A stretch of DNA of 64,000 nt, from positions 1-64,000 of the IMG/VR virus record IMGVR_UViG_3300045988_112496. One strand, 5' to 3'. How positions within the stretch are numbered: the stretch's first letter is position 1; each line of letters begins with the position of its first letter. This document shows, one piece after another, positions 1 to 64,000 of the stretch. A model generated the notes under the pieces. That model was not told where the DNA came from. It did not search any database and saw only the letters and a program-made list of their open reading frames with translations. Made by a program: the position numbers and the translations under genes. This DNA comes from a virus.

Positions 1-240
1 TGATGGTATATTGATGGATATAGGGAAGGGGTTGGTATAGGTACCACTTTAGAAAATTGGAGGCTCCATACAGTCCGGTAGTTATTATCTGTATATTATT
101 ATACCAATAGGCCATTAGGAGACTAGCAGGCTTTTATACCAATGCCTATAATGCCCGGAGGGCCCTGTATAGAGACATCGAGAACTAAGGCCTAAGGTAA
201 GCCTATGCCAAGTCCAATGATGGCCTACTGAGATAGGACA

Positions 241-274
241 TAAGAAAAGCCCAGTACCTAAGATAGGCTGGGCT
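241..274 (-). terminator. intrinsic terminator
   Basis: Stem AGCCCAG/CTGGGCT (248-254 / 268-274) followed on the minus strand by TTTTCTT. Confidence 0.7.
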
Positions 275-297
275 TATAAGGTAACATAGTTAGCGAT

Positions 298-654
298 TTA
301 GGATTCTCCTATGATAGTAATATATAAAGAGCCCATGTTATAGGTAGCCATAGGCATAGGTTGGGAATCATCCTGAGCAAGTAGTTCTGCTTCGTTTAGT
401 ATAGATTTTATTTGGGTATCTGTAAGAGCTTTGTTAGTTTGGGTATAATAGAAATTATGTATTGCTATGTCTTCGTTAAACTTGGAAGCCGAGTACCCTG
501 ATAAGGTAAAGCCTGGTATGAATATATCCAAGCTATTGATAAGATTCGCAAGGTATTCATAGATAGCCTGAGAATTAATTTCTGGGTCAATGTTTAAGGT
601 TGCATTTTGTTTAGTGAACCAGGTTGGGATTAATTTTGCTTTAATTGTTTTCAT
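298..654 (-). CDS. hypothetical early protein (118 aa)
   Basis: ORF 298..720 trimmed to the internal ATG at 654 (MKTIKAKL...), because 683-714 carries the -7/-33 promoter boxes. Terminator hairpin lies just downstream at 241-274. Confidence 0.6.
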   Translation of the reverse strand: MKTIKAKLIPTWFTKQNATLNIDPEINSQAIYEYLANLINSLDIFIPGFTLSGYSASKFNEDIAIHNFYYTQTNKALTDTQIKSILNEAELLAQDDSQPMPMATYNMGSLYITIIGES

Positions 655-682
655 ATCTATATAAATTTTAATTAGTACATTG

Positions 683-714
683 CAAATATAGATATTATAT
701 TTTAAATATGCAAA
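683..714 (-). promoter_or_regulatory. Bacteroidota-type promoter: -33 TTTG (711-714), 20-nt spacer, -7 TATATTTG (683-690)
   Basis: Minus strand reads GGATTTGCATATTTAAAATATAATATCTATATTTGCAATG, 29 nt before the ATG at 654. Confidence 0.7.
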
Positions 715-935
715 TCCCAATCTATTTTTATTAATCTTACTGAGGCCATTAATGGATAATGTCTTATAGCTCTAATACTCTAAATACGTATCTCTCTATC
801 AATACTCTCTCAAAAGAAGTATCTCTTCTAGAGCTTTAAAGTTTCTTTTTAATAAACTACAAGGGCCATTAATGGTATACTTACTAGTTTTAGGTACCTT
901 GAATGGCCTAAATCCTATTGCCTATTTATCTAAAA

Positions 936-1081
936 AGGTACCCCAAATTTAATAAATCCGAGAGCCATGAATGGTATATTAATTACCTTAATCCTAATAA
1001 ATCCTAACCAATATCTATATATAATATACTAATATAAAGGGCCATTAGGGGTCTAGGATTAAGGGGATTTAGGTACCCCAA
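936..1081. repeat. family C motif AGGTACCCCAA (two copies) plus further GGTACC palindromes
   Basis: AGGTACCCCAA at 936-946 and 1071-1081. GGTACC also at 40-45 and 893-898. Confidence 0.55.
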
Positions 1082-1331
1082 TAGGCTATTATTAGGAGCC
1101 TTTTAGGCAATGGGTTATAATGACCTAAGGCTATGAGACATATGTGTTAGATAGCTATAGAGTATAGTGGTTGTATAGTAGAAAGCCTCTGCCAGATCCC
1201 CTACCTCAAATTTTTCCGACCCCCGGAAGGCCCCAAAAGTAGATTGTATTATGTATATTGATTAGTATTATATTAGGTTGAAGGTTATATGTACCTTAGA
1301 TAAGTGTAGGTATATTATGTTACATAGTTAG

Positions 1332-1377
1332 GCCCAGTATGATTTTGTATTATATGTTCATACTGGGCTTTATTTGG
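1332..1377. terminator. 11-bp stem-loop with a T-tract on the plus side
   Basis: GCCCAGTATGA...TCATACTGGGC then TTTATTTGG on the plus strand. Shares GCCCAGTA with hairpin 248-274. Orientation and function uncertain. Confidence 0.35.
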
Positions 1378-1403
1378 TTATTTGTTTTGTTTGGGGTGGG
1401 TTG

Positions 1404-1592
1404 TTAGTAGGTTGGTATCCTTAGGATTAAGGTCTCTAATAGGATTAATAGGATTATCTGTAGGCTCTGTAAGGTTATGTATATGTATTTTTGTTTGTTG
1501 GTGGGGCTTGGTATTTGATGGTACCTCTTGCTTCTGTGTATTAGGCTTAATGAGGTATATATTATTAAGGATATGAGTAGTAGGATTTTCAT
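1404..1592 (-). CDS. questionable small hydrophobic ORF (62 aa)
   Basis: ATGA overlap with the upstream small ORF. However, its Leu/Ile-rich sequence is largely the translation of TAGGATTA repeats (1422-1456), so it may be non-coding. Confidence 0.2.
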   Translation of the reverse strand: MKILLLISLIIYTSLSLIHRSKRYHQIPSPTNKQKYIYITLQSLQIILLILLETLILRIPTY

Positions 1593-1753
1593 TTCTGTTT
1601 GGATTTTAATTTGTTTTGGGTACGTAGGTGCTTGTTGAAGGTTGCACCTGAATCTGTGTAGTAATTAGGATTTGGTTTACCTGGAGTAGGAAAGTGTTCA
1701 TTCCATTTATCCTGGTGAGGTATGTATACTTGGTTCTTGGATTTCTTTTTCAT
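1589..1753 (-). CDS. small ORF (54 aa, MKKKSKNQVYIPHQDKWNEHF...), not in ORF track
   Basis: Hand-translated. ATGA start/stop overlaps at both ends (1750-1753 and 1589-1592) suggest translational coupling. Confidence 0.4.
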   Translation of the reverse strand: MKKKSKNQVYIPHQDKWNEHFPTPGKPNPNYYTDSGATFNKHLRTQNKLKSKQK

Positions 1754-2007
1754 TTTGTTTCTCTGTTTAGTAGGGTATTTTTGAATCCAATTGGTATAAG
1801 CTCTTGGGTTTCTATGGTTACGGAGTCGAAGTAATTCTTTATACCTTTTATGTTTTTGAATTGTAATACTCCTCCATCGCCATAGGTAGCATTTACTTGG
1901 TTTATAAGGTCCTGATAAGCCTTGTCTTGATTATCTTCTAGTGAATGGTATATGTTTTCTACTTGGTTACCCTCTATGATTATTAAGGTTGTGATTTTTA
2001 GTTTCAT
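1750..2007 (-). CDS. hypothetical protein (85 aa)
   Basis: Minus-strand ORF with a 4-nt overlap with the upstream gene. Confidence 0.6.
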   Translation of the reverse strand: MKLKITTLIIIEGNQVENIYHSLEDNQDKAYQDLINQVNATYGDGGVLQFKNIKGIKNYFDSVTIETQELIPIGFKNTLLNRETK

Positions 2008-2267
2008 TTTCCGTAATGTTTTAGTTCTTGGTTATACTCTGGGTATTTGTTCTCGTAGTAGTCATAGAGATATTGATATTCGTCATCTCCTGACCAGCAG
2101 TCGAGGAAGTAATCGTATTGGTCCTCGGTTGCTTGGGATGGGTGTATATGCAATGTATACTTGCAGTAGTGTTCCCATACTGTTTTAGGTTGGAATTTAT
2201 TAGTTGGGAACGCCATGACTACTAGAGCCATAGCAATTGATGTTAGGATTATAAGTTTTGTTCTCAT
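2004..2267 (-). CDS. hypothetical protein with N-terminal signal/TM segment (87 aa)
   Basis: Hydrophobic N-terminus MRTKLIILTSIAMALVVMAF. Tiles with neighbours. Confidence 0.6.
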   Translation of the reverse strand: MRTKLIILTSIAMALVVMAFPTNKFQPKTVWEHYCKYTLHIHPSQATEDQYDYFLDCWSGDDEYQYLYDYYENKYPEYNQELKHYGK

Positions 2268-2271
2268 TTGA

Positions 2272-2811
2272 TTATAGGTTATTGAGTTTCATTGATAATA
2301 AATCGGATTGGAGTTTCAGAGGTTCTGAATAAAGGTTATCGGTGTCATTGTAGAGATTTTCGTAATATTCAATGAATTCGCAATGTTCTTCTTCGTTGAA
2401 GTTATCTATGTAGAATCTAAGTTGTTCCATGATTCTTGGTCGGTATTCCTTCATGGCATCGGTACCAAGGATTGATACACCGTATAGTACCATGTCCAGT
2501 TCATCGATATTATAATCGAAGTATTGGTCATCCCCTCCAGCAAGTAAATTCATTTGGTCAAGGATAGCATTTATGTCCTTGATAAGAGATTCTTTGTCAT
2601 TGTAAGCATATAACCAGAAGATACCAGTTAGTCCTTGGTTTTCTAGGATTTCGTAATTGGTATCTTCTTCGTTTTCGATATTGATTTCGAATTCCTGTGA
2701 AGCATGTTTCATTGGCATTTGGCCTTGGAGTGATACAATGTGTAAAGGATTCATTTTGATTGCCTTAAGTAATACGGCAGATGATGCGATTTCGATAGGA
2801 GTTGTTTTCAT
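2272..2811 (-). CDS. hypothetical acidic early protein (179 aa)
   Basis: Long minus-strand ORF, strongly Asp/Glu-rich. Confidence 0.7.
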   Translation of the reverse strand: MKTTPIEIASSAVLLKAIKMNPLHIVSLQGQMPMKHASQEFEINIENEEDTNYEILENQGLTGIFWLYAYNDKESLIKDINAILDQMNLLAGGDDQYFDYNIDELDMVLYGVSILGTDAMKEYRPRIMEQLRFYIDNFNEEEHCEFIEYYENLYNDTDNLYSEPLKLQSDLLSMKLNNL

Positions 2812-2829
2812 AATGTTATAATGTTTTGT

Positions 2830-2851
2830 GGGAGGGTTTGTATTCCCTCCC
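2830..2851 (-). terminator. GC-rich stem-loop after gene 2862..3104
   Basis: GGGAGGG-tttgtatt-CCCTCCC. No clear U-tract. Confidence 0.4.
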
Positions 2852-2861
2852 GGATTAGTAA

Positions 2862-3104
2862 TTAAATTTCGTTAGCGATTCGATGATTGAATTTGTCTTG
2901 GTCTTCGTTAGATGGCCAGTCCATGATTTCCTCCATGTATGATACTATGTAATCGTAGAGTTGATTGTCTTCCGGATTGTTTTGTCCGTTACGAAGGATT
3001 TCTTGTTCGCATTCCCGTAGGATTTGGTCATAATGATAAGCAAATATTGTTTGTAAACGTTTTGCAGTACCAGTTCGTTTTTGGAGGATTTCTAATGTTG
3101 TCAT
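2862..3104 (-). CDS. hypothetical protein (80 aa)
   Basis: ORF downstream of promoter 3167-3198. GC stem-loop follows at 2830-2851. Confidence 0.6.
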   Translation of the reverse strand: MTTLEILQKRTGTAKRLQTIFAYHYDQILRECEQEILRNGQNNPEDNQLYDYIVSYMEEIMDWPSNEDQDKFNHRIANEI

Positions 3105-3166
3105 AATGTTAATGTTAATGACCTTGGTTGAGGTCGGTTAATAATATTATTTTATTTTTCACATTG

Positions 3167-3198
3167 CAAATATACTTATAATTATATTAATGTGCAAT
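3167..3198 (-). promoter_or_regulatory. Bacteroidota-type promoter: -33 aTTG, 20-nt spacer, -7 TATATTTG
   Basis: AATTGCACATTAATATAATTATAAGTATATTTGCAATG on the minus strand. Confidence 0.6.
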
Positions 3199-3216
3199 TA
3201 TATTATAACTTATATA

Positions 3217-3585
3217 TTAACCTTCTGAGGCCCCTAAATTCAACCTTGAAAGCCTTTCAATCTCATTAATATTGGCCATATACTCATCCATATTGGTGCA
3301 GTGTAGTACGTTGGTGGCAAGTATCCATTTGATATGATATTTAATTCCTTCCTCGTATCCTTGGTCATTATTAAGGAATTTTGCAAGTTCGATTCGGTCA
3401 GCAGAGTATATGAGAGTTATTTCTTGAGAATAAGATGCCTCACGTTCGCATTGTAGTGAGCGATAAATATCTGTATTATCTGTCACTGTAGCCATAAGTT
3501 CATAAAAGAATAATATCTGATTGATAGGTATATTGGCTACCCATTCCCATCCGATTGGGTATTGGTTGTTAAGTATCTGTATCAT
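3217..3585 (-). CDS. hypothetical protein (122 aa)
   Basis: Minus-strand ORF with a 1-nt overlap with the upstream gene. Confidence 0.65.
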   Translation of the reverse strand: MIQILNNQYPIGWEWVANIPINQILFFYELMATVTDNTDIYRSLQCEREASYSQEITLIYSADRIELAKFLNNDQGYEEGIKYHIKWILATNVLHCTNMDEYMANINEIERLSRLNLGASEG

Positions 3586-3833
3586 TATTCTAAAGGTATT
3601 AAGTCTATGATTTGAATATCTGTATAAGGCATTCTTAGAAGTTCCCTGAGAAGTTGCTTAGTTAGGTATACGTGCAAATGGTTAGGATTAAGCTGAACTG
3701 CTGGATAACGTAGGTACGGAGTTAGCTCCTCAGTCCTGTAGGTTATAATCAGTTCTTCGCAAAATTTTAATTCCTGTACATCGAAGGACACTAAGAATTT
3801 TCTTTGTTCTAGCATATTAATAGTATTAAGCAA
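3585..3833 (-). CDS. hypothetical protein (82 aa)
   Basis: Minus-strand ORF. Confidence 0.6.
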   Translation of the reverse strand: MLNTINMLEQRKFLVSFDVQELKFCEELIITYRTEELTPYLRYPAVQLNPNHLHVYLTKQLLRELLRMPYTDIQIIDLIPLE

Positions 3834-3873
3834 TGAGTATTCTCATAAGTTAAAGGTTCTTTGCTAGTAGGCT

Positions 3874-3908
3874 GGGAGGATGCACCCATTATTAGGATAA
3901 TTCCTCCC
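3874..3908 (-). terminator. stem-loop after gene 3930..4253
   Basis: GGGAGGA...TCCTCCC with a 21-nt loop. Confidence 0.35.
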
Positions 3909-3929
3909 ATGACCAAGATAAGTATAATA

Positions 3930-4253
3930 TTAGGCTTCATTTGATTGTGAATATGAATCCCATAGGTCCTCGAAGAAATAGGATAATGTATCATCCCATG
4001 AATCGTATCCATCCAGGTTGTATTCGCTTACGAATAACATCATTAGGTCTCCGAAGAATAATTGAAAGACTAATCGTTCCAGTTCTTCTTCCCGTTTGCA
4101 GAGTCGGTTATATTCTTCGTCTGTAAATTTAATATCGTCATTCTCATATAGGTCTTCGCCTATTTTGTGAAGTTCCTGAATATAGGTGTTCAGTTTGTTA
4201 AAGTCCTCCTCTGAGTGAGTTTCCTTAAATTTATTATAAAGTTCTGTTGCCAT
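3930..4253 (-). CDS. hypothetical acidic protein (107 aa)
   Basis: Minus-strand ORF followed by stem-loop 3874-3908. Confidence 0.65.
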   Translation of the reverse strand: MATELYNKFKETHSEEDFNKLNTYIQELHKIGEDLYENDDIKFTDEEYNRLCKREEELERLVFQLFFGDLMMLFVSEYNLDGYDSWDDTLSYFFEDLWDSYSQSNEA

Positions 4254-4255
4254 AG

Positions 4256-4633
4256 TTATTTCTTTGTTAAAGGTTGAGCAATTACTGATATAAATCCCTC
4301 AGGGTATTGGGTATAGAAGAATTGATACCCAGGTTCATGATTAGGCAAGAATACATCAAAGATATTCTTGAGCAATGGGTATAGTTTCCATTGATATTCC
4401 TCAAGGAAAGTATTCCAAGCAGCAATTTCCTCTTCGGTATTATAATTAGCCGATAGTTGAATGTGGAATTTGTCTGCCTCAGGTACAAATAAGTTAGTGA
4501 CTACCTCAATCTCGTTGGATTCCTTTTTGTATTGGGTAATTGGATGCCAAATACCTTCGTTTTTCCATTGATTGAGCTGGAATATGGTCATCCCAGATTC
4601 AAGTAAGTTGGTAAGTTTGTAAATGTTAACCAT
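4256..4633 (-). CDS. hypothetical protein (125 aa)
   Basis: ORF downstream of promoter 4679-4710. Confidence 0.7.
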   Translation of the reverse strand: MVNIYKLTNLLESGMTIFQLNQWKNEGIWHPITQYKKESNEIEVVTNLFVPEADKFHIQLSANYNTEEEIAAWNTFLEEYQWKLYPLLKNIFDVFLPNHEPGYQFFYTQYPEGFISVIAQPLTKK

Positions 4634-4678
4634 GTTGTTGTCTATTTTAAAATGAATAATATATTTTATATCACACTA

Positions 4679-4710
4679 CAAATATAAGAAATAATTAAAT
4701 AATATGCAAA
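4679..4710 (-). promoter_or_regulatory. Bacteroidota-type promoter: -33 TTTG, 20-nt spacer, -7 TATATTTG
   Basis: CCTCAGTTATATTTGCATATTATTTAATTATTTCTTATATTTGTAG on the minus strand. Confidence 0.7.
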
Positions 4711-4722
4711 TATAACTGAGGA

Positions 4723-4758
4723 AAGGGTAGGCTCTGTGTAAGTTAGAGTCCTACCCTT
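4723..4758 (-). terminator. long stem-loop after gene 4779..5177
   Basis: AAGGGTAGGCTCT...AGAGTCCTACCCTT. CCTCAG follows on the minus strand. Confidence 0.6.
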
Positions 4759-4778
4759 AAAGATATGAAAACAACTGG

Positions 4779-5177
4779 TTAATGTTCCGATATAGCTATA
4801 TCTTCTAATAATCTATTAAGGATTTCAACTTTCTGTTCTTCTGATAGGCCATTAAGGGATTTCGAGATATTCTCTTTTATTACCTCTCCAAGAAATCTTT
4901 GATAAGAGATTACCATAGTTGAAGCATTTATAGAGACAGGTATAAGTATATTCATCTGAGTCCTATGGTCTTCAATTTGGTCTAATAAATTGGCAAGCTC
5001 TTCTTTATGGTCTATTGAATGTTTGACAATAAGTTTACATACTCTTTCTTGACTGGTGGGCGAATCTTCATCGATGAGGTTTAGTATGGTATTATATGTA
5101 TCCATATCTACCTCTAAGGGCATACCCATAAGTTGAGGCTTAGGCCCTGGATTCATAATTTCAATTATAATTCTCAT
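4779..5177 (-). CDS. hypothetical protein (132 aa)
   Basis: Minus-strand ORF followed by hairpin 4723-4758. Confidence 0.7.
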   Translation of the reverse strand: MRIIIEIMNPGPKPQLMGMPLEVDMDTYNTILNLIDEDSPTSQERVCKLIVKHSIDHKEELANLLDQIEDHRTQMNILIPVSINASTMVISYQRFLGEVIKENISKSLNGLSEEQKVEILNRLLEDIAISEH

Positions 5178-5356
5178 AGTTCTACTTCTCCTATTCCGTT
5201 AGCAAGTAAATAATCGTAGTACAAGTGTACGTTAGTATCTCCGTAAGTCCTAATATAGGATTCAGCATCCTCTGGGTCTGCTGAGACCCAGGGATATTCT
5301 TGTATTTGAGCTTGATGTAGCTGTTGAGCTAATTCTCTGATTTCTTCTTCGTTCAT
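5174..5356 (-). CDS. hypothetical protein (60 aa)
   Basis: 4-nt overlaps on both sides. Confidence 0.55.
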   Translation of the reverse strand: MNEEEIRELAQQLHQAQIQEYPWVSADPEDAESYIRTYGDTNVHLYYDYLLANGIGEVEL

Positions 5357-5529
5357 AGTTTGTATTCCTCCCGTACTTCTTTATCTGTTAATAGAGCGTT
5401 AATGATTTTGGATTTTGACCACTTCGGTCCAAACCCTATGCAAACCAGGTTTTTGTTATGAGGAACGAATAATGTATACCGTCCCTGTTTTTGAAGGTCT
5501 GATTTGAGTTTCCTATAATTTATACTCAT
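5353..5529 (-). CDS. small ORF (58 aa, MSINYRKLKSDLQKQGRYTLFVPHNKNLVCIGFGPKW...), not in ORF track
   Basis: Hand-translated. Fills the 5357-5525 gap exactly, with ATGA overlaps at both ends. Confidence 0.55.
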   Translation of the reverse strand: MSINYRKLKSDLQKQGRYTLFVPHNKNLVCIGFGPKWSKSKIINALLTDKEVREEYKL

Positions 5530-5906
5530 GATATTCTGAAGTTAAATTGGTATACCCATTTGTTTCTATCCATCGAGGTGAATGATATAAAAATACCATC
5601 TCCATCAGTAAAGTTTTGCATAAATCGTATGCAACCATCAGCTATTATACCTTCCCTTTGTCTGTCTACCGTAATAGCACTTTCAAAGGTAAAAGTATAA
5701 TAGCAAGTTTCATATACCCAGATTTGATTGATATCAATGCAAGCAAGGTGATAGTTATCGTATAACCTACTGAGTAAATCGAATAGGTTATCCTTCAGGT
5801 TTTCCTTTTCCTCCTCTGTAAGAGTAAAAGTATTCTTCTTAGAAAGAAATTCATTAAGTACTTCTTCCAAGTTCTGGATAGAAGATTTGGTAGCTGTTGT
5901 TTTCAT
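5526..5906 (-). CDS. hypothetical protein (126 aa)
   Basis: ORF downstream of the -7 box at 5933-5940. Confidence 0.7.
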   Translation of the reverse strand: MKTTATKSSIQNLEEVLNEFLSKKNTFTLTEEEKENLKDNLFDLLSRLYDNYHLACIDINQIWVYETCYYTFTFESAITVDRQREGIIADGCIRFMQNFTDGDGIFISFTSMDRNKWVYQFNFRIS

Positions 5907-5932
5907 ATTTTTATTGTTTAATTATTACACTA

Positions 5933-5940
5933 CAAATATA
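5933..5940 (-). promoter_or_regulatory. -7 box TATATTTG (no clear -33)
   Basis: TTCTTATATTTGTAGTG, 27 nt upstream of the ATG at 5906. Confidence 0.5.
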
Positions 5941-6008
5941 AGAATTTTATTTTAAATATTATCTTTTTCATGCAATTATTTTAATATAGCTGAGGTTCTA
6001 CACACAAG

Positions 6009-6035
6009 AAAGGGTAGTATGTTAGACTACCCTTT
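6009..6035 (-). terminator. stem-loop after gene 6040..6480
   Basis: AAAGGGTAGT-atgttag-ACTACCCTTT. Confidence 0.55.
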
Positions 6036-6039
6036 TCAA

Positions 6040-6480
6040 TTATTGTGATAAGAAGGTTTTCTTCCTTGCTTTCTTGGGATAGGGTTTTACTTCCCGGGTA
6101 ACTTCTTGTTTGTAGAAGGCATCGATGTTATTATGAATCATCTCAAGAGTTTCTTCATTTAGGGAATCCTTTGAGCTATCCAAAAGGTCTCGGATGTTTT
6201 CCCAAAGGTCACTTGAAAGATGGGTTAAGATTGCCTCCTTAACATTTTGTTCTGGTTCAAATTTGATGGCAACGGTTACATGGTCAATAACATCGCCTTC
6301 TGTTAATAGGTTTTTGAGACGAGAGATATCATCTGGCCCATTCATTGAGTAATCCAGGAATCTTGCGATGGACATATCGCCTCTCATTAATTGAGAAGCA
6401 TGTTCTGTTGAGATTTCAAATTCTTCTATCCCAAACATGGAGTTTTCGTTATCCTCCGAGGTAAAAACGATTTTTAGCAT
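6040..6480 (-). CDS. hypothetical acidic protein (146 aa)
   Basis: Minus-strand ORF followed by hairpin 6009-6035. Confidence 0.7.
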   Translation of the reverse strand: MLKIVFTSEDNENSMFGIEEFEISTEHASQLMRGDMSIARFLDYSMNGPDDISRLKNLLTEGDVIDHVTVAIKFEPEQNVKEAILTHLSSDLWENIRDLLDSSKDSLNEETLEMIHNNIDAFYKQEVTREVKPYPKKARKKTFLSQ

Positions 6481-6782
6481 GGTACAATTTCGATTAGAGT
6501 TTTAATACATTCAGAAGTATCTGCCATAGGTATATGTTGTTCAATCATCTGTAGACCTCCTTCATAGGTTTCTACATAGTCAATGTAAATTGAATCGATT
6601 TGCTTAATGGCATAGATTAAAGCTTCCGGGTTAATAGTTGATTCATCGGAAATTCGATTTGCTATTCGATATATCCGAGTAAGAGCATCAAGTACACCCT
6701 GCATATCAGGGTCTTCTTCTTGAATAGGAATACGTCTAATGACTCCTCTTGTTTCGATGGTTAAGTAATACGAGGTTTGCAT
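6474..6782 (-). CDS. hypothetical protein (102 aa)
   Basis: ORF downstream of promoter 6817-6847. Confidence 0.65.
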   Translation of the reverse strand: MQTSYYLTIETRGVIRRIPIQEEDPDMQGVLDALTRIYRIANRISDESTINPEALIYAIKQIDSIYIDYVETYEGGLQMIEQHIPMADTSECIKTLIEIVPC

Positions 6783-6816
6783 AGTTTATAATTTTAATAG
6801 ATTATTAATTCATTTA

Positions 6817-6847
6817 CAAATATAAATATAATACTTTAATCTGCAAA
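6817..6847 (-). promoter_or_regulatory. Bacteroidota-type promoter: -33 TTTG, 19-nt spacer, -7 TATATTTG
   Basis: CTTTTGCAGATTAAAGTATTATATTTATATTTGTAAATG. Confidence 0.7.
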
Positions 6848-6870
6848 AGAATTAATAATCTATTTATAAA

Positions 6871-7191
6871 TTACTGAGGTAGAGCTCGGAATCGGTTTAA
6901 GTCCCAGTCGTACTTTCTGTCTCCTTTACTTGTAAATACCCAAAGATAATGATTGGTATATTCCTTGGCTATTGGGTTAAAGTGAGAAGTTTGAAGAATG
7001 ATACGATTAGGCTCATACTCAATTAATTCGGCATGTACCTTGTTCACTTTAGTCTGGCTATCTAATTTAGCCTTGAAATCTTTGATAAACTCTTCTCGAT
7101 TCACTCCATAATTATCTCCAACGAATTGGATATAATCTTCGAGTACTTGTGATAACATAGTGGATACCGCGAATCTAAACTTATTGTTCAT
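6871..7191 (-). CDS. hypothetical protein (106 aa)
   Basis: Minus-strand ORF. The last two codons are CCT CAG. Confidence 0.65.
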   Translation of the reverse strand: MNNKFRFAVSTMLSQVLEDYIQFVGDNYGVNREEFIKDFKAKLDSQTKVNKVHAELIEYEPNRIILQTSHFNPIAKEYTNHYLWVFTSKGDRKYDWDLNRFRALPQ

Positions 7192-7864
7192 CTCTTTTAT
7201 TTTTAAGGGTTAATAATTTCTCTTTGAGTTCCTCTCCACATCGTTCAATTATATTATTGACTACTACTAAACAATCTTCATCGGCGAATGACATAATTAT
7301 ATCCATACATTCATCAAAGTAATTCTTGATTGAATGTGGGTTATGCCAGAGTACATCCCAATTCTTACAATAGTTAAACCGAATGATATCAACATACTCA
7401 TTTACGGATACTTTACTATCTGGTAAATAGGGGTATACCTTTGAATACATCATCTTGAAGTTATCCTCAATCCATTCTGCCAATCTAAACTCTTTAGGAA
7501 GAGCCTCATAGTATGAATTATCCGGAAGGTAGAATTTATAAGCAAAGTCTTTGTCTGTTTGTAATTCAATTCCAGGATAGGATAAAGCAAATAATACCGG
7601 TATTTTGTATAATAATAGGTCTGGTACCTTATCATATATTTTATAATGGTCTTGGTATTCTTGATAGGCTTTAACATAAACTCTATCATCATAGATATGA
7701 AGTTCATTAAGTACCGTTTGAACTCTTAAGTGGAAATCATTTAAGACTCCATCGTTAATAACAACGTTATAAGAGTTTTCTAAACCCTCTAACTTTTGTA
7801 AATCAATAAGTCTTCGGCTTTTGATTACTCTTATCTTCTTTTTCTTCTTGAATAGGTTAAACAT
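7181..7864 (-). CDS. hypothetical protein (227 aa)
   Basis: Long minus-strand ORF. Confidence 0.75.
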   Translation of the reverse strand: MFNLFKKKKKIRVIKSRRLIDLQKLEGLENSYNVVINDGVLNDFHLRVQTVLNELHIYDDRVYVKAYQEYQDHYKIYDKVPDLLLYKIPVLFALSYPGIELQTDKDFAYKFYLPDNSYYEALPKEFRLAEWIEDNFKMMYSKVYPYLPDSKVSVNEYVDIIRFNYCKNWDVLWHNPHSIKNYFDECMDIIMSFADEDCLVVVNNIIERCGEELKEKLLTLKNKRDEQ

Positions 7865-7867
7865 AAG

Positions 7868-8083
7868 TTAAAATGTAAAGTTGATGTATACTATTTGAGA
7901 ACCTTTCATGAGTTTTTCATGATTGGTATCACTGAATTTAAAGCAAGAATATTTACCTGCTGAACGGTTGTATTCTCCTCTTACCCATACTGGAGCAGTA
8001 TCATTAGGTTTAAGTCTAAAATAAGTACCTTGATTAATGTCTTTAATCTTGGTTTTCTGATGTTCTTGGTTCATTGTTTCCAT
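7868..8083 (-). CDS. hypothetical protein (71 aa)
   Basis: ORF 7868..8113 trimmed to the ATG at 8083 (METMNQ...), because the -7 box sits at 8111-8118. Confidence 0.6.
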   Translation of the reverse strand: METMNQEHQKTKIKDINQGTYFRLKPNDTAPVWVRGEYNRSAGKYSCFKFSDTNHEKLMKGSQIVYINFTF

Positions 8084-8110
8084 ATTTTTGTCTATTTTAA
8101 AATTGATATG

Positions 8111-8141
8111 CAAATATAATAATTATATTTTAATTTGCAAA
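8111..8141 (-). promoter_or_regulatory. Bacteroidota-type promoter: -33 TTTG, 19-nt spacer, -7 TATATTTG
   Basis: TTTTTGCAAATTAAAATATAATTATTATATTTGCATATC. Confidence 0.7.
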
Positions 8142-8158
8142 AACCCCTAATACACAAC

Positions 8159-8183
8159 TGAGGCCACCATTAATAGGTAGCCT
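8159..8183 (-). terminator. stem-loop after gene 8189..9103
   Basis: GAGGCCACC-attaata-GGTAGCCTC (1 mismatch). The 3' arm carries CCTCAG. Confidence 0.45.
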
Positions 8184-8188
8184 CTAAG

Positions 8189-9103
8189 TTATTTTCGTTT
8201 GTTAAGGAATGATGCAGCAAGGGATGTATCTTCTTCTGCCTCTAGTATTTCATCATCCTCTAAATACCTATCCATCTCTGGGTCATAAGCATCCGTATCA
8301 ATCTTCATTTCAATTTCCCTGCGTAGTTCATGATGTTCTTTAGAGGATACTTCCATTGCAGCTTTGTAATTATCTGTAATCTGATTTAGTTCTTTCTTAT
8401 TAAGATTAAGGCCCTCTTTAGACGTATCTACTCCCTCTTGCTTAGTTGCAACTACTTCGGGCAATGAATTGATATCATATTTGTCCTCTAAGAGTTTTGC
8501 TTCCTCGGTTTTAGTAAGAACCTTTTGAGATTCCAATACAATAGTTCTAGCTTCTTCTATCGAGATAGTATTTTCGGAACCAAGGTTATTCTGTTGATTG
8601 AATTGATTGAAGATATTAGTTGTATTGCCTCCAGTAAGATTACGAATAATAGATTGCAAAGAGGTAGAAGATTCCAACTTAAGTTTCAAGGTCTTATTGA
8701 CTTCTGATGAAATGAAAGGAGTATATTTACCTCCCTGGGAATCCCTTAATATCTGTAATTGATGGGATATTTCCATTCTATCCTCTAAAGCCCATGCTAG
8801 TTGTTCTCCCAGTAACGCATTAAGTAATTCTTCTTGTTTCTCTTTATCCCATATTCTAGAAGACAATAATCTGTCTCTCATGAACACCCGTACATATTCA
8901 ATATCAATTCCTAACCTATTAGAGAATGAATTGATATCATAGGTTATTCCACATAAAACACCATTACCCATTAACCATTGATTAATAAGATAATTCTGTA
9001 CCTTAACCAATGCTTCTTCCTCATGTGTCTTTTGGTACTCTAAAGCCATTGCAGTAGTACCTAATGGACGAGGGAATCTTATTATCTTATCTTCTTTTGC
9101 CAT
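8189..9103 (-). CDS. hypothetical protein (304 aa), acidic C-terminal tail
   Basis: Long minus-strand ORF. No recognisable catalytic motif. Confidence 0.75.
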   Translation of the reverse strand: MAKEDKIIRFPRPLGTTAMALEYQKTHEEEALVKVQNYLINQWLMGNGVLCGITYDINSFSNRLGIDIEYVRVFMRDRLLSSRIWDKEKQEELLNALLGEQLAWALEDRMEISHQLQILRDSQGGKYTPFISSEVNKTLKLKLESSTSLQSIIRNLTGGNTTNIFNQFNQQNNLGSENTISIEEARTIVLESQKVLTKTEEAKLLEDKYDINSLPEVVATKQEGVDTSKEGLNLNKKELNQITDNYKAAMEVSSKEHHELRREIEMKIDTDAYDPEMDRYLEDDEILEAEEDTSLAASFLNKRK

Positions 9104-9362
9104 ATAAATAAGCCTTTCTTATATCTTTAGATTCATCATATCCTACTAACTCTAACTTATAACATACATAGCAATTAATACTAAGGTTATAAAAGTATGC
9201 CTTATAGGTTTTCTTTTTCACTGCCAAATTAAAAGAATCACCAGAGACATAATCCCTGGTGAAAATTAATTTATCACATTTGCCTATCGGAATATCAAGG
9301 CAAAGTTTCCAATCCTGGGCAATAAATTTATTGCCGTGAAGGTCTAGGATTTCCTTTGCCAT
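9087..9362 (-). CDS. hypothetical protein (about 91 aa)
   Basis: The track ORF starts at a GTG (9404). The ATG at 9362 (MAKEILDL...) is preferred because it shortens the overlap with 9328..9747. Confidence 0.5.
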   Translation of the reverse strand: MAKEILDLHGNKFIAQDWKLCLDIPIGKCDKLIFTRDYVSGDSFNLAVKKKTYKAYFYNLSINCYVCYKLELVGYDESKDIRKAYLYGKRR

Positions 9363-9747
9363 GACTTCCCTTTTTATAGGTAGATTGTTTTTTGTCTTGT
9401 TCACTGAGGTATTCCTTCTTCCTTTCTTCGATGAATCTTTGAATATCAGGGAACATTTTAGTTCTCAAAGGTACTACCTGAGTAGCAAAGAACGCATTCC
9501 ATAGGTTCTGTGTAAATGCCTCACCTACCTTGAGATTAGAGATTGCCCAGAATTTACTTTCGAAATTCTTAATGATTTCTCTAAACCTATAATAATATAA
9601 CTTATGAGTCTTAGGATTAATGCCAATGGTAGTAGTTTGGCAATAATCTAGAAACTCTTTGCCCAATTCGGAAATAAACTCTTCCCTTTTAAAATCATAG
9701 TTCTCTTGGTCGAGTTTAAATAACTTTACGTAATCTATTGCTTCCAT
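9328..9747 (-). CDS. hypothetical protein (139 aa)
   Basis: Minus-strand ORF. Confidence 0.65.
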   Translation of the reverse strand: MEAIDYVKLFKLDQENYDFKREEFISELGKEFLDYCQTTTIGINPKTHKLYYYRFREIIKNFESKFWAISNLKVGEAFTQNLWNAFFATQVVPLRTKMFPDIQRFIEERKKEYLSEQDKKQSTYKKGSHGKGNPRPSRQ

Positions 9748-9751
9748 ATAT

Positions 9752-10141
9752 TTAATCCTTAATTGTTTCTAAAGGGTAGGCCTTTAAGGTTACTTTCTTA
9801 GTTGCATCCTGGACCTGAAATAAATACCCTCGATAATTATCCTCATAATATGAGGACCATATTGCTTCCTTTACCCGATACCAATCCAAAGTCTTGGCAC
9901 CTTTGGGGATTCCTGTGATTAACAAGGCATGGTTATTAGTACCCAACCTAATATCAAAAATATCTTTGCCATCGAAATCTCCTATTATTACATAGTCCGG
10001 ATAGGTAGGATATTCTTTTAATTTGGGATAAGGTACACCTAATATATCTACTACGGTTTCGGGTTCTATAGTCTGGCCTTGAAATCTGATGTTTAATTTC
10101 GATTTACCTATATATAGGTCTTTGACTATATTTGTGAACAT
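9752..10141 (-). CDS. hypothetical protein (129 aa)
   Basis: Minus-strand ORF. Confidence 0.65.
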   Translation of the reverse strand: MFTNIVKDLYIGKSKLNIRFQGQTIEPETVVDILGVPYPKLKEYPTYPDYVIIGDFDGKDIFDIRLGTNNHALLITGIPKGAKTLDWYRVKEAIWSSYYEDNYRGYLFQVQDATKKVTLKAYPLETIKD

Positions 10142-10434
10142 AAGTAGACAATTATATGAGTTATACCTTCATCCTTGAAATTATTTAAGTTTGTTGCCTT
10201 TTCCTCAAGCCTTTTTAGGGTTTTTCTAGAATCAGTAGAGATTCTTCTAGTTGGAATCCTAACCAACATAAGGATATTCTCTAGTGCAGGTTGCAAAGCA
10301 TTAACTGGTCCTGCATAAAGTATCTTATGCTTCTTCCCACTAATTACATTATACTGGGTTTTATAAGAGTATTTACCTTTAATGTAAACTACCTCAACCT
10401 TTTTTATTTCTTCTTTTCTTATGTTTCTTACCAT
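10126..10434 (-). CDS. hypothetical basic protein (102 aa)
   Basis: Minus-strand ORF. Confidence 0.55.
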   Translation of the reverse strand: MVRNIRKEEIKKVEVVYIKGKYSYKTQYNVISGKKHKILYAGPVNALQPALENILMLVRIPTRRISTDSRKTLKRLEEKATNLNNFKDEGITHIIVYLCSQI

Positions 10435-10696
10435 AACCGTCTTTATTTATGTAATCTGATATTTCGTCTAATTGTCCCAAGAGTAATGCCTGCACAAATA
10501 TGGGTACAGGCCTGAAAAAGAAATTCCTTATGTTATTAGTATTAATATACCAGTCATATACAATAAAGAACTTCTTAATCTTCCTATGTTTAAGTGAACG
10601 TTGAACTAAGTAGGTTTTAACGCATCTTTTATGCAACTCCACCAACTCCTTGTCCTGCTTTAGCATCTCCTTTGTGGAGAATATAGTGTAATCCAT
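10394..10696 (-). CDS. hypothetical basic protein (100 aa)
   Basis: Minus-strand ORF with a Lys/Arg tail. Confidence 0.55.
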   Translation of the reverse strand: MDYTIFSTKEMLKQDKELVELHKRCVKTYLVQRSLKHRKIKKFFIVYDWYINTNNIRNFFFRPVPIFVQALLLGQLDEISDYINKDGYGKKHKKRRNKKG

Positions 10697-10726
10697 TTTT
10701 ATACCTTTAGAAGGTTAATACAATGA

Positions 10727-10755
10727 GGAAGGTATCTTGGTGTGAGATATCTTCC
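10727..10755 (-). terminator. stem-loop after gene 10768..11274
   Basis: GGAAGGTATCT-tggtgtg-AGATATCTTCC (1 mismatch). Confidence 0.4.
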
Positions 10756-10767
10756 CGGGAGGTTAAA

Positions 10768-11274
10768 TCAAGCAACTTGTTCGGGCTTAAGGACTTTGTT
10801 TTTGAAGTCCTCGTATGCCTTCGCGGCTTTCTTGTATTCTTTGGAGTTTTGGTCCTTGATACGAAACATTTCTCGTTCAAGTCGGTGAAGTTCATTGCGA
10901 GTTTGTTGTCTCCATTTCTTTCGAGCAAGAGTATCGGTAACATCTTCCGGATATACGTATTTTACTTCCCGGTTAGAGATTACTTTTTCGATGATGGAGG
11001 GTTTCTGTTGTTTTTCAACATCCTTTACTACCTCTGCTTTTTTGGAGGATTTCTTTGTGGGTTTTGGTTCCTCTTCTGGTTTAAGTGGAACGAGTTTAGC
11101 ACCTGCAAATTTCTTGGCAGCTTCTTGAGATTCCTCTACCAATTGAGCCTTAGTCTTTTTAGTTCCATTGGCCTTAGTAGTTTTAGACTTGGATGTAGCA
11201 TCCTTAATTCCTTCTAACTGTTGAGCAACTTTGTTACTGATAAGGTTAGCAACCTTGTTTTCATTCTTTTTCAT
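10768..11274 (-). CDS. Lys-rich low-complexity protein (168 aa)
   Basis: ORF downstream of promoter 11325-11355. K/E/A-rich. Shares a 'KY(V/D)YP ... KK(W/Y)R' segment with 13569..14123. Confidence 0.7.
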   Translation of the reverse strand: MKKNENKVANLISNKVAQQLEGIKDATSKSKTTKANGTKKTKAQLVEESQEAAKKFAGAKLVPLKPEEEPKPTKKSSKKAEVVKDVEKQQKPSIIEKVISNREVKYVYPEDVTDTLARKKWRQQTRNELHRLEREMFRIKDQNSKEYKKAAKAYEDFKNKVLKPEQVA

Positions 11275-11324
11275 AACGTCTATATTAAAAATGTTTATAA
11301 ATGAATTAATTTCTTATCACATTG

Positions 11325-11355
11325 CAAATATAAGAATAATATTTTATATAGCAAT
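11325..11355 (-). promoter_or_regulatory. Bacteroidota-type promoter: -33 aTTG, 19-nt spacer, -7 TATATTTG
   Basis: TTATTGCTATATAAAATATTATTCTTATATTTGCAATG. Confidence 0.65.
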
Positions 11356-11387
11356 AAAATAAAAAGAATATTTTTAAATAGCTGAGG

Positions 11388-11939
11388 TTAATCGGCTAAG
11401 AAGTCGAAGATCTCTGGAGCAAAATCTATTTCGTTTTCTGGGTCTGATAAATATTCGTCCAGGTTCTCATTATAATAATCCAGTTCTGATTTGGTCTTTG
11501 GAGCAGGTACAAAAGGTATACATTTTTCTGGGTATCTCTCTGCAAACTTAATAGCATCTTGATAAGTTAGTTTCTTATCAGTATAGAATTTAACCCAGGT
11601 ATGGGAATATCCCACTCCCTTTCTAGTAACTTCGTATTGTTGATATCCAGAATTACTTATTTGATAGATTTGATTCTCTGGTATGATTTCTATTTCTACC
11701 TGATATTCATATATCCTTTTCCCTAATCTATTTGCCATCTCTTGGATTGAATCCGTTAATGACTTAGGCTTATCAGCAAATGAGAAACTGTATTTAGTTT
11801 CTGGTACATCCTTCTTTTTAAACGACGGAGCAGGATTTATCCTGCTTGTATCGGGTGTAGGTTTTGAGCCTATTGCCAATCCAATTAGTATAAATCCTGC
11901 TAACCCTATAATGGGTAATTTTTTAAGACCTGAGTTCAT
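11388..11939 (-). CDS. membrane-anchored hypothetical protein (183 aa)
   Basis: Trimmed to the ATG at 11939 (MNSGLKKLPIIGLAGFILIGLAIG = TM/signal anchor). The longer track ORF would overlap the KTSC gene by 119 nt. Confidence 0.6.
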   Translation of the reverse strand: MNSGLKKLPIIGLAGFILIGLAIGSKPTPDTSRINPAPSFKKKDVPETKYSFSFADKPKSLTDSIQEMANRLGKRIYEYQVEIEIIPENQIYQISNSGYQQYEVTRKGVGYSHTWVKFYTDKKLTYQDAIKFAERYPEKCIPFVPAPKTKSELDYYNENLDEYLSDPENEIDFAPEIFDFLAD

Positions 11940-12189
11940 AGCCTGTAGTTTTAAACTTGTTCCTGATATTAGAAGAAACATATTTACCTTTAGACTCTGC
12001 AAGATGTAATTCATTGCAGATTTCGTGAGGTACACCATCATAACGATAAACTTTGTTGCCTTTAAAGGCTATCCAAAGTTGTTTGTTTTTGGAGTCATAT
12101 CCATATCCTTCAACGTTTGAGGATTCGCAGGGAATCATTTCAACTCCAGTGTTCAATTCTACTGATTCTAAGTATTCGTTCTTGTCCAT
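11923..12189 (-). CDS. KTSC-domain protein (88 aa)
   Basis: Pattern 'SSNVEGYGYDSKNKQLWIAFKGNKVYRYDGVPHEICNELHLAESKGKYVSSNIR' matches the KTSC domain consensus (recalled). Confidence 0.6.
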   Translation of the reverse strand: MDKNEYLESVELNTGVEMIPCESSNVEGYGYDSKNKQLWIAFKGNKVYRYDGVPHEICNELHLAESKGKYVSSNIRNKFKTTGYELRS

Positions 12190-12196
12190 AATTAAA

Positions 12197-12556
12197 TTAA
12201 AGTATTAGTGTAAGTTCAGGATGAAATTTATTAATCTCTTTGTGTAATATTTCCCATGCTTCGTAAACTCCTTGGGATAAATCATATATCCATTCGTCTT
12301 CCATTTTGAAGAGAATATGAGAACAGATATATAATTGGTATTCGTTCAGAGCTTTTATCAGTTGAGGCATTTCGTATATCTCTTGATAAATCTGAATATG
12401 ATGATTGACTGAATCAATCATTTCTTCATTGTTTATCTGTAACAGTTTTCTGAGTAAATCAGGTTCTGTTGTAGTGATATTGTTTTTGATATTAGTTAAT
12501 GCCTCAATTTGAATCTGAGCAATGTTCTTTACTACCTCTTTGGTTTCTGCATCCAT
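12197..12556 (-). CDS. hypothetical protein (119 aa)
   Basis: ORF downstream of the -7 box at 12579-12586. Confidence 0.65.
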   Translation of the reverse strand: MDAETKEVVKNIAQIQIEALTNIKNNITTTEPDLLRKLLQINNEEMIDSVNHHIQIYQEIYEMPQLIKALNEYQLYICSHILFKMEDEWIYDLSQGVYEAWEILHKEINKFHPELTLIL

Positions 12557-12578
12557 TTTAATATTATTTTTCGTTATA

Positions 12579-12610
12579 CAAATATAAGAATTTTATTTTA
12601 ATAAATAACA
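12579..12610 (-). promoter_or_regulatory. -7 box TATATTTG with weak -33 (TGTT)
   Basis: ...AAATTCTTATATTTGTATAACG, 23 nt upstream of the ATG at 12556. Confidence 0.5.
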
Positions 12611-12641
12611 CTCTTTTATTAAATACTGAGGTAGAGGATGT

Positions 12642-13481
12642 CTATCTAGAGATAGCTTCTTCGATTTTCTGTTTGATAGAATCTGGGAATATTACATCTT
12701 TGTACCATCTCATAAAGAACTTCGAAGGTTTTTTATCTGAGTTAAGTAATTGCCGTTGTTCTGCAGAGAACTTTAATCGTTCCTCCTCTAGCATAAATTT
12801 GGGGAACTTTGTGAACTCGGCTTGAGAGAAGGAGATGGTTTTCTTACCAACTGAGGCCCTTAACGGTTTCTTCCTTTCTTTATAAAGGTACGGAACAATT
12901 TTCTTCGATGGTCCACCAAGGATGCTAAAACCGAAGATGACCATTGGGTCAAATTTATCTGCTTTTGGGTCTTTGGCCCGTTTGATACATCTTGCCATCC
13001 AGGAGTACGAATTTGGATATTGCTTATTGTCAGTGGCTTCTCCCACATCCTTACTGTTGAATTCGAATCCGGGAAAGTGAAAAAGAAAGTCCTCTGTAAG
13101 AATAAAGACAAATCCCAATTCCCTTAGATACTTAATAATCTCTTGTTGGCTTTTACCTTCTTCCACCATTTTCTCTACATCTGCCAAGATATCTTCTCGA
13201 GGTGATTCAAGAAGTTGTTTACTACCATTAGAAGGTCTTCCTCTTCCTGCAGATTGTTCCTTGATTGGTAGGTTACCTACTAATTTATCTAAGTAATTCT
13301 TAAAGTTCTCTACATCTTGTTTATTTGTAAGAGTTACTTCAATTCTTAGTGGACCTGTATGTTGTACCTTTGGTCCCGTATTCATTTCTGTATAGGCATC
13401 TACTAATCTATCCTGAATGTAGGAACCATTTTCATCCAGGGTAGTGATACGTAATTTGGGTTTATATGTTTTCTCTTCCAT
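12642..13481 (-). CDS. hypothetical protein (279 aa) with AT-hook-like GRGRP
   Basis: Long ORF with 'SAGRGRPSNGSK'. Confidence 0.75.
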   Translation of the reverse strand: MEEKTYKPKLRITTLDENGSYIQDRLVDAYTEMNTGPKVQHTGPLRIEVTLTNKQDVENFKNYLDKLVGNLPIKEQSAGRGRPSNGSKQLLESPREDILADVEKMVEEGKSQQEIIKYLRELGFVFILTEDFLFHFPGFEFNSKDVGEATDNKQYPNSYSWMARCIKRAKDPKADKFDPMVIFGFSILGGPSKKIVPYLYKERKKPLRASVGKKTISFSQAEFTKFPKFMLEEERLKFSAEQRQLLNSDKKPSKFFMRWYKDVIFPDSIKQKIEEAISR

Positions 13482-13492
13482 AAAATCTGGGT

Positions 13493-13535
13493 ATTAAAAA
13501 GAAAGGCCTGAACAAAAGTGATTTGCCAGGCCTTT
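13493..13535 (-). terminator. intrinsic terminator after the Lys-rich gene
   Basis: AAAGGCCTG...CAGGCCTTT followed on the minus strand by CTTTTTAAT. Confidence 0.75.
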
Positions 13536-13568
13536 ACATCATTAACGAATACTTAATAAGATATGAGA

Positions 13569-14123
13569 TTAATCTTCTTCTTTTTTGGCCTTCTTTTTCT
13601 TGTCTTTCTTTTTGTCGGCCTTTTTATCCTTCTTAGCCGGAGCAGCTTTTTCTGCATCCTCTTTTACTTTCTTAGAAACTTCCTTAGTCTCCTTCTTTTC
13701 CTTAGGAGCTTTACCAGCAGCAAGCTTTCTCTGTTCCATACGATATTTCTTCTTTTCATCGGAAGTCATTTCCCGACCATCAATAAGAGGATAATCATAT
13801 TTGGTAACTCGGCTACCAGCAGATTCTTTCTTTTCCTTTTTCTCTTTCTTCGAAGCCTTTTCTTCTTCAGCTTTCTTTTTCATTTTTACCAATTTGGCTT
13901 CGTTTTTCAAATCCTTTTCTGGATACTGAGCAGCGACTTTGTCTCTTTCCTTGTTGAGCTTATTCAAGAGTTCGGTAACCTTTTTACCATGTTTCTTGTC
14001 CTTTGACCAATCTTTTTGAGGGTCTAAGTTGTTCTCTTTGAGATAAGCATCCAATGCCTTTTTAGCTTTTGAAAGTTCCGGAGTCTTATTAGCCGGTTTG
14101 TCTTTCTTCTTGTCTTTCTTCAT
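13569..14123 (-). CDS. extremely Lys-rich, histone-H1-like low-complexity protein (184 aa)
   Basis: KKDKKKDK... at both termini. Strong terminator at 13493-13535. Confidence 0.7.
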   Translation of the reverse strand: MKKDKKKDKPANKTPELSKAKKALDAYLKENNLDPQKDWSKDKKHGKKVTELLNKLNKERDKVAAQYPEKDLKNEAKLVKMKKKAEEEKASKKEKKEKKESAGSRVTKYDYPLIDGREMTSDEKKKYRMEQRKLAAGKAPKEKKETKEVSKKVKEDAEKAAPAKKDKKADKKKDKKKKAKKEED

Positions 14124-14172
14124 GTTCTAAAATTTTTAAGTGGATTGAAATTTCCTTAGTAATTATCCATAG

Positions 14173-14553
14173 TTATAAAATCCTAATTGAAGTAGGGATT
14201 TCCTTTATTTCTAGGATTTCTATTTTTGCATTTTCGAGAGTGGCCCCAAGTTCTAAGGCATCTTGTATCTCCTGCTCTGTAAGATTAACAAATGTTTGTT
14301 CTGCAAGCATTTCTTTTCCTTCAGAATTAACATATTTAAACTTTACAGTACTGATAGTACCTCTTAACTTTTTATCTAACCGGCTTTTAAAATCATTAAG
14401 CCTACGCTTAAGATATCTTAAATGAATAACATGGGTTTGGTATTTACCAGTTTTATGAGGAGGAGTAACTTTAATCATATACCGAGTATATTCCATATCT
14501 TTAAGTATGGATTGAATACCCTGTAGTATGGTTTTTAAATTCATTTCTTCCAT
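14173..14553 (-). CDS. hypothetical protein (126 aa)
   Basis: Minus-strand ORF. Confidence 0.65.
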   Translation of the reverse strand: MEEMNLKTILQGIQSILKDMEYTRYMIKVTPPHKTGKYQTHVIHLRYLKRRLNDFKSRLDKKLRGTISTVKFKYVNSEGKEMLAEQTFVNLTEQEIQDALELGATLENAKIEILEIKEIPTSIRIL

Positions 14554-14759
14554 GATGGTCTTGGTATTGGTTTATCTTCAGTTGCCATTTCAGTTAACAT
14601 CTCCTTGGCTTCTTTAATTATTAATTCAGAGAGTTCCCTTTCTTGCATTGATAAGGGAGGGTCTATATCTTTATCTTCTAGTGCATTAGTATAACTTTGA
14701 ATAAGATTATCTAATGCAAGGATAGTTATATTCTTTCGAATTTCTCTTTTGTCTTCCAT
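14541..14759 (-). CDS. hypothetical protein (72 aa)
   Basis: Minus-strand ORF. Confidence 0.55.
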   Translation of the reverse strand: MEDKREIRKNITILALDNLIQSYTNALEDKDIDPPLSMQERELSELIIKEAKEMLTEMATEDKPIPRPSWKK

Positions 14760-14766
14760 AACCTGT

Positions 14767-14806
14767 AAAATAAATAAAGCCTACTACCTTCACAGGCAAT
14801 AGGCTT
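14767..14806 (-). terminator. intrinsic terminator after 14884..15267
   Basis: AAGCCTA...TAGGCTT followed on the minus strand by TATTTATTTTAC. Confidence 0.7.
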
Positions 14807-14883
14807 CGGTATAATAAACTATGTAAACTCCTTAAAACATTAGCAAGTGTTCTCGCTAATTTCAAATTTCTGGGATTTGAAGT

Positions 14884-15267
14884 TTAATCTTCGTCTCCGG
14901 CTTCCTCTTCTTCGCCCTTTGCCTTTTTAGACTTAGGACTGCAGATAACACCGTGGCCTTTTTTAGATTTTACGGTTAAGTTACCGGGAACGAATGTAAC
15001 GGATGTAGAAGTAGGTTTGCCGTCAATAACCAGAACCGATGTTACTACTACTCCTTGATAGCCTTCTTTGTTCTTTACGGCATAACCGTAATTCTGAACT
15101 TCGGATTTATCTCCGATTTTGATAACATCGATTTGTTTACTGTTCGGGCGTTGCTCTGCGGGTCTATTTTTTAGAGCCTCCATACGGGCCTTACGTTTTG
15201 CTTCTTTTTCAGCATCTTTTTCTTTGCCACCCTTTTTCTTGGTGTCTTCTTTTTTCTTAGTTGCCAT
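14884..15267 (-). CDS. protein with Lys-rich N-terminus, beta-rich core and acidic tail (127 aa)
   Basis: MATKKKEDTKKKGGKEKDAEKEAKRKAR... ...KGEEEEAGDED. Terminator at 14767-14806. Confidence 0.7.
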   Translation of the reverse strand: MATKKKEDTKKKGGKEKDAEKEAKRKARMEALKNRPAEQRPNSKQIDVIKIGDKSEVQNYGYAVKNKEGYQGVVVTSVLVIDGKPTSTSVTFVPGNLTVKSKKGHGVICSPKSKKAKGEEEEAGDED

Positions 15268-15319
15268 AATCTTTTAAATTTTAGTTTTATTAATAGAACA
15301 ATAGTTATTTCTTAGAATA

Positions 15320-15348
15320 AAGGTGGGCTATTGCTTTAGCCCAACCTT
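15320..15348 (-). terminator. stem-loop after the poly-acidic gene
   Basis: AAGGTGGGCT...AGCCCAACCTT (1 bulge) then TTATTCT on the minus strand. Confidence 0.5.
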
Positions 15349-15365
15349 CATAACCGGAGAATGGA

Positions 15366-15863
15366 TTACTTCTTTCCTTTTTTGCCTTTACCTTTAGCTT
15401 CTTTCTTTGCCGGAAGTTTGAGACCCAATTCTTTGGCAATTGCTTTGCGAAGTTTTTCGATATCATCTTCATCAAAGTCATCCGGGTCTGTTTCAAGGTC
15501 TTTGTCATCGCAAACATCTTCCAGTTCTTCGAAGTCCATTTCAGCAAGAGCTTCACCGGTCAATTCCTCTTCGTCCTCATCCTCATCTTCTTCATCGTCG
15601 TCTTCGTCTTCCTCGTCATCGGAATCATCATCCTCGTCCTCATCGTCTTCGTCTTCCTCGTCCTCATCACCTTCGTCTTCCTCGTCCTCATCTTCTTCCT
15701 CTTCTGAAGCAAAGAATTCTTTGGCTTCTTCGGCAGTCAGCATAATTGGAGCCGGGATAATTTTGATTGAGCCATCCTCGTAAATGATGATGATTGCACC
15801 ATTAATCTCTTTGCGAGATACTTCTTTTAACTCTACCTTTTTGGTTTCTTTTTTCTTAGCCAT
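15366..15863 (-). CDS. poly-acidic protein (165 aa) with a 47-residue Asp/Glu tract and Lys-rich termini
   Basis: The tract EEEEDEDEEDEGDEDEEDEDDEDEDDDSDDEEDEDDDEEDEDEDEEE is 45 D/E out of 47 residues. Hairpin at 15320-15348 lies downstream. Confidence 0.7.
   Translation of the reverse strand: MAKKKETKKVELKEVSRKEINGAIIIIYEDGSIKIIPAPIMLTAEEAKEFFASEEEEDEDEEDEGDEDEEDEDDEDEDDDSDDEEDEDDDEEDEDEDEEELTGEALAEMDFEELEDVCDDKDLETDPDDFDEDDIEKLRKAIAKELGLKLPAKKEAKGKGKKGKK
15555..15712. repeat. cryptic GAN-triplet repeat encoding the poly-Asp/Glu tract
   Basis: Plus strand is (CTC/ATC/GTC/TTC)n with reiterated 'cgtcttcgtcttcctcgtc' blocks. Confidence 0.7.
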
Positions 15864-15901
15864 TTTCGTAAATGTTTAAATGTTAATAATCAATAGTTAT
15901 A

Positions 15902-16141
15902 TCACTCTGTTATAAGTTTCTTGTATTTTCTTTCGCTTCCCGTAAGATAAGCAAATGCAATATTATATTGTTTTACTTCATCAATTACGGTCTTTAGTTC
16001 TTCTTGAGATTCTATCTTTACTTCCTCGGTATTGATAATCTCATCCGTATCATTATGGGTATTAATCTTAAAAGTTTTACCCATAAACGGATTTAATTGT
16101 TTATGTACCTTTACTTCCGGTACTGGGTTTTTAGTTTCCAT
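15902..16141 (-). CDS. hypothetical protein (79 aa)
   Basis: Minus-strand ORF. Confidence 0.55.
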   Translation of the reverse strand: METKNPVPEVKVHKQLNPFMGKTFKINTHNDTDEIINTEEVKIESQEELKTVIDEVKQYNIAFAYLTGSERKYKKLITE

Positions 16142-16766
16142 TGCTGTATTTAATTTTAATTATCCCAGGAATACCAACCTTACCAAATACTTCGGTATAA
16201 GATTTATATTTTGGGTTTTGCATTGTTTTATAGTTATCAGCTAATCTCATGGGAAATACCCAATATTCATTTTCTAGCATCCTGTTAGTCATAATGTAGG
16301 CATATTTACTTCTCATCCTATATTTGCTTACTGGAGTAAACCCTTGAAATCTTAAAGCTTTTACCAGATACCTTTCTTTTGGTTGCCATCCCAAATGATT
16401 TAGGGATTCATTATAAAAGATATCTATCATATCCCTTTGTGCTTTGATAAATAGTACTTTCTGTATAGGTATATCTAACTTCTTTCTTAAATACAAAGCC
16501 AAAGAACATACCAATGGAGGATATTGCAAAGAAAGGATGTTATATTTATGCTTCTCCTCTTGACTCAGCCTGTTGTAAATCCTGTAAGATAGCAGAACGG
16601 ATTTGTATTCTCTTCTTCCGGATATACTTGGAAGATATGCCTTCCCGTTGTCCATACAATTTTTGTGAATATCTTTCATTGAATACCTTCTTTCCTTTTG
16701 ATTTGAAGACCCGGTGCATTTGAACCATAAACCTTCGTCTTCTATGTTTATCAATTTTATATTCAT
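16131..16766 (-). CDS. hypothetical protein (211 aa), overlaps the upstream ORF by 221 nt in the +1 frame
   Basis: Long ORF. The true start is uncertain (internal Met at codons 30 and 38). Confidence 0.55.
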   Translation of the reverse strand: MNIKLINIEDEGLWFKCTGSSNQKERRYSMKDIHKNCMDNGKAYLPSISGRREYKSVLLSYRIYNRLSQEEKHKYNILSLQYPPLVCSLALYLRKKLDIPIQKVLFIKAQRDMIDIFYNESLNHLGWQPKERYLVKALRFQGFTPVSKYRMRSKYAYIMTNRMLENEYWVFPMRLADNYKTMQNPKYKSYTEVFGKVGIPGIIKIKYSNGN

Positions 16767-17109
16767 CCGGGATAATAAACTTCCTGGCTTTAACTAATTT
16801 CCCTTTATACCAGAATTTAGTAGAACCAGATTTAAGTCTTAGACCATTCATATCTGAAAGTGTTCTTATCCCTTGCCTAAGTAACTTCCTACCCGATATA
16901 ATATGGATATATTGAAGAACATCTACTCCGTACATATAAACCAAAGTCTTTTTTATTTGATACCGAGTGAAATATGGTATACCGGTTAAATGTTTCCGAT
17001 ATAAACTTTTTTCTGTGATATATCTGTTGGTTGTATCTGGTCTCCATGTCCATATATAATATCTGTCTTTTCTGATTGGTTCCCTACTACTCTCCTTTAG
17101 CTTTACCAT
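16546..17109 (-). CDS. hypothetical basic protein (187 aa)
   Basis: Long ORF. The C-terminal 73 codons overlap 16131..16766. Confidence 0.55.
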   Translation of the reverse strand: MVKLKESSREPIRKDRYYIWTWRPDTTNRYITEKSLYRKHLTGIPYFTRYQIKKTLVYMYGVDVLQYIHIISGRKLLRQGIRTLSDMNGLRLKSGSTKFWYKGKLVKARKFIIPDEYKIDKHRRRRFMVQMHRVFKSKGKKVFNERYSQKLYGQREGISSKYIRKKRIQIRSAILQDLQQAESRGEA

Positions 17110-17665
17110 TGTTCATAGTCCTCCTTGCAGTTCTAAACCAAAGTGTTATCGATTTATCATTTGCATCTGGGAACTTCTTTTTCATCCTTCTAGTTACTCT
17201 TTCTAAATCGTAACCTTTTGCAACTAATGACCATACATAGGATTTCTTGGTTCCCTTTATAAGGTTAAATTCATCCCTTTCTCTCGGAGGTTTTTTCTCT
17301 CTTGGCTTTTTTATTCCAGGAACCCTTTTTGATTTCCTTTGCCCATCTTCTCCTTCTTCTCCGAGAAACCCAAGCCTTAATTTCGAATTTCTTAGAGGGT
17401 CATCTTTTGAATAACCTATGTTCTCTAATTGTTTATCCATCCAATCATCGTATTGGTCAATTAATGATTTGTCAGGTTTATTAGTTGACCTTTCGATATA
17501 ACCAATTAAATCGAAAACTCCAGCAGCACAAGCATCAGGGAAAGGCATACCCAATACTATGGCTTTTCTTTTTAAATCCCTGTAAGTCATATTTCTCCCG
17601 GCTGAACCAAGAAAACTGGCTTTTTCTTTTGAGGGTGCTGGTTTATTCTTTTTGTTCTTTCTCAT
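17087..17665 (-). CDS. hypothetical basic protein (192 aa)
   Basis: ORF downstream of promoter 17688-17718. Confidence 0.7.
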   Translation of the reverse strand: MRKNKKNKPAPSKEKASFLGSAGRNMTYRDLKRKAIVLGMPFPDACAAGVFDLIGYIERSTNKPDKSLIDQYDDWMDKQLENIGYSKDDPLRNSKLRLGFLGEEGEDGQRKSKRVPGIKKPREKKPPRERDEFNLIKGTKKSYVWSLVAKGYDLERVTRRMKKKFPDANDKSITLWFRTARRTMNNGKAKGE

Positions 17666-17687
17666 ATCTTTATTTTTTAATTTGTTG

Positions 17688-17718
17688 CAAATATAATACT
17701 TTTTATTTATATACGAAA
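17688..17718 (-). promoter_or_regulatory. -7 box TATATTTG with weak -33 (TTTC), 19-nt spacer
   Basis: ATTTCGTATATAAATAAAAAGTATTATATTTGCAAC. Confidence 0.55.
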
Positions 17719-17724
17719 TAATTT

Positions 17725-18714
17725 CTATTTCTTTTTATAAAAAGCTGAGGTATCTGATACACGTTCAGCAGCCGTAGATTTAGGTTTTTTCTTTCTTCGT
17801 TTTTTAACCTTATCGGCGTTGAAGGCCATATCAAGTTGTTTAATACTGAATTCTATATTATTCACTTGATTATAGTTTACTGCTTTTTCCACGCAGCATC
17901 TGTACTCAGGCCAGAAACGTTGTCCCAATTTTACATCTACGGTTTTAATCATAAATTTAGATACCATGAAGCCAAAAGTATCTGCATCATCTTTCTTCTC
18001 AAACACATACATATAGAATCTACTAAATTCACTAACAACCTCATCTAAAGGTCTTACTGGCATTAGTAAATATCCATCTGTATATAATTCTTCGGATATT
18101 AAGCATACCCAGTATTTCTTCTTACCAGGTTTTACTTTATATCTAAACCTTTCTTTTAGTTTAGTGTGCATCCATTCAGGTACCCGATTTAAAAGATACT
18201 TAATGTATATTTTGTCCTTCTTATTCAACCTCCTTTTAAACGCAGAAGGCTGTTGTAACATTCTTGGAAGAATTCTAAAATTATTCCATCTATCAAACTC
18301 TAGAATTAACCTCATTGAATCTAAATCCCATTGGTCATCAGATTCCTTAAGTCTTTTCATATTCCTTTCGATATTGCTGTTACTTACTTTTAAGATTAAG
18401 TTAGAAGAGTCTCCAGTATATAGACTAGCTTCTTTTCTACTTAATCTTCTTTCGATACATCCTTCAATAAAATCACAAAAGCTTCTTTCACAAGGGCAGT
18501 CAGGTCGAAAAATAGAAGTATGTAACTCAAAAAAATCAGAGAATAATCTGAAGAACTTTTCTGACCTTTCTCTGATTTCTAAATACTTGTAATGTGACAA
18601 CTTTAAAATTTCACCAGCTTCCCAGGAAGATTTACTTTCGGATAATTGAAGGAATAAAGACTGTCTTTCAATTTCTGTTAAACAGTCCCAAGCTTTCTTC
18701 TGAGCATCATTCAT
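17725..18714 (-). CDS. putative transcription regulator with N-terminal sigma-region-4/LuxR-like HTH (329 aa)
   Basis: 'LTEIERQSLFLQLSESKSSWEAGEILKLSHYKYLEIRERSEKFF' resembles the LTxRE...G.S..EIA..L..S..TV HTH pattern. Confidence 0.4.
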   Translation of the reverse strand: MNDAQKKAWDCLTEIERQSLFLQLSESKSSWEAGEILKLSHYKYLEIRERSEKFFRLFSDFFELHTSIFRPDCPCERSFCDFIEGCIERRLSRKEASLYTGDSSNLILKVSNSNIERNMKRLKESDDQWDLDSMRLILEFDRWNNFRILPRMLQQPSAFKRRLNKKDKIYIKYLLNRVPEWMHTKLKERFRYKVKPGKKKYWVCLISEELYTDGYLLMPVRPLDEVVSEFSRFYMYVFEKKDDADTFGFMVSKFMIKTVDVKLGQRFWPEYRCCVEKAVNYNQVNNIEFSIKQLDMAFNADKVKKRRKKKPKSTAAERVSDTSAFYKKK

Positions 18715-18715
18715 A

Positions 18716-19429
18716 TTAATTCCTCCTAAAATCCATTATTCTATCTATTGATTCACTTGTTATATCATTTGGGTCATACTCTTGAGAGTTAGCATATAAC
18801 TTATCTGAGTCATAATTTTGATATACGCTATAGATTACATTATCAAAAGGTAACCATATTTCCATTTTACCCATTTCTGGATATAAAAGAAGTTGTACCA
18901 TTTTATTTATATGGTCTATACCCAATACAGTAGCATCTATGCCTTCGTATGGATAACCCTTGAGTACTAAATAATCGCCTATCTTAACATTCATCAAATC
19001 GTCTACGGAGTATTTCTTACCCTCTTTAGCCATTCTCTTAAACCTTTTAACATCATTCCTGGTACAAGTAGCTACCAGTGAGAAATCATCAAAATCTTCA
19101 GAGTTATCTATTCTAGCTTTCTTCTTTCTGGCATGAAGAGTCTCTGTAGACTTTAACCAGGTTCGTATACCCGATATATTTCTCTTCAATTTATTTAGAA
19201 AAGGTCTAGAGTACGCTAACTCTGTAGGCATCTTGATAAAACCGTAATTGAATAATATAGGAACTTCTTCGAATATCATCTTACCTTTTGCGGTTTTCTT
19301 TAAAACGTTTATCGTAGGGATAATGGCACGTACTTTTTTATATCCCTTTTCTTTAAGTTCTTTATTAATGTTCTGATAATACTTTCGTTCTATGTAGAAG
19401 ATACAATAAGAATAAGGGATACGTTTCAT
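18716..19429 (-). CDS. NusG/UpxY-like transcription elongation (antitermination) factor (237 aa)
   Basis: NGN-like N-terminus 'YCIFYIERKYYQNINKELKEKGYKKVRAIIPT...EEVPILFNYGFIKM'. KOW-like 'KIGDYLVLKGYPYEGIDATVLGID'. Confidence 0.55.
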   Translation of the reverse strand: MKRIPYSYCIFYIERKYYQNINKELKEKGYKKVRAIIPTINVLKKTAKGKMIFEEVPILFNYGFIKMPTELAYSRPFLNKLKRNISGIRTWLKSTETLHARKKKARIDNSEDFDDFSLVATCTRNDVKRFKRMAKEGKKYSVDDLMNVKIGDYLVLKGYPYEGIDATVLGIDHINKMVQLLLYPEMGKMEIWLPFDNVIYSVYQNYDSDKLYANSQEYDPNDITSESIDRIMDFRRN

Positions 19430-19430
19430 A

Positions 19431-19958
19431 TTATTTCTTTTTAATGATTAACTTAGCTTGCTTATGTATCTGCTTATAATCGATATTTTCTAGAATATCA
19501 CTTGCAAGAAATACATATAGATTAACTGAAGTACTGATTGACATACTGGGTTTTTTAGATTGTACCCAGATAAAATCCCCAAGAGTACCTGGTCCCCCCT
19601 CCACTACAAAGAAAAATTCATTTGCAGGCATTGAGTTATATCTCATACATAAAATAGGGAGTTTATTGGCTCTTTTAGCATCTTTACTTGCTTGTTCCCA
19701 GAATTTGAGTATATCACAAGTTTTATTGCCAAGTAGTACATGTTCGAATTTAATATCTTTATAGTTTTTACATTCGATGGATATTTTACATCGATGGGCA
19801 TGTCTTTCATCTGTACAGGTTAAATCAGAAGTGGCATCCTTGTTAGAATGCCAAGCTCCTGAACCTGCCCGATTCCTTTCAAATTTGAACCCGGTCCACT
19901 GAGTAAACCAGGCTCCTATTTTTCTTTCAAATCTGTTTCCTTTATTTTTTGAGTTCAT
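19431..19958 (-). CDS. PD-(D/E)XK nuclease, Hjc/RecU-like putative Holliday-junction resolvase (175 aa)
   Basis: 'KGNRFERKI' N-terminal motif, Asp in 'SDLTCTD', 'ISIECKN' (E-x-K). Lies next to the SbcCD-like genes. Confidence 0.5.
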   Translation of the reverse strand: MNSKNKGNRFERKIGAWFTQWTGFKFERNRAGSGAWHSNKDATSDLTCTDERHAHRCKISIECKNYKDIKFEHVLLGNKTCDILKFWEQASKDAKRANKLPILCMRYNSMPANEFFFVVEGGPGTLGDFIWVQSKKPSMSISTSVNLYVFLASDILENIDYKQIHKQAKLIIKKK

Positions 19959-19983
19959 AGGTTAATGTCTTGTAGTTATAACA

Positions 19984-21699
19984 TTATAGTAAATTATAAC
20001 TACTTAGGCCATTGACTTTTTCAACTTGCAGGATTTTCGTATTAGACAAAGGAAGAGAATCTAGATGGGTAATTAAAAACAGAGTTTTCTCTGCAAAAGT
20101 ATGTCTGATTAAGGAGGTTACAACTTCTACATTGTCTGAACTTAAGGATTCAAATACCTCATCTAAAAATGCTAGATTTATACCTTTAGACATTGTAAGA
20201 GATTCATTCATTGCAAATGCCATTGCAACATTTACCAATTGTTTTTCTCCACCGCTAAGTTCATCATAATCAATAATTTGCCCATCTCTTTCAATTAAAG
20301 TAAAAAATTCTTTTCTAGCAGTACCCAAATCTATGTTAAATTCAATCCTGAATCCCAATACTTGAGAATATTTATCAAGGGTTCTATTTAACATATCCAA
20401 GGATGAATCAAATAGATAAGCCTTGATTCCATTATTACCAAGAGGGTCATTAATTAACCAATTGTAGTTCTCTAATTCTAACTCCTTATTATGATAATCC
20501 TCATCTACCCTACGAAGTGTTTTTCTAATCTCTTTAAGTTTCTTTTTATACTTAGGAGACATAACCTTGAGTTTCTCTTGCTTAAGTTTTTCCAACTCCT
20601 CATCAATATCAGCAATGTCAGAAGCAATATCATCGCATTCTTTTTGAAGTCTCTTATATTTCTCGTTTGTAGTTCTCAATTCATCTAACCTATCCAAAGC
20701 TTCTTCGTACTCTTCTCGAAGTTTATCAGAATTTATAATTGCTTCATAAATAATATCTACGCTCTCCTTTGCACGTTTGTAGTGGCCTTTATCTAACTGT
20801 ATCTTTAGTTTCTTTACAAAATCTGGTAAAGATACTCCCTCTGCTACAGTACGATTACTTTTTAATTTTGACTTGAGAGAATCTACATAATTTGTATGTT
20901 TCTTAATCTTAACCTGAAGACTCTTTTCTACTTCATCCTTAAGTTGTTCTTGTTTTTTAATAAGTTGCTTAGTTAGGCTTTCCCTATCTTTCTTAAGCTC
21001 AAGCCTTTCAGTTTTAATTTTTTCTTTAAAACCCTTTTCTCTATCCCTTAAATCAAAGTAAGCTTCCTTGTGTGCTTCAAGCTCTTTCTTTAATAAAGCC
21101 GATTGATGTTCTACTTCATTAGCTTGAGCCAATAAGTTATTCTTATCTTGCAAGGCAATCCCTTTGGCAATATTAAGAAATTCTAAATCAAATACTTCTT
21201 CGAATATCTTCTTCTTATCTGAATTAGATTCTTGTATCAACCTTTTAATACCCTGCCCAAACATTATTGAGTTCATGAATAAAGTATAGGATAATCCAAG
21301 TTCTGCATTAATGGCATCTTGGAGTTTATTCTTACCCTTTACATTCACTACTTCATTATCCTTCATAAGGATAAGTCTATCTTTACCTTTAGCCCCATCC
21401 TCAAGGATTATATTACATTTCTGACATCGGATAATTTTATAGATATGTTCACCTTTTTGAAAGAATACCTCTACCATTACTCCCTGGTAATCTTTAGGTC
21501 TTACCTTTTCCCAAGTAGTTACTTCTGATACTCCTTTTAAGTTTTTACCATATATTGCCCATACTAATGCCGATAAGATAGTTGATTTACCTTTCCCATT
21601 TGGTGCCTTAATAAGTATGGTGCAACTTGGGTTTAAAGGTATATGTAGGTTTTCTATTGAACAGAATCCTACTACGTTCATCATCGTAAATGTTAACAT
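19984..21699 (-). CDS. Rad50/SbcC-like (T4 gp46-like) recombination ATPase (571 aa)
   Basis: Walker A 'APNGKGKST', long coiled-coil middle, ABC signature 'LSGGEKQ', Walker B 'LAFLDEVF'. Confidence 0.85.
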   Translation of the reverse strand: MLTFTMMNVVGFCSIENLHIPLNPSCTILIKAPNGKGKSTILSALVWAIYGKNLKGVSEVTTWEKVRPKDYQGVMVEVFFQKGEHIYKIIRCQKCNIILEDGAKGKDRLILMKDNEVVNVKGKNKLQDAINAELGLSYTLFMNSIMFGQGIKRLIQESNSDKKKIFEEVFDLEFLNIAKGIALQDKNNLLAQANEVEHQSALLKKELEAHKEAYFDLRDREKGFKEKIKTERLELKKDRESLTKQLIKKQEQLKDEVEKSLQVKIKKHTNYVDSLKSKLKSNRTVAEGVSLPDFVKKLKIQLDKGHYKRAKESVDIIYEAIINSDKLREEYEEALDRLDELRTTNEKYKRLQKECDDIASDIADIDEELEKLKQEKLKVMSPKYKKKLKEIRKTLRRVDEDYHNKELELENYNWLINDPLGNNGIKAYLFDSSLDMLNRTLDKYSQVLGFRIEFNIDLGTARKEFFTLIERDGQIIDYDELSGGEKQLVNVAMAFAMNESLTMSKGINLAFLDEVFESLSSDNVEVVTSLIRHTFAEKTLFLITHLDSLPLSNTKILQVEKVNGLSSYNLL

Positions 21700-22667
21700 G
21701 ATTCAGCTTTTTTAAGTATATCAATCAAAAGTTCTTTCTTATCTTGCTCAGTTATACCTTTTTCTTTAAGATACTTCCTTGCTAGAGCTTTTTTAGAAAG
21801 TTGCTTAGTAATTTTATGGTTAGTATTTACTAAGTTACTAGTTTTCTTAGGTAAAACGGTATAATAATTGCCATCTTCCTTAATTTCTTCTTCAGATTCT
21901 ACATCAATAAATTTTGGGAATTGCTTAAGGTGTACAAACTGCATTGATAAATCAGAATAAATTTTCCAATATCCCAATTTACAATCTCTATCAGTTCTCC
22001 TCTGATGATTAGGAGCTCCTATCATATAAACTTTCTTTGATAATCTTTGGGGTTTATGTATATGACCACATAATACCAAGTCAAATCTATTCAGAATGTT
22101 TACATTAAGATTTTCTACCGAATCAACTTCCCTACCATCCGTATCCTTTGCTCCTGGGTAATCGGTATGAAGAAGAAGGATATTCTTTACATTCTTATCT
22201 AGTTTGAGTTTCTTAAGATATTCGCTTAGTCCCACATTATTATCAATATAGGGAACACCATAAATATGGTAATCACCATAAGAACTCCATTTACATCTAG
22301 ATAAATCAATACAACTCATAAAATTCTTATGAAATACAAATGGCCACCCTTTACCTACTTTATTTATCTTATTTACCAATTTCAAATCATGATTACCATT
22401 GATGTAGATTAGCTTGAATTTTGGATAATTACCCTCTACTCTATCAAACTGTTCAGCAACGAATATTGCTAAGTCTTGGTCTATTGATTCTGGCTTATGA
22501 AATAAATCTCCACAGAATAAAGCCGGACATTTGTATTTCTCACATTGCCCCGCAATAACATCAAGGACCTTGATGCTATTCAAGGTCCTATTATTGTTTT
22601 CATTGAATTTTGCCCATAGATTAATGTGCAAATCTGAAAATGCTATAAATACTACTTCCTTACCCAT
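21693..22667 (-). CDS. Mre11/SbcD-like (T4 gp47-like) nuclease (324 aa)
   Basis: Calcineurin-type phosphoesterase motifs 'SDLH', 'GDLFH', 'GNHD', 'LLHT', 'GHIH'. Confidence 0.85.
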   Translation of the reverse strand: MGKEVVFIAFSDLHINLWAKFNENNNRTLNSIKVLDVIAGQCEKYKCPALFCGDLFHKPESIDQDLAIFVAEQFDRVEGNYPKFKLIYINGNHDLKLVNKINKVGKGWPFVFHKNFMSCIDLSRCKWSSYGDYHIYGVPYIDNNVGLSEYLKKLKLDKNVKNILLLHTDYPGAKDTDGREVDSVENLNVNILNRFDLVLCGHIHKPQRLSKKVYMIGAPNHQRRTDRDCKLGYWKIYSDLSMQFVHLKQFPKFIDVESEEEIKEDGNYYTVLPKKTSNLVNTNHKITKQLSKKALARKYLKEKGITEQDKKELLIDILKKAESC

Positions 22668-23358
22668 TGATAAAATCGTTGATAAGTTTTCTACGAATAT
22701 CCAAATTAGCTTCTCTTATACAAAGAACTTTAGTTTTACCATAAAGGGATTTAATTACTCCCTCGGTTGCACCGTATTCTAAAAGTTGATTCTTGAATAT
22801 ATTCTTGTATAAAGACTGTATCTCTTTAGTAGGTAGAAATCCCCACAAGTTCAATACATTATCCATTATAGAAGATATTAAGAACTGGAAGTAATTATTC
22901 TCTATTCGTTTGCCATTATCTTCCATAACCCATTCCTTTACCATTGCAGCAGTAAAATCTAATAGAATAAGATGAGTACATTGTTGATTGAGTAACATCT
23001 TACAAGTTTCGAAGAAGTGTCCCATTTCGCATTTAGGAACATTCTTTGCTTGCTTATAATAAAAGTAAGCAGCTAAATCAAGATAACTCCGGTCTGTAAC
23101 AAATCTATCTCTGTCTCTGAATAGTTTATTTCTTAAGTTCATTACCTGAAAATCTTCTAGTAATAAATCTTTAGAATCTCTCTCTAACATTTCTTTATGA
23201 GACATGTCTTTGGTTTTTGGGATTAAATCAGATACACTACCAGAGATAAACTCTAACTCGGGAGGGTATTCTGATACATCGAATTTTACCATTCCAGGAA
23301 CTTCTTTTGCTAAAGTGGTTTTCCCTACTCCACTTGCACCTGCAAACATTATTTTCAT
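22660..23358 (-). CDS. P-loop nucleotide kinase (dNK/dNMP-kinase-like) (232 aa)
   Basis: Walker A 'GASGVGKTT' at the extreme N-terminus. 'TDRSYLD' resembles the (E/D)RS motif of deoxynucleoside kinases. Confidence 0.5.
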   Translation of the reverse strand: MKIMFAGASGVGKTTLAKEVPGMVKFDVSEYPPELEFISGSVSDLIPKTKDMSHKEMLERDSKDLLLEDFQVMNLRNKLFRDRDRFVTDRSYLDLAAYFYYKQAKNVPKCEMGHFFETCKMLLNQQCTHLILLDFTAAMVKEWVMEDNGKRIENNYFQFLISSIMDNVLNLWGFLPTKEIQSLYKNIFKNQLLEYGATEGVIKSLYGKTKVLCIREANLDIRRKLINDFING

Positions 23359-24227
23359 TCTGATAAATCTTTAAAGGGTTTAATAAATTCTTTAGTTAGA
23401 AAGGAAGCCAAAGAATACTCTATACATAACTTCCTAAATTTATCATAGTTGAAAGTCTTCTTCTTTTTGATGGGTATCTTTTCTAATGGTACATTACCTA
23501 CAAACCAGAATAAGTCAATCAATTTACGATTCCTTTCCCATACTTCTTGATACTCTGGGTTAGGTTTAGCTTCAAGATATTTATATATGGACTTATATTC
23601 ATCTAATATCTTTCTTGCCGTTACTGGACCTATGCCTTTAAAACCAGGTATATCATCAGAAGTATCTCCTACCATTGCAAGGTACTGTACAGTTTCATGT
23701 GAATGATAACCGAAAAGTTCTTTGCAATTATCCATTCGAATTATCTCATCCTTTCTAGGATTGATAATCCTAACGTTTCGGTTTAGCAGTTGATTAAAAT
23801 CCTTATCTGATGATACCAAGATTACCTTATCAGACTTATAGGTATTAATAATTAGGTATGCTAAGAAATCATCACCTTCATATTGAGTTTTATTCCTTTT
23901 ATCGAATATATAAGAAATTCTTAGCATACCCAATATCTTCATTATGATTGCCTTTTGCATTTGCAATGATTCATAATCAACTGATATATTTTTCCTATGC
24001 CCTTTGTAATTAGGTAATAACTTATCTCTTACTGGTGAATGACCATTATCAAATGTGATAACTACTTCGTCTGGTTCGAACCTTGTAAGATACATATGTA
24101 AAGATTTGAAGAATCCGAAGATTGCTCCACTTGGTTTACCATCTGTACTTTTAAGTTTTTCGAACTTATGAAAAGATTGATGGAGAATGTTCTCTCCATC
24201 AACTAATAATATTGTTTTCTTACTCAT
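23355..24227 (-). CDS. 5'-3' exonuclease / flap endonuclease (T4 RNase H / FEN family)
   Basis: 'LLVDGENI', 'EGDDFLA', 'SSDKDFNQL', H3TH 'GDTSDDIPGFKGIGPVTA'. Start moved to the ATG at 24227 (MSKKTILL). Confidence 0.85.
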   Translation of the reverse strand: MSKKTILLVDGENILHQSFHKFEKLKSTDGKPSGAIFGFFKSLHMYLTRFEPDEVVITFDNGHSPVRDKLLPNYKGHRKNISVDYESLQMQKAIIMKILGMLRISYIFDKRNKTQYEGDDFLAYLIINTYKSDKVILVSSDKDFNQLLNRNVRIINPRKDEIIRMDNCKELFGYHSHETVQYLAMVGDTSDDIPGFKGIGPVTARKILDEYKSIYKYLEAKPNPEYQEVWERNRKLIDLFWFVGNVPLEKIPIKKKKTFNYDKFRKLCIEYSLASFLTKEFIKPFKDLSE

Positions 24228-25368
24228 CGTCTTCCTCCTCGTCTTCTGCTTCATTAAATGATTCATATTCTACTCCATCTACTGGATAATAATTAGTAGT
24301 CAAAGCTTCCAACTTCTTCTTAGTGGTACCGATAGTATTAATATCTGCTTTACGAAGTAGTTTACGACGAAGGTCATCGTCTTCCTCAAGGAGCTTTTGG
24401 AATTTCTCTTCACCTCTTGCAAGAGTTTTACCTCTGAACTTATAAATCCCTCCTGAGGATTTTTCGATTATATCATTTTCTACTAAAACGTCTTCGAGTC
24501 CAAAACATCTATCAAAGCCGACTTCATGGAACTTAGGGTTAAAGTATACCGGGCATTTAGAGATTGTAGGTCGTGGAGGAGCAACCTTATTTTTGATAAG
24601 TCGGATTGTGACCAACTTGCCTGCTTTTCGTTCTTTACCTTTTTGCTTAACCGTGATGCTTCTTCCAGAATAGAAAGCTGCTCTAATAGAAGCGTAAAAC
24701 TTGAGTGCAGCTCCTCCGGTAGTTGTTGTATTATCTTTTCCGAATCCGACATTGAGTGCTGTTCTTAATTGGTTAATGTATATTTGACAAATTCCGAGTT
24801 TATAGAAGAGTTCACTTCTGATACGGAAATATTTATAGAGAGCCTTTGCTCTACCTCCCATCTCTGCTTTACCTTCTGCCATTTTAGCATCAATATTATC
24901 TGCACAATCCATAGCAGCAATAGAATCGATTACTAAGAGTATCGGTTCATTATTAGTTAACTGAGAACGAAGGTATATTGCTAAATCTGCTACTGCATCT
25001 GATACATACTCAATACGTGTATCATTAATGCAGGTTACTTTAGTTGGGTCTACTCCATTAATCTCTGCCCATGAGTTCATCCAAGATTGTTCGGCATCTA
25101 CCCATATTACATGACCACCCAATTGAATGGTAGAATATGCGAAGTTATAAGCAATTAAAGATTTACCTGAAGATTCTTCTCCGGCAATTTCTATTGACTT
25201 TCCCCAAGGTATACCTCCTCCGAATAAGTAATTTAATGCGAAGAACGTTGATGGTAACCATAATCCAGTTTCCTTTGTTTCAGAGGCAATCTTAATCATA
25301 CCTCCATATTTTTTCATAATCTCATTTTTGGTTGGTACTTTTAAACCTACCTTTGTTTTCTTTGCCAT
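24220..25368 (-). CDS. RecA/UvsX-like recombinase (382 aa)
   Basis: Walker A 'GEESSGKS', Walker B 'LLVIDSIAAM', acidic C-terminal tail. Confidence 0.85.
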   Translation of the reverse strand: MAKKTKVGLKVPTKNEIMKKYGGMIKIASETKETGLWLPSTFFALNYLFGGGIPWGKSIEIAGEESSGKSLIAYNFAYSTIQLGGHVIWVDAEQSWMNSWAEINGVDPTKVTCINDTRIEYVSDAVADLAIYLRSQLTNNEPILLVIDSIAAMDCADNIDAKMAEGKAEMGGRAKALYKYFRIRSELFYKLGICQIYINQLRTALNVGFGKDNTTTTGGAALKFYASIRAAFYSGRSITVKQKGKERKAGKLVTIRLIKNKVAPPRPTISKCPVYFNPKFHEVGFDRCFGLEDVLVENDIIEKSSGGIYKFRGKTLARGEEKFQKLLEEDDDLRRKLLRKADINTIGTTKKKLEALTTNYYPVDGVEYESFNEAEDEEEDDE

Positions 25369-25369
25369 A

Positions 25370-25780
25370 TTAGATTCCTCTTGATTTTAAAATGTTCATT
25401 GCATGACTCAAGATATTCTTCTCTTCGTCTGTAAACTTCATAAGACTAGCCTTATCGAATACATATTCTACTAAGTGATATCCCATAAAAGGTACTTCTG
25501 ATTTTTGACCATTAGGGAATTCAACTTTAGTATACATCCATGAAAATACCATGTCTGCCAAAATTGGGTCTACTAATTCCAGTACTAATACCGGGTGTTC
25601 GAAAGCTTGATTAGGTCTACATAACCCTGCTTCTTCATATTTCTTTCTGATTTGTTCATGAAAACCTTTTACTTTAGCATAATCAAAGTTTTCTCCCAAA
25701 CCATTAATCTCACAAAATCTTTGGATAATCTTAGATTTCTCTTCGTCAGATAAACCTGACCAATATTCTTTTGATACCAT
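25370..25780 (-). CDS. hypothetical protein (136 aa)
   Basis: Minus-strand ORF. Confidence 0.65.
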   Translation of the reverse strand: MVSKEYWSGLSDEEKSKIIQRFCEINGLGENFDYAKVKGFHEQIRKKYEEAGLCRPNQAFEHPVLVLELVDPILADMVFSWMYTKVEFPNGQKSEVPFMGYHLVEYVFDKASLMKFTDEEKNILSHAMNILKSRGI

Positions 25781-25802
25781 AATGTAATGTATTTAGACTA
25801 AA

Positions 25803-25838
25803 GAAGGTGATAACTGAACGAATCTAATTACCACCTTC
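25803..25838 (-). terminator. stem-loop after the SSB-like gene
   Basis: GAAGGTG...CACCTTC then TTTAG. Confidence 0.45.
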
Positions 25839-25864
25839 GAATGAAACCATATATTAACTAACCT

Positions 25865-26686
25865 TTAAATATCTGATTTGTAACGTTTCTTCTTTTTCTT
25901 TTTGGGTTCATCATCCTCCATGTAATGATCTCTGTGAATCCCTTTCTTTTTTGTTTTCTTCTTTGGTCTGTCATCCTCGTCCTCATCACCTTCATGGTCT
26001 TCATTTAGGAATTTAGCCAAAAGCTCTTCCAACTCATCGTAGGATTTAATTTGAGAACGAACTATACCTTCTAGGTCTACATTACCTTGGTATTTTTTAT
26101 CCAACTTAGTTGGTTTGCAAGCACGAGCAGAATAAGTAGTATCAAGTTTACCAGAACCAGAACGAATAATTTTGATATCATATCCAGTTCTCGGGTCAGT
26201 CATATCACCAGCTTCGTCTTCATCAAGGTAAAGGTCGATAATATCCTGATATACTGAACGTGGGACCAGAACTCCTTTATCCTTACCATCGTAATCAAAC
26301 TTAGTTCCCTTTTCATCTGCATATACCGGACCACCGATAACGTATCTTCTTCTTGGTACCAAAGTTTTTGCCATTCCCTTATCATCCTCATCTTTGGAAT
26401 TTTTCAGTTCTTGATACTTTTCCATAAATGGGCAAGGCTCATCGAAAGTAGCTGGAGATATTACTCCTCCCAAATTACCTCCAAGATAGAATTGAACAAT
26501 TTCAATTCCCAATTCTTGGTCATCACCTGGAGATTTAATTCTCATACGTAAAGTACCTTCTTTAGGGAATACCAAACCATTGCCATTTCCCTTAGACTCT
26601 AGCTGTTTCTTTCTAGCCAGCATCTTTTCCTTTGTAGAAAGTCCATCTGATGAAACTTTCTTCTTTTTCTTCTTGTCAATTGCCAT
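25865..26686 (-). CDS. putative ssDNA-binding protein (gp32-like organisation) (273 aa)
   Basis: Basic N-terminus, central fold and acidic C-terminal tail (EGDEDEDD). Position between the recombinase and replication genes. Weak pattern similarity only. Confidence 0.4.
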   Translation of the reverse strand: MAIDKKKKKKVSSDGLSTKEKMLARKKQLESKGNGNGLVFPKEGTLRMRIKSPGDDQELGIEIVQFYLGGNLGGVISPATFDEPCPFMEKYQELKNSKDEDDKGMAKTLVPRRRYVIGGPVYADEKGTKFDYDGKDKGVLVPRSVYQDIIDLYLDEDEAGDMTDPRTGYDIKIIRSGSGKLDTTYSARACKPTKLDKKYQGNVDLEGIVRSQIKSYDELEELLAKFLNEDHEGDEDEDDRPKKKTKKKGIHRDHYMEDDEPKKKKKKRYKSDI

Positions 26687-26687
26687 A

Positions 26688-27080
26688 TCAATCGTTATTA
26701 TTTGGTTCTGAGTAAATTATCTCATTCATACTCAATACGGTTAACGTGTTCTTTTCCAGAATCTGTTGTAAACCAGAAGTGAGTTTATCTGTTTCAAATT
26801 CTAGTTCCTTACCGGCATACAAACCATAGGTAACTATCCTACCAATTTGTACAAGGTCCCGATAAGTTCTATATTCTTCGGTAATCTCCCCGAGTTTAAC
26901 TATAACTCCCTTACGAGGAACTCCCTCTTTTACCTGTTCCGGAATAATAAGCCCAGACCTGGTTTGGTTTACTTCTTTTGGTGATAAGATAAGAACTCTG
27001 TTTTCAGTTGGACATCCTGGTAATTGTTTATCAAACTGAGCTGCTACCATAGCAGAGATAAAAGTCAATGAATAATTCAT
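26688..27080 (-). CDS. GroES/Cpn10-like co-chaperonin (130 aa)
   Basis: 'NRVLILSPKEVNQTRSGLIIPEQVKEGVPRKGVIVKLG...IGRIVTYGLYAGKELEF' parallels the GroES mobile-loop and core pattern. Confidence 0.6.
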   Translation of the reverse strand: MNYSLTFISAMVAAQFDKQLPGCPTENRVLILSPKEVNQTRSGLIIPEQVKEGVPRKGVIVKLGEITEEYRTYRDLVQIGRIVTYGLYAGKELEFETDKLTSGLQQILEKNTLTVLSMNEIIYSEPNNND

Positions 27081-27122
27081 ATTCTTAATTCGTTTTTAAA
27101 AGTTAGTAATTGTTTATAGTTA

Positions 27123-27542
27123 TTATTGTTGCTTCCTCATGTTGGCATTAATAGTCCTCAAGATATTCTCTCTAGACTCATAAGCTCTACATATTGAAAT
27201 ATACTTGTTAGCCTTTTCTACTGCTTTTAAATACCTTTGATATATGGATTTATATTTTGGAGATATGTTAGCTTTGTGAGCAACATAATCATTGTTGAAC
27301 CTTTCATTAGATTCTTTAATAAATATCCAAGCAGCAGAATAAGCTTCATCCTTTTCCCTTGCTAGAGCATCCCTTTCTTTAATATATTTATCTCTTAAAG
27401 AGCATAAGACATAATAACTAGATGGAGATTCTCGTAGCTGAGAATTGATTAAATTCTCATTAATAGATAATTCCTTTTGAATATCTATCTCTATGGCCCT
27501 GCCTTCGAATTTAACCTTTAGTTTCTTCAGTTCTGTTTTCAT
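27123..27542 (-). CDS. hypothetical protein (139 aa)
   Basis: Minus-strand ORF. Confidence 0.65.
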   Translation of the reverse strand: MKTELKKLKVKFEGRAIEIDIQKELSINENLINSQLRESPSSYYVLCSLRDKYIKERDALAREKDEAYSAAWIFIKESNERFNNDYVAHKANISPKYKSIYQRYLKAVEKANKYISICRAYESRENILRTINANMRKQQ

Positions 27543-28029
27543 GTATCTTTAATAAATTCTTAAAATCCTCTTTTGAATATTTACCTTCTTGAATTGCTTT
27601 GGATACCTGAGCAAATGCACAATGATATGCAGTATCTAAACCAGGCAAATGAAGAATAGATTCATACTTACCAATAATATCAATCAGAGCCTTGAATCTT
27701 AAATCACAAAGGTTATCTGTTCCACCTCTATCTACTAGAACCATGAACAAAGCCCAATATATATGGGTAGCATCTTCATAAGCTAATCTTGCATCCTCAT
27801 CTTTCATTACACTGAAAGCTAAATCCTCTAAGATTTTGAGATTTGCTTGAAGTTGCTCTATTTGAGACCTTACACGATTAAATACCATTTTATCCCTGCC
27901 CACTAATCTCAAATTACATAAATCTAATTGACGATTAAGATTTTGAATAGAGAACTCTAAGCAGGCCGATATCATATAAGTTAAAGATGATAACCTATTA
28001 GTATCTCTTATTTGTTCTTCAGTTGCCAT
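27511..28029 (-). CDS. hypothetical protein (172 aa)
   Basis: Minus-strand ORF. Confidence 0.65.
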   Translation of the reverse strand: MATEEQIRDTNRLSSLTYMISACLEFSIQNLNRQLDLCNLRLVGRDKMVFNRVRSQIEQLQANLKILEDLAFSVMKDEDARLAYEDATHIYWALFMVLVDRGGTDNLCDLRFKALIDIIGKYESILHLPGLDTAYHCAFAQVSKAIQEGKYSKEDFKNLLKIHENRTEETKG

Positions 28030-28049
28030 AGTTTATAATATTTTATTAT

Positions 28050-28259
28050 TTATGTTGTCATAGTATCCTCTTTCTTCACCTTGGTTGGTGATTTTGGATT
28101 TTCTTTATGATGTAAGTATCTATTACATCCCGGGCACCTTACTAATTTACAATCTGCAAAGGTAGATGAATCTACTTCTGAATAATCATATTCGAATTCA
28201 CAATCACAATATGGGCATTTAGCTCGCCATATCGTGGGTCCGCTCAAAATCTTTTTCAT
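28050..28259 (-). CDS. zinc-ribbon protein (69 aa)
   Basis: CPYC...CPGC pairs. Confidence 0.55.
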   Translation of the reverse strand: MKKILSGPTIWRAKCPYCDCEFEYDYSEVDSSTFADCKLVRCPGCNRYLHHKENPKSPTKVKKEDTMTT

Positions 28260-30510
28260 AAGCCTTCATTTGTTTATTAAACCTTTCTTTAAATTGCTTG
28301 ATGTGGATATGTTTATATTTCTTATGTTCAGCCATATATTCCTCTACTGAGAAATCTGGTTGTAACATCTTACGATAATCATACCCTGGAATGAATGGTA
28401 ATTCCTCTGCCATAGTTCTACCAATGGTAAAGTCCATATCCATATCAACATCATCAACTTGAAATCCGAAATATCTTTTAGTACTTGGATTACGTAGGAT
28501 ATTCCAGATTGTATATACAGTCCATGTATTAATATCTTGAGGTTTAGAATACATATATACAGCATCATGTACTGTACAAGCTTCTTTCATCATAGGCAGT
28601 TTACCTTGTCTCATTAACCAATAAACGAGGATAGCTCCAAAATTAGTCATATTTGCTGCAGCACCTTGACATGGGAAATTAAGACCTAAACGAATTGCAT
28701 AAGCTACTTCTTGCTTATCATTTGAATATATTTGTGGGAGTCTTCGTTTAGTACCAAATAACTGAGTATAATACCCATGTTTACGAAGGAATTTCTCTTG
28801 TTTCTCTTTAAACTTCCTAATCTTAGGGTGTTGACCAAAGAATACTTCCATTTCCTTTGCTGCTTCTTCTGGTGTAACTATAATACCAGCTTTTGGGTCT
28901 GATAATTTTACTGCTAGCAATTTATTACCGATTCCATAAATAAGTCCAAAAGCAATTTGTTTAGCTTGCTTTCTCCTTACCTTCCATAATTTATAATCGG
29001 GATGTGTTTCATCTTCATAAGCTTTACTTGCTTCTTCGATTGATACACCATATTTTGCTGCTGCTATACCAAGGTGAGGGTCTACTCCCTTTGCAAAAGC
29101 TTCCAAATAAGTTTCATCACCAGATAAATGAGCCATCATTCTTAATTCTGCTTGAGAATAGTCAAAGGCCATATATAGATAACCCGGAGGAGCAACTAAT
29201 TGTTTCTTGATATTAGGGTCTACGGATGTTTTTGGTATCTGCTGCATATTTGGGTCTGCAGAACTAAACCGATTAGAATCGGTACCATGTATATTATATC
29301 TACCATGTAATCGAGAATCATCCTGTACTTTTTCCCACCATCCATAAATATAGGTCTTATACATTTTCTCTAAACCTCTTAATTCTAAGAGCTTATCAAG
29401 AAATATTGCCTTTGGAGATTCGGGGTCTTTTACTGTTAACCTTAACTCGGTTAAAGTATCTTCATCGGTACTTGGTTTACCAGATTCATTATCTTTAATT
29501 ACTGGGAACTTAAACCCAATATCTGAATACATTAACTGAGGTAAATCAACTGGACTACCCAGATTAACTGGTCTTATAAGTTCTTGTTCTTTCTTAGTAG
29601 TAAATACTCCTGCACGAATATTCGATATCTTCTGCTCCCTTGATGCTATCTTACGTTTATCTTTTGGGTCATTATAATCCAGTTCTTCAAGTTCTGCTTT
29701 GATTGATTCGATATATCTTTCAATTTTACCCTGATTGTATTTCTTTGTGAACTTCTTTACCCTTGGTAAATCATAAATTGCTTGTCTAGCAGCATCAATC
29801 TTAGGTTTATATTCCTCAAGTAATTTCTTATTGAAATCTCTATCAAGGTATAATCCTTCTTTCTCTACCGAAGTTAATACTCGAGAATTACACATGAACA
29901 AATTACGGAATACCGAATACATTTTTAAGTCAATTAACTTCTTCTCAAAGAATATCATTAATCGTAAAGTAAAGTCGGTATCTTGACAACCATATTTACA
30001 TAAAGGGTCTAATTCCTTTTTATCCCAAGGTATCTTATCGAACTTATCTTGCTTTTCATAATCTCCATATTCAGGTAAATACCTTCTAACCATATCTTTT
30101 AGTCCATGAGGTTTTTCTTCATTGAGAACATATTTTGCAAGCATACCATCAAGACATGTACCCCTATAATAAATATGATACTTCTGATTAATCTGGTCAT
30201 CAAATTTCCAGTTCCATGCAACCTTTACAATATCATAATTCTCAATAATCTCCTCTCCAAACTTCCTTAACATCTTCTTCCAATTCCATCCTGGAGAAGT
30301 ATATTCTTTTGTTTGGAAATGGTCTAAGGGTATAGAAGCACCAAACCCTGGCATCCAAGATACAGAGAGAATTGTGGGCTTAAAACTTTTGTTGTAGATT
30401 GGTTCAGCATTAGTTTCATAGTCACAGCAAGCATAACCAGTTGCTTTACAACAAGCAATTAGCTTCTTGAGTTCTCTTTTGTTCTTAATTATTTTATATC
30501 TTGTTTCCAT
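28219..30510 (-). CDS. family A DNA polymerase with 3'-5' exonuclease domain (763 aa)
   Basis: ExoI 'CDYETN'. 'TDSNRFSSADPNMQQIP'. Motif A 'DYSQAELRMMAH'. Motif B 'RRKQAKQIAFGLIYG'. Motif C 'VHDAV'. Confidence 0.95.
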   Translation of the reverse strand: METRYKIIKNKRELKKLIACCKATGYACCDYETNAEPIYNKSFKPTILSVSWMPGFGASIPLDHFQTKEYTSPGWNWKKMLRKFGEEIIENYDIVKVAWNWKFDDQINQKYHIYYRGTCLDGMLAKYVLNEEKPHGLKDMVRRYLPEYGDYEKQDKFDKIPWDKKELDPLCKYGCQDTDFTLRLMIFFEKKLIDLKMYSVFRNLFMCNSRVLTSVEKEGLYLDRDFNKKLLEEYKPKIDAARQAIYDLPRVKKFTKKYNQGKIERYIESIKAELEELDYNDPKDKRKIASREQKISNIRAGVFTTKKEQELIRPVNLGSPVDLPQLMYSDIGFKFPVIKDNESGKPSTDEDTLTELRLTVKDPESPKAIFLDKLLELRGLEKMYKTYIYGWWEKVQDDSRLHGRYNIHGTDSNRFSSADPNMQQIPKTSVDPNIKKQLVAPPGYLYMAFDYSQAELRMMAHLSGDETYLEAFAKGVDPHLGIAAAKYGVSIEEASKAYEDETHPDYKLWKVRRKQAKQIAFGLIYGIGNKLLAVKLSDPKAGIIVTPEEAAKEMEVFFGQHPKIRKFKEKQEKFLRKHGYYTQLFGTKRRLPQIYSNDKQEVAYAIRLGLNFPCQGAAANMTNFGAILVYWLMRQGKLPMMKEACTVHDAVYMYSKPQDINTWTVYTIWNILRNPSTKRYFGFQVDDVDMDMDFTIGRTMAEELPFIPGYDYRKMLQPDFSVEEYMAEHKKYKHIHIKQFKERFNKQMKAYEKDFERTHDMAS

Positions 30511-30516
30511 ATATTA

Positions 30517-30562
30517 TAAATAAAAAGAGGGACATACCCACCTGTAGTAGATATATCCCTCT
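30517..30562 (-). terminator. intrinsic terminator between the ThyA-like gene and the DNA polymerase gene
   Basis: AGAGGGA...TCCCTCT followed on the minus strand by TTTTTATTTAT. Confidence 0.8.
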
Positions 30563-30567
30563 ATAAA

Positions 30568-31338
30568 TTAGAGTGAATCCTGTAAGTCCTCAAGATTGGT
30601 ATTTAAGTATTTCCAGTCTTTTTTATAAGAATGAAGAGAATCGATTGTGTGGTATAAGTAACCAGGTTTTACTCCAACCTCTTTAGCTACATATTCCATA
30701 AGTCTCCATGCAAGATATACATCATTACCAAAGTGAGTAACAAAATCTGAGCTTCTTTGGTGATAACAAATATGTAATACTTTCTCACCTTTACCATTCT
30801 CTCTGATGAGGAAGTCATAATACATAGAGCATGGAATACGTTTGCTACCATCAAGATATCTTAAGTCTGAACCAAAGAATATAGGGAGTACTGCTTTCCG
30901 AGTATCATTATCTCTTTTAAGCAATTCAATAACAGTTTGTAGATGATATTCAGAATTGAACGGTAGTTTACCACCCACTGGAAACTCTTTCCAAATACGT
31001 TCTGAATAGGTATAATCGAATTTACCATCTACCAGGAATTGTTCCCATAAATCTTTTCTTAATGCCCATGCTTGTCCCGGATTATAAGCATACCAACTAA
31101 CCCTTTCTTTAAATTCTTCATCTGCCCATTCTTTTGAATGAGAGAATACGAATAACCATACTGGGTCTCCCAATGAAGTTAAGCAGTACTGCTGGCAAAT
31201 AAGTTCCTTAGTAGCAAAATCCTCATTACCTTCAATCACCTTGTTTTGATAAGTCTTAGGTCTTACTATCTGACCGTAAGAGTTGAGTTCTCTGCCAAGT
31301 TCTGACATTAACTCAAATGAATTACTGTAGATTCTCAT
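30568..31338 (-). CDS. ThyA-fold pyrimidine C5 transferase, closest in pattern to T4 gp42 dCMP hydroxymethylase (256 aa)
   Basis: 'RDNDTRKAVLPIF', nucleophile 'RIPCSMYYDF', 'YHQRSSDFVTHFGNDVYLAW', 'DSLHSY'. Asp lies 11 residues after the conserved Arg, as for Asp179 in gp42 (Asn in ThyA). Confidence 0.7.
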   Translation of the reverse strand: MRIYSNSFELMSELGRELNSYGQIVRPKTYQNKVIEGNEDFATKELICQQYCLTSLGDPVWLFVFSHSKEWADEEFKERVSWYAYNPGQAWALRKDLWEQFLVDGKFDYTYSERIWKEFPVGGKLPFNSEYHLQTVIELLKRDNDTRKAVLPIFFGSDLRYLDGSKRIPCSMYYDFLIRENGKGEKVLHICYHQRSSDFVTHFGNDVYLAWRLMEYVAKEVGVKPGYLYHTIDSLHSYKKDWKYLNTNLEDLQDSL

Positions 31339-32263
31339 TCTTCTGTTTCTTTAAAAGTTTCTTTTTATAAGCTTTACGTTGAGAATATGATATCACATTT
31401 TCTGGATATTCTATATCTTCATATTCTAATAGCAAGTCCTTTGCTAACAAAGCTTGGTATTCATATAAGTCAGGACGAAGTACTTTAAAACTTCTGAAAA
31501 ATACTTTAAATGAAGACCATTCCTTCTCTGTACCGTTTTGGATTTTCTTATAAACCTCTTTAACCCTTTTAGTCCAAGGGTTATCTATACCCTTGATTAC
31601 TTTCTTAAGAGGTTTATAAGCCGAGTACATCAGAAGGGTTTCTACATTCCCATACATTTGAGTAGCAAATAAATTTATCTGTACCGACTGTTCTGGCCCA
31701 TACACGTATTCTGCCATCCGTTGAATCAATAGGAAGTCGAATATCAACCGCTTGGTAATTTCCGAAGCCCTGATTACCATTGTAATAACTGGGATGTCTT
31801 CCCCAAACCTTTTCGAAAATGTTGCAGCTATTAGACACTGTTTACCATTATCATGGTGATTATTAAACATGTACGTAACATTGTAATTCTGATTATATTT
31901 ATTCTTCAAGAGTCTTAATTTGCTACGTAAGAGGTCTAACTTATTAAAATCAATATAATTATTCAATAAGCTTGTCCACTTAGTTTCTTTGTAATTAAAA
32001 CATCTACCATAATCAAAATCAGGGTCTACCCATGCTTTACGTATTTTTATAAACACGTTGTATGCTACTGCAACTCCACTGTTTGCAGTAGCACCTTTAT
32101 CAAAAAGAACAGGGTCTAATCTTAAGAAAGCCTCGTTCAATTTCTCCCATGCCTCTTGTGAAGTAGCAAACTCCAAAGAGTGGAGGGTCTCCTCCGTATT
32201 AGATTGAAGACCCTCTAGTTTTCTATTCCATCCACTCATTAGTAATTTGTTTTTTGTCTCCAA
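31322..32263 (-). CDS. divergent second ThyA-fold-like protein (313 aa), function unknown
   Basis: 'GKQCLIAATF' then 'IRASEITKRLIFDF' (Cys to Arg = 22 residues, Asp at Arg+11), 'ATQMYGN'. 17-nt overlap with the downstream paralog. Confidence 0.35.
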   Translation of the reverse strand: METKNKLLMSGWNRKLEGLQSNTEETLHSLEFATSQEAWEKLNEAFLRLDPVLFDKGATANSGVAVAYNVFIKIRKAWVDPDFDYGRCFNYKETKWTSLLNNYIDFNKLDLLRSKLRLLKNKYNQNYNVTYMFNNHHDNGKQCLIAATFSKRFGEDIPVITMVIRASEITKRLIFDFLLIQRMAEYVYGPEQSVQINLFATQMYGNVETLLMYSAYKPLKKVIKGIDNPWTKRVKEVYKKIQNGTEKEWSSFKVFFRSFKVLRPDLYEYQALLAKDLLLEYEDIEYPENVISYSQRKAYKKKLLKKQKNENLQ

Positions 32264-33081
32264 AGATTTAACCTTTGTTTCTTAAAGAATAATCTATAAA
32301 TTGATTCTTCTGAAAATTCTTGGATACCCAAAAATCCCATATACAGATAGAATGCTTTTACTAAGGAATATTGAAAATCTAATTCCTTAGTCATTACCTG
32401 GGTTTGTTTCCAAGGCCTTGATTTAAGAAGGTTCCTTGCAATGTTCAATTCATAGATTATTTCGAATAACAATAACTTTTCATTTTCATGTGAAGATTCG
32501 CTTAAGGTGTTGAATCCTGGAGTATATTCTTTTACAGACTCATATTCTTCGTCAATCAATCTAAATCGATTTGCCAATAGGGGATTCCTTCCAATTTCAG
32601 AAGTCAAGGCTATACCCAAGGTAATTACATCTTTCATGGTTTTTACTTTGAAGTCAGAATATTCGTATACTGCATTTGTTCCCCAAGAGAATATATCCTC
32701 TGGTTGTATGTTTGCAAAATGAAACAAGGTGAAGAAGAATCCAAGAGCATCTCCCTGTTCTTCATTGGCATTTTGTAAATGATTTAGTACCTGGGTATAT
32801 TCATCTTCAGTAAGTTGTTCAACATTCCATCCCCATTTATTGCATATCTTTACTACTTCAGAAGTAGATTCGTATCCTTCCATTAGTTCTTCAATTACTC
32901 GACTGATGAAATCTTTCAAAACTACCTGGTTATTTGGATTATTGATATCCAAAGGATAATCTGGTAGTCTCTCAATTTGCCTGTAGCCGTCTAATTGTTC
33001 TAACGAAAGTTGATATATAGCTTGTAACTCAGTACCTTCTTCTATTTGAGGTACTTGTTCTTTAATATTCCTTATATCCAT
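32239..33081 (-). CDS. all-alpha NTP pyrophosphohydrolase (T4 gp56 dCTPase/dUTPase-like, MazG-like) with C-terminal extension (280 aa)
   Basis: 'RVIEELMEGYES' and 'NEEQGDALGFFFTLFHFANIQPEDIFSW' parallel the gp56 segment 'ELVDIFHFVLNMFVGLGMNAEEIFKLY'. Confidence 0.5.
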   Translation of the reverse strand: MDIRNIKEQVPQIEEGTELQAIYQLSLEQLDGYRQIERLPDYPLDINNPNNQVVLKDFISRVIEELMEGYESTSEVVKICNKWGWNVEQLTEDEYTQVLNHLQNANEEQGDALGFFFTLFHFANIQPEDIFSWGTNAVYEYSDFKVKTMKDVITLGIALTSEIGRNPLLANRFRLIDEEYESVKEYTPGFNTLSESSHENEKLLLFEIIYELNIARNLLKSRPWKQTQVMTKELDFQYSLVKAFYLYMGFLGIQEFSEESIYRLFFKKQRLNLWRQKTNY

Positions 33082-33635
33082 TATTTATTTCCTGTTGAAT
33101 TAAATCCACCTTCACCTCTTGTTCCCCACATTTGAGATTCAGAATAGAATTCCTCTGGTTGAATCTCTTCTGGTTCCGTAAGGTAAACTGGAACATGAAT
33201 AAACTGAGTTGCTTTCTCACCCACTTTAAAAGTCTGTATTACTCGGCTGAGATTGATAATACCAATATGAATCTCTCCCACATAGGGAGAATCTACAATT
33301 TCGGCAGTATACAGAATACCTTTCTTAGAAGCAAGGCCAGACTTATTAGCTGCCATAAGCATTGATTCTTGAGGTTCAATAAGTGGTTTGATACCAGATG
33401 GGATAAGGATTCTTCCTCCAGGATAAAGGTCAATTTGGGTTACAAAATTGGTAAGGGTGTCTACTCCCAATACAAAATCTGGAGTGAAATGATTTGGAGA
33501 TTGGTTTGCCTCCATGTGAATTAATTGTTGAGGGTCCAAGTTTCTTGGGATATAGAAATCCAAACCGGCATCACCTGCATTACCTCTCGATGGAGTCTTT
33601 ACGTCTCTTACTTTGATAAATCTAAATCTGTTCAT
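33081..33635 (-). CDS. dut: trimeric dUTPase (with insertion) (184 aa)
   Basis: Motifs 'AGDAGLD', 'PSGI', 'IVDSPYVGE', 'RGEGGFNSTG'. Confidence 0.85.
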   Translation of the reverse strand: MNRFRFIKVRDVKTPSRGNAGDAGLDFYIPRNLDPQQLIHMEANQSPNHFTPDFVLGVDTLTNFVTQIDLYPGGRILIPSGIKPLIEPQESMLMAANKSGLASKKGILYTAEIVDSPYVGEIHIGIINLSRVIQTFKVGEKATQFIHVPVYLTEPEEIQPEEFYSESQMWGTRGEGGFNSTGNK

Positions 33636-33835
33636 AATATATTACATTGTTTTAAAAGTTGTCCAAAGGTTAGATTTTGTTGATGAGGGAATATCCCAAG
33701 TGAATGACAGAATTTAGTTAAATCTGCCTCACCATCCATAAACAAAGAAGCAAGAACATCATCTTGCTTTACGTAGTAATTTGGGTTGTTAAGATATATC
33801 TTAAACATTGCCCATATCATCTCAATTTTTGTCAT
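33632..33835 (-). CDS. hypothetical protein (about 67 aa)
   Basis: The track ORF (to 33889) overlaps the upstream gene by 68 nt. An internal ATG at 33835 (or 33820) is more likely. Confidence 0.45.
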   Translation of the reverse strand: MTKIEMIWAMFKIYLNNPNYYVKQDDVLASLFMDGEADLTKFCHSLGIFPHQQNLTFGQLLKQCNIL

Positions 33836-34211
33836 TACACTCTCTATAAAGTTCTCTAATACGTTTCTTAGGTACTTCGAATTTCTCAACTGTTTTTGAG
33901 ATAATCTCTTTTCTGTCTTTCCCTTTCCGAATTAAGCCTCGGATGTATTTCTTGATACCAACCGTGTCCTCTAATACATCCAAATCTTTGTACTGATTCT
34001 TCTGTTCAAGTTCTTTACGAGTAATATTCAGATTCTGAGACATCTTGAATGCACACAGTTCTGAATCTCCACATAGTTTACATTCTTTAGTTGATAGGTC
34101 ATACCCAGTACCAAAGCATGGGTCTCCATTACTTCCCAACTGAGAAATGTCCAATGGTGTTAGGATATCCTGATTGGTTAAGTCGGGAAGCATTTGTTTC
34201 TTCTTTGCCAT
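33822..34211 (-). CDS. hypothetical protein (129 aa), Cys cluster
   Basis: Minus-strand ORF. Confidence 0.65.
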   Translation of the reverse strand: MAKKKQMLPDLTNQDILTPLDISQLGSNGDPCFGTGYDLSTKECKLCGDSELCAFKMSQNLNITRKELEQKNQYKDLDVLEDTVGIKKYIRGLIRKGKDRKEIISKTVEKFEVPKKRIRELYRECNDKN

Positions 34212-34213
34212 AA

Positions 34214-34552
34214 TTAATCATCTATTTTTTTTTCTGTTAGTTTTACAGTTGAACTACCAATCGTTAGTTCTGCCTCATATAGAGGTAGATATGAATGACC
34301 GATTGCATTAATAAATAGTTTCCTAATATTATTAAGGTGTTCTGAATAGTAAGTATCAGTATCTACGAATACTTTAACCTGTAGCCCAGAACAGAAAGAT
34401 AAATAAAAATATACCCTCCATTCATTGTGCATTATTCGAGTACTTCTTATTTGAGATACCCATACCAATGAAGTACAATTAAATACATGAACTGGAGTTA
34501 TATCTTCTTTAAGAATCCAGTTCGTTACCTTTTTATATAACTTAGTAATCAT
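34214..34552 (-). CDS. hypothetical protein (112 aa)
   Basis: Minus-strand ORF. Confidence 0.6.
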   Translation of the reverse strand: MITKLYKKVTNWILKEDITPVHVFNCTSLVWVSQIRSTRIMHNEWRVYFYLSFCSGLQVKVFVDTDTYYSEHLNNIRKLFINAIGHSYLPLYEAELTIGSSTVKLTEKKIDD

Positions 34553-34769
34553 AGCTTTCTATTGTTACATTATGATGATTGCAATTAGGACAAATCCAAT
34601 CTTTAGTATGCCAAGAACCTTTTACCATAAGTTCTTTCCTATAAAACTTCTTACGGCACTTATGACATTTGTATTTAACTCCATTGAGTTCTTTATCATA
34701 AGCATCATTAATTAAGTATATGATACCTGCTGTTATAAGTATAGGTACCAGTATTATCAGATATTCCAT
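34542..34769 (-). CDS. TM + zinc-ribbon protein (75 aa)
   Basis: N-terminal TM 'LIILVPILITAGIIYLI'. CHKC...CPNC. Confidence 0.55.
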   Translation of the reverse strand: MEYLIILVPILITAGIIYLINDAYDKELNGVKYKCHKCRKKFYRKELMVKGSWHTKDWICPNCNHHNVTIESYDY

Positions 34770-34884
34770 ATTCTTTATTTTTAATGGTTAATGCCCTATG
34801 TCCCTCTATTAGATTAATTACTTCCTCCTACCGGAAAAAGTAATTATCCATAGTACTTAATAGAACAGATTGAGTAAGGTATTC

Positions 34885-36363
34885 TCATAAAGAATGAATA
34901 GGATGATTCTTCCATATCTTCTCTAACAGAATAACTTTCAATTCTTGTTTTTGATAATATTGCTTCCTATGTTTACCATGTCTGTTAAGATAGGGACCAG
35001 GATAGTGTAAGTCATCCAGGTAAACCTTTTTCTTTGAGGAATCAGTTCTTACCAAACGACCCAGGAACTGAATAGATTTTTCCTGGCTATCCATTGATGC
35101 TGCATTAAGTAAATACCTAAGCTTAGGAAAGTTTTTACCTCGAGCAATGATTGTAGTTGATACCAGGATATCTATCTTGCCTTCCCTAAAATCTTTCATT
35201 ATTTGTTGTCTTATCTTTGAATTAGTATCTACATGCACACAGGCAATATTATATTTGCTCCCTAGTTTCTTTTTAAAGTATTTGTATAAATTCTCACAAT
35301 GTGCAATATACTTGCATACTACGAGTGCAGGATATCTGCCCTGTTTGATATTCCATTTAAGCCGAGCATAAACCATTTTCCTTGCATACTTATTAAAGGT
35401 AATAGAATCATCATAAATATCCTTATAAGATACTTCCTCAGATTCCCAATTACCATACCAAGGTTTACTTGGAACCATCTTTACAATTGTACGAGTTGAA
35501 TAACCTTTCTTAATAGAATCCTTGAGTTTAAACTCTGCAAGTACCTTACCAAAGAAACATTCGAGATTTGTATTCTTTACTTTATCCTTAGCAAGCTTAC
35601 TCATATAAATGGTACCAGATAATCCAATACGAACCCTGGTATTAAATAAACGAGTAAGTACATTTTGATATTGCTTACTACCTGCTTGGTCAGCCTCATC
35701 CACCAAAACCATATCTATCTTAGATAATTCTCCTTGATAGAATTTCATATTACGAGAAATAGATTGAACCATACCGATAGTAAAGTTACTCCAATTTAAT
35801 ACTTTACCTTGAACAAAGGTGATCTGTTCTCCAGGTAGGTATTTCTTAAATTCATCTCTAGCTTGATTTAACCAGTCAGAATCATTAGTTATAAGCAAAG
35901 TCTTTAACTGCTTCTTATAGGATAAATAAAGAGACGACATGATAAGAGTTTTACCTGCATTAACTGTGTAATCTAAAACTCCAATTTGAAAAGAAGCTTT
36001 ACCTACCCTATTATTAATTACTGCTTTAACTGCCTTCTCTTGTTCTGGTCTTAATTTATATTCTCCTATCCTTGTAACAACTTTACTGACTTTTGGTAAA
36101 GGTTGTCTCATATCTACAACTTTAGGTTTAATTCCATACTCAATACATTTATCATATACTGCAGGAAGTAAACCTATCTTAAATTCACCATGCTTATTAA
36201 TATAATGAATCTTACCATCCCAGTTCTGCATACCTCTTTGCCTGGTACGTAAGTAAAAGGCATTTGGATGACGAATGGCAAACTCGATATAGAGTTTCTG
36301 TGCGAACTTAAGAGGTAAGTCCAGTTCGCACATATTCCCATTCTGTATAATTATCCTACTCAT
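34885..36363 (-). CDS. SF2 DEAD-box-type DNA helicase (UvsW/type III res-like) (492 aa)
   Basis: Motif I 'NAGKT', II 'VDEAD', III 'SGT', VI 'QFLGRLVR'. Confidence 0.85.
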   Translation of the reverse strand: MSRIIIQNGNMCELDLPLKFAQKLYIEFAIRHPNAFYLRTRQRGMQNWDGKIHYINKHGEFKIGLLPAVYDKCIEYGIKPKVVDMRQPLPKVSKVVTRIGEYKLRPEQEKAVKAVINNRVGKASFQIGVLDYTVNAGKTLIMSSLYLSYKKQLKTLLITNDSDWLNQARDEFKKYLPGEQITFVQGKVLNWSNFTIGMVQSISRNMKFYQGELSKIDMVLVDEADQAGSKQYQNVLTRLFNTRVRIGLSGTIYMSKLAKDKVKNTNLECFFGKVLAEFKLKDSIKKGYSTRTIVKMVPSKPWYGNWESEEVSYKDIYDDSITFNKYARKMVYARLKWNIKQGRYPALVVCKYIAHCENLYKYFKKKLGSKYNIACVHVDTNSKIRQQIMKDFREGKIDILVSTTIIARGKNFPKLRYLLNAASMDSQEKSIQFLGRLVRTDSSKKKVYLDDLHYPGPYLNRHGKHRKQYYQKQELKVILLEKIWKNHPIHSL

Positions 36364-36950
36364 TTGATAATTACAGTTACACCTTTAGATTCATTAGTTG
36401 AAATACCCATAGCTTCTCGGAGAAGTTTGATATGGTGTTCCTCATCAGCCACCAACTTATTTAAGAAATACATCACATCATCATAATCTGCCCGGTCATC
36501 GTAAACAGCAAGGTGATTCATGATAGTTCTGTAGTAATCGATTGTTTCTTGTTCTGAACTCAAAGCAACCTTTAGTGCATCATTTCGAGTACTACCAATT
36601 TCAATCTTAGGGTTAATCTCCATACTACTGTAATCCTCATGGGGATTAGCTTTCTGTAAGAAATCAGATAACTTGTCATAATGTCTCATTTCTACCAAAC
36701 CTATACCCAACATCAGTTCTGCAATATCATCAAACCGGGATGACTGTTGAGTATACATAAGGATTGCTGTAGTCTCTGAAAAACTGGCAGTCTTAAGTAT
36801 ATGCTCAAACATCTTAACGATATCTTCCGGCCAAGGTTCGATATCATTGAAATCTGGATAGTCTACTGACTGGTCCGAATACTTGAGGACATCAATAAAA
36901 GCATTAGCTGCATCCTCTACTCTGTTGCCCATAAATTTTAAAGCTTTCAT
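36360..36950 (-). CDS. ferritin-like / Mn-catalase-like di-metal carboxylate protein (196 aa)
   Basis: Four-helix pattern E...'VEMRH'...E...'DEEHH' (two ExxH motifs). Confidence 0.55.
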   Translation of the reverse strand: MKALKFMGNRVEDAANAFIDVLKYSDQSVDYPDFNDIEPWPEDIVKMFEHILKTASFSETTAILMYTQQSSRFDDIAELMLGIGLVEMRHYDKLSDFLQKANPHEDYSSMEINPKIEIGSTRNDALKVALSSEQETIDYYRTIMNHLAVYDDRADYDDVMYFLNKLVADEEHHIKLLREAMGISTNESKGVTVIIK

Positions 36951-36952
36951 AA

Positions 36953-37777
36953 TTACTTGATTTTATCCCAGAGACTCCCCTCTACTTTAGGTTCTGTCTC
37001 CAGAGTTTGTTTATTTTTATTCTTATATAAATACTTATTGTATCTTTCAATTGCTTTATCAGTATATAGTTGAGCAATATCTGGTAAACCATTACACCAT
37101 GCAAGGGAATCAAACTGAGCATCTATGAATACTTTGTAATCCCATCCCTCTTCATCTAAGAAGTTTCTTAATCTTACAAAGTGAACATATTTCTCGGGAT
37201 TCTTTTCAAAGGTTTCCATAATACCAGTAGCATCAGCTATTTTCTTTACAAAGTATAAATGAATATCCATGGTATTATTACTGTACCTATCATCCATTAT
37301 CTCTAATTCAGCAGCATACTGATTAGTAATGTTATCTTGCATACTTATAAGTCTCTGTAATAGATTACGATTATCTTGCATCCTATTAAGACCTATTTCG
37401 ATATACTTGATAAATCCTTCTCTAGTATCAAAACCAAAGTCTGAACAAAAGGTATTACATATTTCGGCAATCTTTTTACAGCTTGTCCATTCCCTTTGAT
37501 TACTTTCGTTTATTTTACGAACTCCTCGATGCTTTAGTTTTATTCGGGTTGCATATATAATATTAGCAACCAGGGCAGCATCACCCTTAGATGCTAGTAA
37601 TATGTTATTTACTTTCTTAGTTATTCCTTTATTAGTAACTAAGACTGCTCTAGTATTTATTGCCTCTTTACGTGCAATAACAAAAAAAGCCTCAACCGGA
37701 AAGTTATCTACCTCTAAAGTATTTAATATTTCCTCAAATTGAGACTTTGTAATATGAATGCTTGGTTCTCTACTCAT
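36953..37777 (-). CDS. hypothetical protein (274 aa)
   Basis: Long minus-strand ORF in the replication module. Confidence 0.75.
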   Translation of the reverse strand: MSREPSIHITKSQFEEILNTLEVDNFPVEAFFVIARKEAINTRAVLVTNKGITKKVNNILLASKGDAALVANIIYATRIKLKHRGVRKINESNQREWTSCKKIAEICNTFCSDFGFDTREGFIKYIEIGLNRMQDNRNLLQRLISMQDNITNQYAAELEIMDDRYSNNTMDIHLYFVKKIADATGIMETFEKNPEKYVHFVRLRNFLDEEGWDYKVFIDAQFDSLAWCNGLPDIAQLYTDKAIERYNKYLYKNKNKQTLETEPKVEGSLWDKIK

Positions 37778-37785
37778 ACCATTTC

Positions 37786-38196
37786 CTAATCAAATACATA
37801 ATTTAAAGTACATACTCCCCCTATTAGGAAAGCAAAGAAACATACAATAGCAATGAGAAGATAAGTACCATGTTCTTTATTTCGAGATTCTTCAAACCTT
37901 AAAGGGAATACATCACTAAAAGTAATCCTTGAACCTTTATTGAATTGATAATAGGTGCTTGGAGTTACCGTAAAATCTTGTATTCCATATTTATCGGTTT
38001 TAACTACCAAAATAAATTCTGTATAAATCTTGGTAGACTTATAATGGGTTTTATCTTGCCCATACTTTTCTAATACTGTACCAGATATTTCTATACCTTC
38101 TCTGGCTTTAATTACTCGATAAATACTGTAAACCATTGTTCCTACTATCAAGGATAAAATGGTTACTGATAGGAATTTCATAAATTTACTGTTCAT
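37786..38196 (-). CDS. membrane protein, 2 TM (136 aa)
   Basis: Hydrophobic segments at both the N- and C-terminus. Confidence 0.65.
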   Translation of the reverse strand: MNSKFMKFLSVTILSLIVGTMVYSIYRVIKAREGIEISGTVLEKYGQDKTHYKSTKIYTEFILVVKTDKYGIQDFTVTPSTYYQFNKGSRITFSDVFPLRFEESRNKEHGTYLLIAIVCFFAFLIGGVCTLNYVFD

Positions 38197-38236
38197 ATCT
38201 AAATAAATATAAGTTATATAATATAATAGGAAATCC

Positions 38237-39190
38237 TCACTTTAAATGGTTTCTGATTTGGATTAATTCTTGATAACTTTGATACCTTGTCTGATATACT
38301 AATCTAAGAGTTTCTTTTCTACCCAAATCATTTACATCTTTTCCTTCTGGTAAAAACACCACCTTGACTTTTTTATAGGCAACAAGTTTGAGCGCCAGAT
38401 TGATTGCATATTTCTTGGCATCTGGGTCCAGCAATATAATAAATCTTTCGCATGAGGATTTAAGTAATTCATTGACTTGGTATCCAGATATAGCTTTACC
38501 CATTGTGGCAATTCCTCTATCCCCGATAGTAAGGGCATTGAGTGCACCTTCACAGATGTATACCGACCTATACATCTCCAACGCATCATAATTAAAGATG
38601 ATAAATTCTTTTCCAACTCCTGTGATATCTTTATTGGGGTTGTTATACCGAGGACCAGCTCCGATGACATTTCGGGCATTGTAATACCTAAGTTGTCCCT
38701 TATAATAAAAGGGTATAATGAGGTAACCAAAATAGGGTTCTTTTGTTGAGTAGCCAACACCATGTTTACATAACTCCTCGATGCTAAAGCCACGGCTCTT
38801 GACATATCCCCTAATGCTCCTTGCAACCTGTGAATTGCCAAGGTTAAGGATTCTGAATCCTTCGGGGAGATACAAAGGCTTAGCTTCTGATAATTCAATC
38901 TTTTCCTCATGGAATTCAAGCTCATCAAATTTTCCACTGTTTAAGAAATTAATAAGTTCATGATAAGTATCGAATCCTTCTATATCCATAACCAATTGAG
39001 AAGGATTCGGATGTTCATTACATCTAAAGCAATTGGTTCTATACATTGATAAATTAACTCCCATCTTTAATTCTCGATGGCAGTATGGGCATACTGGAAG
39101 TTTCATCCAGCCATGTTTATAATCGAATGCCGATAACCTCTTAACAAAGTAAGTTTTTAATTGTGATTTAAACCTATTAGTTATCTTCAT
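38237..39190 (-). CDS. DNA primase (zinc finger + TOPRIM) (317 aa)
   Basis: 'CPYCH...CFRCNEH'. TOPRIM 'ICEGALNAL' and 'LLDPDA'. Confidence 0.8.
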   Translation of the reverse strand: MKITNRFKSQLKTYFVKRLSAFDYKHGWMKLPVCPYCHRELKMGVNLSMYRTNCFRCNEHPNPSQLVMDIEGFDTYHELINFLNSGKFDELEFHEEKIELSEAKPLYLPEGFRILNLGNSQVARSIRGYVKSRGFSIEELCKHGVGYSTKEPYFGYLIIPFYYKGQLRYYNARNVIGAGPRYNNPNKDITGVGKEFIIFNYDALEMYRSVYICEGALNALTIGDRGIATMGKAISGYQVNELLKSSCERFIILLDPDAKKYAINLALKLVAYKKVKVVFLPEGKDVNDLGRKETLRLVYQTRYQSYQELIQIRNHLK

Positions 39191-39636
39191 AATCTAAATC
39201 TTTTAGTATATTCAGTTATAGAAAAATCACTAACATTGTATCTTTGTTTGATAATCTTTCTTGGTATACCTATTAAGTAGTCAGCTTGAATACAAGATAT
39301 TATAAATTCACTTCTAGGTTTCTTACCCTTAGGTTTAAGTCTACCATCCCTAATACATTGTTTAGTATTTTCCTTATGAGTACACCAGTAAAGATTATCT
39401 ACAGAGTTATTAGTTCTTATATTGTCTTTATGACCTACACAAGGTAAATTATGAGGATTGGGTATAAAGGTTATAGCTATAATTCTGTTCAACCTAAAAG
39501 TTTTCTTACATAAATGAACTTGAGAATAACCATTCCTCCTATTAACACCCACCTTCAAAAACCTACCTATCTTCTTAGAATATATCCTACCATCTCGAGT
39601 AGCATATAAATAACTAAACCCTGGAATCTTTTTCAT
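39187..39636 (-). mobile_element. HNH homing endonuclease gene (149 aa) inserted between primase and helicase
   Basis: 'GHKDNIRTNNSVDNLYWCTHKEN' H-N-H/N motif with a NUMOD-like N-terminus 'YATRDGRIYS'. Overlaps both neighbours. Confidence 0.8.
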
Positions 39637-39826
39637 TCTGGATTCTCCTTATCTCTTTACGAACAAGTTTTCTCAATAACTTTAGGTCCTCTAAATCTAA
39701 AGGGCCTATCATAGTTGTATAACTAATTGAACCAAAACTAAATCCTATCTGAGATAATTCCTCTTCTTTATCTGAATGTTTAACTGCCCATTTATCTTGG
39801 GTTATTTCTATTTTCTTTGTTTTCAT
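39614..39826 (-). CDS. hypothetical protein (70 aa)
   Basis: Minus-strand ORF with a 4-nt overlap with the helicase gene. Confidence 0.5.
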   Translation of the reverse strand: MKTKKIEITQDKWAVKHSDKEEELSQIGFSFGSISYTTMIGPLDLEDLKLLRKLVRKEIRRIQNEKDSRV

Positions 39827-41253
39827 ATATCACCTGTTGTCCTTTCTCGTTTTTTAGAATCGGCATCTGGATTATCTTTCTTTTTAAGTTGGCTATCCAA
39901 TTTAGCACCATATACCTCATCATAATTTTTTCTCTGTTCTTTAGTAAACTCAGTACATCTTTGCCTTTCTACATCACATTTGAATAAAGCTCTACCAGAA
40001 GGAAGACCATCCCTTTGTACTACAATCTCAGCACGAAGGATATTATCTTTCTCTTCTTGCTCTGTACTATTGAGACCCATGATAAATTGAGCATTACGTA
40101 CAATAGCAATAGAACCCGATATATCATTCTCATCATATTTAGTTGCTTGATGTTTCTTACCTTCACGAGTAATATGATGAGCAGTCCATACAATATCTAA
40201 ATGTAAGTCCTCAGCAAGGTTCTGTAAGTCAATATATACATTTGAGATTCTTTCAAAATCATCTTTGTCTTTTGCAAGAGAAGCTAACTTCCCGGCATAA
40301 TCAACCATTAATACCTTAATATCAAGCCCTTGACTTCTGAAAGTAAGTATCTTTTCTCTTATATAATTACAATCGGTAATCAATGCAGGCACTCTTTCAA
40401 CGATTAATTCAACTCCAAACCTTGAAAGTTTCCTTAAATGTTTAGCCTCGAGTTTATCATAATCTCCAGTATATAATTCCTTCTTAGTTTTATTGATACT
40501 TGATTGAATGAAACGGTCCATGATTTGGTCTTTACCGTTTTCTGTATCTACATAAAAAACCGATTTCTTCATTCTAAGGTAACCTCGAGCAAGATTAACC
40601 ATAAAGAATGTTTTCTTTGCTTTTGGTTTATCTAAGATTACATTAATTGAAGCACCAGGGAATCCTCCTGCATTAGTTAAATCATTTAATTGCCTAAATG
40701 GGCAAGGTACTACTGAAGGTTCTGCCTGTCTTTTGAACTGACGTTCAGTAACATCTCGAATCATGAATAAGGGTTCATCCTCCTGTTTAGGTCTACTTCT
40801 CTGTAATACCTTCTCTACCTTTCTAGAATATTCTTCGTACTGTTCAAAGTTATCTAAGTCAAATGAATCATTTAAGTTCTTCATTTCAACATAGGTAGAG
40901 AACTGATATATCTTTTCTTTGATATAATCTGAATCTGATAATTGAATTGAATAAAGGTTTTTAATAACCCTTTCTATGTTTGGTATATCATCCTTAGTAA
41001 CCAGGTCAACATAGTTTTTGGATTCTAGCATTTCCCTTAGTACTTGTTTAAGGACATTTTGTGAAGGTATCTTTCTTTGCTTCTTAAAGTATTTAAGTAT
41101 ACCCTCACATATTAGGGAATGTTCGATAAGTACTAAGTAGCTTGGTTTTATTCTACTTAATACTAAACCTCCTTCCTTATCTTGAATAATGAACCTGAGA
41201 ATCTCCAACTGAAAGTCAGGTGCAAAGCTAAATTTAATTTTATTCTTTTTCAT
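39823..41253 (-). CDS. DnaB/gp41-like RecA-fold replicative helicase (476 aa)
   Basis: P-loop-like 'DKPKAKKT', 'VLMVDYAGKL', 'VWTAHHITREGK', 'IAIVRNAQFIMGL'. Lies near the primase gene, separated by the HNH gene and a small ORF. Confidence 0.65.
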   Translation of the reverse strand: MKKNKIKFSFAPDFQLEILRFIIQDKEGGLVLSRIKPSYLVLIEHSLICEGILKYFKKQRKIPSQNVLKQVLREMLESKNYVDLVTKDDIPNIERVIKNLYSIQLSDSDYIKEKIYQFSTYVEMKNLNDSFDLDNFEQYEEYSRKVEKVLQRSRPKQEDEPLFMIRDVTERQFKRQAEPSVVPCPFRQLNDLTNAGGFPGASINVILDKPKAKKTFFMVNLARGYLRMKKSVFYVDTENGKDQIMDRFIQSSINKTKKELYTGDYDKLEAKHLRKLSRFGVELIVERVPALITDCNYIREKILTFRSQGLDIKVLMVDYAGKLASLAKDKDDFERISNVYIDLQNLAEDLHLDIVWTAHHITREGKKHQATKYDENDISGSIAIVRNAQFIMGLNSTEQEEKDNILRAEIVVQRDGLPSGRALFKCDVERQRCTEFTKEQRKNYDEVYGAKLDSQLKKKDNPDADSKKRERTTGDI

Positions 41254-41399
41254 ACATTATTATATTGCAATATTATATACTAATAGATTTTGATAGTCCT
41301 CATGTAGTTCTGAACTCATGTCCACAGTATCTAGTATTCTTATCCTCAGCCGTTCGGTGAAATTTTTTGATATTCTTATATTATATAAAATATATTTAT

Positions 41400-41407
41400 T
41401 ATATTTG
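41400..41407 (+). promoter_or_regulatory. -7 box TATATTTG for the plus-strand sigma-like gene
   Basis: TTATTATATTTGCATAACG, 24 nt upstream of the ATG at 41431. CCTCAGC lies at 41344-41350 upstream. Confidence 0.55.
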
Positions 41408-41430
41408 CATAACGAAATACTTAAAAGAAT

Positions 41431-42084
41431 ATGAGGAAATGTAATGGAAACAATGGTTCAGAGCTTCATAGATTAAAACCTATGCAGGATTATGATGAAG
41501 CAATGTTTAATCGGTTATACAAAGTTTGTAAACCCGTTATTCGGAACCTTACCAAACAGATTGATTACAAAAGGTTTAACCTTACTCCAGATATAATATC
41601 TTCTTATTTCTGGGATAAAATGTTATTTGTTTTTAATAAGTACTACGGTACTTGTAGTGAAGAACATCTTAAAGCAAGAATCTTATCTTCCCTTGCTACA
41701 TTTAAGAATAAGCTTCTTCGGTTTGCCTATGGGGAGATTGCAGAATACAATCAGAACCTATTCAAACTTGAAGATTTATTTGATAATGATAAAGAATTAG
41801 AAGATGACGATGAAGAAGTTAAGGCTAAGGAAGAAATGCTTGAATTATTATATAAGTATATGAAAGAGAAATTATCTCCAGATGCTTATATGGTATTTGA
41901 AGTATTACTTACTCCACCTCCTTATATAAAAGAACGGATTAAGGATGGAGAAAGAATCACTAACATAATGTTAGTTGAGTTCTTTGATATGCCTAGAACT
42001 AAGAAGTCTGTTAAATATATAGGAGAACTCAAACAAGATATCCTATACTGGGAAGAGAAAGCTAAAGAAGAACTTCACTATTAA
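41431..42084 (+). CDS. putative phage sigma factor (ECF-like regions 2 and 4) (217 aa)
   Basis: Only plus-strand gene. 'FNRLYKVCKPVIRNLT...DIISSYFWDKMLFVFNKY' is region-2-like and '...KLSPDAYMVFEVLL' is region-4-like. Own TATATTTG box at 41400-41407. Confidence 0.45.
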   Translation: MRKCNGNNGSELHRLKPMQDYDEAMFNRLYKVCKPVIRNLTKQIDYKRFNLTPDIISSYFWDKMLFVFNKYYGTCSEEHLKARILSSLATFKNKLLRFAYGEIAEYNQNLFKLEDLFDNDKELEDDDEEVKAKEEMLELLYKYMKEKLSPDAYMVFEVLLTPPPYIKERIKDGERITNIMLVEFFDMPRTKKSVKYIGELKQDILYWEEKAKEELHY

Positions 42085-42087
42085 CAC

Positions 42088-42117
42088 AAAAGAAAAGGGG
42101 CGTTTCCCAACGTCCCT
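42088..42117 (-). terminator. terminator at the convergence of the late operon and the plus-strand gene
   Basis: AGGGGCG-tttcccaa-CGTCCCT, followed on the minus strand by TTTTCTTTTGTG. Confidence 0.6.
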
Positions 42118-42164
42118 CTCCTCTAATCTTTCATAAATTAAAAGTTTTTCTTAGTGTCAATATA

Positions 42165-43421
42165 TTATAGTTTTATAATATAGGCCAGTACGTAGTAAGG
42201 TGGTCTATTCTCATGAGCTTGGCCTCCTCCAGCGTTATAGGTATTATGATTCCACAAGCATACATAAGAATTATCGTTATCCGTTTTATTACTACCAGAA
42301 AGGTTATTACCAATCCATTGCGTACCATTAACACCGTGCATATCTGCATGAGCTTCGATATAATAGGCATCCTGGAACTCATGGTTATGAGCAGGTATCT
42401 CAGTGGTACTTAGAGTTACTTTCTCTTGTCCACCAGTATTACCAATCAGATTATAATCCTCATTACCTGATGACCAACCTACAATGAACTTACCTGATAA
42501 ATCTGGAGTTTGTAAGTCTTCTACTATCTGCCCATTACATAAAGCCCATCCTTCTGGTACAGAAACTCCATTCCACATTGCAATCAATCCTCTCGGTATA
42601 TTAGCTCCTGCCATACCACCAAGCTTCTCATCAATGTAAGCCTTGATATCAAAGTTAGGGAATCCTTGCAATAGTCGTAAGAGAGTTTCTATATTTGCTT
42701 GTTGCATTCCATGGATAGCAGTATTATATTCTACTGGTTGAGGAAACTTCCCTGCATACGGAACAATAGAATATTTCTCTACTGTATTATCCATTGAGTT
42801 AGTACCTTGGCCATATATACCAATTAATACCATTGAGGATTTATCTACCAAACCCTGAGATACCGAAGCAATAGCTCTATTCACTAGAGACTCATAGGAT
42901 AATTCATTATCTTCCAGTACGTTTGTTTTTGACAAGTTTCTAGAATCTTTTGGTGTTGGATATAGAGGGTCTACCGACTTTTTATACAAGGAGTAAAATG
43001 AATTAGATTCATTCCAAAAAGCCCTGAACTGTACTGGGTTTTGTACGGGTTCTTCCAAAGGAGTATGGTAAGCGAATACAATTACATCCTCATTGGAACC
43101 CTTGGAACCCTCTATATTGGGTATACTGATATTAGCACTGTCAGATATATAGATAGTACCATCCCTAGCTATACAACCAAAGTTTGTATCCGGACCTTCA
43201 CCCGAATCTGCAGCCTTAGTCATATACCTTGAAAGGATTCTATCCTTTATTGCTTGATAAGCAGGAGATGTAGGTTCTCCATTCGGTAAGAGAGTAATTG
43301 CATTATTTACAATCGTTGCTGAACCAAATCCACAAAATGGACCAATGCCTGCAGGAGCAGCTATGGCTTCAGCTGCATCCTTAGACTTTATTACACCTTC
43401 ATAATCAAAATAGGTTTTCAT
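42165..43421 (-). CDS. tail fibre protein with C-terminal phage tail-collar domain (418 aa)
   Basis: 'GQEKVTLSTTEIPAHNHEF ... GGGQAHENRPPYYVLAYIIKL' is a typical tail-collar/MdpB signature. Confidence 0.7.
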   Translation of the reverse strand: MKTYFDYEGVIKSKDAAEAIAAPAGIGPFCGFGSATIVNNAITLLPNGEPTSPAYQAIKDRILSRYMTKAADSGEGPDTNFGCIARDGTIYISDSANISIPNIEGSKGSNEDVIVFAYHTPLEEPVQNPVQFRAFWNESNSFYSLYKKSVDPLYPTPKDSRNLSKTNVLEDNELSYESLVNRAIASVSQGLVDKSSMVLIGIYGQGTNSMDNTVEKYSIVPYAGKFPQPVEYNTAIHGMQQANIETLLRLLQGFPNFDIKAYIDEKLGGMAGANIPRGLIAMWNGVSVPEGWALCNGQIVEDLQTPDLSGKFIVGWSSGNEDYNLIGNTGGQEKVTLSTTEIPAHNHEFQDAYYIEAHADMHGVNGTQWIGNNLSGSNKTDNDNSYVCLWNHNTYNAGGGQAHENRPPYYVLAYIIKL

Positions 43422-43927
43422 AATGTATCTTCGTTATTGTTATTACTCTTATATTCTTTTGATTGGTTTTTCATATCTTGGAAAGCTTCTCCCACATCCT
43501 TAAACTTGAAGGTTAATAGTTTCCAAAAGATGGACCAGATACTATACTTCTTCTTTATACCATGTAAAGTACATATATGACCATAAATACTATCTATTTC
43601 GAAACAGTAACATAATACCATTATCGTTATAGATACCGTTATCGGATTTAATCCGTAAGGTTCACCAATGGCTTTACCTATTACGGCACCCAGTAAAATG
43701 TAACACAGATAATCAATGATTTTATTAAGAGTTCTTCTCCCGGCTCTAGATTTTCTTATCTCAATACGTAATACCCTACTTGCAGATACTCCAAACCAGA
43801 AATCTGCTAGAATTAGTACAAAGGCTAATAAAATCATCCACCTTAAATCAAAGATAATGGTATAACATTCAGAAGTAAATCCAATGATACCAGTTTTAAA
43901 TAGTGTGTTAAAAGAGCTGCTTTCCAT
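43418..43927 (-). CDS. holin-like membrane protein (phage holin 4_1-like) (169 aa)
   Basis: 3 TM segments. 'LILADFWFGVSASR...RAGRRTLNKIIDYLCYILLG...CFEIDSIYGHICTLHGI' parallels the LD..TG...S..G..KK....E..SI.EN pattern. Confidence 0.5.
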   Translation of the reverse strand: MESSSFNTLFKTGIIGFTSECYTIIFDLRWMILLAFVLILADFWFGVSASRVLRIEIRKSRAGRRTLNKIIDYLCYILLGAVIGKAIGEPYGLNPITVSITIMVLCYCFEIDSIYGHICTLHGIKKKYSIWSIFWKLLTFKFKDVGEAFQDMKNQSKEYKSNNNNEDTL

Positions 43928-43932
43928 TTTTG

Positions 43933-46395
43933 TTATTCTATTTTAAGTGACCATTCTGTTCCTTCCGGAACTAATATATTAATACCTTGTTCCGAAATAT
44001 CATTGGATTCCCAAGTAAGTTCTGTCTTATCTACTACATCCAGTAGATTTACAATAAAGACGGCTTTAACTGCAGGATTAGCTTTCACATAGAAAGTATG
44101 TTTACCTGGTAGGTTAGTAAAGAACTGATAAGGACTTGGGTGAACTACATCTGGAGCTGTCTCATATACAATATCAGAAACTTCCCCAGTATCTGAAGTA
44201 CAGGTTACAATTGTAGATACCTCTTGTACATCCTTGCTTAGTTCTGCACTTACAGGATTACAAGTTAAAGTATACTTAGGTATAACATCTTTAACTGTAA
44301 GGTTTACTACTGAACCTTGATAATAGAATTCGTAACTACCAGCTTTATCAAAGGTAATAAGGGTATTCGAATTATATTTCTCGGATGAACCTTCCAAATC
44401 GATATTAGTTATCATACTACCACCGTCTCCCCAACGTAAATAGAATTGACAGTTCTTGGATTTAGTTAATTGATAACCTGCTTTAATATACTTCCCTGTA
44501 TCTGCTACTGCTTCTGAGTAAGGTTGTAATTCATACCAATTATCATCGGTTTCATCTACAGGCTCTAACCATAAGTAAGATTGAGGAGCAGGTACATATT
44601 CTAATACTTCTACTTCTACTGACTTACTAACATCCCCCACGGATTCAAATTTGTAATCTCCAGCCTCATTAAATTGATATTCTGTATTTCTACCATAGTA
44701 ATAATCTGGACCTACTACATAACGATTGGTTAATTCGGTGGTACCCAATTTTACCCATGTACCTTGAGTATTCTTTTTGTAGATATTTACCTCGGTATCA
44801 AAGTAACTACCTAAGTTGGCACTTTCAAAAGTAGAATAATAAATCCCAGATGTAACCCAAAGATTAACCGATGCAGAACCCTGAGCATTTAGGTTTAATC
44901 GTTTATTAGATACACCTATATTATATGTAATGGTATATCCCAATCTATAAGCTACTACTGTACCATAATTACTGGTATTACCCGAATCATCTTTGGTACA
45001 TCTGAATTGGAATGTACCAGTAGAGGTAGGTGCCCATCTTTGACCATTACGAACCAATATACCTGGGTCTGAAGTACATACAGCAATGAGTTGGCTTGTA
45101 TCTTCATTTGGGTCTGAAGAACGTATAGTTATCAAAGACTTCTCACCATTGGTAAGATTAATGTTTCTTGGTTCACAGAGTACAGTATAATTAGTAGCAA
45201 TAGCGGTTACTGTTAAAGTAACTTTCTTTGCAGGAAAGTCTGCAATAACCCATTCATAAGTACCTGCCGAAGTTATTTCCCAAACAGAACCAGAATCTTT
45301 GGTTTCATAAGTATTAAGTAACTGTACAGTTACAGGTTTGATATTACCCTGATAATTCATATTAGCCGTTACCCTAACCTTGATTACAGGGTTAGTACCT
45401 GTGATTACCAAGTTATCTGGGTCTGTACCTCCCTCTACCAAGTCTGCATAAATATGATAAGATTTGGTATAATACTCTAAACCTATATCTACATAGGTAG
45501 TTACCGAAGTATCACCTACACTTCGAAAATAATATCTCTGGTCACCTTTTCTTGCATAGAATATAGAACCACTTTCATATTTCTTTGAGCTCCATTTATT
45601 CTCAGCTGGGTCATATCCAGTTACCTGATATCTTAAATCAGCATCATCATAATCTGAGGTAACTGTTACTCTAATAGGTATTTCTGTTATATGCCCAGTC
45701 ACAATCTTTGCAGGACTGATAAGGGGTTCAGCTTTAATCCTATAATTATAAGCTAAATCAAATCCATAAGCAATTTTACCAGATACATTGTAAGGTAAAA
45801 ACCTATCGAATAGTTTATCAATTGATTGTTTGAAAGCCTTGAACTCTGGAGTAGGAGATGTAAAACCATGACCACTTATAGAAATACCTACCTCGATACA
45901 TTGAGCACAACCATAAATCTTATCATAATTGTACTTATCATATTGAGAATAATCGGTATCATATAAGGGGTCTACCTTTTCCCATTTATCCATTGCTCCA
46001 TCGGTTGGGTCTGTAATTGTACAAGTTAACCCATACATATTAAAAAGGATTTCGAAGAATTTCCTTGAGCCACGAATCTTAAGTAATGATATCGAATACT
46101 TTAAGATAGTTCGAATTTGTTCATCGCTTAAGTTAGGAACTCCTTTGTGTTCTCCTGTTCTAGCAAATGGTAATGCTCCCAAGAACTCCCAGAGGTAGTT
46201 TAAATACCTCTGCTGAGTTTTATCGATATCGATTATATCTAGAATATTATCAATATCTTTAGTTATATCTTCTTGGAAATAGTTACCACATATTTCTAGA
46301 AATCTTTCTAATATGCCCTTACCGTCGACTTTATAAGTATCTTGCTCCTTAAATTCGAAGGGTAAGAAATCAATTAGGTTTTTAAGATTTATCAT
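43933..46395 (-). CDS. baseplate wedge/tail-fibre protein: gpI-like N-terminus plus long beta-rich repeat region (820 aa)
   Basis: N-terminus '...QRYLNYLWEFLGALPFA...LKIRGSRKFFEILFNMYGL' resembles P2 gpI. Lies downstream of the gpJ-like gene. Confidence 0.55.
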   Translation of the reverse strand: MINLKNLIDFLPFEFKEQDTYKVDGKGILERFLEICGNYFQEDITKDIDNILDIIDIDKTQQRYLNYLWEFLGALPFARTGEHKGVPNLSDEQIRTILKYSISLLKIRGSRKFFEILFNMYGLTCTITDPTDGAMDKWEKVDPLYDTDYSQYDKYNYDKIYGCAQCIEVGISISGHGFTSPTPEFKAFKQSIDKLFDRFLPYNVSGKIAYGFDLAYNYRIKAEPLISPAKIVTGHITEIPIRVTVTSDYDDADLRYQVTGYDPAENKWSSKKYESGSIFYARKGDQRYYFRSVGDTSVTTYVDIGLEYYTKSYHIYADLVEGGTDPDNLVITGTNPVIKVRVTANMNYQGNIKPVTVQLLNTYETKDSGSVWEITSAGTYEWVIADFPAKKVTLTVTAIATNYTVLCEPRNINLTNGEKSLITIRSSDPNEDTSQLIAVCTSDPGILVRNGQRWAPTSTGTFQFRCTKDDSGNTSNYGTVVAYRLGYTITYNIGVSNKRLNLNAQGSASVNLWVTSGIYYSTFESANLGSYFDTEVNIYKKNTQGTWVKLGTTELTNRYVVGPDYYYGRNTEYQFNEAGDYKFESVGDVSKSVEVEVLEYVPAPQSYLWLEPVDETDDNWYELQPYSEAVADTGKYIKAGYQLTKSKNCQFYLRWGDGGSMITNIDLEGSSEKYNSNTLITFDKAGSYEFYYQGSVVNLTVKDVIPKYTLTCNPVSAELSKDVQEVSTIVTCTSDTGEVSDIVYETAPDVVHPSPYQFFTNLPGKHTFYVKANPAVKAVFIVNLLDVVDKTELTWESNDISEQGINILVPEGTEWSLKIE

Positions 46396-48113
46396 ACGAT
46401 TTCGTTTACTTTAAGTGTTAACTGACTTGAGTCTTCGAATACCGGGATATTATAACCGGGGTCTGTATAATCCTTGTTAGGTTCTGCAATGGTTATTGTA
46501 TACCTGAATCCAGACTGATAACCATTATCTTGGATATCCAATGCAAAGATAAACCCATTTATAGTATCCCTGATTTGTGTAGTCTTACCCACCTGGCCAT
46601 CATAAGAAAAGCCTCCCTTAACCGAACGTACCGTGAATTGAGTACCTGAAGAAAAGGAGATAAAGTAAGACATACTACCATTAGCTTCATCCAATTGGAA
46701 TTGACCAAGAACTAATTCCTTGTTACCGTATACGGTAGTAGGCCAAGGTTTAGTATAGAACTTCTTCAAGTGTAAGTAATCTACAGATTCAAGATTATCT
46801 ATTAGTGCATAGATATCAGAAATTCTTACGCTACCACCAATGTCTGAATTCTCCGGAGAGTAAGCATTAAATAATGCACTGAGAATCTGTGATTGTATTT
46901 CCGAAGTTTTATAAGACTTCTTCCCAGTAACTTCTACATCCAGGATAATGTTTACTTTACCTGCCGATTTAACCGTTAACCAAGTAGTAAGAGGTGAGTT
47001 CTGATGTAATACATCATATACTTTTTGAATAAGATTAGAATCAGCAGTAGCTCCATTATCTGGGGAGATATATACAATCAGTTTTCTACCACATTCATAT
47101 TCAGCTTTAGCTTTACTAACTCCATCAACTAACTTAGCTAAGTCAATGAAATCTTGTTTAGTGATAGCAACTCCCATGGTCTTTACACTCAAGGGTATAT
47201 GTTCCTTGAGCATACTAAAGTTCTCATAAGTAGAACCTCCACCTGCAGCATAAGTATTAGATACTGTAGCATCAGTAACTGAAGAAGATATTACTGAAGG
47301 TACAGAAGTAATCATACCAGATTTTACATTACCATTGATACCAGTAGTAAGATAAAACTTAACATCGGATATCTTGGCATTAGCTGCAGGCTTCTGACCA
47401 TATTTACCATCCCCAAATAATATATAAGGATTTAAAGCCTCATCCATAGTAACCATGAAATGTTTATCCGTGGGTTTTGAGTAAGCAAATGTATTTACTA
47501 ATACCCAAGATTCTCCACCGATTTTCATACTCATAGTTCCATGTTCGTAATACTTACCATTTGGTAAAGTACCAAGTGTAATGGTTACCCTTTCATCAGA
47601 AGGTATAACCATCCCATTTATTTGACTTTCTGTATATAATTCGTGTTGTACAACTGGAACTTTACAAGTAGTTACATTAGCATACCAAGTTACGTCTCTA
47701 GATGATAACCATTTGTTACCATTGGAGTCAGTGAATAAGGTTCCAGAGGGTATAGTTAATTTAGCACCAATAGAATCTCCAGATACATCTCTGGATACTA
47801 CTAAATCTACTGATGCTGCAATAGCACCTCTTGCATGATAATCTACCAAAGCTCCATGCCTAACCACTGAGCTATATTTACGAGCAGTAGGTAGAAATGA
47901 TTCTCTGGCCATGTTATCAATGTAGTAGTGAAGAACTTCGGCAATTGCCGCAAACAGTGAAAGGATAATGATTAGTATATTTCCTTCCGAGTAATCAGTT
48001 ACGAGTACATTACCATCTTTGTCTTTAATGTTCGTAAGTGATTCTATCAACTTGGCCTTAATCTGTTGGTAAGACCTCTGATAAGGATTGAGCCATTTGT
48101 TAGTGATTCCCAT
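46392..48113 (-). CDS. baseplate J-like protein (P2 gpJ / T4 gp6 family) (573 aa)
   Basis: N-terminal Baseplate_J pattern 'DYSEGNILIIILSLFAAIAEVLHYYIDNMARESFLPTA'. Synteny W-J-I. Confidence 0.75.
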   Translation of the reverse strand: MGITNKWLNPYQRSYQQIKAKLIESLTNIKDKDGNVLVTDYSEGNILIIILSLFAAIAEVLHYYIDNMARESFLPTARKYSSVVRHGALVDYHARGAIAASVDLVVSRDVSGDSIGAKLTIPSGTLFTDSNGNKWLSSRDVTWYANVTTCKVPVVQHELYTESQINGMVIPSDERVTITLGTLPNGKYYEHGTMSMKIGGESWVLVNTFAYSKPTDKHFMVTMDEALNPYILFGDGKYGQKPAANAKISDVKFYLTTGINGNVKSGMITSVPSVISSSVTDATVSNTYAAGGGSTYENFSMLKEHIPLSVKTMGVAITKQDFIDLAKLVDGVSKAKAEYECGRKLIVYISPDNGATADSNLIQKVYDVLHQNSPLTTWLTVKSAGKVNIILDVEVTGKKSYKTSEIQSQILSALFNAYSPENSDIGGSVRISDIYALIDNLESVDYLHLKKFYTKPWPTTVYGNKELVLGQFQLDEANGSMSYFISFSSGTQFTVRSVKGGFSYDGQVGKTTQIRDTINGFIFALDIQDNGYQSGFRYTITIAEPNKDYTDPGYNIPVFEDSSQLTLKVNEIV

Positions 48114-48114
48114 A

Positions 48115-48549
48115 TTAATAAGAGTTTAATGAATTTTCATTTTTATCGTAGGTCAGGTACAGGTACTGACTAGTAGAAGTATCATTAATTACATAGTGAA
48201 CTTCTATGTTTATTTTAGCACCTTGTCTAGAAACGGTGATACCTTTAAAGGTAATCCTTTGTTCCCATGCACCAATTGAGCTTTTAATAAACTCTTTAAT
48301 AATAAAACTTAGGGCTTGTGTATTTGGCTCTTCTATACATTCCCATAGGCGATTCCCAAAGTTTTCCTGTCGAAATCGTTGGCCTATTAAATAATACATT
48401 ATAGAGCTTATATTATTCCTTACCAAACCCATATCACCATTAACGGGATACCAACCAGTTTCACCGTTTTCGTTTCTTGTAAGTTGAATAGGAAATATCA
48501 TTCCCTTTCCAACAATGTTAGTAAGATAATTATCCATTAGTGTATACAT
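48115..48549 (-). CDS. baseplate wedge protein, GPW/gp25 family (144 aa)
   Basis: 'GKGMIFPI...IGQRFRQENFGNRLWECIEEP...WEQRI' is the gp25 signature. Confidence 0.75.
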   Translation of the reverse strand: MYTLMDNYLTNIVGKGMIFPIQLTRNENGETGWYPVNGDMGLVRNNISSIMYYLIGQRFRQENFGNRLWECIEEPNTQALSFIIKEFIKSSIGAWEQRITFKGITVSRQGAKINIEVHYVINDTSTSQYLYLTYDKNENSLNSY

Positions 48550-49256
48550 TTAGTGTCCTCATAATCTTCTTGTTTGAAAGTAGAGAACGGTTGACTTGCT
48601 TGAGTTACAGTAGGACCTGAAGAACCTGGTCCAGTAGTTACACCAGAGTGTACATGAGAATTGAATAAAGCTCTCAGAGTTTCCAGTTCTTTAATGGTGT
48701 TATTGAGTTTCTCGGTTAGTTCTTTAATATTAACTACTCCTTGATTCTCACCTTTGTTTAAAATTACTGTATCTCCAGAACCTACATTCACATCGCCTTG
48801 TGCTTGAACAGAAATGTTTCCTTTAGCAACAATGCCCACATCTCCATTTATATAAACAGTTAGCTTTCCATTATCGTCATCTAGTACCATTACATTACCT
48901 TCGGGAGTAATGATTCCCATTTTATTGGGACCATCCAAAGGGTCTGGTATTTGTTGTAAACCCCAACCATGATATTCCCATAGAGGTTTAGTTGGGTCTC
49001 CGAATTCGAATGTAACAAATACTATATCTCCAACTTTAGGAGCAAGGTACTTGAATCCATTATTGATAGAACCATGTTGGCCTTTTGCATAAGCCCATAA
49101 GGTGATTCCATTCATAACCTCTGGACAGCATACTTTAATACGGTTCATATGTTTCTCCGTATCATCATTATCTACCACTATGCCACGGTAGACAGAGTAA
49201 TATCTGCTTAAACCTTCGATACCTTCTTCTGTTAATAACTTAGCTGTTGAGTACAT
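48537..49256 (-). CDS. baseplate spike protein (gpV / Mu gp45 / gp5 OB-fold type) (239 aa)
   Basis: 'YRGIVVDNDD...RIKVCCPEV...PKVGDIVFVTFEFGDPTKPLW', beta-helix-like repeats, 'SHVHSGVTTGPGSSGPT'. Confidence 0.75.
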   Translation of the reverse strand: MYSTAKLLTEEGIEGLSRYYSVYRGIVVDNDDTEKHMNRIKVCCPEVMNGITLWAYAKGQHGSINNGFKYLAPKVGDIVFVTFEFGDPTKPLWEYHGWGLQQIPDPLDGPNKMGIITPEGNVMVLDDDNGKLTVYINGDVGIVAKGNISVQAQGDVNVGSGDTVILNKGENQGVVNIKELTEKLNNTIKELETLRALFNSHVHSGVTTGPGSSGPTVTQASQPFSTFKQEDYEDTKCIH

Positions 49257-51151
49257 TATCTTTTACTTTTTTTGTATAGGTTATATAATTTTGTAGCATA
49301 ATCAACCCAATCAAAATTATACTTAGCTCTTAACTGAGGTGTAATCTTACTTGGGTCTACCCATTTAACAGTAACTTTACCAGGCTTCAGGGTACCATCT
49401 GAATAAACTATATTGCCCTCTGTTTGTACAGTACCTGCAGCTACGGTCATGGGGTCTTCAGCATAAATCTCGTTGGTATAGAGTTTATTAAGTAGAAAAT
49501 CACCAACACCTCTGGGGTCTATTACCTTACCATTTGAATCCATGTACCTTTCAAAAAAGTACGTAACTTCATTACTGGTAAAATTAAGAAGTGTATTAGA
49601 ATCAGGTCCAAATTTCATCTTATCTTTACCAAAAGTTGTCTTGGCATTTATAGAAGCATCATTACTTACAATGGTTTGAGAACTTAGATTAGATTTAGAA
49701 GTTATCTGACCATCCCTAGCATTATTCTTAATTAAATCCAGTGTACAGAGATAACCTTGACCAGCATCCATTGAATGTTGTACGGATTTGATATACCAAA
49801 AGCCTGACCACCTTTTACCAACATTCTCTAAGGAAATTACTTGAGAAGATTGTAATGAAGGTCTACCAACTACGGTCATCTGACATACTAATTTTCTCTC
49901 CGTAGTTTTAAGACCACCATTGGCATTAGCATTCATGGCCCAAGCGTATTTATCTGCTCCTCCATACCTACTGAATAAATTATGATACAACTTATATAGA
50001 GGGATTGATAAGTCATGTTTCTTCCAACGACGTACCTTTACTTTTTTACCCATATTCCCATAACCTAAATTATATTTCTGAGAATCCGAATCGGATATCT
50101 CTATAATATTGGGGTCTTTTTTCATAGCTCCATAACCTCTGTCCCAAGCACTTCTATAAGAAGTTTGATATTCTAAACCACCCATAGCTCTACCAGACTT
50201 TACCCTGTAACCTTCTGGGTCATACTCTACGGGGTCTAAATATTCTTCGGCTAAATACTTTATCTGTTCATCTCCAGTAAATATGTATTGTGTAGATTCA
50301 AAATACTGTTTTAGATTACTCTCAAGAGATTTACCCACTTTACAAGTTTTCTTAATCTGTTCTAGTATGGCCCTCTTATCTCCAGGTAATGTTTTTTCTA
50401 CTTCAGATATAGCCCTCTGATAGTCTTCTACTGACATACCACTAAGTTTAGCTTCTTTACTAGCATTAAATGACTGTCCTTCACTGGGTAATGGGTCTTT
50501 TGAATTGGATTCTCTTAGTTGTACTACCTTAGGTATTCCTTTAGCTCTCTTTTGATTATCTACAAATTCTGCTTTAGTATTAGGATGACCTAATCCAAAA
50601 TTCTGACCAGTATCATAATCCCAAGAAGGTACTACTTCGGTATTATCTTGAGGAGTTACAAAATTATCTTTTTGTACTGAGATCTTTTGTTCTTTGTCTT
50701 TATCTGGTTCTTGAATACCTGTAGTGCCAGATATAATATCTTTTTCTTCAGGGTCTATGGTTTGTGATAAAGCCACTTTAACATTCTTAGTTACTTTCTG
50801 AGTAGTAAAAGATACTCTAAGTACTTCTCCATTTTCGGATTGATAAATATAATTATATTCTGGTTCTTGGTTAAACTTACGATTGTGTATGTATATTACA
50901 CCATCACGAGAATCTATATACCAAGGACCATTTGCATACCCTTTCATCTTTTGTTCTAATTGAACTAAGATGTTATTCCCTATTAATCCTAAGTCACTAT
51001 CTATCAAAGACTTCAAATCACTTGGCATAGCTACTTGAGCTATTCCACTAAACCGGTTAGCGTAAAGTATCTTTCCAGTAGTAGTTCGACTTTGTTCTGT
51101 CGGGACCTGTAGTGACTCGTAAACTTTATTACTTATTACTTGTTTAGCCAT
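49256..51151 (-). CDS. tail hub protein, gpD-like C-terminal part with large insertions (631 aa)
   Basis: 'VVGRPSLQSSQVISLENVGKRWSGFWYIKSVQHSMDAGQGYLCTLDL' resembles the late-control-D family core. Confidence 0.6.
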   Translation of the reverse strand: MAKQVISNKVYESLQVPTEQSRTTTGKILYANRFSGIAQVAMPSDLKSLIDSDLGLIGNNILVQLEQKMKGYANGPWYIDSRDGVIYIHNRKFNQEPEYNYIYQSENGEVLRVSFTTQKVTKNVKVALSQTIDPEEKDIISGTTGIQEPDKDKEQKISVQKDNFVTPQDNTEVVPSWDYDTGQNFGLGHPNTKAEFVDNQKRAKGIPKVVQLRESNSKDPLPSEGQSFNASKEAKLSGMSVEDYQRAISEVEKTLPGDKRAILEQIKKTCKVGKSLESNLKQYFESTQYIFTGDEQIKYLAEEYLDPVEYDPEGYRVKSGRAMGGLEYQTSYRSAWDRGYGAMKKDPNIIEISDSDSQKYNLGYGNMGKKVKVRRWKKHDLSIPLYKLYHNLFSRYGGADKYAWAMNANANGGLKTTERKLVCQMTVVGRPSLQSSQVISLENVGKRWSGFWYIKSVQHSMDAGQGYLCTLDLIKNNARDGQITSKSNLSSQTIVSNDASINAKTTFGKDKMKFGPDSNTLLNFTSNEVTYFFERYMDSNGKVIDPRGVGDFLLNKLYTNEIYAEDPMTVAAGTVQTEGNIVYSDGTLKPGKVTVKWVDPSKITPQLRAKYNFDWVDYATKLYNLYKKSKR

Positions 51152-51651
51152 TACTGAAATATTTCTATGATTACGCCTATATCATTGTTACACCCATTAT
51201 CTAGGAAATTAGATAAACTGTGTTCCGATAAATCCGAATGAGTATAAGGTGGTTGGAATCTTAAATCTCCAACGGTATCTATACACTTAATCGTCACATG
51301 AGTACCAGTAGAATCGAATACACAATCCAAATCTCTAACCTTAATACTTCGTACTGGGCTAGAGATAAATTGACCATCTGGATATATGTATCCCCACTGA
51401 AGATAAATAATAGAGCTTTCCTGGAGGTCTTGGATATCTACAGTATCTGGGTCTCCAGTATCAAATGTAATGGTAGCTAAGTTCTCTTTCTCCTCATCAT
51501 ATTTGTAGCTCCAATTACTTATATAAGCGCCAAGAGGTATGCCAGTAATGGGATTCATTATAGGCATACCTCCAGAATTGAACAGAGCCATGTAAGGTGT
51601 TGCTGTTCCATTATAAAGTATTGGTTGGTTAGGTTTTCTAGTTGCCGCCAT
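51151..51651 (-). CDS. tail protein resembling the N-terminal domain of gpD-type hub proteins (166 aa)
   Basis: 'ATITFDTGDPDTVDIQDLQESSIIYLQWGY...' pattern. TAATG junction with the next gene. Confidence 0.4.
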   Translation of the reverse strand: MAATRKPNQPILYNGTATPYMALFNSGGMPIMNPITGIPLGAYISNWSYKYDEEKENLATITFDTGDPDTVDIQDLQESSIIYLQWGYIYPDGQFISSPVRSIKVRDLDCVFDSTGTHVTIKCIDTVGDLRFQPPYTHSDLSEHSLSNFLDNGCNNDIGVIIEIFQ

Positions 51652-51931
51652 ACATTGGTATTCTTAAAATTTGATATGGTTCTAATTCCTGAAAAGGGTT
51701 CAAGATATTATTAGCTTCGGCAATCAAATACCATTTACCAGAATCACCATAATAACGATGAGCAATGTTTTGTAAGGTTTCTCCATCCAATACTGTATGT
51801 TGTTTATCGTTATCAGTGTAAGGAACACTTGGTGGAGTTACCTCTAAAGAGTAATCTCCATTATCGTACTTAAGAGCAATAGCTCCATCATAGGGACTTG
51901 CTCCTGTCATGTATTGATTTAAGTCTATCAT
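51638..51931 (-). CDS. LysM-domain tail protein (gpX-like) (97 aa)
   Basis: 'HTVLDGETLQNIAHRYYGDSGKWYLIAEANNILNPF...ILRIP' is a LysM motif. Confidence 0.65.
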   Translation of the reverse strand: MIDLNQYMTGASPYDGAIALKYDNGDYSLEVTPPSVPYTDNDKQHTVLDGETLQNIAHRYYGDSGKWYLIAEANNILNPFQELEPYQILRIPMYGGN

Positions 51932-52851
51932 ATCTGTATCCCTTTCGTATTCTTTAAGTCATCTTCAGTTACGATATCTTGATAAGATAAGTTATAAGCA
52001 CTTACCCTTTTAAAGATTAATTCTTGGGTTGCAGCTGCAGGCAATAACTTTAAATCTTCAATGGTACATGACTTACCTGCTACTCTAGTCCTTGAAGCAT
52101 TTCTAAAATTGTTCAAGGTATAAGTTGCAGATGTAAGGATATACTGATGGTTATCAAATATACCAGAACTACCCCATTCGATTTTTAAAATCGGAGGACT
52201 TGCCTGATAAGAGTTTGCCTTAGTCCACATTTCCAATAATCGGCATTTAGTAATTACCTCTTTTGGATTATCTGGGTCATTACAGAACCAAGATACATTG
52301 AATTGAATTATATCTTCACTACCCGTAAAATGATACATGGGAGTATTACGTCCCATAGATTTAATTGTTGCCCAAGTAGTTTCTCCTCTAAAGTCAACCG
52401 AAGTGGGTCTGTTCTGAAGAGTAATATATTGGTAAGGACTAGCAGTAAGATTATAAATCACTACTTGATTCATACTTCTTACTTCTGGCATTACCAAAAA
52501 TAGTTCTTTATTCTTCGTAACATTCTGACCTTTAGCTGGGTCCATTTCTTCATATCCAAAAGGGACTCCACCTTCTACTTGATGTTTTAATTCCATTCGA
52601 TACTGAGCCTGAATCCTTTGGTTTAATTTAGGATTCTTTGAACTGGCTCTTGGTCCAAAAGGATTATTAGGGTCATATATTTTACCCTTATCTGCAGTGT
52701 CTTTAGGCAAGGTTGAGATTGCCCTGTTGAGGAAAATCCTGGCTCTCCAAAGTTTATTTAAAGGACCAGTAAGAACTCCTGCAGAATCTCTGGTAAGGTC
52801 ATTATACTTTTCAACAACCCCACCTGCTATTTGATTTAATATTCTTGCCAT
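51928..52851 (-). CDS. tail protein of unknown role, immediately downstream of the tape-measure gene (307 aa)
   Basis: Synteny only. Confidence 0.6.
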   Translation of the reverse strand: MARILNQIAGGVVEKYNDLTRDSAGVLTGPLNKLWRARIFLNRAISTLPKDTADKGKIYDPNNPFGPRASSKNPKLNQRIQAQYRMELKHQVEGGVPFGYEEMDPAKGQNVTKNKELFLVMPEVRSMNQVVIYNLTASPYQYITLQNRPTSVDFRGETTWATIKSMGRNTPMYHFTGSEDIIQFNVSWFCNDPDNPKEVITKCRLLEMWTKANSYQASPPILKIEWGSSGIFDNHQYILTSATYTLNNFRNASRTRVAGKSCTIEDLKLLPAAATQELIFKRVSAYNLSYQDIVTEDDLKNTKGIQI

Positions 52852-52858
52852 AGTTGTT

Positions 52859-54811
52859 TTAGTTTAATCCCAATGATATACCAGTGAAGTCCTGTTGGCT
52901 ACCCGGAGCAAAATCTCCTGCCTCATTCCCATCTACTGATATGTTAATTCTTGAATCCTTGAAGCCATCCCTAATGGCACTTCTAACGGCATCAACAAAA
53001 GCCTGTTGATTTCTATCTTGAATAGAAGCTTTGGTTTCTTCAGAGTTTAATGCTGCAGTATTATTATCTACAGAATTAGTAAGACCTCCAATTACTTCGA
53101 TTAATGCAGGAATAGCTATAGAAGCTAGTAGTCCCCAAGGCCCACCTAAGAATCCTAAAAGTCTACCACCCAGTAATCTAGCACCAAATCCCATAGCACC
53201 TTTCTTAGCAATTTGTTGGCCTGCTGTTTTAGTTACTGTAGAACCTACTGCTGCACCAACACCGGCACCTGCAAGTGTACTCATTGAAGTAAATCTTCCT
53301 TGAGCATCTCTTGCTACTACTGTACCCTTTCGAGTTCTACCAACAGTACCTCCCATAGGTAATGCAAAGAATTTACCTGGAGCCATTTGCATAGCAGTCA
53401 TTCTCATCATCATTGCCGAGATATTTCTCATGTGACCTTCAAGGATTGAGGCTTGAACATTAGTTCTTACCATACCTTCTGCCATACCATTAGTTTCGGT
53501 AGTAGCTAAAGCTTGGAAAGTACTTATCATTTTAATGGTACCCTGAATAAACTTAAAGCCTTGATATAGAGTACCTATTACTGCTCCAGTTGCAACTACC
53601 TTTACCAAGAATTTACCTGCCCAAGTTTCTTGCATACTGTTAATAATCTTCAGAATACCAGAACCCAATTTTAATACTGGGTTAAATACTTCAGCCAGAG
53701 TGGAACCTGCAGTTACAATAAAGTTCTCCCAGTTTGATTTGAGTTGTTCAATAATACCTGCAGGAGTTTGTAATCTTTCTTGAGTTAAGTTTTCTACTGT
53801 ACCGCTTGCAGCTCCAACCTTATCCATAAGTTCAGTAAGCTTATTAGCTCCAGTCCAATAATCTTGAAGTAAAGCTGAAGCAGCTCTTGTACCTCGAACT
53901 CCAAAGATATTGAATAAAGCCGAGGATATATCTATACCTCGTTTACCTCTAAGCTTATCGCCTAAGATGGTTATAATTTTATCTAATCTCAAAAGATTAC
54001 CAGAGGCATCTACTAGAGAAGCTGGGTCTATACCTAAAGATTTTAGCATCTCACCACCTCCCTTTTTCTGCCCGGTTACGGAAAGAGTTAAATAGCGCAT
54101 CATATTTGCCAATGCAGTACCAGCTGATGAAGCTTGGATACCTTGGTTACCAAGTACTCCAATGGCTGCAGCTGCATCACCCATACTGATTTTAGCATTT
54201 CGAAATTCTGCTCCTGAATATTGGAAAGATTGGGCAAGGTCAGTTAATGAAATATTTGCAGAAGTTACTGCAGTTGCCAATTGGTCTACTACTTGAGTAG
54301 CATTTTGTGAAGGTATATTAAAGGTCTGCATGATGTTAGTCATCAAGTCAGCAACTCCTCCTTTCTGACCAAAAGGCATACTGAAGATAGAAGCCAGCTT
54401 AGCTGCAGGGCCAATCATCTTTTCGATTTGCTCTACATTGTTACCAGCCATTGCCAAGTACCTTTCACCTGATGCAATATCAGCAGCAGTAAGAGGAGTT
54501 ACCTCATTGACTTCTTTGGCTACTTGCATTAGCCTTGCCTGTTGAGCAGCATTAGCTCCAGACATTTTAGAAGCTAAGAATACTTGGTCGTATACTCCTG
54601 CAGAATATTGGTAGGCCCTTGCCATACCTCCAACCAATTCTTTTCCAAACTCAAAAGCATTAGAAGTTGACATTTGAATACCTCTATTCCAGGTATTCAT
54701 ATCGTTCATCATCGTTCTGAATGAATTCGATATTCTGCCAGCCTCATTAGAGAATCGGTCTCTTAATACCATTGCAACACCGACCTCGACTAAGCTTCTT
54801 CTGTCTATCAT
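52859..54811 (-). CDS. tail tape measure protein (650 aa)
   Basis: Ala/Gly/Met-rich helical protein with TP901-type core '...LASKMSGANAAQQARLMQVAKEVNEVTPLTAADIASGERYLAMAGNN'. Gly-rich TM-like stretch. Position after the chaperone gene. Confidence 0.8.
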   Translation of the reverse strand: MIDRRSLVEVGVAMVLRDRFSNEAGRISNSFRTMMNDMNTWNRGIQMSTSNAFEFGKELVGGMARAYQYSAGVYDQVFLASKMSGANAAQQARLMQVAKEVNEVTPLTAADIASGERYLAMAGNNVEQIEKMIGPAAKLASIFSMPFGQKGGVADLMTNIMQTFNIPSQNATQVVDQLATAVTSANISLTDLAQSFQYSGAEFRNAKISMGDAAAAIGVLGNQGIQASSAGTALANMMRYLTLSVTGQKKGGGEMLKSLGIDPASLVDASGNLLRLDKIITILGDKLRGKRGIDISSALFNIFGVRGTRAASALLQDYWTGANKLTELMDKVGAASGTVENLTQERLQTPAGIIEQLKSNWENFIVTAGSTLAEVFNPVLKLGSGILKIINSMQETWAGKFLVKVVATGAVIGTLYQGFKFIQGTIKMISTFQALATTETNGMAEGMVRTNVQASILEGHMRNISAMMMRMTAMQMAPGKFFALPMGGTVGRTRKGTVVARDAQGRFTSMSTLAGAGVGAAVGSTVTKTAGQQIAKKGAMGFGARLLGGRLLGFLGGPWGLLASIAIPALIEVIGGLTNSVDNNTAALNSEETKASIQDRNQQAFVDAVRSAIRDGFKDSRINISVDGNEAGDFAPGSQQDFTGISLGLN

Positions 54812-55727
54812 TTTCTAGTTTTCTTTTTTAAGTTTTCATAATACTCTTCGGCTATATCCTTAAATCTTTTTCTTTCTCTATACGGAAGACGCAAAAAGCT
54901 GAGGTAGTCAATGACTATCTCAGCTCTACATATATAAGTGAATGTACCTGGGTGGTCTACGCTTCCGTCAGGTAGAAAAAAGTTGGTGAAAGCATTATAG
55001 GATATTTATCAATTCTTCCTGGTACATTTGGATGTTCTACATCTGTATTACCGTCGAAGACTGGGTCGTATTCAAAGATTGTTTTACGAATCTCTGCAAT
55101 ATCTCTTACTGAGAATAAATGGAAGCTTTCTACCTTTTCCCATTTACCATCAATCTGAAGATGTAGGTTCCTTGCAATTAATGCAGCATTACGAGTTTGT
55201 TTTTCTACTGGCAAAGTAACCAACATTCTTTCTCCTGCACCAGTAAGTAAATCGAATTTAACTACCTTGCCTGAAGAAAGAGTTACTTCGTAATCTGTAA
55301 GTTTACCTTGTTCAGGATAATAGGGGATAGCATTAGGTTTCTCTGCTAATTCTTTTTCTGAAGGTAAGATTCCGTAGTTTTCAAAAAGCATTTCGCTTAA
55401 TGATTGACCATAGACTTGTTTACCACCTTCTTGGCCCCAATCATATTCGAACTCTACTTCATCGCCTAATGAAAAGATTCTTGATTGGAATAAGATACAG
55501 TAACGGTCATTCAAAGGAATACGGTCTGCATCCTCTACGGTTAATCTACGAGTAGGGGTAAAATCCGTATCTACTACAATTGCCTGAATGAACTTAGTAA
55601 GGTTCATAAGGTTTCTTACATCCATAGGGTTAGATAAGATATCCTCATCTGCTCCATTCTGTTCCCTGATTGAGTATTTATAACCCGCTGGAGTTATAAA
55701 TTCATGTGTTCTACAATTTAATTCCAT
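54808..55727 (-). CDS. predicted -1 frameshift extension product of the tail chaperone (G-T / E-E' analogue)
   Basis: The -1 frame is open for 66 codons (55005 to 54808) in AT-rich DNA. It contains no Met and ends in a TGA that overlaps the tape-measure ATG (ATGA). Confidence 0.5.
54893..54925 (-). terminator. strong intrinsic terminator between the tail chaperone and tape-measure genes
   Basis: 13-bp stem AGCTGAGGTAGTC-aat-GACTATCTCAGCT (one G-U), followed on the minus strand by TTTTTG. Confidence 0.7.
54957..55727 (-). CDS. putative tail assembly chaperone (0-frame product, 256 aa)
   Basis: Position between the tube and tape-measure genes. Slippery T_TTT_TTC heptamer 6 codons before its stop. 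Confidence 0.55.
   Translation of the reverse strand: MELNCRTHEFITPAGYKYSIREQNGADEDILSNPMDVRNLMNLTKFIQAIVVDTDFTPTRRLTVEDADRIPLNDRYCILFQSRIFSLGDEVEFEYDWGQEGGKQVYGQSLSEMLFENYGILPSEKELAEKPNAIPYYPEQGKLTDYEVTLSSGKVVKFDLLTGAGERMLVTLPVEKQTRNAALIARNLHLQIDGKWEKVESFHLFSVRDIAEIRKTIFEYDPVFDGNTDVEHPNVPGRIDKYPIMLSPTFFYLTEA
54975..54981 (-). other. -1 ribosomal frameshift slippery heptanucleotide T_TTT_TTC
   Basis: Minus-strand reading CCA ACT TTT TTC TAC. It has X_XXY_YYZ form in the 0 frame. Confidence 0.5.
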
Positions 55728-55782
55728 GTTTAAAATAAGTTATTTGGTTATACTTTAGTTCATAGTGTTCGCTATAACAACA

Positions 55783-55803
55783 AGAAAGGGGTGAGCCCTT
55801 TCT
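55783..55803 (-). terminator. stem-loop after the tail tube gene
   Basis: GAAAGGG-gtgag-CCCTTTC then TTGTTGTT. Confidence 0.5.
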
Positions 55804-55823
55804 AGGAATCCCACCCCTCCCAC

Positions 55824-55851
55824 CTAAAAATCTTAGTGAAAATAGACTAAG
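55824..55851 (-). terminator. intrinsic terminator after the tail tube gene
   Basis: CTTAGT...ACTAAG followed on the minus strand by ATTTTTAGG. Confidence 0.55.
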
Positions 55852-55856
55852 CGTTT

Positions 55857-56321
55857 TTAATACTTATCTACAGTACCTACTGAGAATTCGATACTTTCGA
55901 TAGTGTTCTCTGAAGCCATTCTGTCCAGGTCTAAGCCTGTAACCTTACATGGCCATACCTCTTCGAAGAGGTGGGTGTTAAGTACTGAAACTCCATCTTC
56001 GGCAAGTTCGTTTACGATTACATTTTCCCAGTATTGGCTTGGTACCAAACCTCCACCAGCAATCATATCTTGGCAAGAATATAGCCAATCATGAAGCCAT
56101 GTATCTGAACCTGCAGTAGTCAAAAGTTTACCCACTACTAAGTTACCTACTGTAACTCTACCGGCAGTCTTAACGTCCCGGTTAACGTCTCCATGAGCAA
56201 CCTGGTCAATCTCTACATCTGGCAAAGTACAAGTTTGGAACAGATAAGTATTGATTGGGTGCTTAGGGAATGTGATACTCCAAAGGAATTTCTTTCTTGG
56301 ATTCTTTACTTTTGCTCCCAT
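55857..56321 (-). CDS. tail tube protein (T4 gp19-like) (154 aa)
   Basis: 'FLWSITFPKH...CTLPDVEIDQV...VKTAGRVTVGNLVV...VWPCKVTGLDLD...IESIEFSV' pattern. Immediately after the sheath gene. Confidence 0.7.
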   Translation of the reverse strand: MGAKVKNPRKKFLWSITFPKHPINTYLFQTCTLPDVEIDQVAHGDVNRDVKTAGRVTVGNLVVGKLLTTAGSDTWLHDWLYSCQDMIAGGGLVPSQYWENVIVNELAEDGVSVLNTHLFEEVWPCKVTGLDLDRMASENTIESIEFSVGTVDKY

Positions 56322-56333
56322 TGTTTCTTAATT

Positions 56334-58112
56334 TTATTCGTTAATATCCTGAATAGATACGGATTTAGATGCTTGGTCAATATAGATGCCCATAGTGATT
56401 TCTTGCATCGGAACAATATCCTTGAATTTCAGGATTGCTTTGTATTTACCTTGACGAACATCAGCCTCATTGTTAACTGATAGGTCATTGTACGAGTTAG
56501 CATCTTGGTCACCCATCCAGGTGTACTCAGACATGGCATCTTCATCTACCAAGTTATCCAGCATTGGTTTAACTTCTAGATAAATTTTATTCCAAGTGTT
56601 CCAGATATTTGGTTCTTCCAAATACTTTTCTAGAATAGGTCTAAGATTCTTTTTAAGATACAGATTCAGTCTCACAATAGCAAGGAATCTTTCTGAATCC
56701 TGTTTTACCTGAGAAGAGAAGCAATGCCATAGCAGAGTTTGTTTACCTTGATTAGGAACATCTTTGATACAGATTATGTTTACATAATTCTGTGCCAATT
56801 CATTAAGTTCCTTAGTTCTTGAAGGAGAACCATAGTTCGGGCATACAGGACCATTACCATCGTAGATAATACCACGATTCATACCTGCAAATGATTTCCA
56901 TGGTCCAAATTGAGAAGCAGAAGCATCTCCCAGTCCTGCAATAGTACCAAGAACATCGGAATCTACCAAGTTACCGTCGGCATTGTAGTACTTAATACCA
57001 CCACCGAAGTAAGCAACATATTTGCTGTTACCTACAGTACCAAAGCAAGTCTGAATCCAAGTGATGATTGATTTCAAATCTCTTGGTTGGTCACCCTGAG
57101 TGTAATGAGTAGTATATTTTGGTACTTCAATATAATAGATATACTCTTGCAGTTCTTTAACCATATCTACAGCAGCCTTGTGTACTTTAAGTACATCTGA
57201 GGATGTTTCAAGATGTTGGTCAATATGTGAACAGAAGATTTGGTATACATCTACGTAATCTTTAACGAATTCCAGAGAAGCAATCCATTCATCGGCAGTA
57301 GGTGCAGTACCGGCATTACCGATAGTACCCTGTAGCTTTACTCCATCAGCAGTAATTGCAGCACCATTGAGTTTGATATCGATAGAGTTTCTTGTTCCAT
57401 CTACATCATCGGTTAACCATTTGATGAAATTGTTCCAGGATTTGATGTTCTCTGTTTTCTCAGTTAATACCGGAACGATAAATTCTGAGTTCTTTGCAAA
57501 AGCACTTAAAGCCAAGTAGTCTACAGAAGTATCATTGTTATCATCTGCAGTTTTGTAAGTTACTACCGGACCTTGTTCAAGTACCTGGCCATTAGCACTG
57601 ATTATCTGATAATAAACCGTGTTTGCCTGTTTGTAAATATTTACAGAGAAAGTTTCAGCACTACCAATTGGGTCTCCATAACCTTTAGTTACCAAACCAA
57701 AACCAACAGCAACTGAACCAGAAGTAAACTTGAAAAGAGTAGAAGCAGTTGGTTCTTCTGGAGTTGCAGAGGCTACTACTGGAGAACCTTCTTCAGCAAC
57801 CTTAGGAGCAGCAGCTTTAGCTTTTGAAGGAGCAGATACTACACCTTTGGTTGCACCCTTACCAAGTACTCGAATAACACGAAGCTTAGAACCACCATTA
57901 AAAGCCTTTTCAATGTTTGATACAGAACCATCTGGTACTATCTCAGAACCAAAGACTCTTTGGAATTGAGAAAAGGATTGGATGAGTTCTGATGGGTCAT
58001 CATAAGGACCTTTAGTAGTTCTAGCCAATACACATGAAACTCCTAACATAGGAGTAGTTTGAAGAACATTCTCGTTCTTAAACTCGAAATTTACAGATGG
58101 TGAATTAGGCAT
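56334..58112 (-). CDS. contractile tail sheath protein (592 aa)
   Basis: C-terminal sheath signature '...FLAIVRLNLYLKKNLRPILEKYLEEPNIWNTWNKIYLEVKPMLDNLVDEDAM'. Synteny with the tube gene. Confidence 0.85.
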   Translation of the reverse strand: MPNSPSVNFEFKNENVLQTTPMLGVSCVLARTTKGPYDDPSELIQSFSQFQRVFGSEIVPDGSVSNIEKAFNGGSKLRVIRVLGKGATKGVVSAPSKAKAAAPKVAEEGSPVVASATPEEPTASTLFKFTSGSVAVGFGLVTKGYGDPIGSAETFSVNIYKQANTVYYQIISANGQVLEQGPVVTYKTADDNNDTSVDYLALSAFAKNSEFIVPVLTEKTENIKSWNNFIKWLTDDVDGTRNSIDIKLNGAAITADGVKLQGTIGNAGTAPTADEWIASLEFVKDYVDVYQIFCSHIDQHLETSSDVLKVHKAAVDMVKELQEYIYYIEVPKYTTHYTQGDQPRDLKSIITWIQTCFGTVGNSKYVAYFGGGIKYYNADGNLVDSDVLGTIAGLGDASASQFGPWKSFAGMNRGIIYDGNGPVCPNYGSPSRTKELNELAQNYVNIICIKDVPNQGKQTLLWHCFSSQVKQDSERFLAIVRLNLYLKKNLRPILEKYLEEPNIWNTWNKIYLEVKPMLDNLVDEDAMSEYTWMGDQDANSYNDLSVNNEADVRQGKYKAILKFKDIVPMQEITMGIYIDQASKSVSIQDINE

Positions 58113-58165
58113 ATTTATACTAATTAAGTTAATTACTCATTTATTTAATACCCTCTAGTATTGAG

Positions 58166-58864
58166 CTATTTTACGTTAAGGTTAAGTAAGTCAGATTCTT
58201 GCTTTTCGATTAGTCCCATCAATACCGATATATCTTGAATTGGTACAAGTTCTCCCTCTTCAGCAAGTTTCTCAGGTAATATACCATCCTTGCAAGTGTA
58301 CTGATATACCTTTTCAAGTAAACCGTGACTCTCATCCGGATGGTCATAATAGTTACCTATCTCTATAAATAGATTTCCTGTAGGTGCTACCCTACCATCT
58401 TCCCATTCTTCTAAGTTATTATAATAAGGTCTTACATATCCACGAGAAGGTAAAGCTTCATACATTATATTATGAAGTAACCTCATATCGGCTTGAGTAT
58501 TAGATACCAGATGAATATCTAGAGTTATATCTTTTGTTTCATAGGGAAATTCAGATGCTTGGTAGTTCCCACTCTCTAGCTTATCACCAATGATATACTT
58601 ATTTACACCTATATCACCATTATAGAATCCTTGCAATTCAATGGTGATTCTAGGGCATGTCTTTGCACCCTTAACCTGATTGTTACCTATACCATAGATA
58701 GGGATGAACTTAGGCATGGCATCCTTATCTGCCTGGAATCTTCTTTCATTCTCTTGTGATAAAGGTAAGTAATCTTCTGGGTTAAGCGTTAAACCTTTTT
58801 TCAATGCCGTTTGTAATAGGCAAATATAAAAGGTTCTTTCTACGATTTCTTCTGTATTTACCAT
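58166..58864 (-). CDS. virion structural protein (possible tail terminator/sheath initiator by position) (232 aa)
   Basis: Synteny only. Confidence 0.6.
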   Translation of the reverse strand: MVNTEEIVERTFYICLLQTALKKGLTLNPEDYLPLSQENERRFQADKDAMPKFIPIYGIGNNQVKGAKTCPRITIELQGFYNGDIGVNKYIIGDKLESGNYQASEFPYETKDITLDIHLVSNTQADMRLLHNIMYEALPSRGYVRPYYNNLEEWEDGRVAPTGNLFIEIGNYYDHPDESHGLLEKVYQYTCKDGILPEKLAEEGELVPIQDISVLMGLIEKQESDLLNLNVK

Positions 58865-58866
58865 AG

Positions 58867-59760
58867 TTACATAAGTTGAGGTATTAGTATTACATTAAAT
58901 TGATATGTACCTCCATCACTAAAAACACATTCCCAACCTCCAGAAGTACTACCAAATAAAGCTCCTGCATCTTTTCTACCATGGGCTATAGATGAAAGAG
59001 TAGCCTGATAGGAGTTAGCTATATTACCATAATCAGTAATCCAATAGTACAACTTAGTACCACTATTAAATTCGGTAACTTGTTTAGTCTGAGATACGGT
59101 GGGTATTTTAAAAGCCATAACCTCTTGAGATACTTGTTCGCCCTCAATCTGTTTACCCCTATACCCAGTAATACTAAAACCAACTGAAGTTTCATAAGCA
59201 TTTAAGACTTGGTCCTTAGGTATACCCATACTAACACTAGCCGGTTCTACCCAATATCTATAAGTTACTTCTCCTGCAGCCTGAGTTACAGTTACTGTTT
59301 TAGTTAGACCACCAACTTGTTTGATAGTTAGAGTTCCACTGATAGCCTGTTCAGTATGATTCTTAGAAGTAATTGATACCTCTAGAGTCTTTTCATCTAC
59401 ATCCGTAAATCTTACTCCGGCAGTAAATGGAGGTTCCTCTAGGAATTCTGCCGTAACTTCTACATTTTCCCAATCTCCTTGGGGTGTACCATTAATCATC
59501 TCTCTACGTTGAGAGATGATTACCAAAGTATCAGAGCCACCCTTACCCAATATATTTATGGTTTCCTTATCTACTTCTAATTTGTATTCGTAGTTAAGGC
59601 TGCCTTTCTTTTGAATAAGATTTACAGTCTTAGGTACTCCATTAACTGTAATGGTAAGGGTAGCTTTCTTATCTGATTCTGTATCATTCACTTTTAAAGG
59701 ATGTACCATTACAAGTGCAGGACCAGTACCAGATGTTTTATCTGCTTCAAAATCTGCCAT
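58867..59760 (-). CDS. virion protein with BACON/Ig-like repeats (297 aa)
   Basis: Repeated 'ATLTITVNGVPKTVNLIQ' / 'GTLTIKQVGGLTKTVTVTQ' strand pattern. Confidence 0.6.
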   Translation of the reverse strand: MADFEADKTSGTGPALVMVHPLKVNDTESDKKATLTITVNGVPKTVNLIQKKGSLNYEYKLEVDKETINILGKGGSDTLVIISQRREMINGTPQGDWENVEVTAEFLEEPPFTAGVRFTDVDEKTLEVSITSKNHTEQAISGTLTIKQVGGLTKTVTVTQAAGEVTYRYWVEPASVSMGIPKDQVLNAYETSVGFSITGYRGKQIEGEQVSQEVMAFKIPTVSQTKQVTEFNSGTKLYYWITDYGNIANSYQATLSSIAHGRKDAGALFGSTSGGWECVFSDGGTYQFNVILIPQLM

Positions 59761-60320
59761 TACTTTGTATATTTTCTAAGTTCTTTTCTTAATTGATTTC
59801 GTATTTCTTTCTCTAAAGCCTTATTTCCACCTGCTGCTTCAAAAGCTGGTTGCCATAAAGGACGAGGAGGTAGATTACCATCTCTACTACCATATTCCAA
59901 CATGATAGCAATTTGGTTAAGTGTCTTTCGAGAAGTTCTACCAGAGTAGGTTATCTTCCTTAATCCTGGAGGAAGACCAACAAAAGTTCTATCTTTCCGA
60001 GTTACCATAGTAACTGACCTTGCATATTGACCAGTAAGGTTTAATAAGGTATGTGCTCCATACTTCTTAAGAGTAGCAGTAGCATGAGGAGGCCAAGAAA
60101 CTTTGGAACCGGGTGGAGGTAGACCAGTATTTAAACTACGCCTTACTATACGAAGAAGTTGATTACCAAATCTTCTAGTACCTAACTCATATCCGAGTTT
60201 CATGATACTTGGAGTCTTAGTAATCAACCTCTCTGCCTGACGTTGTTTAACGGGGTCTACATAAATCTGAATATCACATAGATTATTCGAGATGTTTATG
60301 TTAACCTTTTTGCTTGGCAT
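59760..60320 (-). CDS. HK97 gp10-like head-tail/tail-completion protein (186 aa)
   Basis: 'IAIMLEYGSRDGNLPPRPLWQPAF' resembles the E(F/Y)G...PARPF motif. Confidence 0.45.
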   Translation of the reverse strand: MPSKKVNINISNNLCDIQIYVDPVKQRQAERLITKTPSIMKLGYELGTRRFGNQLLRIVRRSLNTGLPPPGSKVSWPPHATATLKKYGAHTLLNLTGQYARSVTMVTRKDRTFVGLPPGLRKITYSGRTSRKTLNQIAIMLEYGSRDGNLPPRPLWQPAFEAAGGNKALEKEIRNQLRKELRKYTK

Positions 60321-60855
60321 CTTTATTCTTATTTAACCCCAACTCACTGGCAATCTTCATAAGAATATCTTGTTGTACTGATAACTTCTCTGCTACCTCT
60401 GCTTTGAAAGCATCGAATTCTTCTTGCTTATAAGCCGGAGCCGGTTGCTGAGCAGGGGTTATCATACCCTCGATAGTTTTAAAGATATTATCGCATTCAA
60501 CAACTACTGCCTCATATTTCTCCCGATTTTGAAGGATATTTACGGCATTGGTTCTTTGAATGTTTACCTCATTTACAATATTGCGTAAGTCGGTAGTGTA
60601 ATAAATATTATTGTGAATACCTTCTGCTGCATCTGTAGGAAGGTATATAGTTAGAGAGGATACAGAATCTTGAATAACAATTTCGGTATTTGCGGCAAAG
60701 CTTCCATCTGGGCCAGTGGCTCTGGGTTTACTTTCACCTACTTTTAATACTTTGGCCTTATCAAAGATAGGATACCCAGAACGTCTATCTCTTTCTAGAG
60801 TGAATATCGTATCACCCTTTTGCAATTTAGAAAAAATCAAATCTTCCATGTTCAT
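60301..60855 (-). CDS. hypothetical structural-module protein (184 aa)
   Basis: Minus-strand ORF. Confidence 0.65.
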   Translation of the reverse strand: MNMEDLIFSKLQKGDTIFTLERDRRSGYPIFDKAKVLKVGESKPRATGPDGSFAANTEIVIQDSVSSLTIYLPTDAAEGIHNNIYYTTDLRNIVNEVNIQRTNAVNILQNREKYEAVVVECDNIFKTIEGMITPAQQPAPAYKQEEFDAFKAEVAEKLSVQQDILMKIASELGLNKNKDAKQKG

Positions 60856-61082
60856 CTTCTATTAATTAAGTTTAAACCAAATGATACTGCACCTGGATTA
60901 TTTTGCATAAAATCTACCAGGTTTAAGAATTGATAGTATCCAAATTGGTCAATGAGTGACTGTGCTTTGTTTGCTACTTCCTTTGCTATCTCTGCATTGG
61001 GAGCAGGCAATGTAAGTTGAATAGTAAAATCTTTTAATTGATTTACATTAGTTGGTTCTTTCTTAATCTCTTCGCTTTCCAT
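60852..61082 (-). CDS. hypothetical protein (76 aa)
   Basis: 4-nt overlap with the downstream gene. Confidence 0.55.
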   Translation of the reverse strand: MESEEIKKEPTNVNQLKDFTIQLTLPAPNAEIAKEVANKAQSLIDQFGYYQFLNLVDFMQNNPGAVSFGLNLINRR

Positions 61083-61109
61083 ATCGTTTTATTTTTAGGT
61101 GGGTATAAA

Positions 61110-61147
61110 CGAAAAAAGGAGTACACCTATGTAAGATGCACTCCTTC
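61110..61147 (-). terminator. strong intrinsic terminator after gene 61217..61840
   Basis: AAGGAGT.CA...TG.ACTCCTT followed on the minus strand by TTTTTTCG. Confidence 0.8.
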
Positions 61148-61216
61148 CTTAATCTGGCTTACGTAATGACGGTTGTCATTAGGCCGGCGTTGTGGATGTA
61201 GTCTTAAGAGCTGCAA

Positions 61217-61840
61217 CTACACAGACTGGATAATGTTCTGGTCTCTTTGAGCATCTACTACTCGGTTGAGACGAGCAATTTCCTGGTCTTTCGCAGTGTT
61301 TTCGATAAGACACTTAATCTCTTGCTGACCATTCTTGATGTCGCAGCAGCAACGTTCAAGTTGAAGAGCCAGTTCGGATTTTACTTCACGAATCAAACCT
61401 TTGGTTTCACAACAGCAATTCTGTTGTTCATGTTCCATCTGGCAAAGACGGTCCATAACACGATTGAATCCTGCTCCCATTTGGTCACGAGAATCCCGGA
61501 TATCGGAATTGGTTTTGTATCCCAAATCACAAAGTCCTCTTTCCGTTGTGAAACGATTGTTAAGGATTTCTCTACCAACACCGGCAACATCTTTTGCAAC
61601 TCCACTGATTTCCTGAGTTACTCCTCTGGCTGCATCGGAGATATCTTTATAGATACCTGCCTTTGCTTCCTGAACAGTAGACTCTACTTTTTGGATATCA
61701 GCTTTGGTGTCATTGATTTTGTCCCATACGGAAACTGCAGCAGCACCAAAGCCACCACCTACCAATGCACCACCAACGGCTCCCCAACCAGAACCCCATC
61801 CGGAGTTACGATTGTTACAGCCAGCCATCATTACAACCAC
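61217..61840 (-). CDS. Gly-zipper / coiled-coil protein with two Cys-Cys-Cys motifs (about 205 aa)
   Basis: Visibly GC-richer ORF. 'GWGSGWGAVGGALVGGGFGAAAV', 'NCCCETK', 'RCCCDIK'. The track start is a GTG and ATG ATG follows 3 codons later. Strong terminator at 61110-61147. Confidence 0.7.
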   Translation of the reverse strand: MVVMMAGCNNRNSGWGSGWGAVGGALVGGGFGAAAVSVWDKINDTKADIQKVESTVQEAKAGIYKDISDAARGVTQEISGVAKDVAGVGREILNNRFTTERGLCDLGYKTNSDIRDSRDQMGAGFNRVMDRLCQMEHEQQNCCCETKGLIREVKSELALQLERCCCDIKNGQQEIKCLIENTAKDQEIARLNRVVDAQRDQNIIQSV

Positions 61841-61943
61841 GGTCGGCTACTATTACGCCTTCACCGCCAGATTTAACTTCTACTCCCATAATCTTTGATT
61901 TTTAAATTGTTAAACATAAAAGTTAATTTTAAAGTTAGTATTT

Positions 61944-61961
61944 TGTATAAGGCCTTATACA
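61944..61961. promoter_or_regulatory. perfect 18-bp palindrome TGTATAAGGCCTTATACA upstream of gene 61217..61840
   Basis: Read directly. Candidate operator site. No loop, centre GGCC. Confidence 0.4.
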
Positions 61962-62036
61962 TTAATAAATACCGTAGTATCGTACTTTAAATTTTTCTGT
62001 AGATTCCTATGGATTCCCCCAAGCGATGTTAAGATT

Positions 62037-62060
62037 TAGAGTTGGAAGATTTTAACTCTA
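62037..62060 (-). terminator. stem-loop immediately after the stop of 62062..
   Basis: TAGAGTT...AACTCTA. Confidence 0.3.
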
Positions 62061-62061
62061 A

Positions 62062-64000
62062 TTAAACTGAAGGTTTTACAGAAGGAGATTGATAATATAA
62101 CCTTACATAAATAGCAGGTAAATTACCTCTTACTGGAGTAAGTACAATCATACCTACATACATACCATTAGTAGGTTTATTATTAGATAATCTGGCTTCC
62201 CATCGTAAGGTTAAACTTCCACCATAGGTTGGGTCATAATCTATATTATCTACTGTAACTGTAAAGAGTTCTGATGCCGATGAGCTACCATACTGAAACT
62301 CTGATATATTATAATATCTGTCAGTTCCATTCAAGGCTATTGGCAAACCATCATAACTAAATTCCTTTAATGAAGGAGCTGCTGGTAACCACTGCTGACT
62401 AGTAGTTATGGGTTGAGCATGGTAAACTACTTGGATATTACTTTTATTGCTACCATGCGCTCCTAAATTTTCTCCTCTACTCAGATTAGGTAAAGAATCA
62501 CTACCTTCATTAGATCTCCAACCAATACCCATTAACAAGGAGGCAGATAGACTACTGTTATACACATCAAATGCTACTTCTGGTGTATGGGGGGATTCTT
62601 GGGTTAGGTATAGATGTATCTGACTTCCAGTTACGGGATTAATAAAGGGTATATCCCATTGCCTTTCTATTTCTCCCGGGTTATCTGTTACCTTCAAGGC
62701 ATAATCATAACTATTGTCTGAGTTCTGACCATTCTTGATAATAGTAACACCAGTAGGAGCAGTAAAGGTAGGTTCAAGGTATTCCCTTTTAAATTCTACG
62801 CCATTTCTAAGATAAGCTCTAAAACTGATAATAGAAAAATACCCAGTACCATCTGATGCTGGAACGGTTACATTATAAATACTACCTGCTCCTGCACCTC
62901 CAGCTCCTCGGAATTGATATTCCATTACCTGAGAATAAGATACGGCATCTACGTAAAATAAGAAGGTAGGTACCTTACCAATTTCTACATTGCCATCCAT
63001 TACCGGCTTATTGAAAGTCATAGAAATTTCTTCTTGAACCAATCCCAAGTTTTGTTCTGAACCAATTACAATATTGTAACAGTTTGAGTAATCTTTAAGT
63101 TCTGGGAATAGAGCCGGTAATAAATTCGAACCTCCATCATCATTTATCAGAGCCGAAGGTTCTCCATTTATATCCGTATATACAGGACCAGCTGTTGTAA
63201 GATTACTCAATCCAGTTTGTACTGGAGTTCTTGATATTTCTTCTGTACCGATTTTAGAAATCTTATCACAAAGTAAGAAGAGATGTAACCTATCAGCATC
63301 GCCTCCCGTACCTAAAGAGTATTCATTAACATGGTCCTCAGGAGTACTACCTCCATCAGATAAAGCCCATCTTAAATCGTATGTAATTGTAGGAATAGCT
63401 TCAGCTTGAGTAAAATACCAGGCATTTTCTACTTCTGCTGTACCATTACTAAACATTACATGACCATGTCTTGGGCTAATGGTTTTATTTTCGGATACGC
63501 TTACTTCATAATCATACTCATAGTTACTTGGATTACCTCCAATCAAAGCTACTGTTGCCCAGCCTACCGGAGAATCTTGGTCTAGGGTAAAACTTGGTTG
63601 AACTGCTACTTTACTAGTTACCGTACCATTGATTATAGTTTCCCGGTATGATTGAACTGTAACCGTGATAGCTTGTTCCATCGAAGAAAAATTACCATCA
63701 GGAACTGGTTCTACATAATCAATAAAATCCCTGGTCTCTATCACTGCAGCTGATTGATTAATGTTCAAGGTAAGAGTTTTATTAGAATCATTCTGTTTAA
63801 TGATAATTGTTCCTCTTCTAATAGAACTCGTTTTATTCTCAGAAACTTCAGCAGTAATATCTAGAGTCTCCTCAGCATTTACATGACTACATATCTTAGC
63901 TTCTATATTACCAACCCAATCCGGTTTACTTTGTACAGTAATCTGAGGTATACTATAACTACTCTGTTCTGTACCATTAATTACCTTTTTAGATTTAGAT
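62062..64000 (-). CDS. large virion protein with BACON-like repeats, 5'-truncated by the window edge (>646 aa)
   Basis: Hand-translated. The frame stays open from 63768 to 64000 (…PDWVGNIEAKICSHVNAEETLDITAEVSENKTSSIRRGTIIIKQNDSNKTLTL-NINQ…), so the TTG start in the track is an artefact. Confidence 0.75.
   Translation of the reverse strand, partial: SKSKKVINGTEQSSYSIPQITVQSKPDWVGNIEAKICSHVNAEETLDITAEVSENKTSSIRRGTIIIKQNDSNKTLTLNINQSAAVIETRDFIDYVEPVPDGNFSSMEQAITVTVQSYRETIINGTVTSKVAVQPSFTLDQDSPVGWATVALIGGNPSNYEYDYEVSVSENKTISPRHGHVMFSNGTAEVENAWYFTQAEAIPTITYDLRWALSDGGSTPEDHVNEYSLGTGGDADRLHLFLLCDKISKIGTEEISRTPVQTGLSNLTTAGPVYTDINGEPSALINDDGGSNLLPALFPELKDYSNCYNIVIGSEQNLGLVQEEISMTFNKPVMDGNVEIGKVPTFLFYVDAVSYSQVMEYQFRGAGGAGAGSIYNVTVPASDGTGYFSIISFRAYLRNGVEFKREYLEPTFTAPTGVTIIKNGQNSDNSYDYALKVTDNPGEIERQWDIPFINPVTGSQIHLYLTQESPHTPEVAFDVYNSSLSASLLMGIGWRSNEGSDSLPNLSRGENLGAHGSNKSNIQVVYHAQPITTSQQWLPAAPSLKEFSYDGLPIALNGTDRYYNISEFQYGSSSASELFTVTVDNIDYDPTYGGSLTLRWEARLSNNKPTNGMYVGMIVLTPVRGNLPAIYVRLYYQSPSVKPSV

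Follow-up and report, generated by a model that had tools for sequence, protein, structure and literature searches.

The non-coding island at the start of the phage sequence studied here most likely serves as a control site where proteins dock, and this may be a replication origin. It contains roughly twelve short DNA boxes that vary little or not at all across the family. The DNA analysed is a stretch of 64,000 nt (the window), which shows part of the island; in full it comprises ~1.4-1.7 kb of non-coding DNA. It extends ~350 nt past the start of the window, up to two tandem promoters of a gene encoding a 160-aa protein. Position 1 of the window is a scaffold gap (a run of N) and not a genome end, and a gap-free contig shows that nothing is missing there.

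The phage is a myovirus of ~87.7 kb from the human gut, with promoters of the Bacteroidetes type. It fits the description of 'Flandersviridae', a candidate family of human-gut phages with a Bacteroidetes host (Benler et al. 2021; PMC8008677); gene content and Bacteroidetes promoter motifs both agree with the description, which is drawn from metagenomic assemblies only. The family has a colinear gene order, structural genes with a tail sheath being followed by those for DnaB, DnaG and PolA and then by ~20 kb of unknown ORFs, and its detection frequency in human guts is reported to be about that of the crAss-like phages (PMC8008677). The paper defining the group makes no mention of non-coding regions or origins (PMC8008677).

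The island lies at the end of a long one-directional gene array. The gene for TerL (PHROG terminase) starts ~7.5 kb downstream, behind a separate non-coding gap of 637 nt, and 17-40 kb separate the island from the replication genes. Synteny around the island is identical in the MT121964 clade; nucleotide searches of GenBank phages gave no match. The island can now be regarded as a mapped, family-wide cis-acting element with defined invariant boxes, giving a handle on an origin or master control site. The mapped boxes should be useful for making replicating or reporter constructs, and for separating safe from unsafe places for engineering. If the island proves to be a conventional origin or set of operators, the gain will be one of annotation and not new biology.

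Coding capacity and organization of the island

An earlier note on this DNA had described a gene-free, repeat-dense region reaching to about position 1600 and enclosing a single gene. The gene-free character holds for 1-297 and 655-1403. Neither segment contains an ORF in any frame under any single-stop recoding; since TAA occurs in every frame they would be non-coding even if TAG or TGA were recoded, and an alternative genetic code concealing ORFs is ruled out. An ORF of eight codons within the conserved core (ATG TCT CAT...) was rejected, its start codon being missing in several relatives. The region from 1404 to 1753, by contrast, is coding. It contains the ORFs for a 62-aa miniprotein of TM-basic-TM character (1404..1592) and a basic 54-aa protein (1589..1753), intact in 53 and 47 of 60 relatives respectively. 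The TAGGATT copies at 1422-1672, including one described as a tandem pair, are therefore located in coding DNA (ILLILL).

The motif positions given previously were correct, and counting bears out the over-representation in the island of GGCCATTA, CCATTAATGG, TAGGATT, GGTACC and GGCC. Four of the six GGCCATTA sites in the window are found here (at 110, 744, 864 and 1040; 0.1 expected), and CCATTAATGG is present at 746 and 866 only. TAGGATT has seven forward and three reverse sites below position 1700, so that ten fall within one span of 1.4 kb, compared with a maximum of five in 200 simulations. Ten of the 68 GGCC sites in the window lie within the 1046 nt of the island (1.1 expected, P 2e-7), nine-fold over its share of the length and about three-fold over the local dinucleotide expectation, together with 4 of 18 GGTACC sites (0.29 expected). 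Family C, AGGTACCCCAA, is at 936 and 1071, and GCCCAGTA is common to the hairpins at 249 and 1332/1361. In general 655-1403 is rich in repeated words, having 71 repeated 8-mers (38 ± 7 in dinucleotide shuffles) and 37 repeated 9-mers (14 ± 5), values reached in 0/300 shuffles; a smaller excess is also present in coding controls. TCTAGA, AGGCCT and GGGCCC, which had also been thought denser here, show no enrichment. In the family described as palindromic (family A) the unit that is conserved is TAATGGCC, which is asymmetric and lies on the coding strand in every case. There are four of these boxes, in the same orientation, about 120-634 bp apart and unphased. A further copy supposedly cut by the window start, where the scaffold gap lies, is not a family-A copy.

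Features of the island and its surroundings in the window (positions in the window)
Feature	Position	Strand	Description
Downstream non-coding stretch (NC2), first part	1..247		No ORF; conserved (profile, 59 relatives); one TAATGGCC box (110-117), GGTACC (40-45), four GGCC
Terminator hairpin T2 of slot gene	248..274	-	GCCCAG...CTGGGC, then TTTTCTTAT; conserved
13-mer CTAACTATGTTAC	281..293	-	Direct repeat of the box at 1319-1331; conserved
Slot gene, 118 aa	298..654	-	Alpha/beta sandwich (AF2 model); swappable accessory cassette
Slot-gene promoter, Bacteroidetes-type	683..714	-	TTTG 714..711, 20-nt spacer, TATATTTG 690..683
Block i, GCTATAAGACATTATCCATTAATGGCCTCAGTAAG	740..772	-	Mean column identity 0.84
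Block g, composite repeat GGCCATT..GGTACCTAAA-N21-TAATGGCCCTT	862..912	-	31% invariant columns; second copy of the unit at 1035-1092 (two copies aligned)
TAGGATT/TAGGNAT-type repeat array	913..1010		Fast-evolving; repeats at 990-1010, 911-917; also degenerate family-A copy (963-978), family-C copy (936-946)
AT tract, candidate DNA-unwinding element	1011..1038		28 nt, 26 A/T, contains TATTATATA
Invariant core	1038..1180	-	64% invariant columns, like the best-conserved neighbouring ORF; ACTATAC x2, AGCTATCTAACAC, invertible AGCCTTAGGTC, ATTGCCTAAAAGG, GGGTACCTAAATCC, AATCCTAGACCCCTAATGGCC
GC box CCGGGGGT, invariant (1219-1226)	within 1181..1226	-	Followed by the replaceable ~40-nt segment
Variable spacer	1227..1317		AT-rich, indel-rich; 41% of columns <50% identity
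Hairpin T1 + 13-mer	1319..1368	-	GCCCAGTATGA...TCATACTGGGC at 1332-1368, CTAACTATGTAAC at 1331..1319
Two small genes outside island	1404..1753	-	ATGA overlaps; real ORFs

Ranked by instability, the AT tract comes third among all 30-bp windows of the 73.7 kb examined (top 0.02%), and a motif scan found no promoter in it; TATTATATA is at the same place in all clades inspected. It is preceded by the TAGGNAT array, in which 48% of columns have less than 50% identity and indels are abundant; relatives have 2-5 units with a period of 7-10 nt. On its other side is the core, where ACTATAC is present in 2-4 copies across relatives with a period of 10-11 bp. GGTACCTAAA occurs only at 1077 and 898 in the 73.7 kb. 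A segment of ~40 nt beside the GC box is swapped for unrelated haplotypes in relatives.

Hairpin T1 has invariant stems and a variable loop, the stem pairs being kept in 58-59 of 59 sequences, with a fold z-score of -3.7 to -4.6 and a T-rich tail on the + strand only. The segment 161-280, which covers hairpin T2, has a z-score of -2.1 to -2.3. Each hairpin is accompanied by the 13-mer, the exact CTAACTATGT being found at 293 and 1331 and nowhere else in the 73.7 kb. There are just these two copies of the module, and other matches to GCCCAGTA are not hairpins.

Conservation among relatives

It had been suggested that alignment with related phages would reveal whether the motifs are conserved rather than the spacers. 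In ~60 relatives part of the motifs is invariant and the spacers are not. Invariant boxes, including CCGGGGGT, AGCTATCTAACAC, GGGTACCTAAATCC, AATCCTAGACCCCTAATGGCC and ACTATAC, are set between AT-rich spacers that evolve rapidly. In the core and hairpin blocks 60-64% of columns are invariant, matching the best neighbouring ORF; in the spacers 41-52% of columns have less than 50% identity. Boxes of 21 nt are identical in 59 genomes, with spacers 10 nt away that are saturated with changes. Averaged over the island the identity is 76-88%, which is not above that of conserved genes. The variable segments fall into a small number of distinct haplotypes, which have been reshuffled into numerous combinations between the invariant blocks. 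An imperfect palindrome among the boxes has opposite orientations in different haplotypes, which is what a DNA site with a dyad would show.

The order of the boxes is detectable in distant clades by nhmmer, in weaker form; the clades that keep this order and the TATTATATA tract have TerL proteins ~72-89% identical. No copy of the boxes lies elsewhere in the 73.7 kb examined, which rules them out as general promoters of the phage. A prophage or attP reading was likewise rejected, the invariant 21-mer being missing from 185,579 species genomes. Eleven IMG/VR matches to GGCCATTAATGGTATA are unrelated and due to chance.

The exchangeable gene

The gene at 298..654 does have its own promoter and terminator, as had been proposed. 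The promoter motif TTTG-N20-TATATTTG was located by a regex scan, and the hairpin at 248-274 is followed by a T-run on the - strand. The gene occupies a slot with different contents in different loci: a 138-aa family in 40, the 118-aa family in 24, a 110-aa ORF in one, and nothing in two. The exchange is exact at the ORF borders. In the relatives scanned the promoter motif lies ahead of every cassette type, and the terminator is conserved too. In one relative (L038) the slot gene and its promoter are deleted together with block i, and the rest of the island is retained. The slot is a single hot spot for the exchange of accessory genes, with a host-type promoter that stays the same. It offers a natural site for insertions and is probably a place where phage and host are in conflict.

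The slot protein has homologues in only six clusters among 5.8 billion proteins. Its AF2 model (pLDDT 91) gives weak GHKL-like matches with TM of 0.4-0.5, and has neither an HTH nor another DNA-binding fold. The earlier note had put this protein forward as a candidate to bind the repeats, along with an HTH protein encoded at 17725..18714. The slot protein is unlikely to do so, because the gene is swapped or missing in relatives that keep the boxes and the predicted structure has no DNA-binding fold. The HTH label of 17725..18714 is unsupported, no Pfam domain being found.

Possible functions of the island

We infer that the boxes are probably docking sites for sequence-specific DNA-binding proteins and not RNA elements. 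Genes for a DnaB-like helicase, Toprim primase, PolA, gp32-like SSB and RecA-like protein are present in the phage, and because it has this replication set it should need a start site of its own. Tentatively, and as the likeliest single role, the island may be a nucleoprotein assembly site of the replication-origin type, with boxes beside an AT-rich unwinding tract. The parts of such an assembly would be the GC box, the short repeats of helical period, the four TAATGGCC and two GGTACCTAAA boxes, the AT tract and the TAGGNAT array. The AT tract next to the boxes would be opened by the proteins that bind them, allowing the phage DnaB-like helicase and primase to load, and the strong flanking promoters might assist the opening. 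The non-coding character, the enrichment of motifs, the invariant boxes, the unstable AT tract and the persistence of the island without the slot gene would all be consistent with an origin, although none of these features is origin-specific.

From what is generally known of lambda ori, SPP1 oriL/oriR, P1 oriR and RK2 oriV, such origins are unique non-coding sites with several short repeats, some of helical period, and in these respects the island resembles them. Further points of similarity to iteron-type origins are the very AT-rich tract adjacent to the repeats (1011-1038), the GC-rich box and the promoters nearby. There are differences too; the repeats of the island are shorter (7-10 nt) and mostly irregular in spacing. 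There is no cluster of DnaA boxes nor any DnaA-box-like site in the island, no initiator gene is recognisable adjoining it, and no initiator domain was found in the neighbouring and replication-module proteins scanned. Other very AT-rich sites adjoin the helicase and primase genes, which counts against an origin in the island, as do its distance from the replication genes, the wide and unphased spacing of the TAATGGCC boxes and an average identity that does not exceed that of conserved genes. Replication machinery of the T4 type can start from promoter R-loops or by recombination, with no dedicated site. GC skew was discarded as an origin marker; it changes gradually, with no switch at the island.

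The boxes could alternatively be concerned with transcription. TAATGGCC, GGTACCTAAA and the others would then be operators for one or more regulators of the phage or host, controlling when the slot promoter and the tandem pair ahead of the 160-aa gene fire and when transcription of the upstream array reads through. We regard this as somewhat unlikely. The island does lie between a terminator-like hairpin and three host-type promoters, and the slot promoter is conserved ahead of every cassette. The TAATGGCC box of block i (744-751) is 29 nt upstream of the -33 element of that promoter, in MT121964 the corresponding promoter has TTATGGCC 22 nt upstream of it, and two copies contain the perfect palindrome CCATTAATGG that is typical of dimeric regulators. 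Yet 330-540 bp lie between the best-conserved blocks (1038-1180 and 1219-1226) and the closest promoter, the island is retained where the slot promoter and gene are deleted, and ~1 kb far exceeds the needs of known operators. No regulator gene was found, and the slot protein is predicted to have no DNA-binding fold. That the conserved blocks encode one or more non-coding RNAs, such as a + strand RNA ending at the hairpin at 1332-1368 or processed 3' ends of the upstream operon, is very doubtful. Such RNAs would account for the strand-specific T-rich tail of hairpin T1, for the TAATGGCC boxes all being on one strand and for the invariant blocks being unique sequences, and a full + strand promoter motif at ~607-639 is directed into the island. 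This motif is confined to the 118-aa cassette, so a + strand RNA starting within the gene at 298..654 was rejected, and no conserved promoter lies ahead of the core. Searches for tRNAs and known RNA families were negative, Rfam giving nothing even with E allowed up to 5. Beyond the two hairpins fold z-scores are about 0; on both strands the consensus fold of 41 diverse sequences has an energy of about -4 kcal/mol, and RNAalifold found no compensatory pairs in 59 close sequences. Since there is no Rfam match, no conserved RNA fold and no covariation, the constraint appears to act at the level of DNA.

The general proposal of the earlier note, that this is an island of repeats resembling protein-binding sites and serving as an origin, a packaging site or a regulatory region, is strengthened by the conservation and by the lack of any sign of a structured RNA, whereas the packaging and terminal roles are somewhat weakened by the distance to TerL, the unclustered contig ends and the assembly gap. 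It is quite unlikely that the island acts in cis in DNA entry, in the processing of concatemers or in packaging, whether T5-like or a pac or terminal site. In phage T5 an untranslated repeat region of ~1.7 kb holds the injection stop signal and is conserved (bioRxiv 10.1101/866236). In both phages a long stretch of untranslated repeats and palindromes keeps its order in relatives, unlike the neighbouring ORFs, and comes after small early-type genes (for T5, 10.1101/866236); in addition several assemblies break within the island, as at the scaffold gap at position 1 and the ends of MT121964. The T5 region is in a long terminal repeat and has eight DnaA boxes (10.1101/866236), in contrast to the island of this Bacteroidetes myovirus, which has no DnaA boxes and for which contig ends and complete contigs give no evidence of a terminal repeat at a fixed end. 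The breakpoints within the island are at many different coordinates, the scaffold gap conceals no sequence, and complete contigs of ~87.5 kb begin at arbitrary places. In truncated loci anchored on the methylase, contig ends are evenly spread over 10 kb upstream, 9 of 33 falling in the 2.5 kb around the island against 8 expected; an apparent clustering among near-complete contigs, taken as a sign of physical termini, vanished when all 33 loci were counted. A pac or cos site would be adjacent to or within the terminase genes, but ~7.5 kb and a separate non-coding gap lie between the island and TerL.

The island might have no dedicated function, the blocks being homology anchors kept uniform by recombination between co-infecting relatives that would also drive cassette exchange; we give this little credence. 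The reshuffling of a few variable haplotypes between invariant blocks, the precise swapping of the slot at ORF borders and the repetition of the hairpin and 13-mer on both sides of the NC1-plus-gene unit are in keeping with it. Recombination alone fails to explain 21-nt boxes identical in 59 genomes beside saturated spacers, and also leaves unexplained why the box order has survived in clades whose divergence is too great for recombination; the hairpin/13-mer module, moreover, has no third copy. A similar arrangement is said to exist in the promoter-early stem-loop (PeSL) cassettes of T4-type phages (reportedly described by Arbiol and co-workers in 2010), where an accessory ORF lies between an early promoter and a stem-loop and the ORF is exchanged. 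The slot ORF is similarly framed by a conserved promoter and stem-loop and is swapped between relatives. PeSL units are ~50 nt long, many and dispersed, flanking ORFans, whereas here there is a single slot, the hairpin/13-mer module occurs twice, and ~750 nt of conserved non-coding DNA persists without the ORF.

The phage encodes its own C5 DNA methyltransferase, and the clustered GGCC and GGTACC could conceivably be targets of this divergent enzyme, or of a reader of its mark, making the island a methylation-gated switch for replication or another once-per-cycle event. This is a long shot, drawn by analogy; if true, it would be the first description of such a switch in a highly prevalent family of human-gut phages. 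GATC clusters at E. coli oriC and the P1 pac site act in methylation-gated events. The island is like these in that a 4-bp palindrome of the kind often recognized by methyltransferases is locally enriched many-fold, and differs in that its link to methylation is hypothetical. A search for a relative in the PDB that might indicate the specificity of the methyltransferase found none at E 0.001. In several clades the islands have GGCC and GTAC at 2.5-3.5 times the frequency expected from local dinucleotides, an excess that four other 4-bp palindromes do not share. The methyltransferase is present in all clades examined.

Extent and composition of the island

The island comprises two non-coding stretches, NC1 and NC2, on either side of a slot gene (see the table). 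TAA stops occur in every frame of 1-297 and 655-1403, so that recoding could not hide a gene in either segment. The earlier note was thus right to see no ORF here, and its motif coordinates are also correct. Its extension of the non-coding region to 1600 must be withdrawn, because 1404-1753 contains two intact ORFs, of 62 and 54 aa, joined by ATGA overlaps and intact in 53/60 and 47/60 relatives respectively. Half of the TAGGATT copies that had been taken as a repeat family (family B) are therefore codons. The product of the 62-aa ORF has a basic loop between two hydrophobic helices; in one clade its place is taken by an unrelated 68-aa protein of identical layout. Coding-strand GC skew turns negative (to -0.3) across the final ~5 kb of this co-directional array (window 1400-5000), where gene orientation is constant.

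Ten of the 68 GGCC sites fall within 1.6% of the window (P 2e-7), and the island holds 4/6 of the window sites for GGCCATTA, 2/2 for CCATTAATGG, 4/18 for GGTACC and 14/137 for TTAGG/CCTAA. TAGGATT occurs ten times within a single 1.4 kb span, compared with a maximum of five in 200 simulations. Enrichment is therefore real for GGCC, GGTACC, TAGGATT, TTAGG/CCTAA, GGCCATTA and CCATTAATGG, but TCTAGA, AGGCCT and GGGCCC are not enriched in the island. Repeated 8-9-mers reach ~2x the dinucleotide-shuffle expectation, an excess above coding controls. GGCC and GTAC are 2.5-3.5-fold over local dinucleotide expectation in the islands of several clades, while CTAG, TTAA, AGCT and CCGG show no such excess there. 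We note that this specific enrichment of GGCC and GTAC is found in phages encoding a C5 cytosine methyltransferase. The enzyme is divergent, with a Pfam E of 1e-11 and no relative in the PDB at E 0.001, and its gene (L014 15566-16558) lies directly upstream of the terminase genes in every clade.

Order of features around the island, in the coding orientation, and invariant boxes
Feature	Position	Description
54-aa ORF		gene-array end
62-aa ORF	1404-1592	gene-array end
Hairpin T1	1332-1368	after the ORFs, before NC1
NC1	1403..655	non-coding
Core	1180..1038	best-conserved part of NC1
Slot promoter	714..683	host-type, TTTG-N20-TATATTTG
Slot gene	298..654	- strand, 118 aa
Hairpin T2	248-274	terminator
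NC2		~650 nt, first 297 inside window
Tandem promoters and 160-aa gene	L014 10700-11487	two Bacteroidetes promoters (TTTG-N19-TATCTTTG) ~100 nt apart; K-rich gene; 22-25% GC
Seven-gene block		opposite strand
Muramidase, protease-like gene, C5 methyltransferase		after seven-gene block
637-nt gap, 83-aa gene, TerL		after methyltransferase
Box CCGGGGGT		invariant
Box ACTATACA		invariant
Box AGCTATCTAACACAT		invariant
Box ATTGCCTAAAAGG		invariant
Box GGGTACCT(AAATCC)		invariant
Box AATCCTAGACCCCTAATGGCC		invariant

Conservation and the gene slot

Relatives were fetched via the methyltransferase (80) and via TerL (80 more). The island is a genuine cis-acting DNA element, non-coding and conserved across the family, and it frames a swappable slot for accessory genes. 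NC1 and NC2 align in ~60 relatives at 70-88% identity, while the enclosed gene is often unalignable. The slot carries a 138-aa family in 40 loci, a 118-aa family in 24 and a 110-aa ORF in one, and is empty in two; every cassette is preceded by a promoter of one type. The promoter and terminator previously assigned to the slot gene are both confirmed. A complete Bacteroidetes promoter motif (TTTG-N21-TAATTTTG, + strand, window 607-639) lies antisense inside the 118-aa gene, at its 5' end, directed into the island, and is restricted to phages with that cassette. The 118-aa protein is modeled as an alpha/beta sandwich (pLDDT 91) with weak GHKL-like similarity; no DNA-binding fold was found in the model, which makes it a poor candidate for the repeat-binding protein.

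Conservation of NC1 is bimodal, invariant blocks alternating with changing spacers. Invariant columns make up 60% of hairpin T1 with its 13-mer and 64% of the core; the core matches the well-conserved 54-aa ORF (58%) and greatly exceeds the 62-aa ORF (27%). The spacers are rich in indels, and 41-52% of their columns are below 50% identity. The first repeat family (A) is indeed repeated, but its unit is not palindromic. It is the asymmetric box TAATGGCC, present in four copies on the coding strand only. Three copies are conserved, and the fourth-looking one (963-978) is degenerate and variable. Family C is GGTACCTAAA, which with TAATGGCCCTT makes a ~50-nt composite repeat in two copies. In relatives, family B takes the form of a variable TAGGNAT array (2-5 units, period 7-10 nt) that directly follows an almost pure A/T tract, in which TATTATATA is always present. 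The boxes run in the order GC box, variable ~40 nt, ACTATAC repeats at 10-11 bp, AGCT(A/C)TCT, CTAAAAGG and GGGTACC, followed in closer clades by a TAATGGCC-type box, the AT tract and the short-repeat array. This order is detectable by nhmmer and by eye as far as the MT121964 group, where synteny is identical and the island is GGCC-dense; MT121964.1 itself gave no core match, but its relatives L103, L104 and L110 did.

Probable function

The constraint is likely to act on double-stranded DNA. Rfam gave no match at gathering level nor at E up to 5, no tRNA was found, and there is no conserved promoter ahead of the core. Fold z-scores are ~0 throughout except at hairpins T1 and T2. Apart from the T1 hairpin, RNAalifold returned just a few short invariant helices and not one compensatory pair, and the consensus folding energy of 41 diverse sequences is about -4 kcal/mol on both strands. 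Invariant helices are uninformative, and the case for double-stranded DNA therefore falls short of proof. A CCTNAGG-centred segment of ~13 nt (AGCCTTAGGTC, window ~1116-1130) is inverted in about one third of aligned relatives; such inversion of an imperfect palindrome between haplotypes is compatible with a dyad site in DNA, but not with a motif of single-stranded RNA. A non-coding RNA ranks low, as does a mere recombination scaffold, both below the control hub and the injection-stop or packaging site considered below.

The boxes occur nowhere else in the 73.7 kb examined, so the island is a cis site present in one copy rather than one of a family of promoters. The island is kept in L038 despite loss of the slot promoter and gene, and must therefore be more than that gene's operator. 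Its most probable role, tentatively, is an assembly site of replication-origin type. In favor is the combination of a GC box, repeats at the helical period, two other boxes in several copies each, and an AT tract without a promoter motif that ranks third among the least stable 30-bp windows of the 73.7 kb; moreover strong promoters flank the island, and the phage encodes a helicase/primase/polymerase set. Against this, the main box is irregularly spaced, the island has no DnaA boxes, no initiator gene was found nearby, GC skew gives no pointer to a start site, and further AT-rich sites lie beside the helicase gene. A transcription-control hub is a possible but somewhat less probable role. In architecture, the nearest analogue described in the literature is T5's untranslated repeat region, which is conserved, spans 1.2-1.7 kb and contains the injection stop signal (10.1101/866236), but the DnaA boxes and terminal-repeat location that define that region were not found in the island. 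An injection-stop or packaging site of this kind ranks below the hub, and the case for a role in packaging or at a terminus is weakened by the distance to TerL (~7.5 kb), by the lack of any accumulation of contig ends (9/33 in the surrounding 2.5 kb, about 8 expected) and by the scatter of breakpoints within the island. The island adds a new example of a familiar type of phage element, from an important group of uncultured gut phages; its kind is unsurprising, but it is of use in annotation and in planning experiments.

The phage and the flanking DNA

Almost all genes of the window are on the - strand. They include tail sheath, tape measure and baseplate genes, and a DnaB-like helicase, Toprim primase, SF2 helicase, gp32-like SSB, PolA, RecA-like protein, FEN and SbcCD-like nuclease. 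A nucleotide-level search of GenBank phages gave no match. At the protein level the closest records come from metagenomic phages of human faeces, including the colinear MT121964.1 (PolA identity 59%), and the identical 118-aa slot protein is present on ~87.7 kb gut-metagenome contigs. The phage fits the candidate family 'Flandersviridae' in its gene order, its source and its host-type promoters; in that family structural genes precede DnaB/DnaG/PolA and then ~20 kb of unknown ORFs, and the hosts are Bacteroides/Parabacteroides (PMC8008677).

Window position 1 (L015 4788) falls exactly at an ENA scaffold gap (N-run L015 4789-4887); in L014, a gap-free megahit contig of a 99.5% identical phage, nothing is missing there. 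L016 has a 20-nt tandem duplication (CCATCAYTACCTWTTCA...) exactly where the window starts. The AT-rich segment directly past this point looks foreign to the phage in composition; its 160-aa ORF has no family match and is kept in relatives.

The PolA gene (window 28219-30510) is uninterrupted, while those of MT121964.1 (51168-54428) and MT121960.1 match in 2-3 pieces with ~1 kb extra, which points to an insertion (an intron, an intein or a homing endonuclease) in the polymerase genes of these two. A rubrerythrin/ferritin-like gene lies within the replication module (window 36360-36950); gut phages with iron-sequestering and oxidative-stress genes have been described (Benler et al. 2021).

Follow-up and report, generated by a model that had tools for sequence, protein, structure and literature searches.

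In phage T4, the gp56/gp42/gp1 system hydrolyses dCTP, modifies dCMP at C5 through an Asp-bearing member of the ThyA family and re-phosphorylates the product, a logic that the locus described here would share to judge from its genes. Hydroxymethylases of this type are recognised by an Asp or Glu residue at the Cys-3 position (Asp145 in T4) and a Ser or Thr residue at the Tyr-2 position (Ser94 in T4), and the D145N variant of gp42 is inactive (Park et al. 2019, PMC6400193). In the 5-hydroxy-dCMP synthases, represented by AfhB and RB69 gp48, the exchange D169N is diagnostic (PMC13326640). The dCMP methyltransferase of Xp12 carries Asp at the position of E. coli Asn177 together with a long C-terminal tail of the thymidylate synthase type, and MilA, the CMP 5-hydroxymethylase of the mildiomycin pathway in Streptomyces, is a cytosine-specific ThyA homologue that also has Asp at this position. 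Metavirome contigs whose cytosine is modified are enriched for an N177D ThyA in combination with an all-alpha NTP pyrophosphatase and PolA (PMC8670742; bioRxiv 10.1101/2024.12.05.627091); besides residue 177, MetaGPA tells modified and unmodified contigs apart by the residue at position 147 (PMC8670742).

We analysed a window of 64,000 nucleotides from a phage genome of about 87 kb that was assembled from very many human-gut samples. Four open reading frames on the minus strand (30568..33635) form one translationally coupled block, in agreement with a sequence-only reading that had noted four overlapping genes; all frames and junctions were read (Table 1). Both the dUTPase/pyrophosphatase and the pyrophosphatase/partner junctions consist of TAATG, with 1 nt common to each pair, and the partner gene overlaps the ThyA-like gene by 17 nt. 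The start of the partner gene is the ATG at 32239, not the TTG at 32263. For the PolA gene, the Pfam assignments had been precomputed for an identical gene, and its product is presumably the user of the altered dNTP pool. Of 37 diverse loci (IMG/VR and reference), 35 show a conserved arrangement, with the ThyA-like gene directly behind the partner gene and between an SNF2 helicase gene and PolA. From its gene content we predict the cassette to be a coupled gene set for rewriting the cytosine nucleotide pool.

Table 1. Positions in the window of the cassette genes and of the associated polymerase and kinase genes.
Feature	Positions	Strand	Basis
Trimeric dUTPase, 184 aa	33081..33635	-	PF00692, five motifs
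All-alpha NTP pyrophosphatase, probably of the dUTPase_2/dCTPase family, 280 aa; presumed dCTPase	32239..33081	-	PF08761 just under cutoff
Partner: probable second ThyA-fold protein, very divergent, 305 aa, without a Pfam family	31322..32239	-	profile-profile
ThyA-family enzyme, 256 aa; predicted dCMP C5-modifying enzyme	30568..31338	-	PF00303
Family-A DNA polymerase (PolA), immediately downstream of the cassette	28219..30510	-	PF00476 + PF01612
P-loop dNK-like nucleoside/nucleotide kinase, 232 aa	22660..23358	-	AAA_28, phrog_2107

The ThyA-like product matches PF00303 with 51.8 bits (cutoff 24.3), which places it in the superfamily, and contains the motifs RDNDTRK, RIPCS, QRSSD and DSLHSY from which the sequence-only reading had deduced a ThyA fold. 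C170, R195-S196-S197-D198 and H236/Y238 align with C146, R166-D169 and H207/Y209 of the E. coli enzyme. Eleven residues after R195 lies D206, in the column of E. coli Asn177. The earlier likening of this residue to Asp179 of dCMP hydroxymethylase holds: up to the Asp position, the MAFFT alignment is free of gaps with E. coli ThyA (N177), T4 gp42 (D179) and Xp12 (D), and the HMMER alignments to AfhB (9iqu/9iqc) and MilA (5b6d), which both have Asp at the 177 position, show no gap either, so that no alignment places an Asn there. The T4 gp42 segment quoted alongside was correct as well. Judged by these alignments, the enzyme carries the Asp that specifies cytosine over uracil.

The remaining signature positions point elsewhere. 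Cys-3 is Arg167, with Arg in every clade member examined, and Tyr-2 is Tyr109, replaced by His in the distant half of the clade. Asp198, at the position of E. coli Asp169, is kept here and in all clade members, which makes folate the most probable cofactor. His147 of E. coli is exchanged for Ser. Past the Tyr of the HxY motif (Y238) there are 18 residues, compared with 28 in T4 gp42, 55 in E. coli ThyA and 61 in Xp12; across the Arg-type clade this stretch comprises 7-35 residues and no sealing tail. The best PDB sequence matches at E<1 were the flavin-dependent dCMP hydroxylase AfhB and, in third place, MilA. T4 gp42, which is 22% identical to the protein, was not among the PDB matches at E<1. 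Since gp42 is missing there and the Cys-3 and Tyr-2 positions are Arg and Tyr, the label gp42-like proposed in the sequence-only reading had to be abandoned.

The signature residues do not allow the product of the enzyme to be matched with any of the cytosine modifications known so far. A canonical thymidylate synthase was rejected on account of the exchanges Asn177 to Asp, Leu143 to Arg and His147 to Ser and the loss of the C-terminal tail; the NCBIfam thymidylate synthase equivalogs scored far under their cutoffs (e.g. 50.6 vs 174.55 bits). The protein is tail-less like T4 gp42, but it departs from the hydroxymethylase signature at both positions, with Arg in place of Asp145 and Tyr in place of Ser94, and as the D145N variant is inactive, Arg at Cys-3 would not be expected to support hydroxymethylation of the T4 type. 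AfhB and RB69 gp48 (9iqc, 9iqu) are the best PDB matches by both sequence and fold, the latter judged from a poor predicted structure (pLDDT 54). They are also short and tail-less with Asp at the 177 position; however, they show D169N where the present enzyme retains Asp198 and Glu where it has Arg at Cys-3, and the arabinose/glycosylation genes of their systems are not present here. Xp12 shares the Asp and a non-acidic Cys-3, but differs in its long tail, in its DHFR neighbour and in having no partner ThyA-fold protein. Finally, MilA differs in having Asp at Cys-3, in its ribonucleotide substrate and in being part of an antibiotic pathway instead of a module for phage replication.

The sequence-only reading had offered no interpretation of 31322..32239, the second gene in the block. 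None of 55 diverse members of its protein family has a Pfam match, and PF00303 gave none at E<=0.1. K87, Y95, C135, R157 and D168 are invariant in these members, and D168 follows R157 by 11 residues, the Arg-to-Asp spacing of the ThyA-like enzyme. Comparison of partner and ThyA alignments with hhalign yielded E values of 3.2e-5, 1.2e-5 and 2.4e-6 at hhalign probabilities of 73-89%, pairing C135 with the nucleophilic Cys, R157 with R166 and D168 with the N177 position, whereas controls gave E values of 0.3-0.4 and reversed-sequence controls were clean. The only PDB profile matches of the partner are the phage ThyA homologues 9iqc/9iqu. On the strength of these profiles, the partner is quite probably a very divergent second ThyA-fold protein. 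Wherever examined, in gut, Clostridium perfringens, Serratia, Yersinia, Brevundimonas and Gordonia phages, it is encoded directly upstream of the Arg-type ThyA, and a tblastn search of INPHARED found it in exactly the 13 records with the closest ThyA-like genes. The combination of Arg at Cys-3 and Asp177 extends to the pairs of the Gordonia, Brevundimonas, Serratia and Yersinia phages. Some carriers of the pair can be grown in the laboratory, with C. perfringens CPD4/P21, Serratia Opt-155/Serbin, Yersinia P744 and the Gordonia CT cluster as candidates. In our searches, single protein clusters represent thousands of member sequences.

The pyrophosphatase probably resembles T4 gp56, as proposed earlier. 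PF08761 scores 21.6 bits, just below the cutoff of 22.9, but 27.0 and 45.2 bits with the orthologues in L002 and phage P21, and 25.4 bits with gp56 itself. BLASTP aligns the protein with the gp56 C-terminus (31% identity over 49 aa, E 3e-4), the PHROG families of the two cross-match, and both contain EExxE, EExxD, KPWKQ and KK..N..RQ..Y. The pyrophosphatase is presumed to be a dCTPase. The dUTPase, also correctly recognised as a canonical trimeric enzyme, is complete: PF00692 scores 39.9 bits (cutoff 22), matches to dUTPases in the PDB reach E 1e-11 and align motifs II-V, and all five motifs of the trimeric type are present (DAGLDF as motif I, KSG, IVDSPYVG, GEKATQ and RGEGGFNSTG), with an insertion of about 30 residues between motifs I and II.

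The kinase has a P-loop and a DRS-type motif. As a single sequence it matches AAA_28 (26.7 bits) and phrog_2107; at the family level, AAA_28 is found in 13/13 members and dNK PF01712 in 12/13. Homologues located directly after PolA in distant loci support its membership in the same conserved module. The T4 gp1 dNMP kinase is represented by PDB 1DEK/1DEL; no such chain appeared in single-sequence or profile PDB searches with the kinase. Hence, of the gp1 analogue suggested in the sequence-only reading, the dNK-like kinase stands and the similarity to gp1 does not.

Among the open reading frames scanned in the window and sampled flanks, there was no Pfam match to a glycosyltransferase, a DHFR or a dCMP deaminase, in line with the earlier statement that the window has no recognisable glycosyltransferase, and other decorating enzymes were not recognised either. 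Serratia, Yersinia and Gordonia relatives do carry a dCMP-deaminase gene, located between ThyA and PolA. By means of a 99.9%-identical genome we found a gene for a C5 DNA-methylase-like protein (PF00145; motifs CAGQG, PDC and ENL) 4.9-5.9 kb beyond window position 1, thus outside the range of the sequence-only reading, which had missed it. Because a C5 DNA methylase needs unmodified C5 in DNA, complete cytosine replacement is doubtful. Compared with T4, the phage has a pyrophosphatase probably of the gp56 Pfam family, but a kinase unrelated to gp1 and none of the T4 glucosyltransferases; in addition, it encodes the obligatory ThyA-fold partner, a separate trimeric dUTPase and the C5 DNA-methylase-like protein.

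Taking together the family memberships, residue identities, translational coupling, strict co-occurrence and synteny, we consider it on balance probable that these genes constitute a pre-replicative module by which the phage alters the pyrimidine nucleotides supplied to its own family-A polymerase. From the gene set we infer the substrates, the sequence of reactions, the product and its entry into DNA as follows. The gp56-family pyrophosphatase would convert dCTP, and perhaps dUTP, into the monophosphate. The ThyA-family enzyme would then bind dCMP via Asp206, Cys170 would attack C6, and a group would be installed at C5. The partner, with Cys135, Arg157 and Asp168, may act with this enzyme by catalysing a further reaction of the modified nucleotide or by serving as a partner subunit. 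Re-phosphorylation would begin with the dNK-like kinase, the polymerase would incorporate the product, and the trimeric dUTPase would exclude dUTP from the pool. The product is predicted to be a C5-modified deoxycytidine nucleotide; since the 5-hydroxymethyl and 5-hydroxy signatures and the tail of thymidylate synthase and Xp12 are all absent, it is not nameable from sequence.

A more specific proposal, which we put forward tentatively and rate as rather improbable, is that the Arg-type ThyA and its partner are a two-component maker of an undescribed C5 cytosine modification other than methyl, hydroxymethyl or hydroxy. The Cys of the partner might then serve to activate the first product anew, or to capture the exocyclic methylene intermediate by means of some nucleophile besides water.

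It also seems unlikely that the pair makes 5-methyl-dCMP, giving 5mC in DNA or, in relatives with a deaminase, dTTP by deamination, in which latter case the module would mainly provide another route to thymidylate instead of a protective hypermodification. The E. coli N177D mutant does methylate dCMP (PMC8670742), the field reads a non-acidic Cys-3 as "methyl" (Xp12 has Asn there), and the deaminase gene beside PolA in distant carriers of the pair recalls the 5mC phages. Furthermore, in the deaminase neighbourhood 5/7 tested ThyA homologues, which may or may not belong to the Arg-type clade, yielded 5mdCMP, and a deaminase from such a neighbourhood acted on 5mdCTP (bioRxiv 10.1101/2024.12.05.627091). 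The authors of the Gordonia CT-cluster genomes interpret the cassette as thymine synthesis. However, the sealing tail on which hydride transfer depends in thymidylate synthase, kept in Xp12, is missing throughout the clade, DHFR and deaminase were not found in the window or sampled flanks, and Xp12 does without a partner protein.

A true T4-type pathway, in which a dCMP hydroxymethylase forms 5hm-dCMP and all virion C is 5hmC, is distinctly unlikely. It would agree with the Asp at the 177 position, the absent tail and the retained Asp169, with the encoded gp56-family pyrophosphatase and kinase, and with the His at Tyr-2 in the distant half of the clade, which could be an alternative base activating water. 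Yet Cys-3 is Arg in all clade members, at a position where Asp or Glu is the signature and D145N is dead (PMC6400193), Tyr-2 is Tyr or His but never Ser or Thr, gp42 is a distant relative, the genome contains the C5 DNA-methylase-like gene, and the obligatory second ThyA-fold gene is left without explanation. Ordinary nucleotide salvage, in which the dUTPase would supply a divergent thymidylate synthase and the DNA would be canonical, is very improbable: public annotations all read thymidylate synthase, the dUTPase lies in the same operon and the C5 DNA methylase implies ordinary cytosine, but no clade member retains Asn177, His147, Leu143 or the C-terminal tail, and the equivalog scores are far too low.

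A module that edits the cytosine nucleotide pool would bear on the biology of these phages, as phage DNA modifications decide which restriction, CRISPR and other defences work, and they have repeatedly been a source of enzymes for epigenetic sequencing. At present, three or four signature residues decide to which product class a member of the ThyA family is assigned. A large clade outside all of these classes, together with a constant, unannotated ThyA-fold partner, means that either these rules are incomplete or further chemistry exists. "Thymidylate synthase" and "thymine synthesis" are routine mis-annotations, at least in the genomes examined from Gordonia, Serratia, Yersinia and C. perfringens phages. 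If the two-component proposal is true, abundant human-gut phages would carry an undescribed modification, as would cultured phages of Clostridium, Serratia, Yersinia, Brevundimonas and Gordonia.

The window has a G+C content of 34.9% and represents part of the phage replication region, which is transcribed from the minus strand. The four block genes are translationally coupled: TAATG is present at both the dUTPase/pyrophosphatase and the pyrophosphatase/second-gene junctions, and the second and ThyA-like genes share an overlap of 17 nt. Taken together, these junctions and the overlap place the start of the second gene (the partner) at the ATG at 32239, yielding a 305-aa protein in agreement with the gene callers. 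The gap separating the ThyA-like stop codon from the start of PolA contains an inverted repeat (AGAGGGA...TCCCTCT), then a T-run and, just before the polymerase ATG, TATAAT; this arrangement looks like an intrinsic terminator plus promoter element that would set the polymerase gene apart from the nucleotide operon. When the block was compared with 50,697 phage records by megablast, no match was obtained. The rubrerythrin/ferritin-like gene is kept in close relatives. The PolA gene consists of two ORFs in several distant loci (L099, L106, L149), which could reflect mobile insertions like the HNH/NUMOD4 gene.

Features of the replication region, in upstream-to-downstream order as far as SbcD/SbcC, and of related contigs
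Feature	Coordinates	Strand	Remarks
DnaB helicase		(-)	First in order
HNH/NUMOD4 homing-endonuclease-like gene	39187..39636	(-)	Between primase and DnaB helicase genes
Toprim primase		(-)	After HNH endonuclease
Rubrerythrin/ferritin-like protein, 196 aa	36360..36950	(-)	PF02915 at 38.7 bits; directly upstream of SNF2 helicase
SNF2 helicase		(-)	Between rubrerythrin-like gene and three small ORFs
Three small ORFs		(-)	Between SNF2 helicase and four-gene block
Four-gene block	30568..33635	(-)	dUTPase, pyrophosphatase, partner, ThyA-like enzyme
Partner (second gene)	31322..32239	(-)
ThyA-like enzyme	30568..31338	(-)
Intergenic stretch	30511..30567	(-)	ThyA-like stop to PolA start
Family-A DNA polymerase (PolA)		(-)	Downstream of four-gene block
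gp32-like SSB		(-)	After family-A DNA polymerase
RecA-like recombinase		(-)	After gp32-like SSB
5'-3' exonuclease		(-)	After RecA-like recombinase
P-loop kinase		(-)	After 5'-3' exonuclease
SbcD and SbcC homologues		(-)	After P-loop kinase; end of order
Cpn10/GroES-like co-chaperonin	26688..27080	(-)	PF00166 at 40.1 bits; within replication/recombination region
C5-methylase-like gene, 330 aa	L163:17723-18715	(+)	4.9-5.9 kb beyond window position 1
Tandem partner paralogues, MT121964	L002:4000-4989; L002:4982-5767		Before ThyA-like gene
Tail protein genes	L165:1-8794		Beyond window position 64000

The partner and the ThyA-like enzyme are a conserved unit. By tblastn, the partner was found in 13 INPHARED records, i.e. 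three human-faecal phage records and ten C. perfringens phages, and these are exactly the 13 best matches of the ThyA-like protein. In 37 diverse loci (IMG/VR contigs of ~76-87 kb and two references) the gene order is SNF2 helicase, an optional dUTPase, pyrophosphatase, partner, ThyA-like enzyme and PolA. Of these loci, 35 have the ThyA gene immediately behind the partner, and a kinase homologue comes directly after PolA in most of the distant ones. The related gut phage MT121964 has two tandem partner paralogues with 36% and 41% identity to the window copy. Five more distant cultured phages (Gordonia CherryonLim, Brevundimonas Strzyga, Serratia Opt-155, Yersinia P744 and record MW202455) carry a kinase, a pyrophosphatase, a ~270-aa protein, a ThyA enzyme and PolA. 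Their ~270-aa proteins match the partner profile (p 5e-25 to 1e-7), and their ThyA genes share the signature that we call Arg-type, an Arg three residues before the catalytic Cys (Cys-3). The cassette genes are unmentioned by Benler et al. 2021, and for the C. perfringens, Serratia, Yersinia, Brevundimonas and Gordonia carriers the literature searched yielded no data on modified DNA or resistance to restriction. Across dozens of contigs the partner is 98-99% identical; the nearest relatives of the ThyA-like enzyme reach only 90-91%, then 83%, and differ by a ~15-residue indel around residues 117-135. Such low identity beside a near-constant partner points to exchange of alleles or a higher evolutionary rate in the ThyA-like gene.

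The ThyA-like product (256 aa) matches Pfam Thymidylat_synt with 51.8 bits (cutoff 24.3) and contains every ThyA motif cited in the sequence-only reading. The Asp proposed there for the cytosine-specificity site was borne out as well, as the segment from R195 to D206 aligns without gaps to E. coli ThyA, T4 gp42 and the Xp12 enzyme in MAFFT, placing D206 opposite E. coli Asn177, T4 Asp179 and the Xp12 Asp. HMMER alignments to PDB sequences pair D206 also with the corresponding Asp in MilA, a CMP hydroxymethylase, and in 9iqu/9iqc, two entries that the Foldseek library assigns to the dCMP hydroxylase AfhB of phage HY126. At position 147 (E. coli ThyA numbering, as for 169 and 177) the enzyme has Ser where thymidylate synthase has His. 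Positions 177 and 147 are those that best split thymidylate-synthase homologues on cytosine-modified versus unmodified contigs in MetaGPA (PMC8670742). Furthermore, Cys-3 is Arg167, the residue two before the catalytic Tyr (Tyr-2) is Tyr109, the position 169 equivalent is kept as Asp198, and only 18 residues follow the HxY motif, versus 55 in E. coli and 61 in Xp12. In every relative examined, Arg stands at Cys-3, Asp occupies positions 177 and 169, Tyr-2 is Tyr or His, Lys or Gln replaces the second Arg in the RR pair, and the tail measures 7-35 residues. The counterpart of E. coli Glu58 varies between alignment runs. A poor structure model built on a shallow alignment (pLDDT 54) gave family-level Foldseek matches only (TM ~0.35).

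When this pattern is compared with known enzymes, the label "gp42-like" has to be given up. Hydroxymethylases combine Asp/Glu at Cys-3 with Ser/Thr at Tyr-2, and T4 D145N is inactive (Park et al. 2019, PMC6400193); Arg167 and Tyr109 break this signature. Moreover, the enzyme shares only 22% identity with T4 gp42, which is not among its PDB sequence matches at E<1. Asn at the E. coli Asp169 position characterizes 5-hydroxy-dCMP synthases (Lee et al. 2026, PMC13326640), and in thymidylate synthase Cys-3 is Leu and a C-terminal tail closes off the active site so that hydride transfer can occur. The enzyme departs from all three residue rules, and the pattern is kept in all relatives examined; it belongs to a distinct clade, and its sequence does not allow the product to be named. 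Among solved structures, its closest relatives are flavin-dependent dCMP hydroxylases, yet judged by its residues the enzyme falls neither in their class nor in that of T4 gp42. The Xp12 dCMP methylase, in turn, keeps the thymidylate-synthase tail and has no such partner protein, whereas the window's enzyme lacks the tail and its phage has the partner.

Searched on its own, the partner matches nothing in Pfam, NCBIfam or the PDB sequences, and in PHROG it matches only one family, to which no function is assigned. A scan of 1.84 billion representative proteins yielded 156 clusters of the family at E<=0.001. Among 55 diverse members (mean column identity 19%), K87, Y95, C135, R157 and D168 are invariant, and E160 and R164 nearly so. 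R157 and D168 are 11 residues apart, as are R166 and N177 in thymidylate synthase, and E160 occupies the Asp169 position. Three profile-profile comparisons with ThyA alignments (E 3.2e-5, 1.2e-5 and 2.4e-6; probability 73%, 81% and 89%) all pair C135 with the nucleophilic Cys, R157 with R166 and D168 with position 177, against E 0.3-0.4 for control comparisons with pyrophosphatase and kinase alignments. With close relatives only (Neff 1.4), hhalign gave a sensible alignment at E 0.2-0.3; the support arose with diverse members. Cross-searches between the two families beat reversed-sequence controls: the ThyA profile reached p<1e-4 in 10 of 86 partner sequences versus none of the 86 reversed ones. 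In all PDB sequences, the partner profile matched the two AfhB entries only. We conclude that the partner is a very divergent protein with a predicted ThyA fold, which probably kept the nucleophile and the cytosine-type specificity residue. In two public records, distant members bear the label "pyrimidine hmase synthase", a wording that we take to derive from the CDD model TS_Pyrimidine_HMase. No profile similarity to a kinase, pyrophosphatase or deaminase was detected for the partner.

The dUTPase is complete with all five motifs, as previously read. For the pyrophosphatase (280 aa), the proposed likeness to gp56 is partly supported: its PF08761 score of 21.6 bits is slightly below the cutoff of 22.9, but orthologues from the related gut phage and C. 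perfringens phage P21 score 27.0 and 45.2, T4 gp56 itself only 25.4, the C-terminal 49 residues share 31% identity with the gp56 C-terminus, and the PHROG families of both proteins match each other. The kinase, suggested earlier as a gp1 analogue, combines a P-loop with a DRS-type motif and a lid-like Arg, and 12 of 13 family members match Pfam dNK. T4 gp1 did not come up in PDB searches, whether these used its sequence alone or the profile of its family.

From the observed family membership, residues, coupling and co-occurrence we infer substrates, step order and product as follows. The pyrophosphatase would convert dCTP into dCMP, the Arg-type ThyA enzyme and its ThyA-fold partner would modify C5 of dCMP, the kinase would start re-phosphorylation of the modified nucleotide, and the adjacent polymerase would use the product, with the dUTPase keeping uracil out. 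The T4 gp56/gp42/gp1 pathway follows the same logic. Retention of Asp169 suggests that a folate cofactor was retained. The missing tail argues against reductive methylation of the thymidylate-synthase type.

The strongest rival is a 5-methyl-dCMP route, which would lead to 5mC in DNA or, where a deaminase takes part, to dTTP. A non-acidic Cys-3 means methyl by the field's rule of thumb, and relatives with a dCMP/cytidine deaminase gene between the Arg-type ThyA and PolA (three of the five distant phages: CherryonLim, Opt-155 and P744) resemble neighbourhoods in which 5/7 tested ThyA homologues made 5mdCMP (bioRxiv 10.1101/2024.12.05.627091). However, the enzyme lacks the tail, and no DHFR or deaminase was recognized in the window and ~14.5 kb of sampled flanks of the ~87.7-kb genome. 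A strict T4-like 5hmC pathway is possible but at odds with the signature residues, as an Arg replacing the water-activating Asp argues against T4-type hydroxymethylation. Ordinary thymidylate synthesis, as which the published annotation of Gordonia CT-cluster phages reads the whole set, conflicts with the replacement of four thymidylate-synthase features.

Some findings speak against complete replacement of cytosine. In line with the sequence-only reading, no glycosyltransferase was recognizable in the window, nor in the ~14.5 kb of sampled flanks; a canonical thymidylate synthase was likewise not recognized there. The 87.8-kb contig L163, which is 99.9% identical to window positions 1-12811 and extends past position 1, encodes a divergent C5-methylase-like protein with a precomputed PF00145 match and the motifs CAGQG, PDC and ENL. 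This gene has only two tblastn relatives at E<=1e-10 among 50,697 phage records, one being the MT121964 gene annotated as cytosine methyltransferase (48% identity). An enzyme of this type acts on DNA in which C5 carries no substituent, so that either replacement would be partial, the methylase would have another target, or the cassette would not feed DNA. A muramidase gene adjoins the methylase-like gene. At the other end, contig L165 encodes tail proteins of 2082 and 1366 aa with faint Peptidase_S74 and BACON matches. The latter hints at a Bacteroidota host, whereas the cultured phages with the most closely related nucleotide cassette infect Clostridium perfringens.

That N177D ThyA homologues modify cytosine at the level of the nucleotide pool is well established. 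In the literature searched we found no description of the Arg-type clade or of its apparently obligatory, unannotated second ThyA-fold protein; both would be new. Since some phages with the pair are in culture, its product is open to direct testing.
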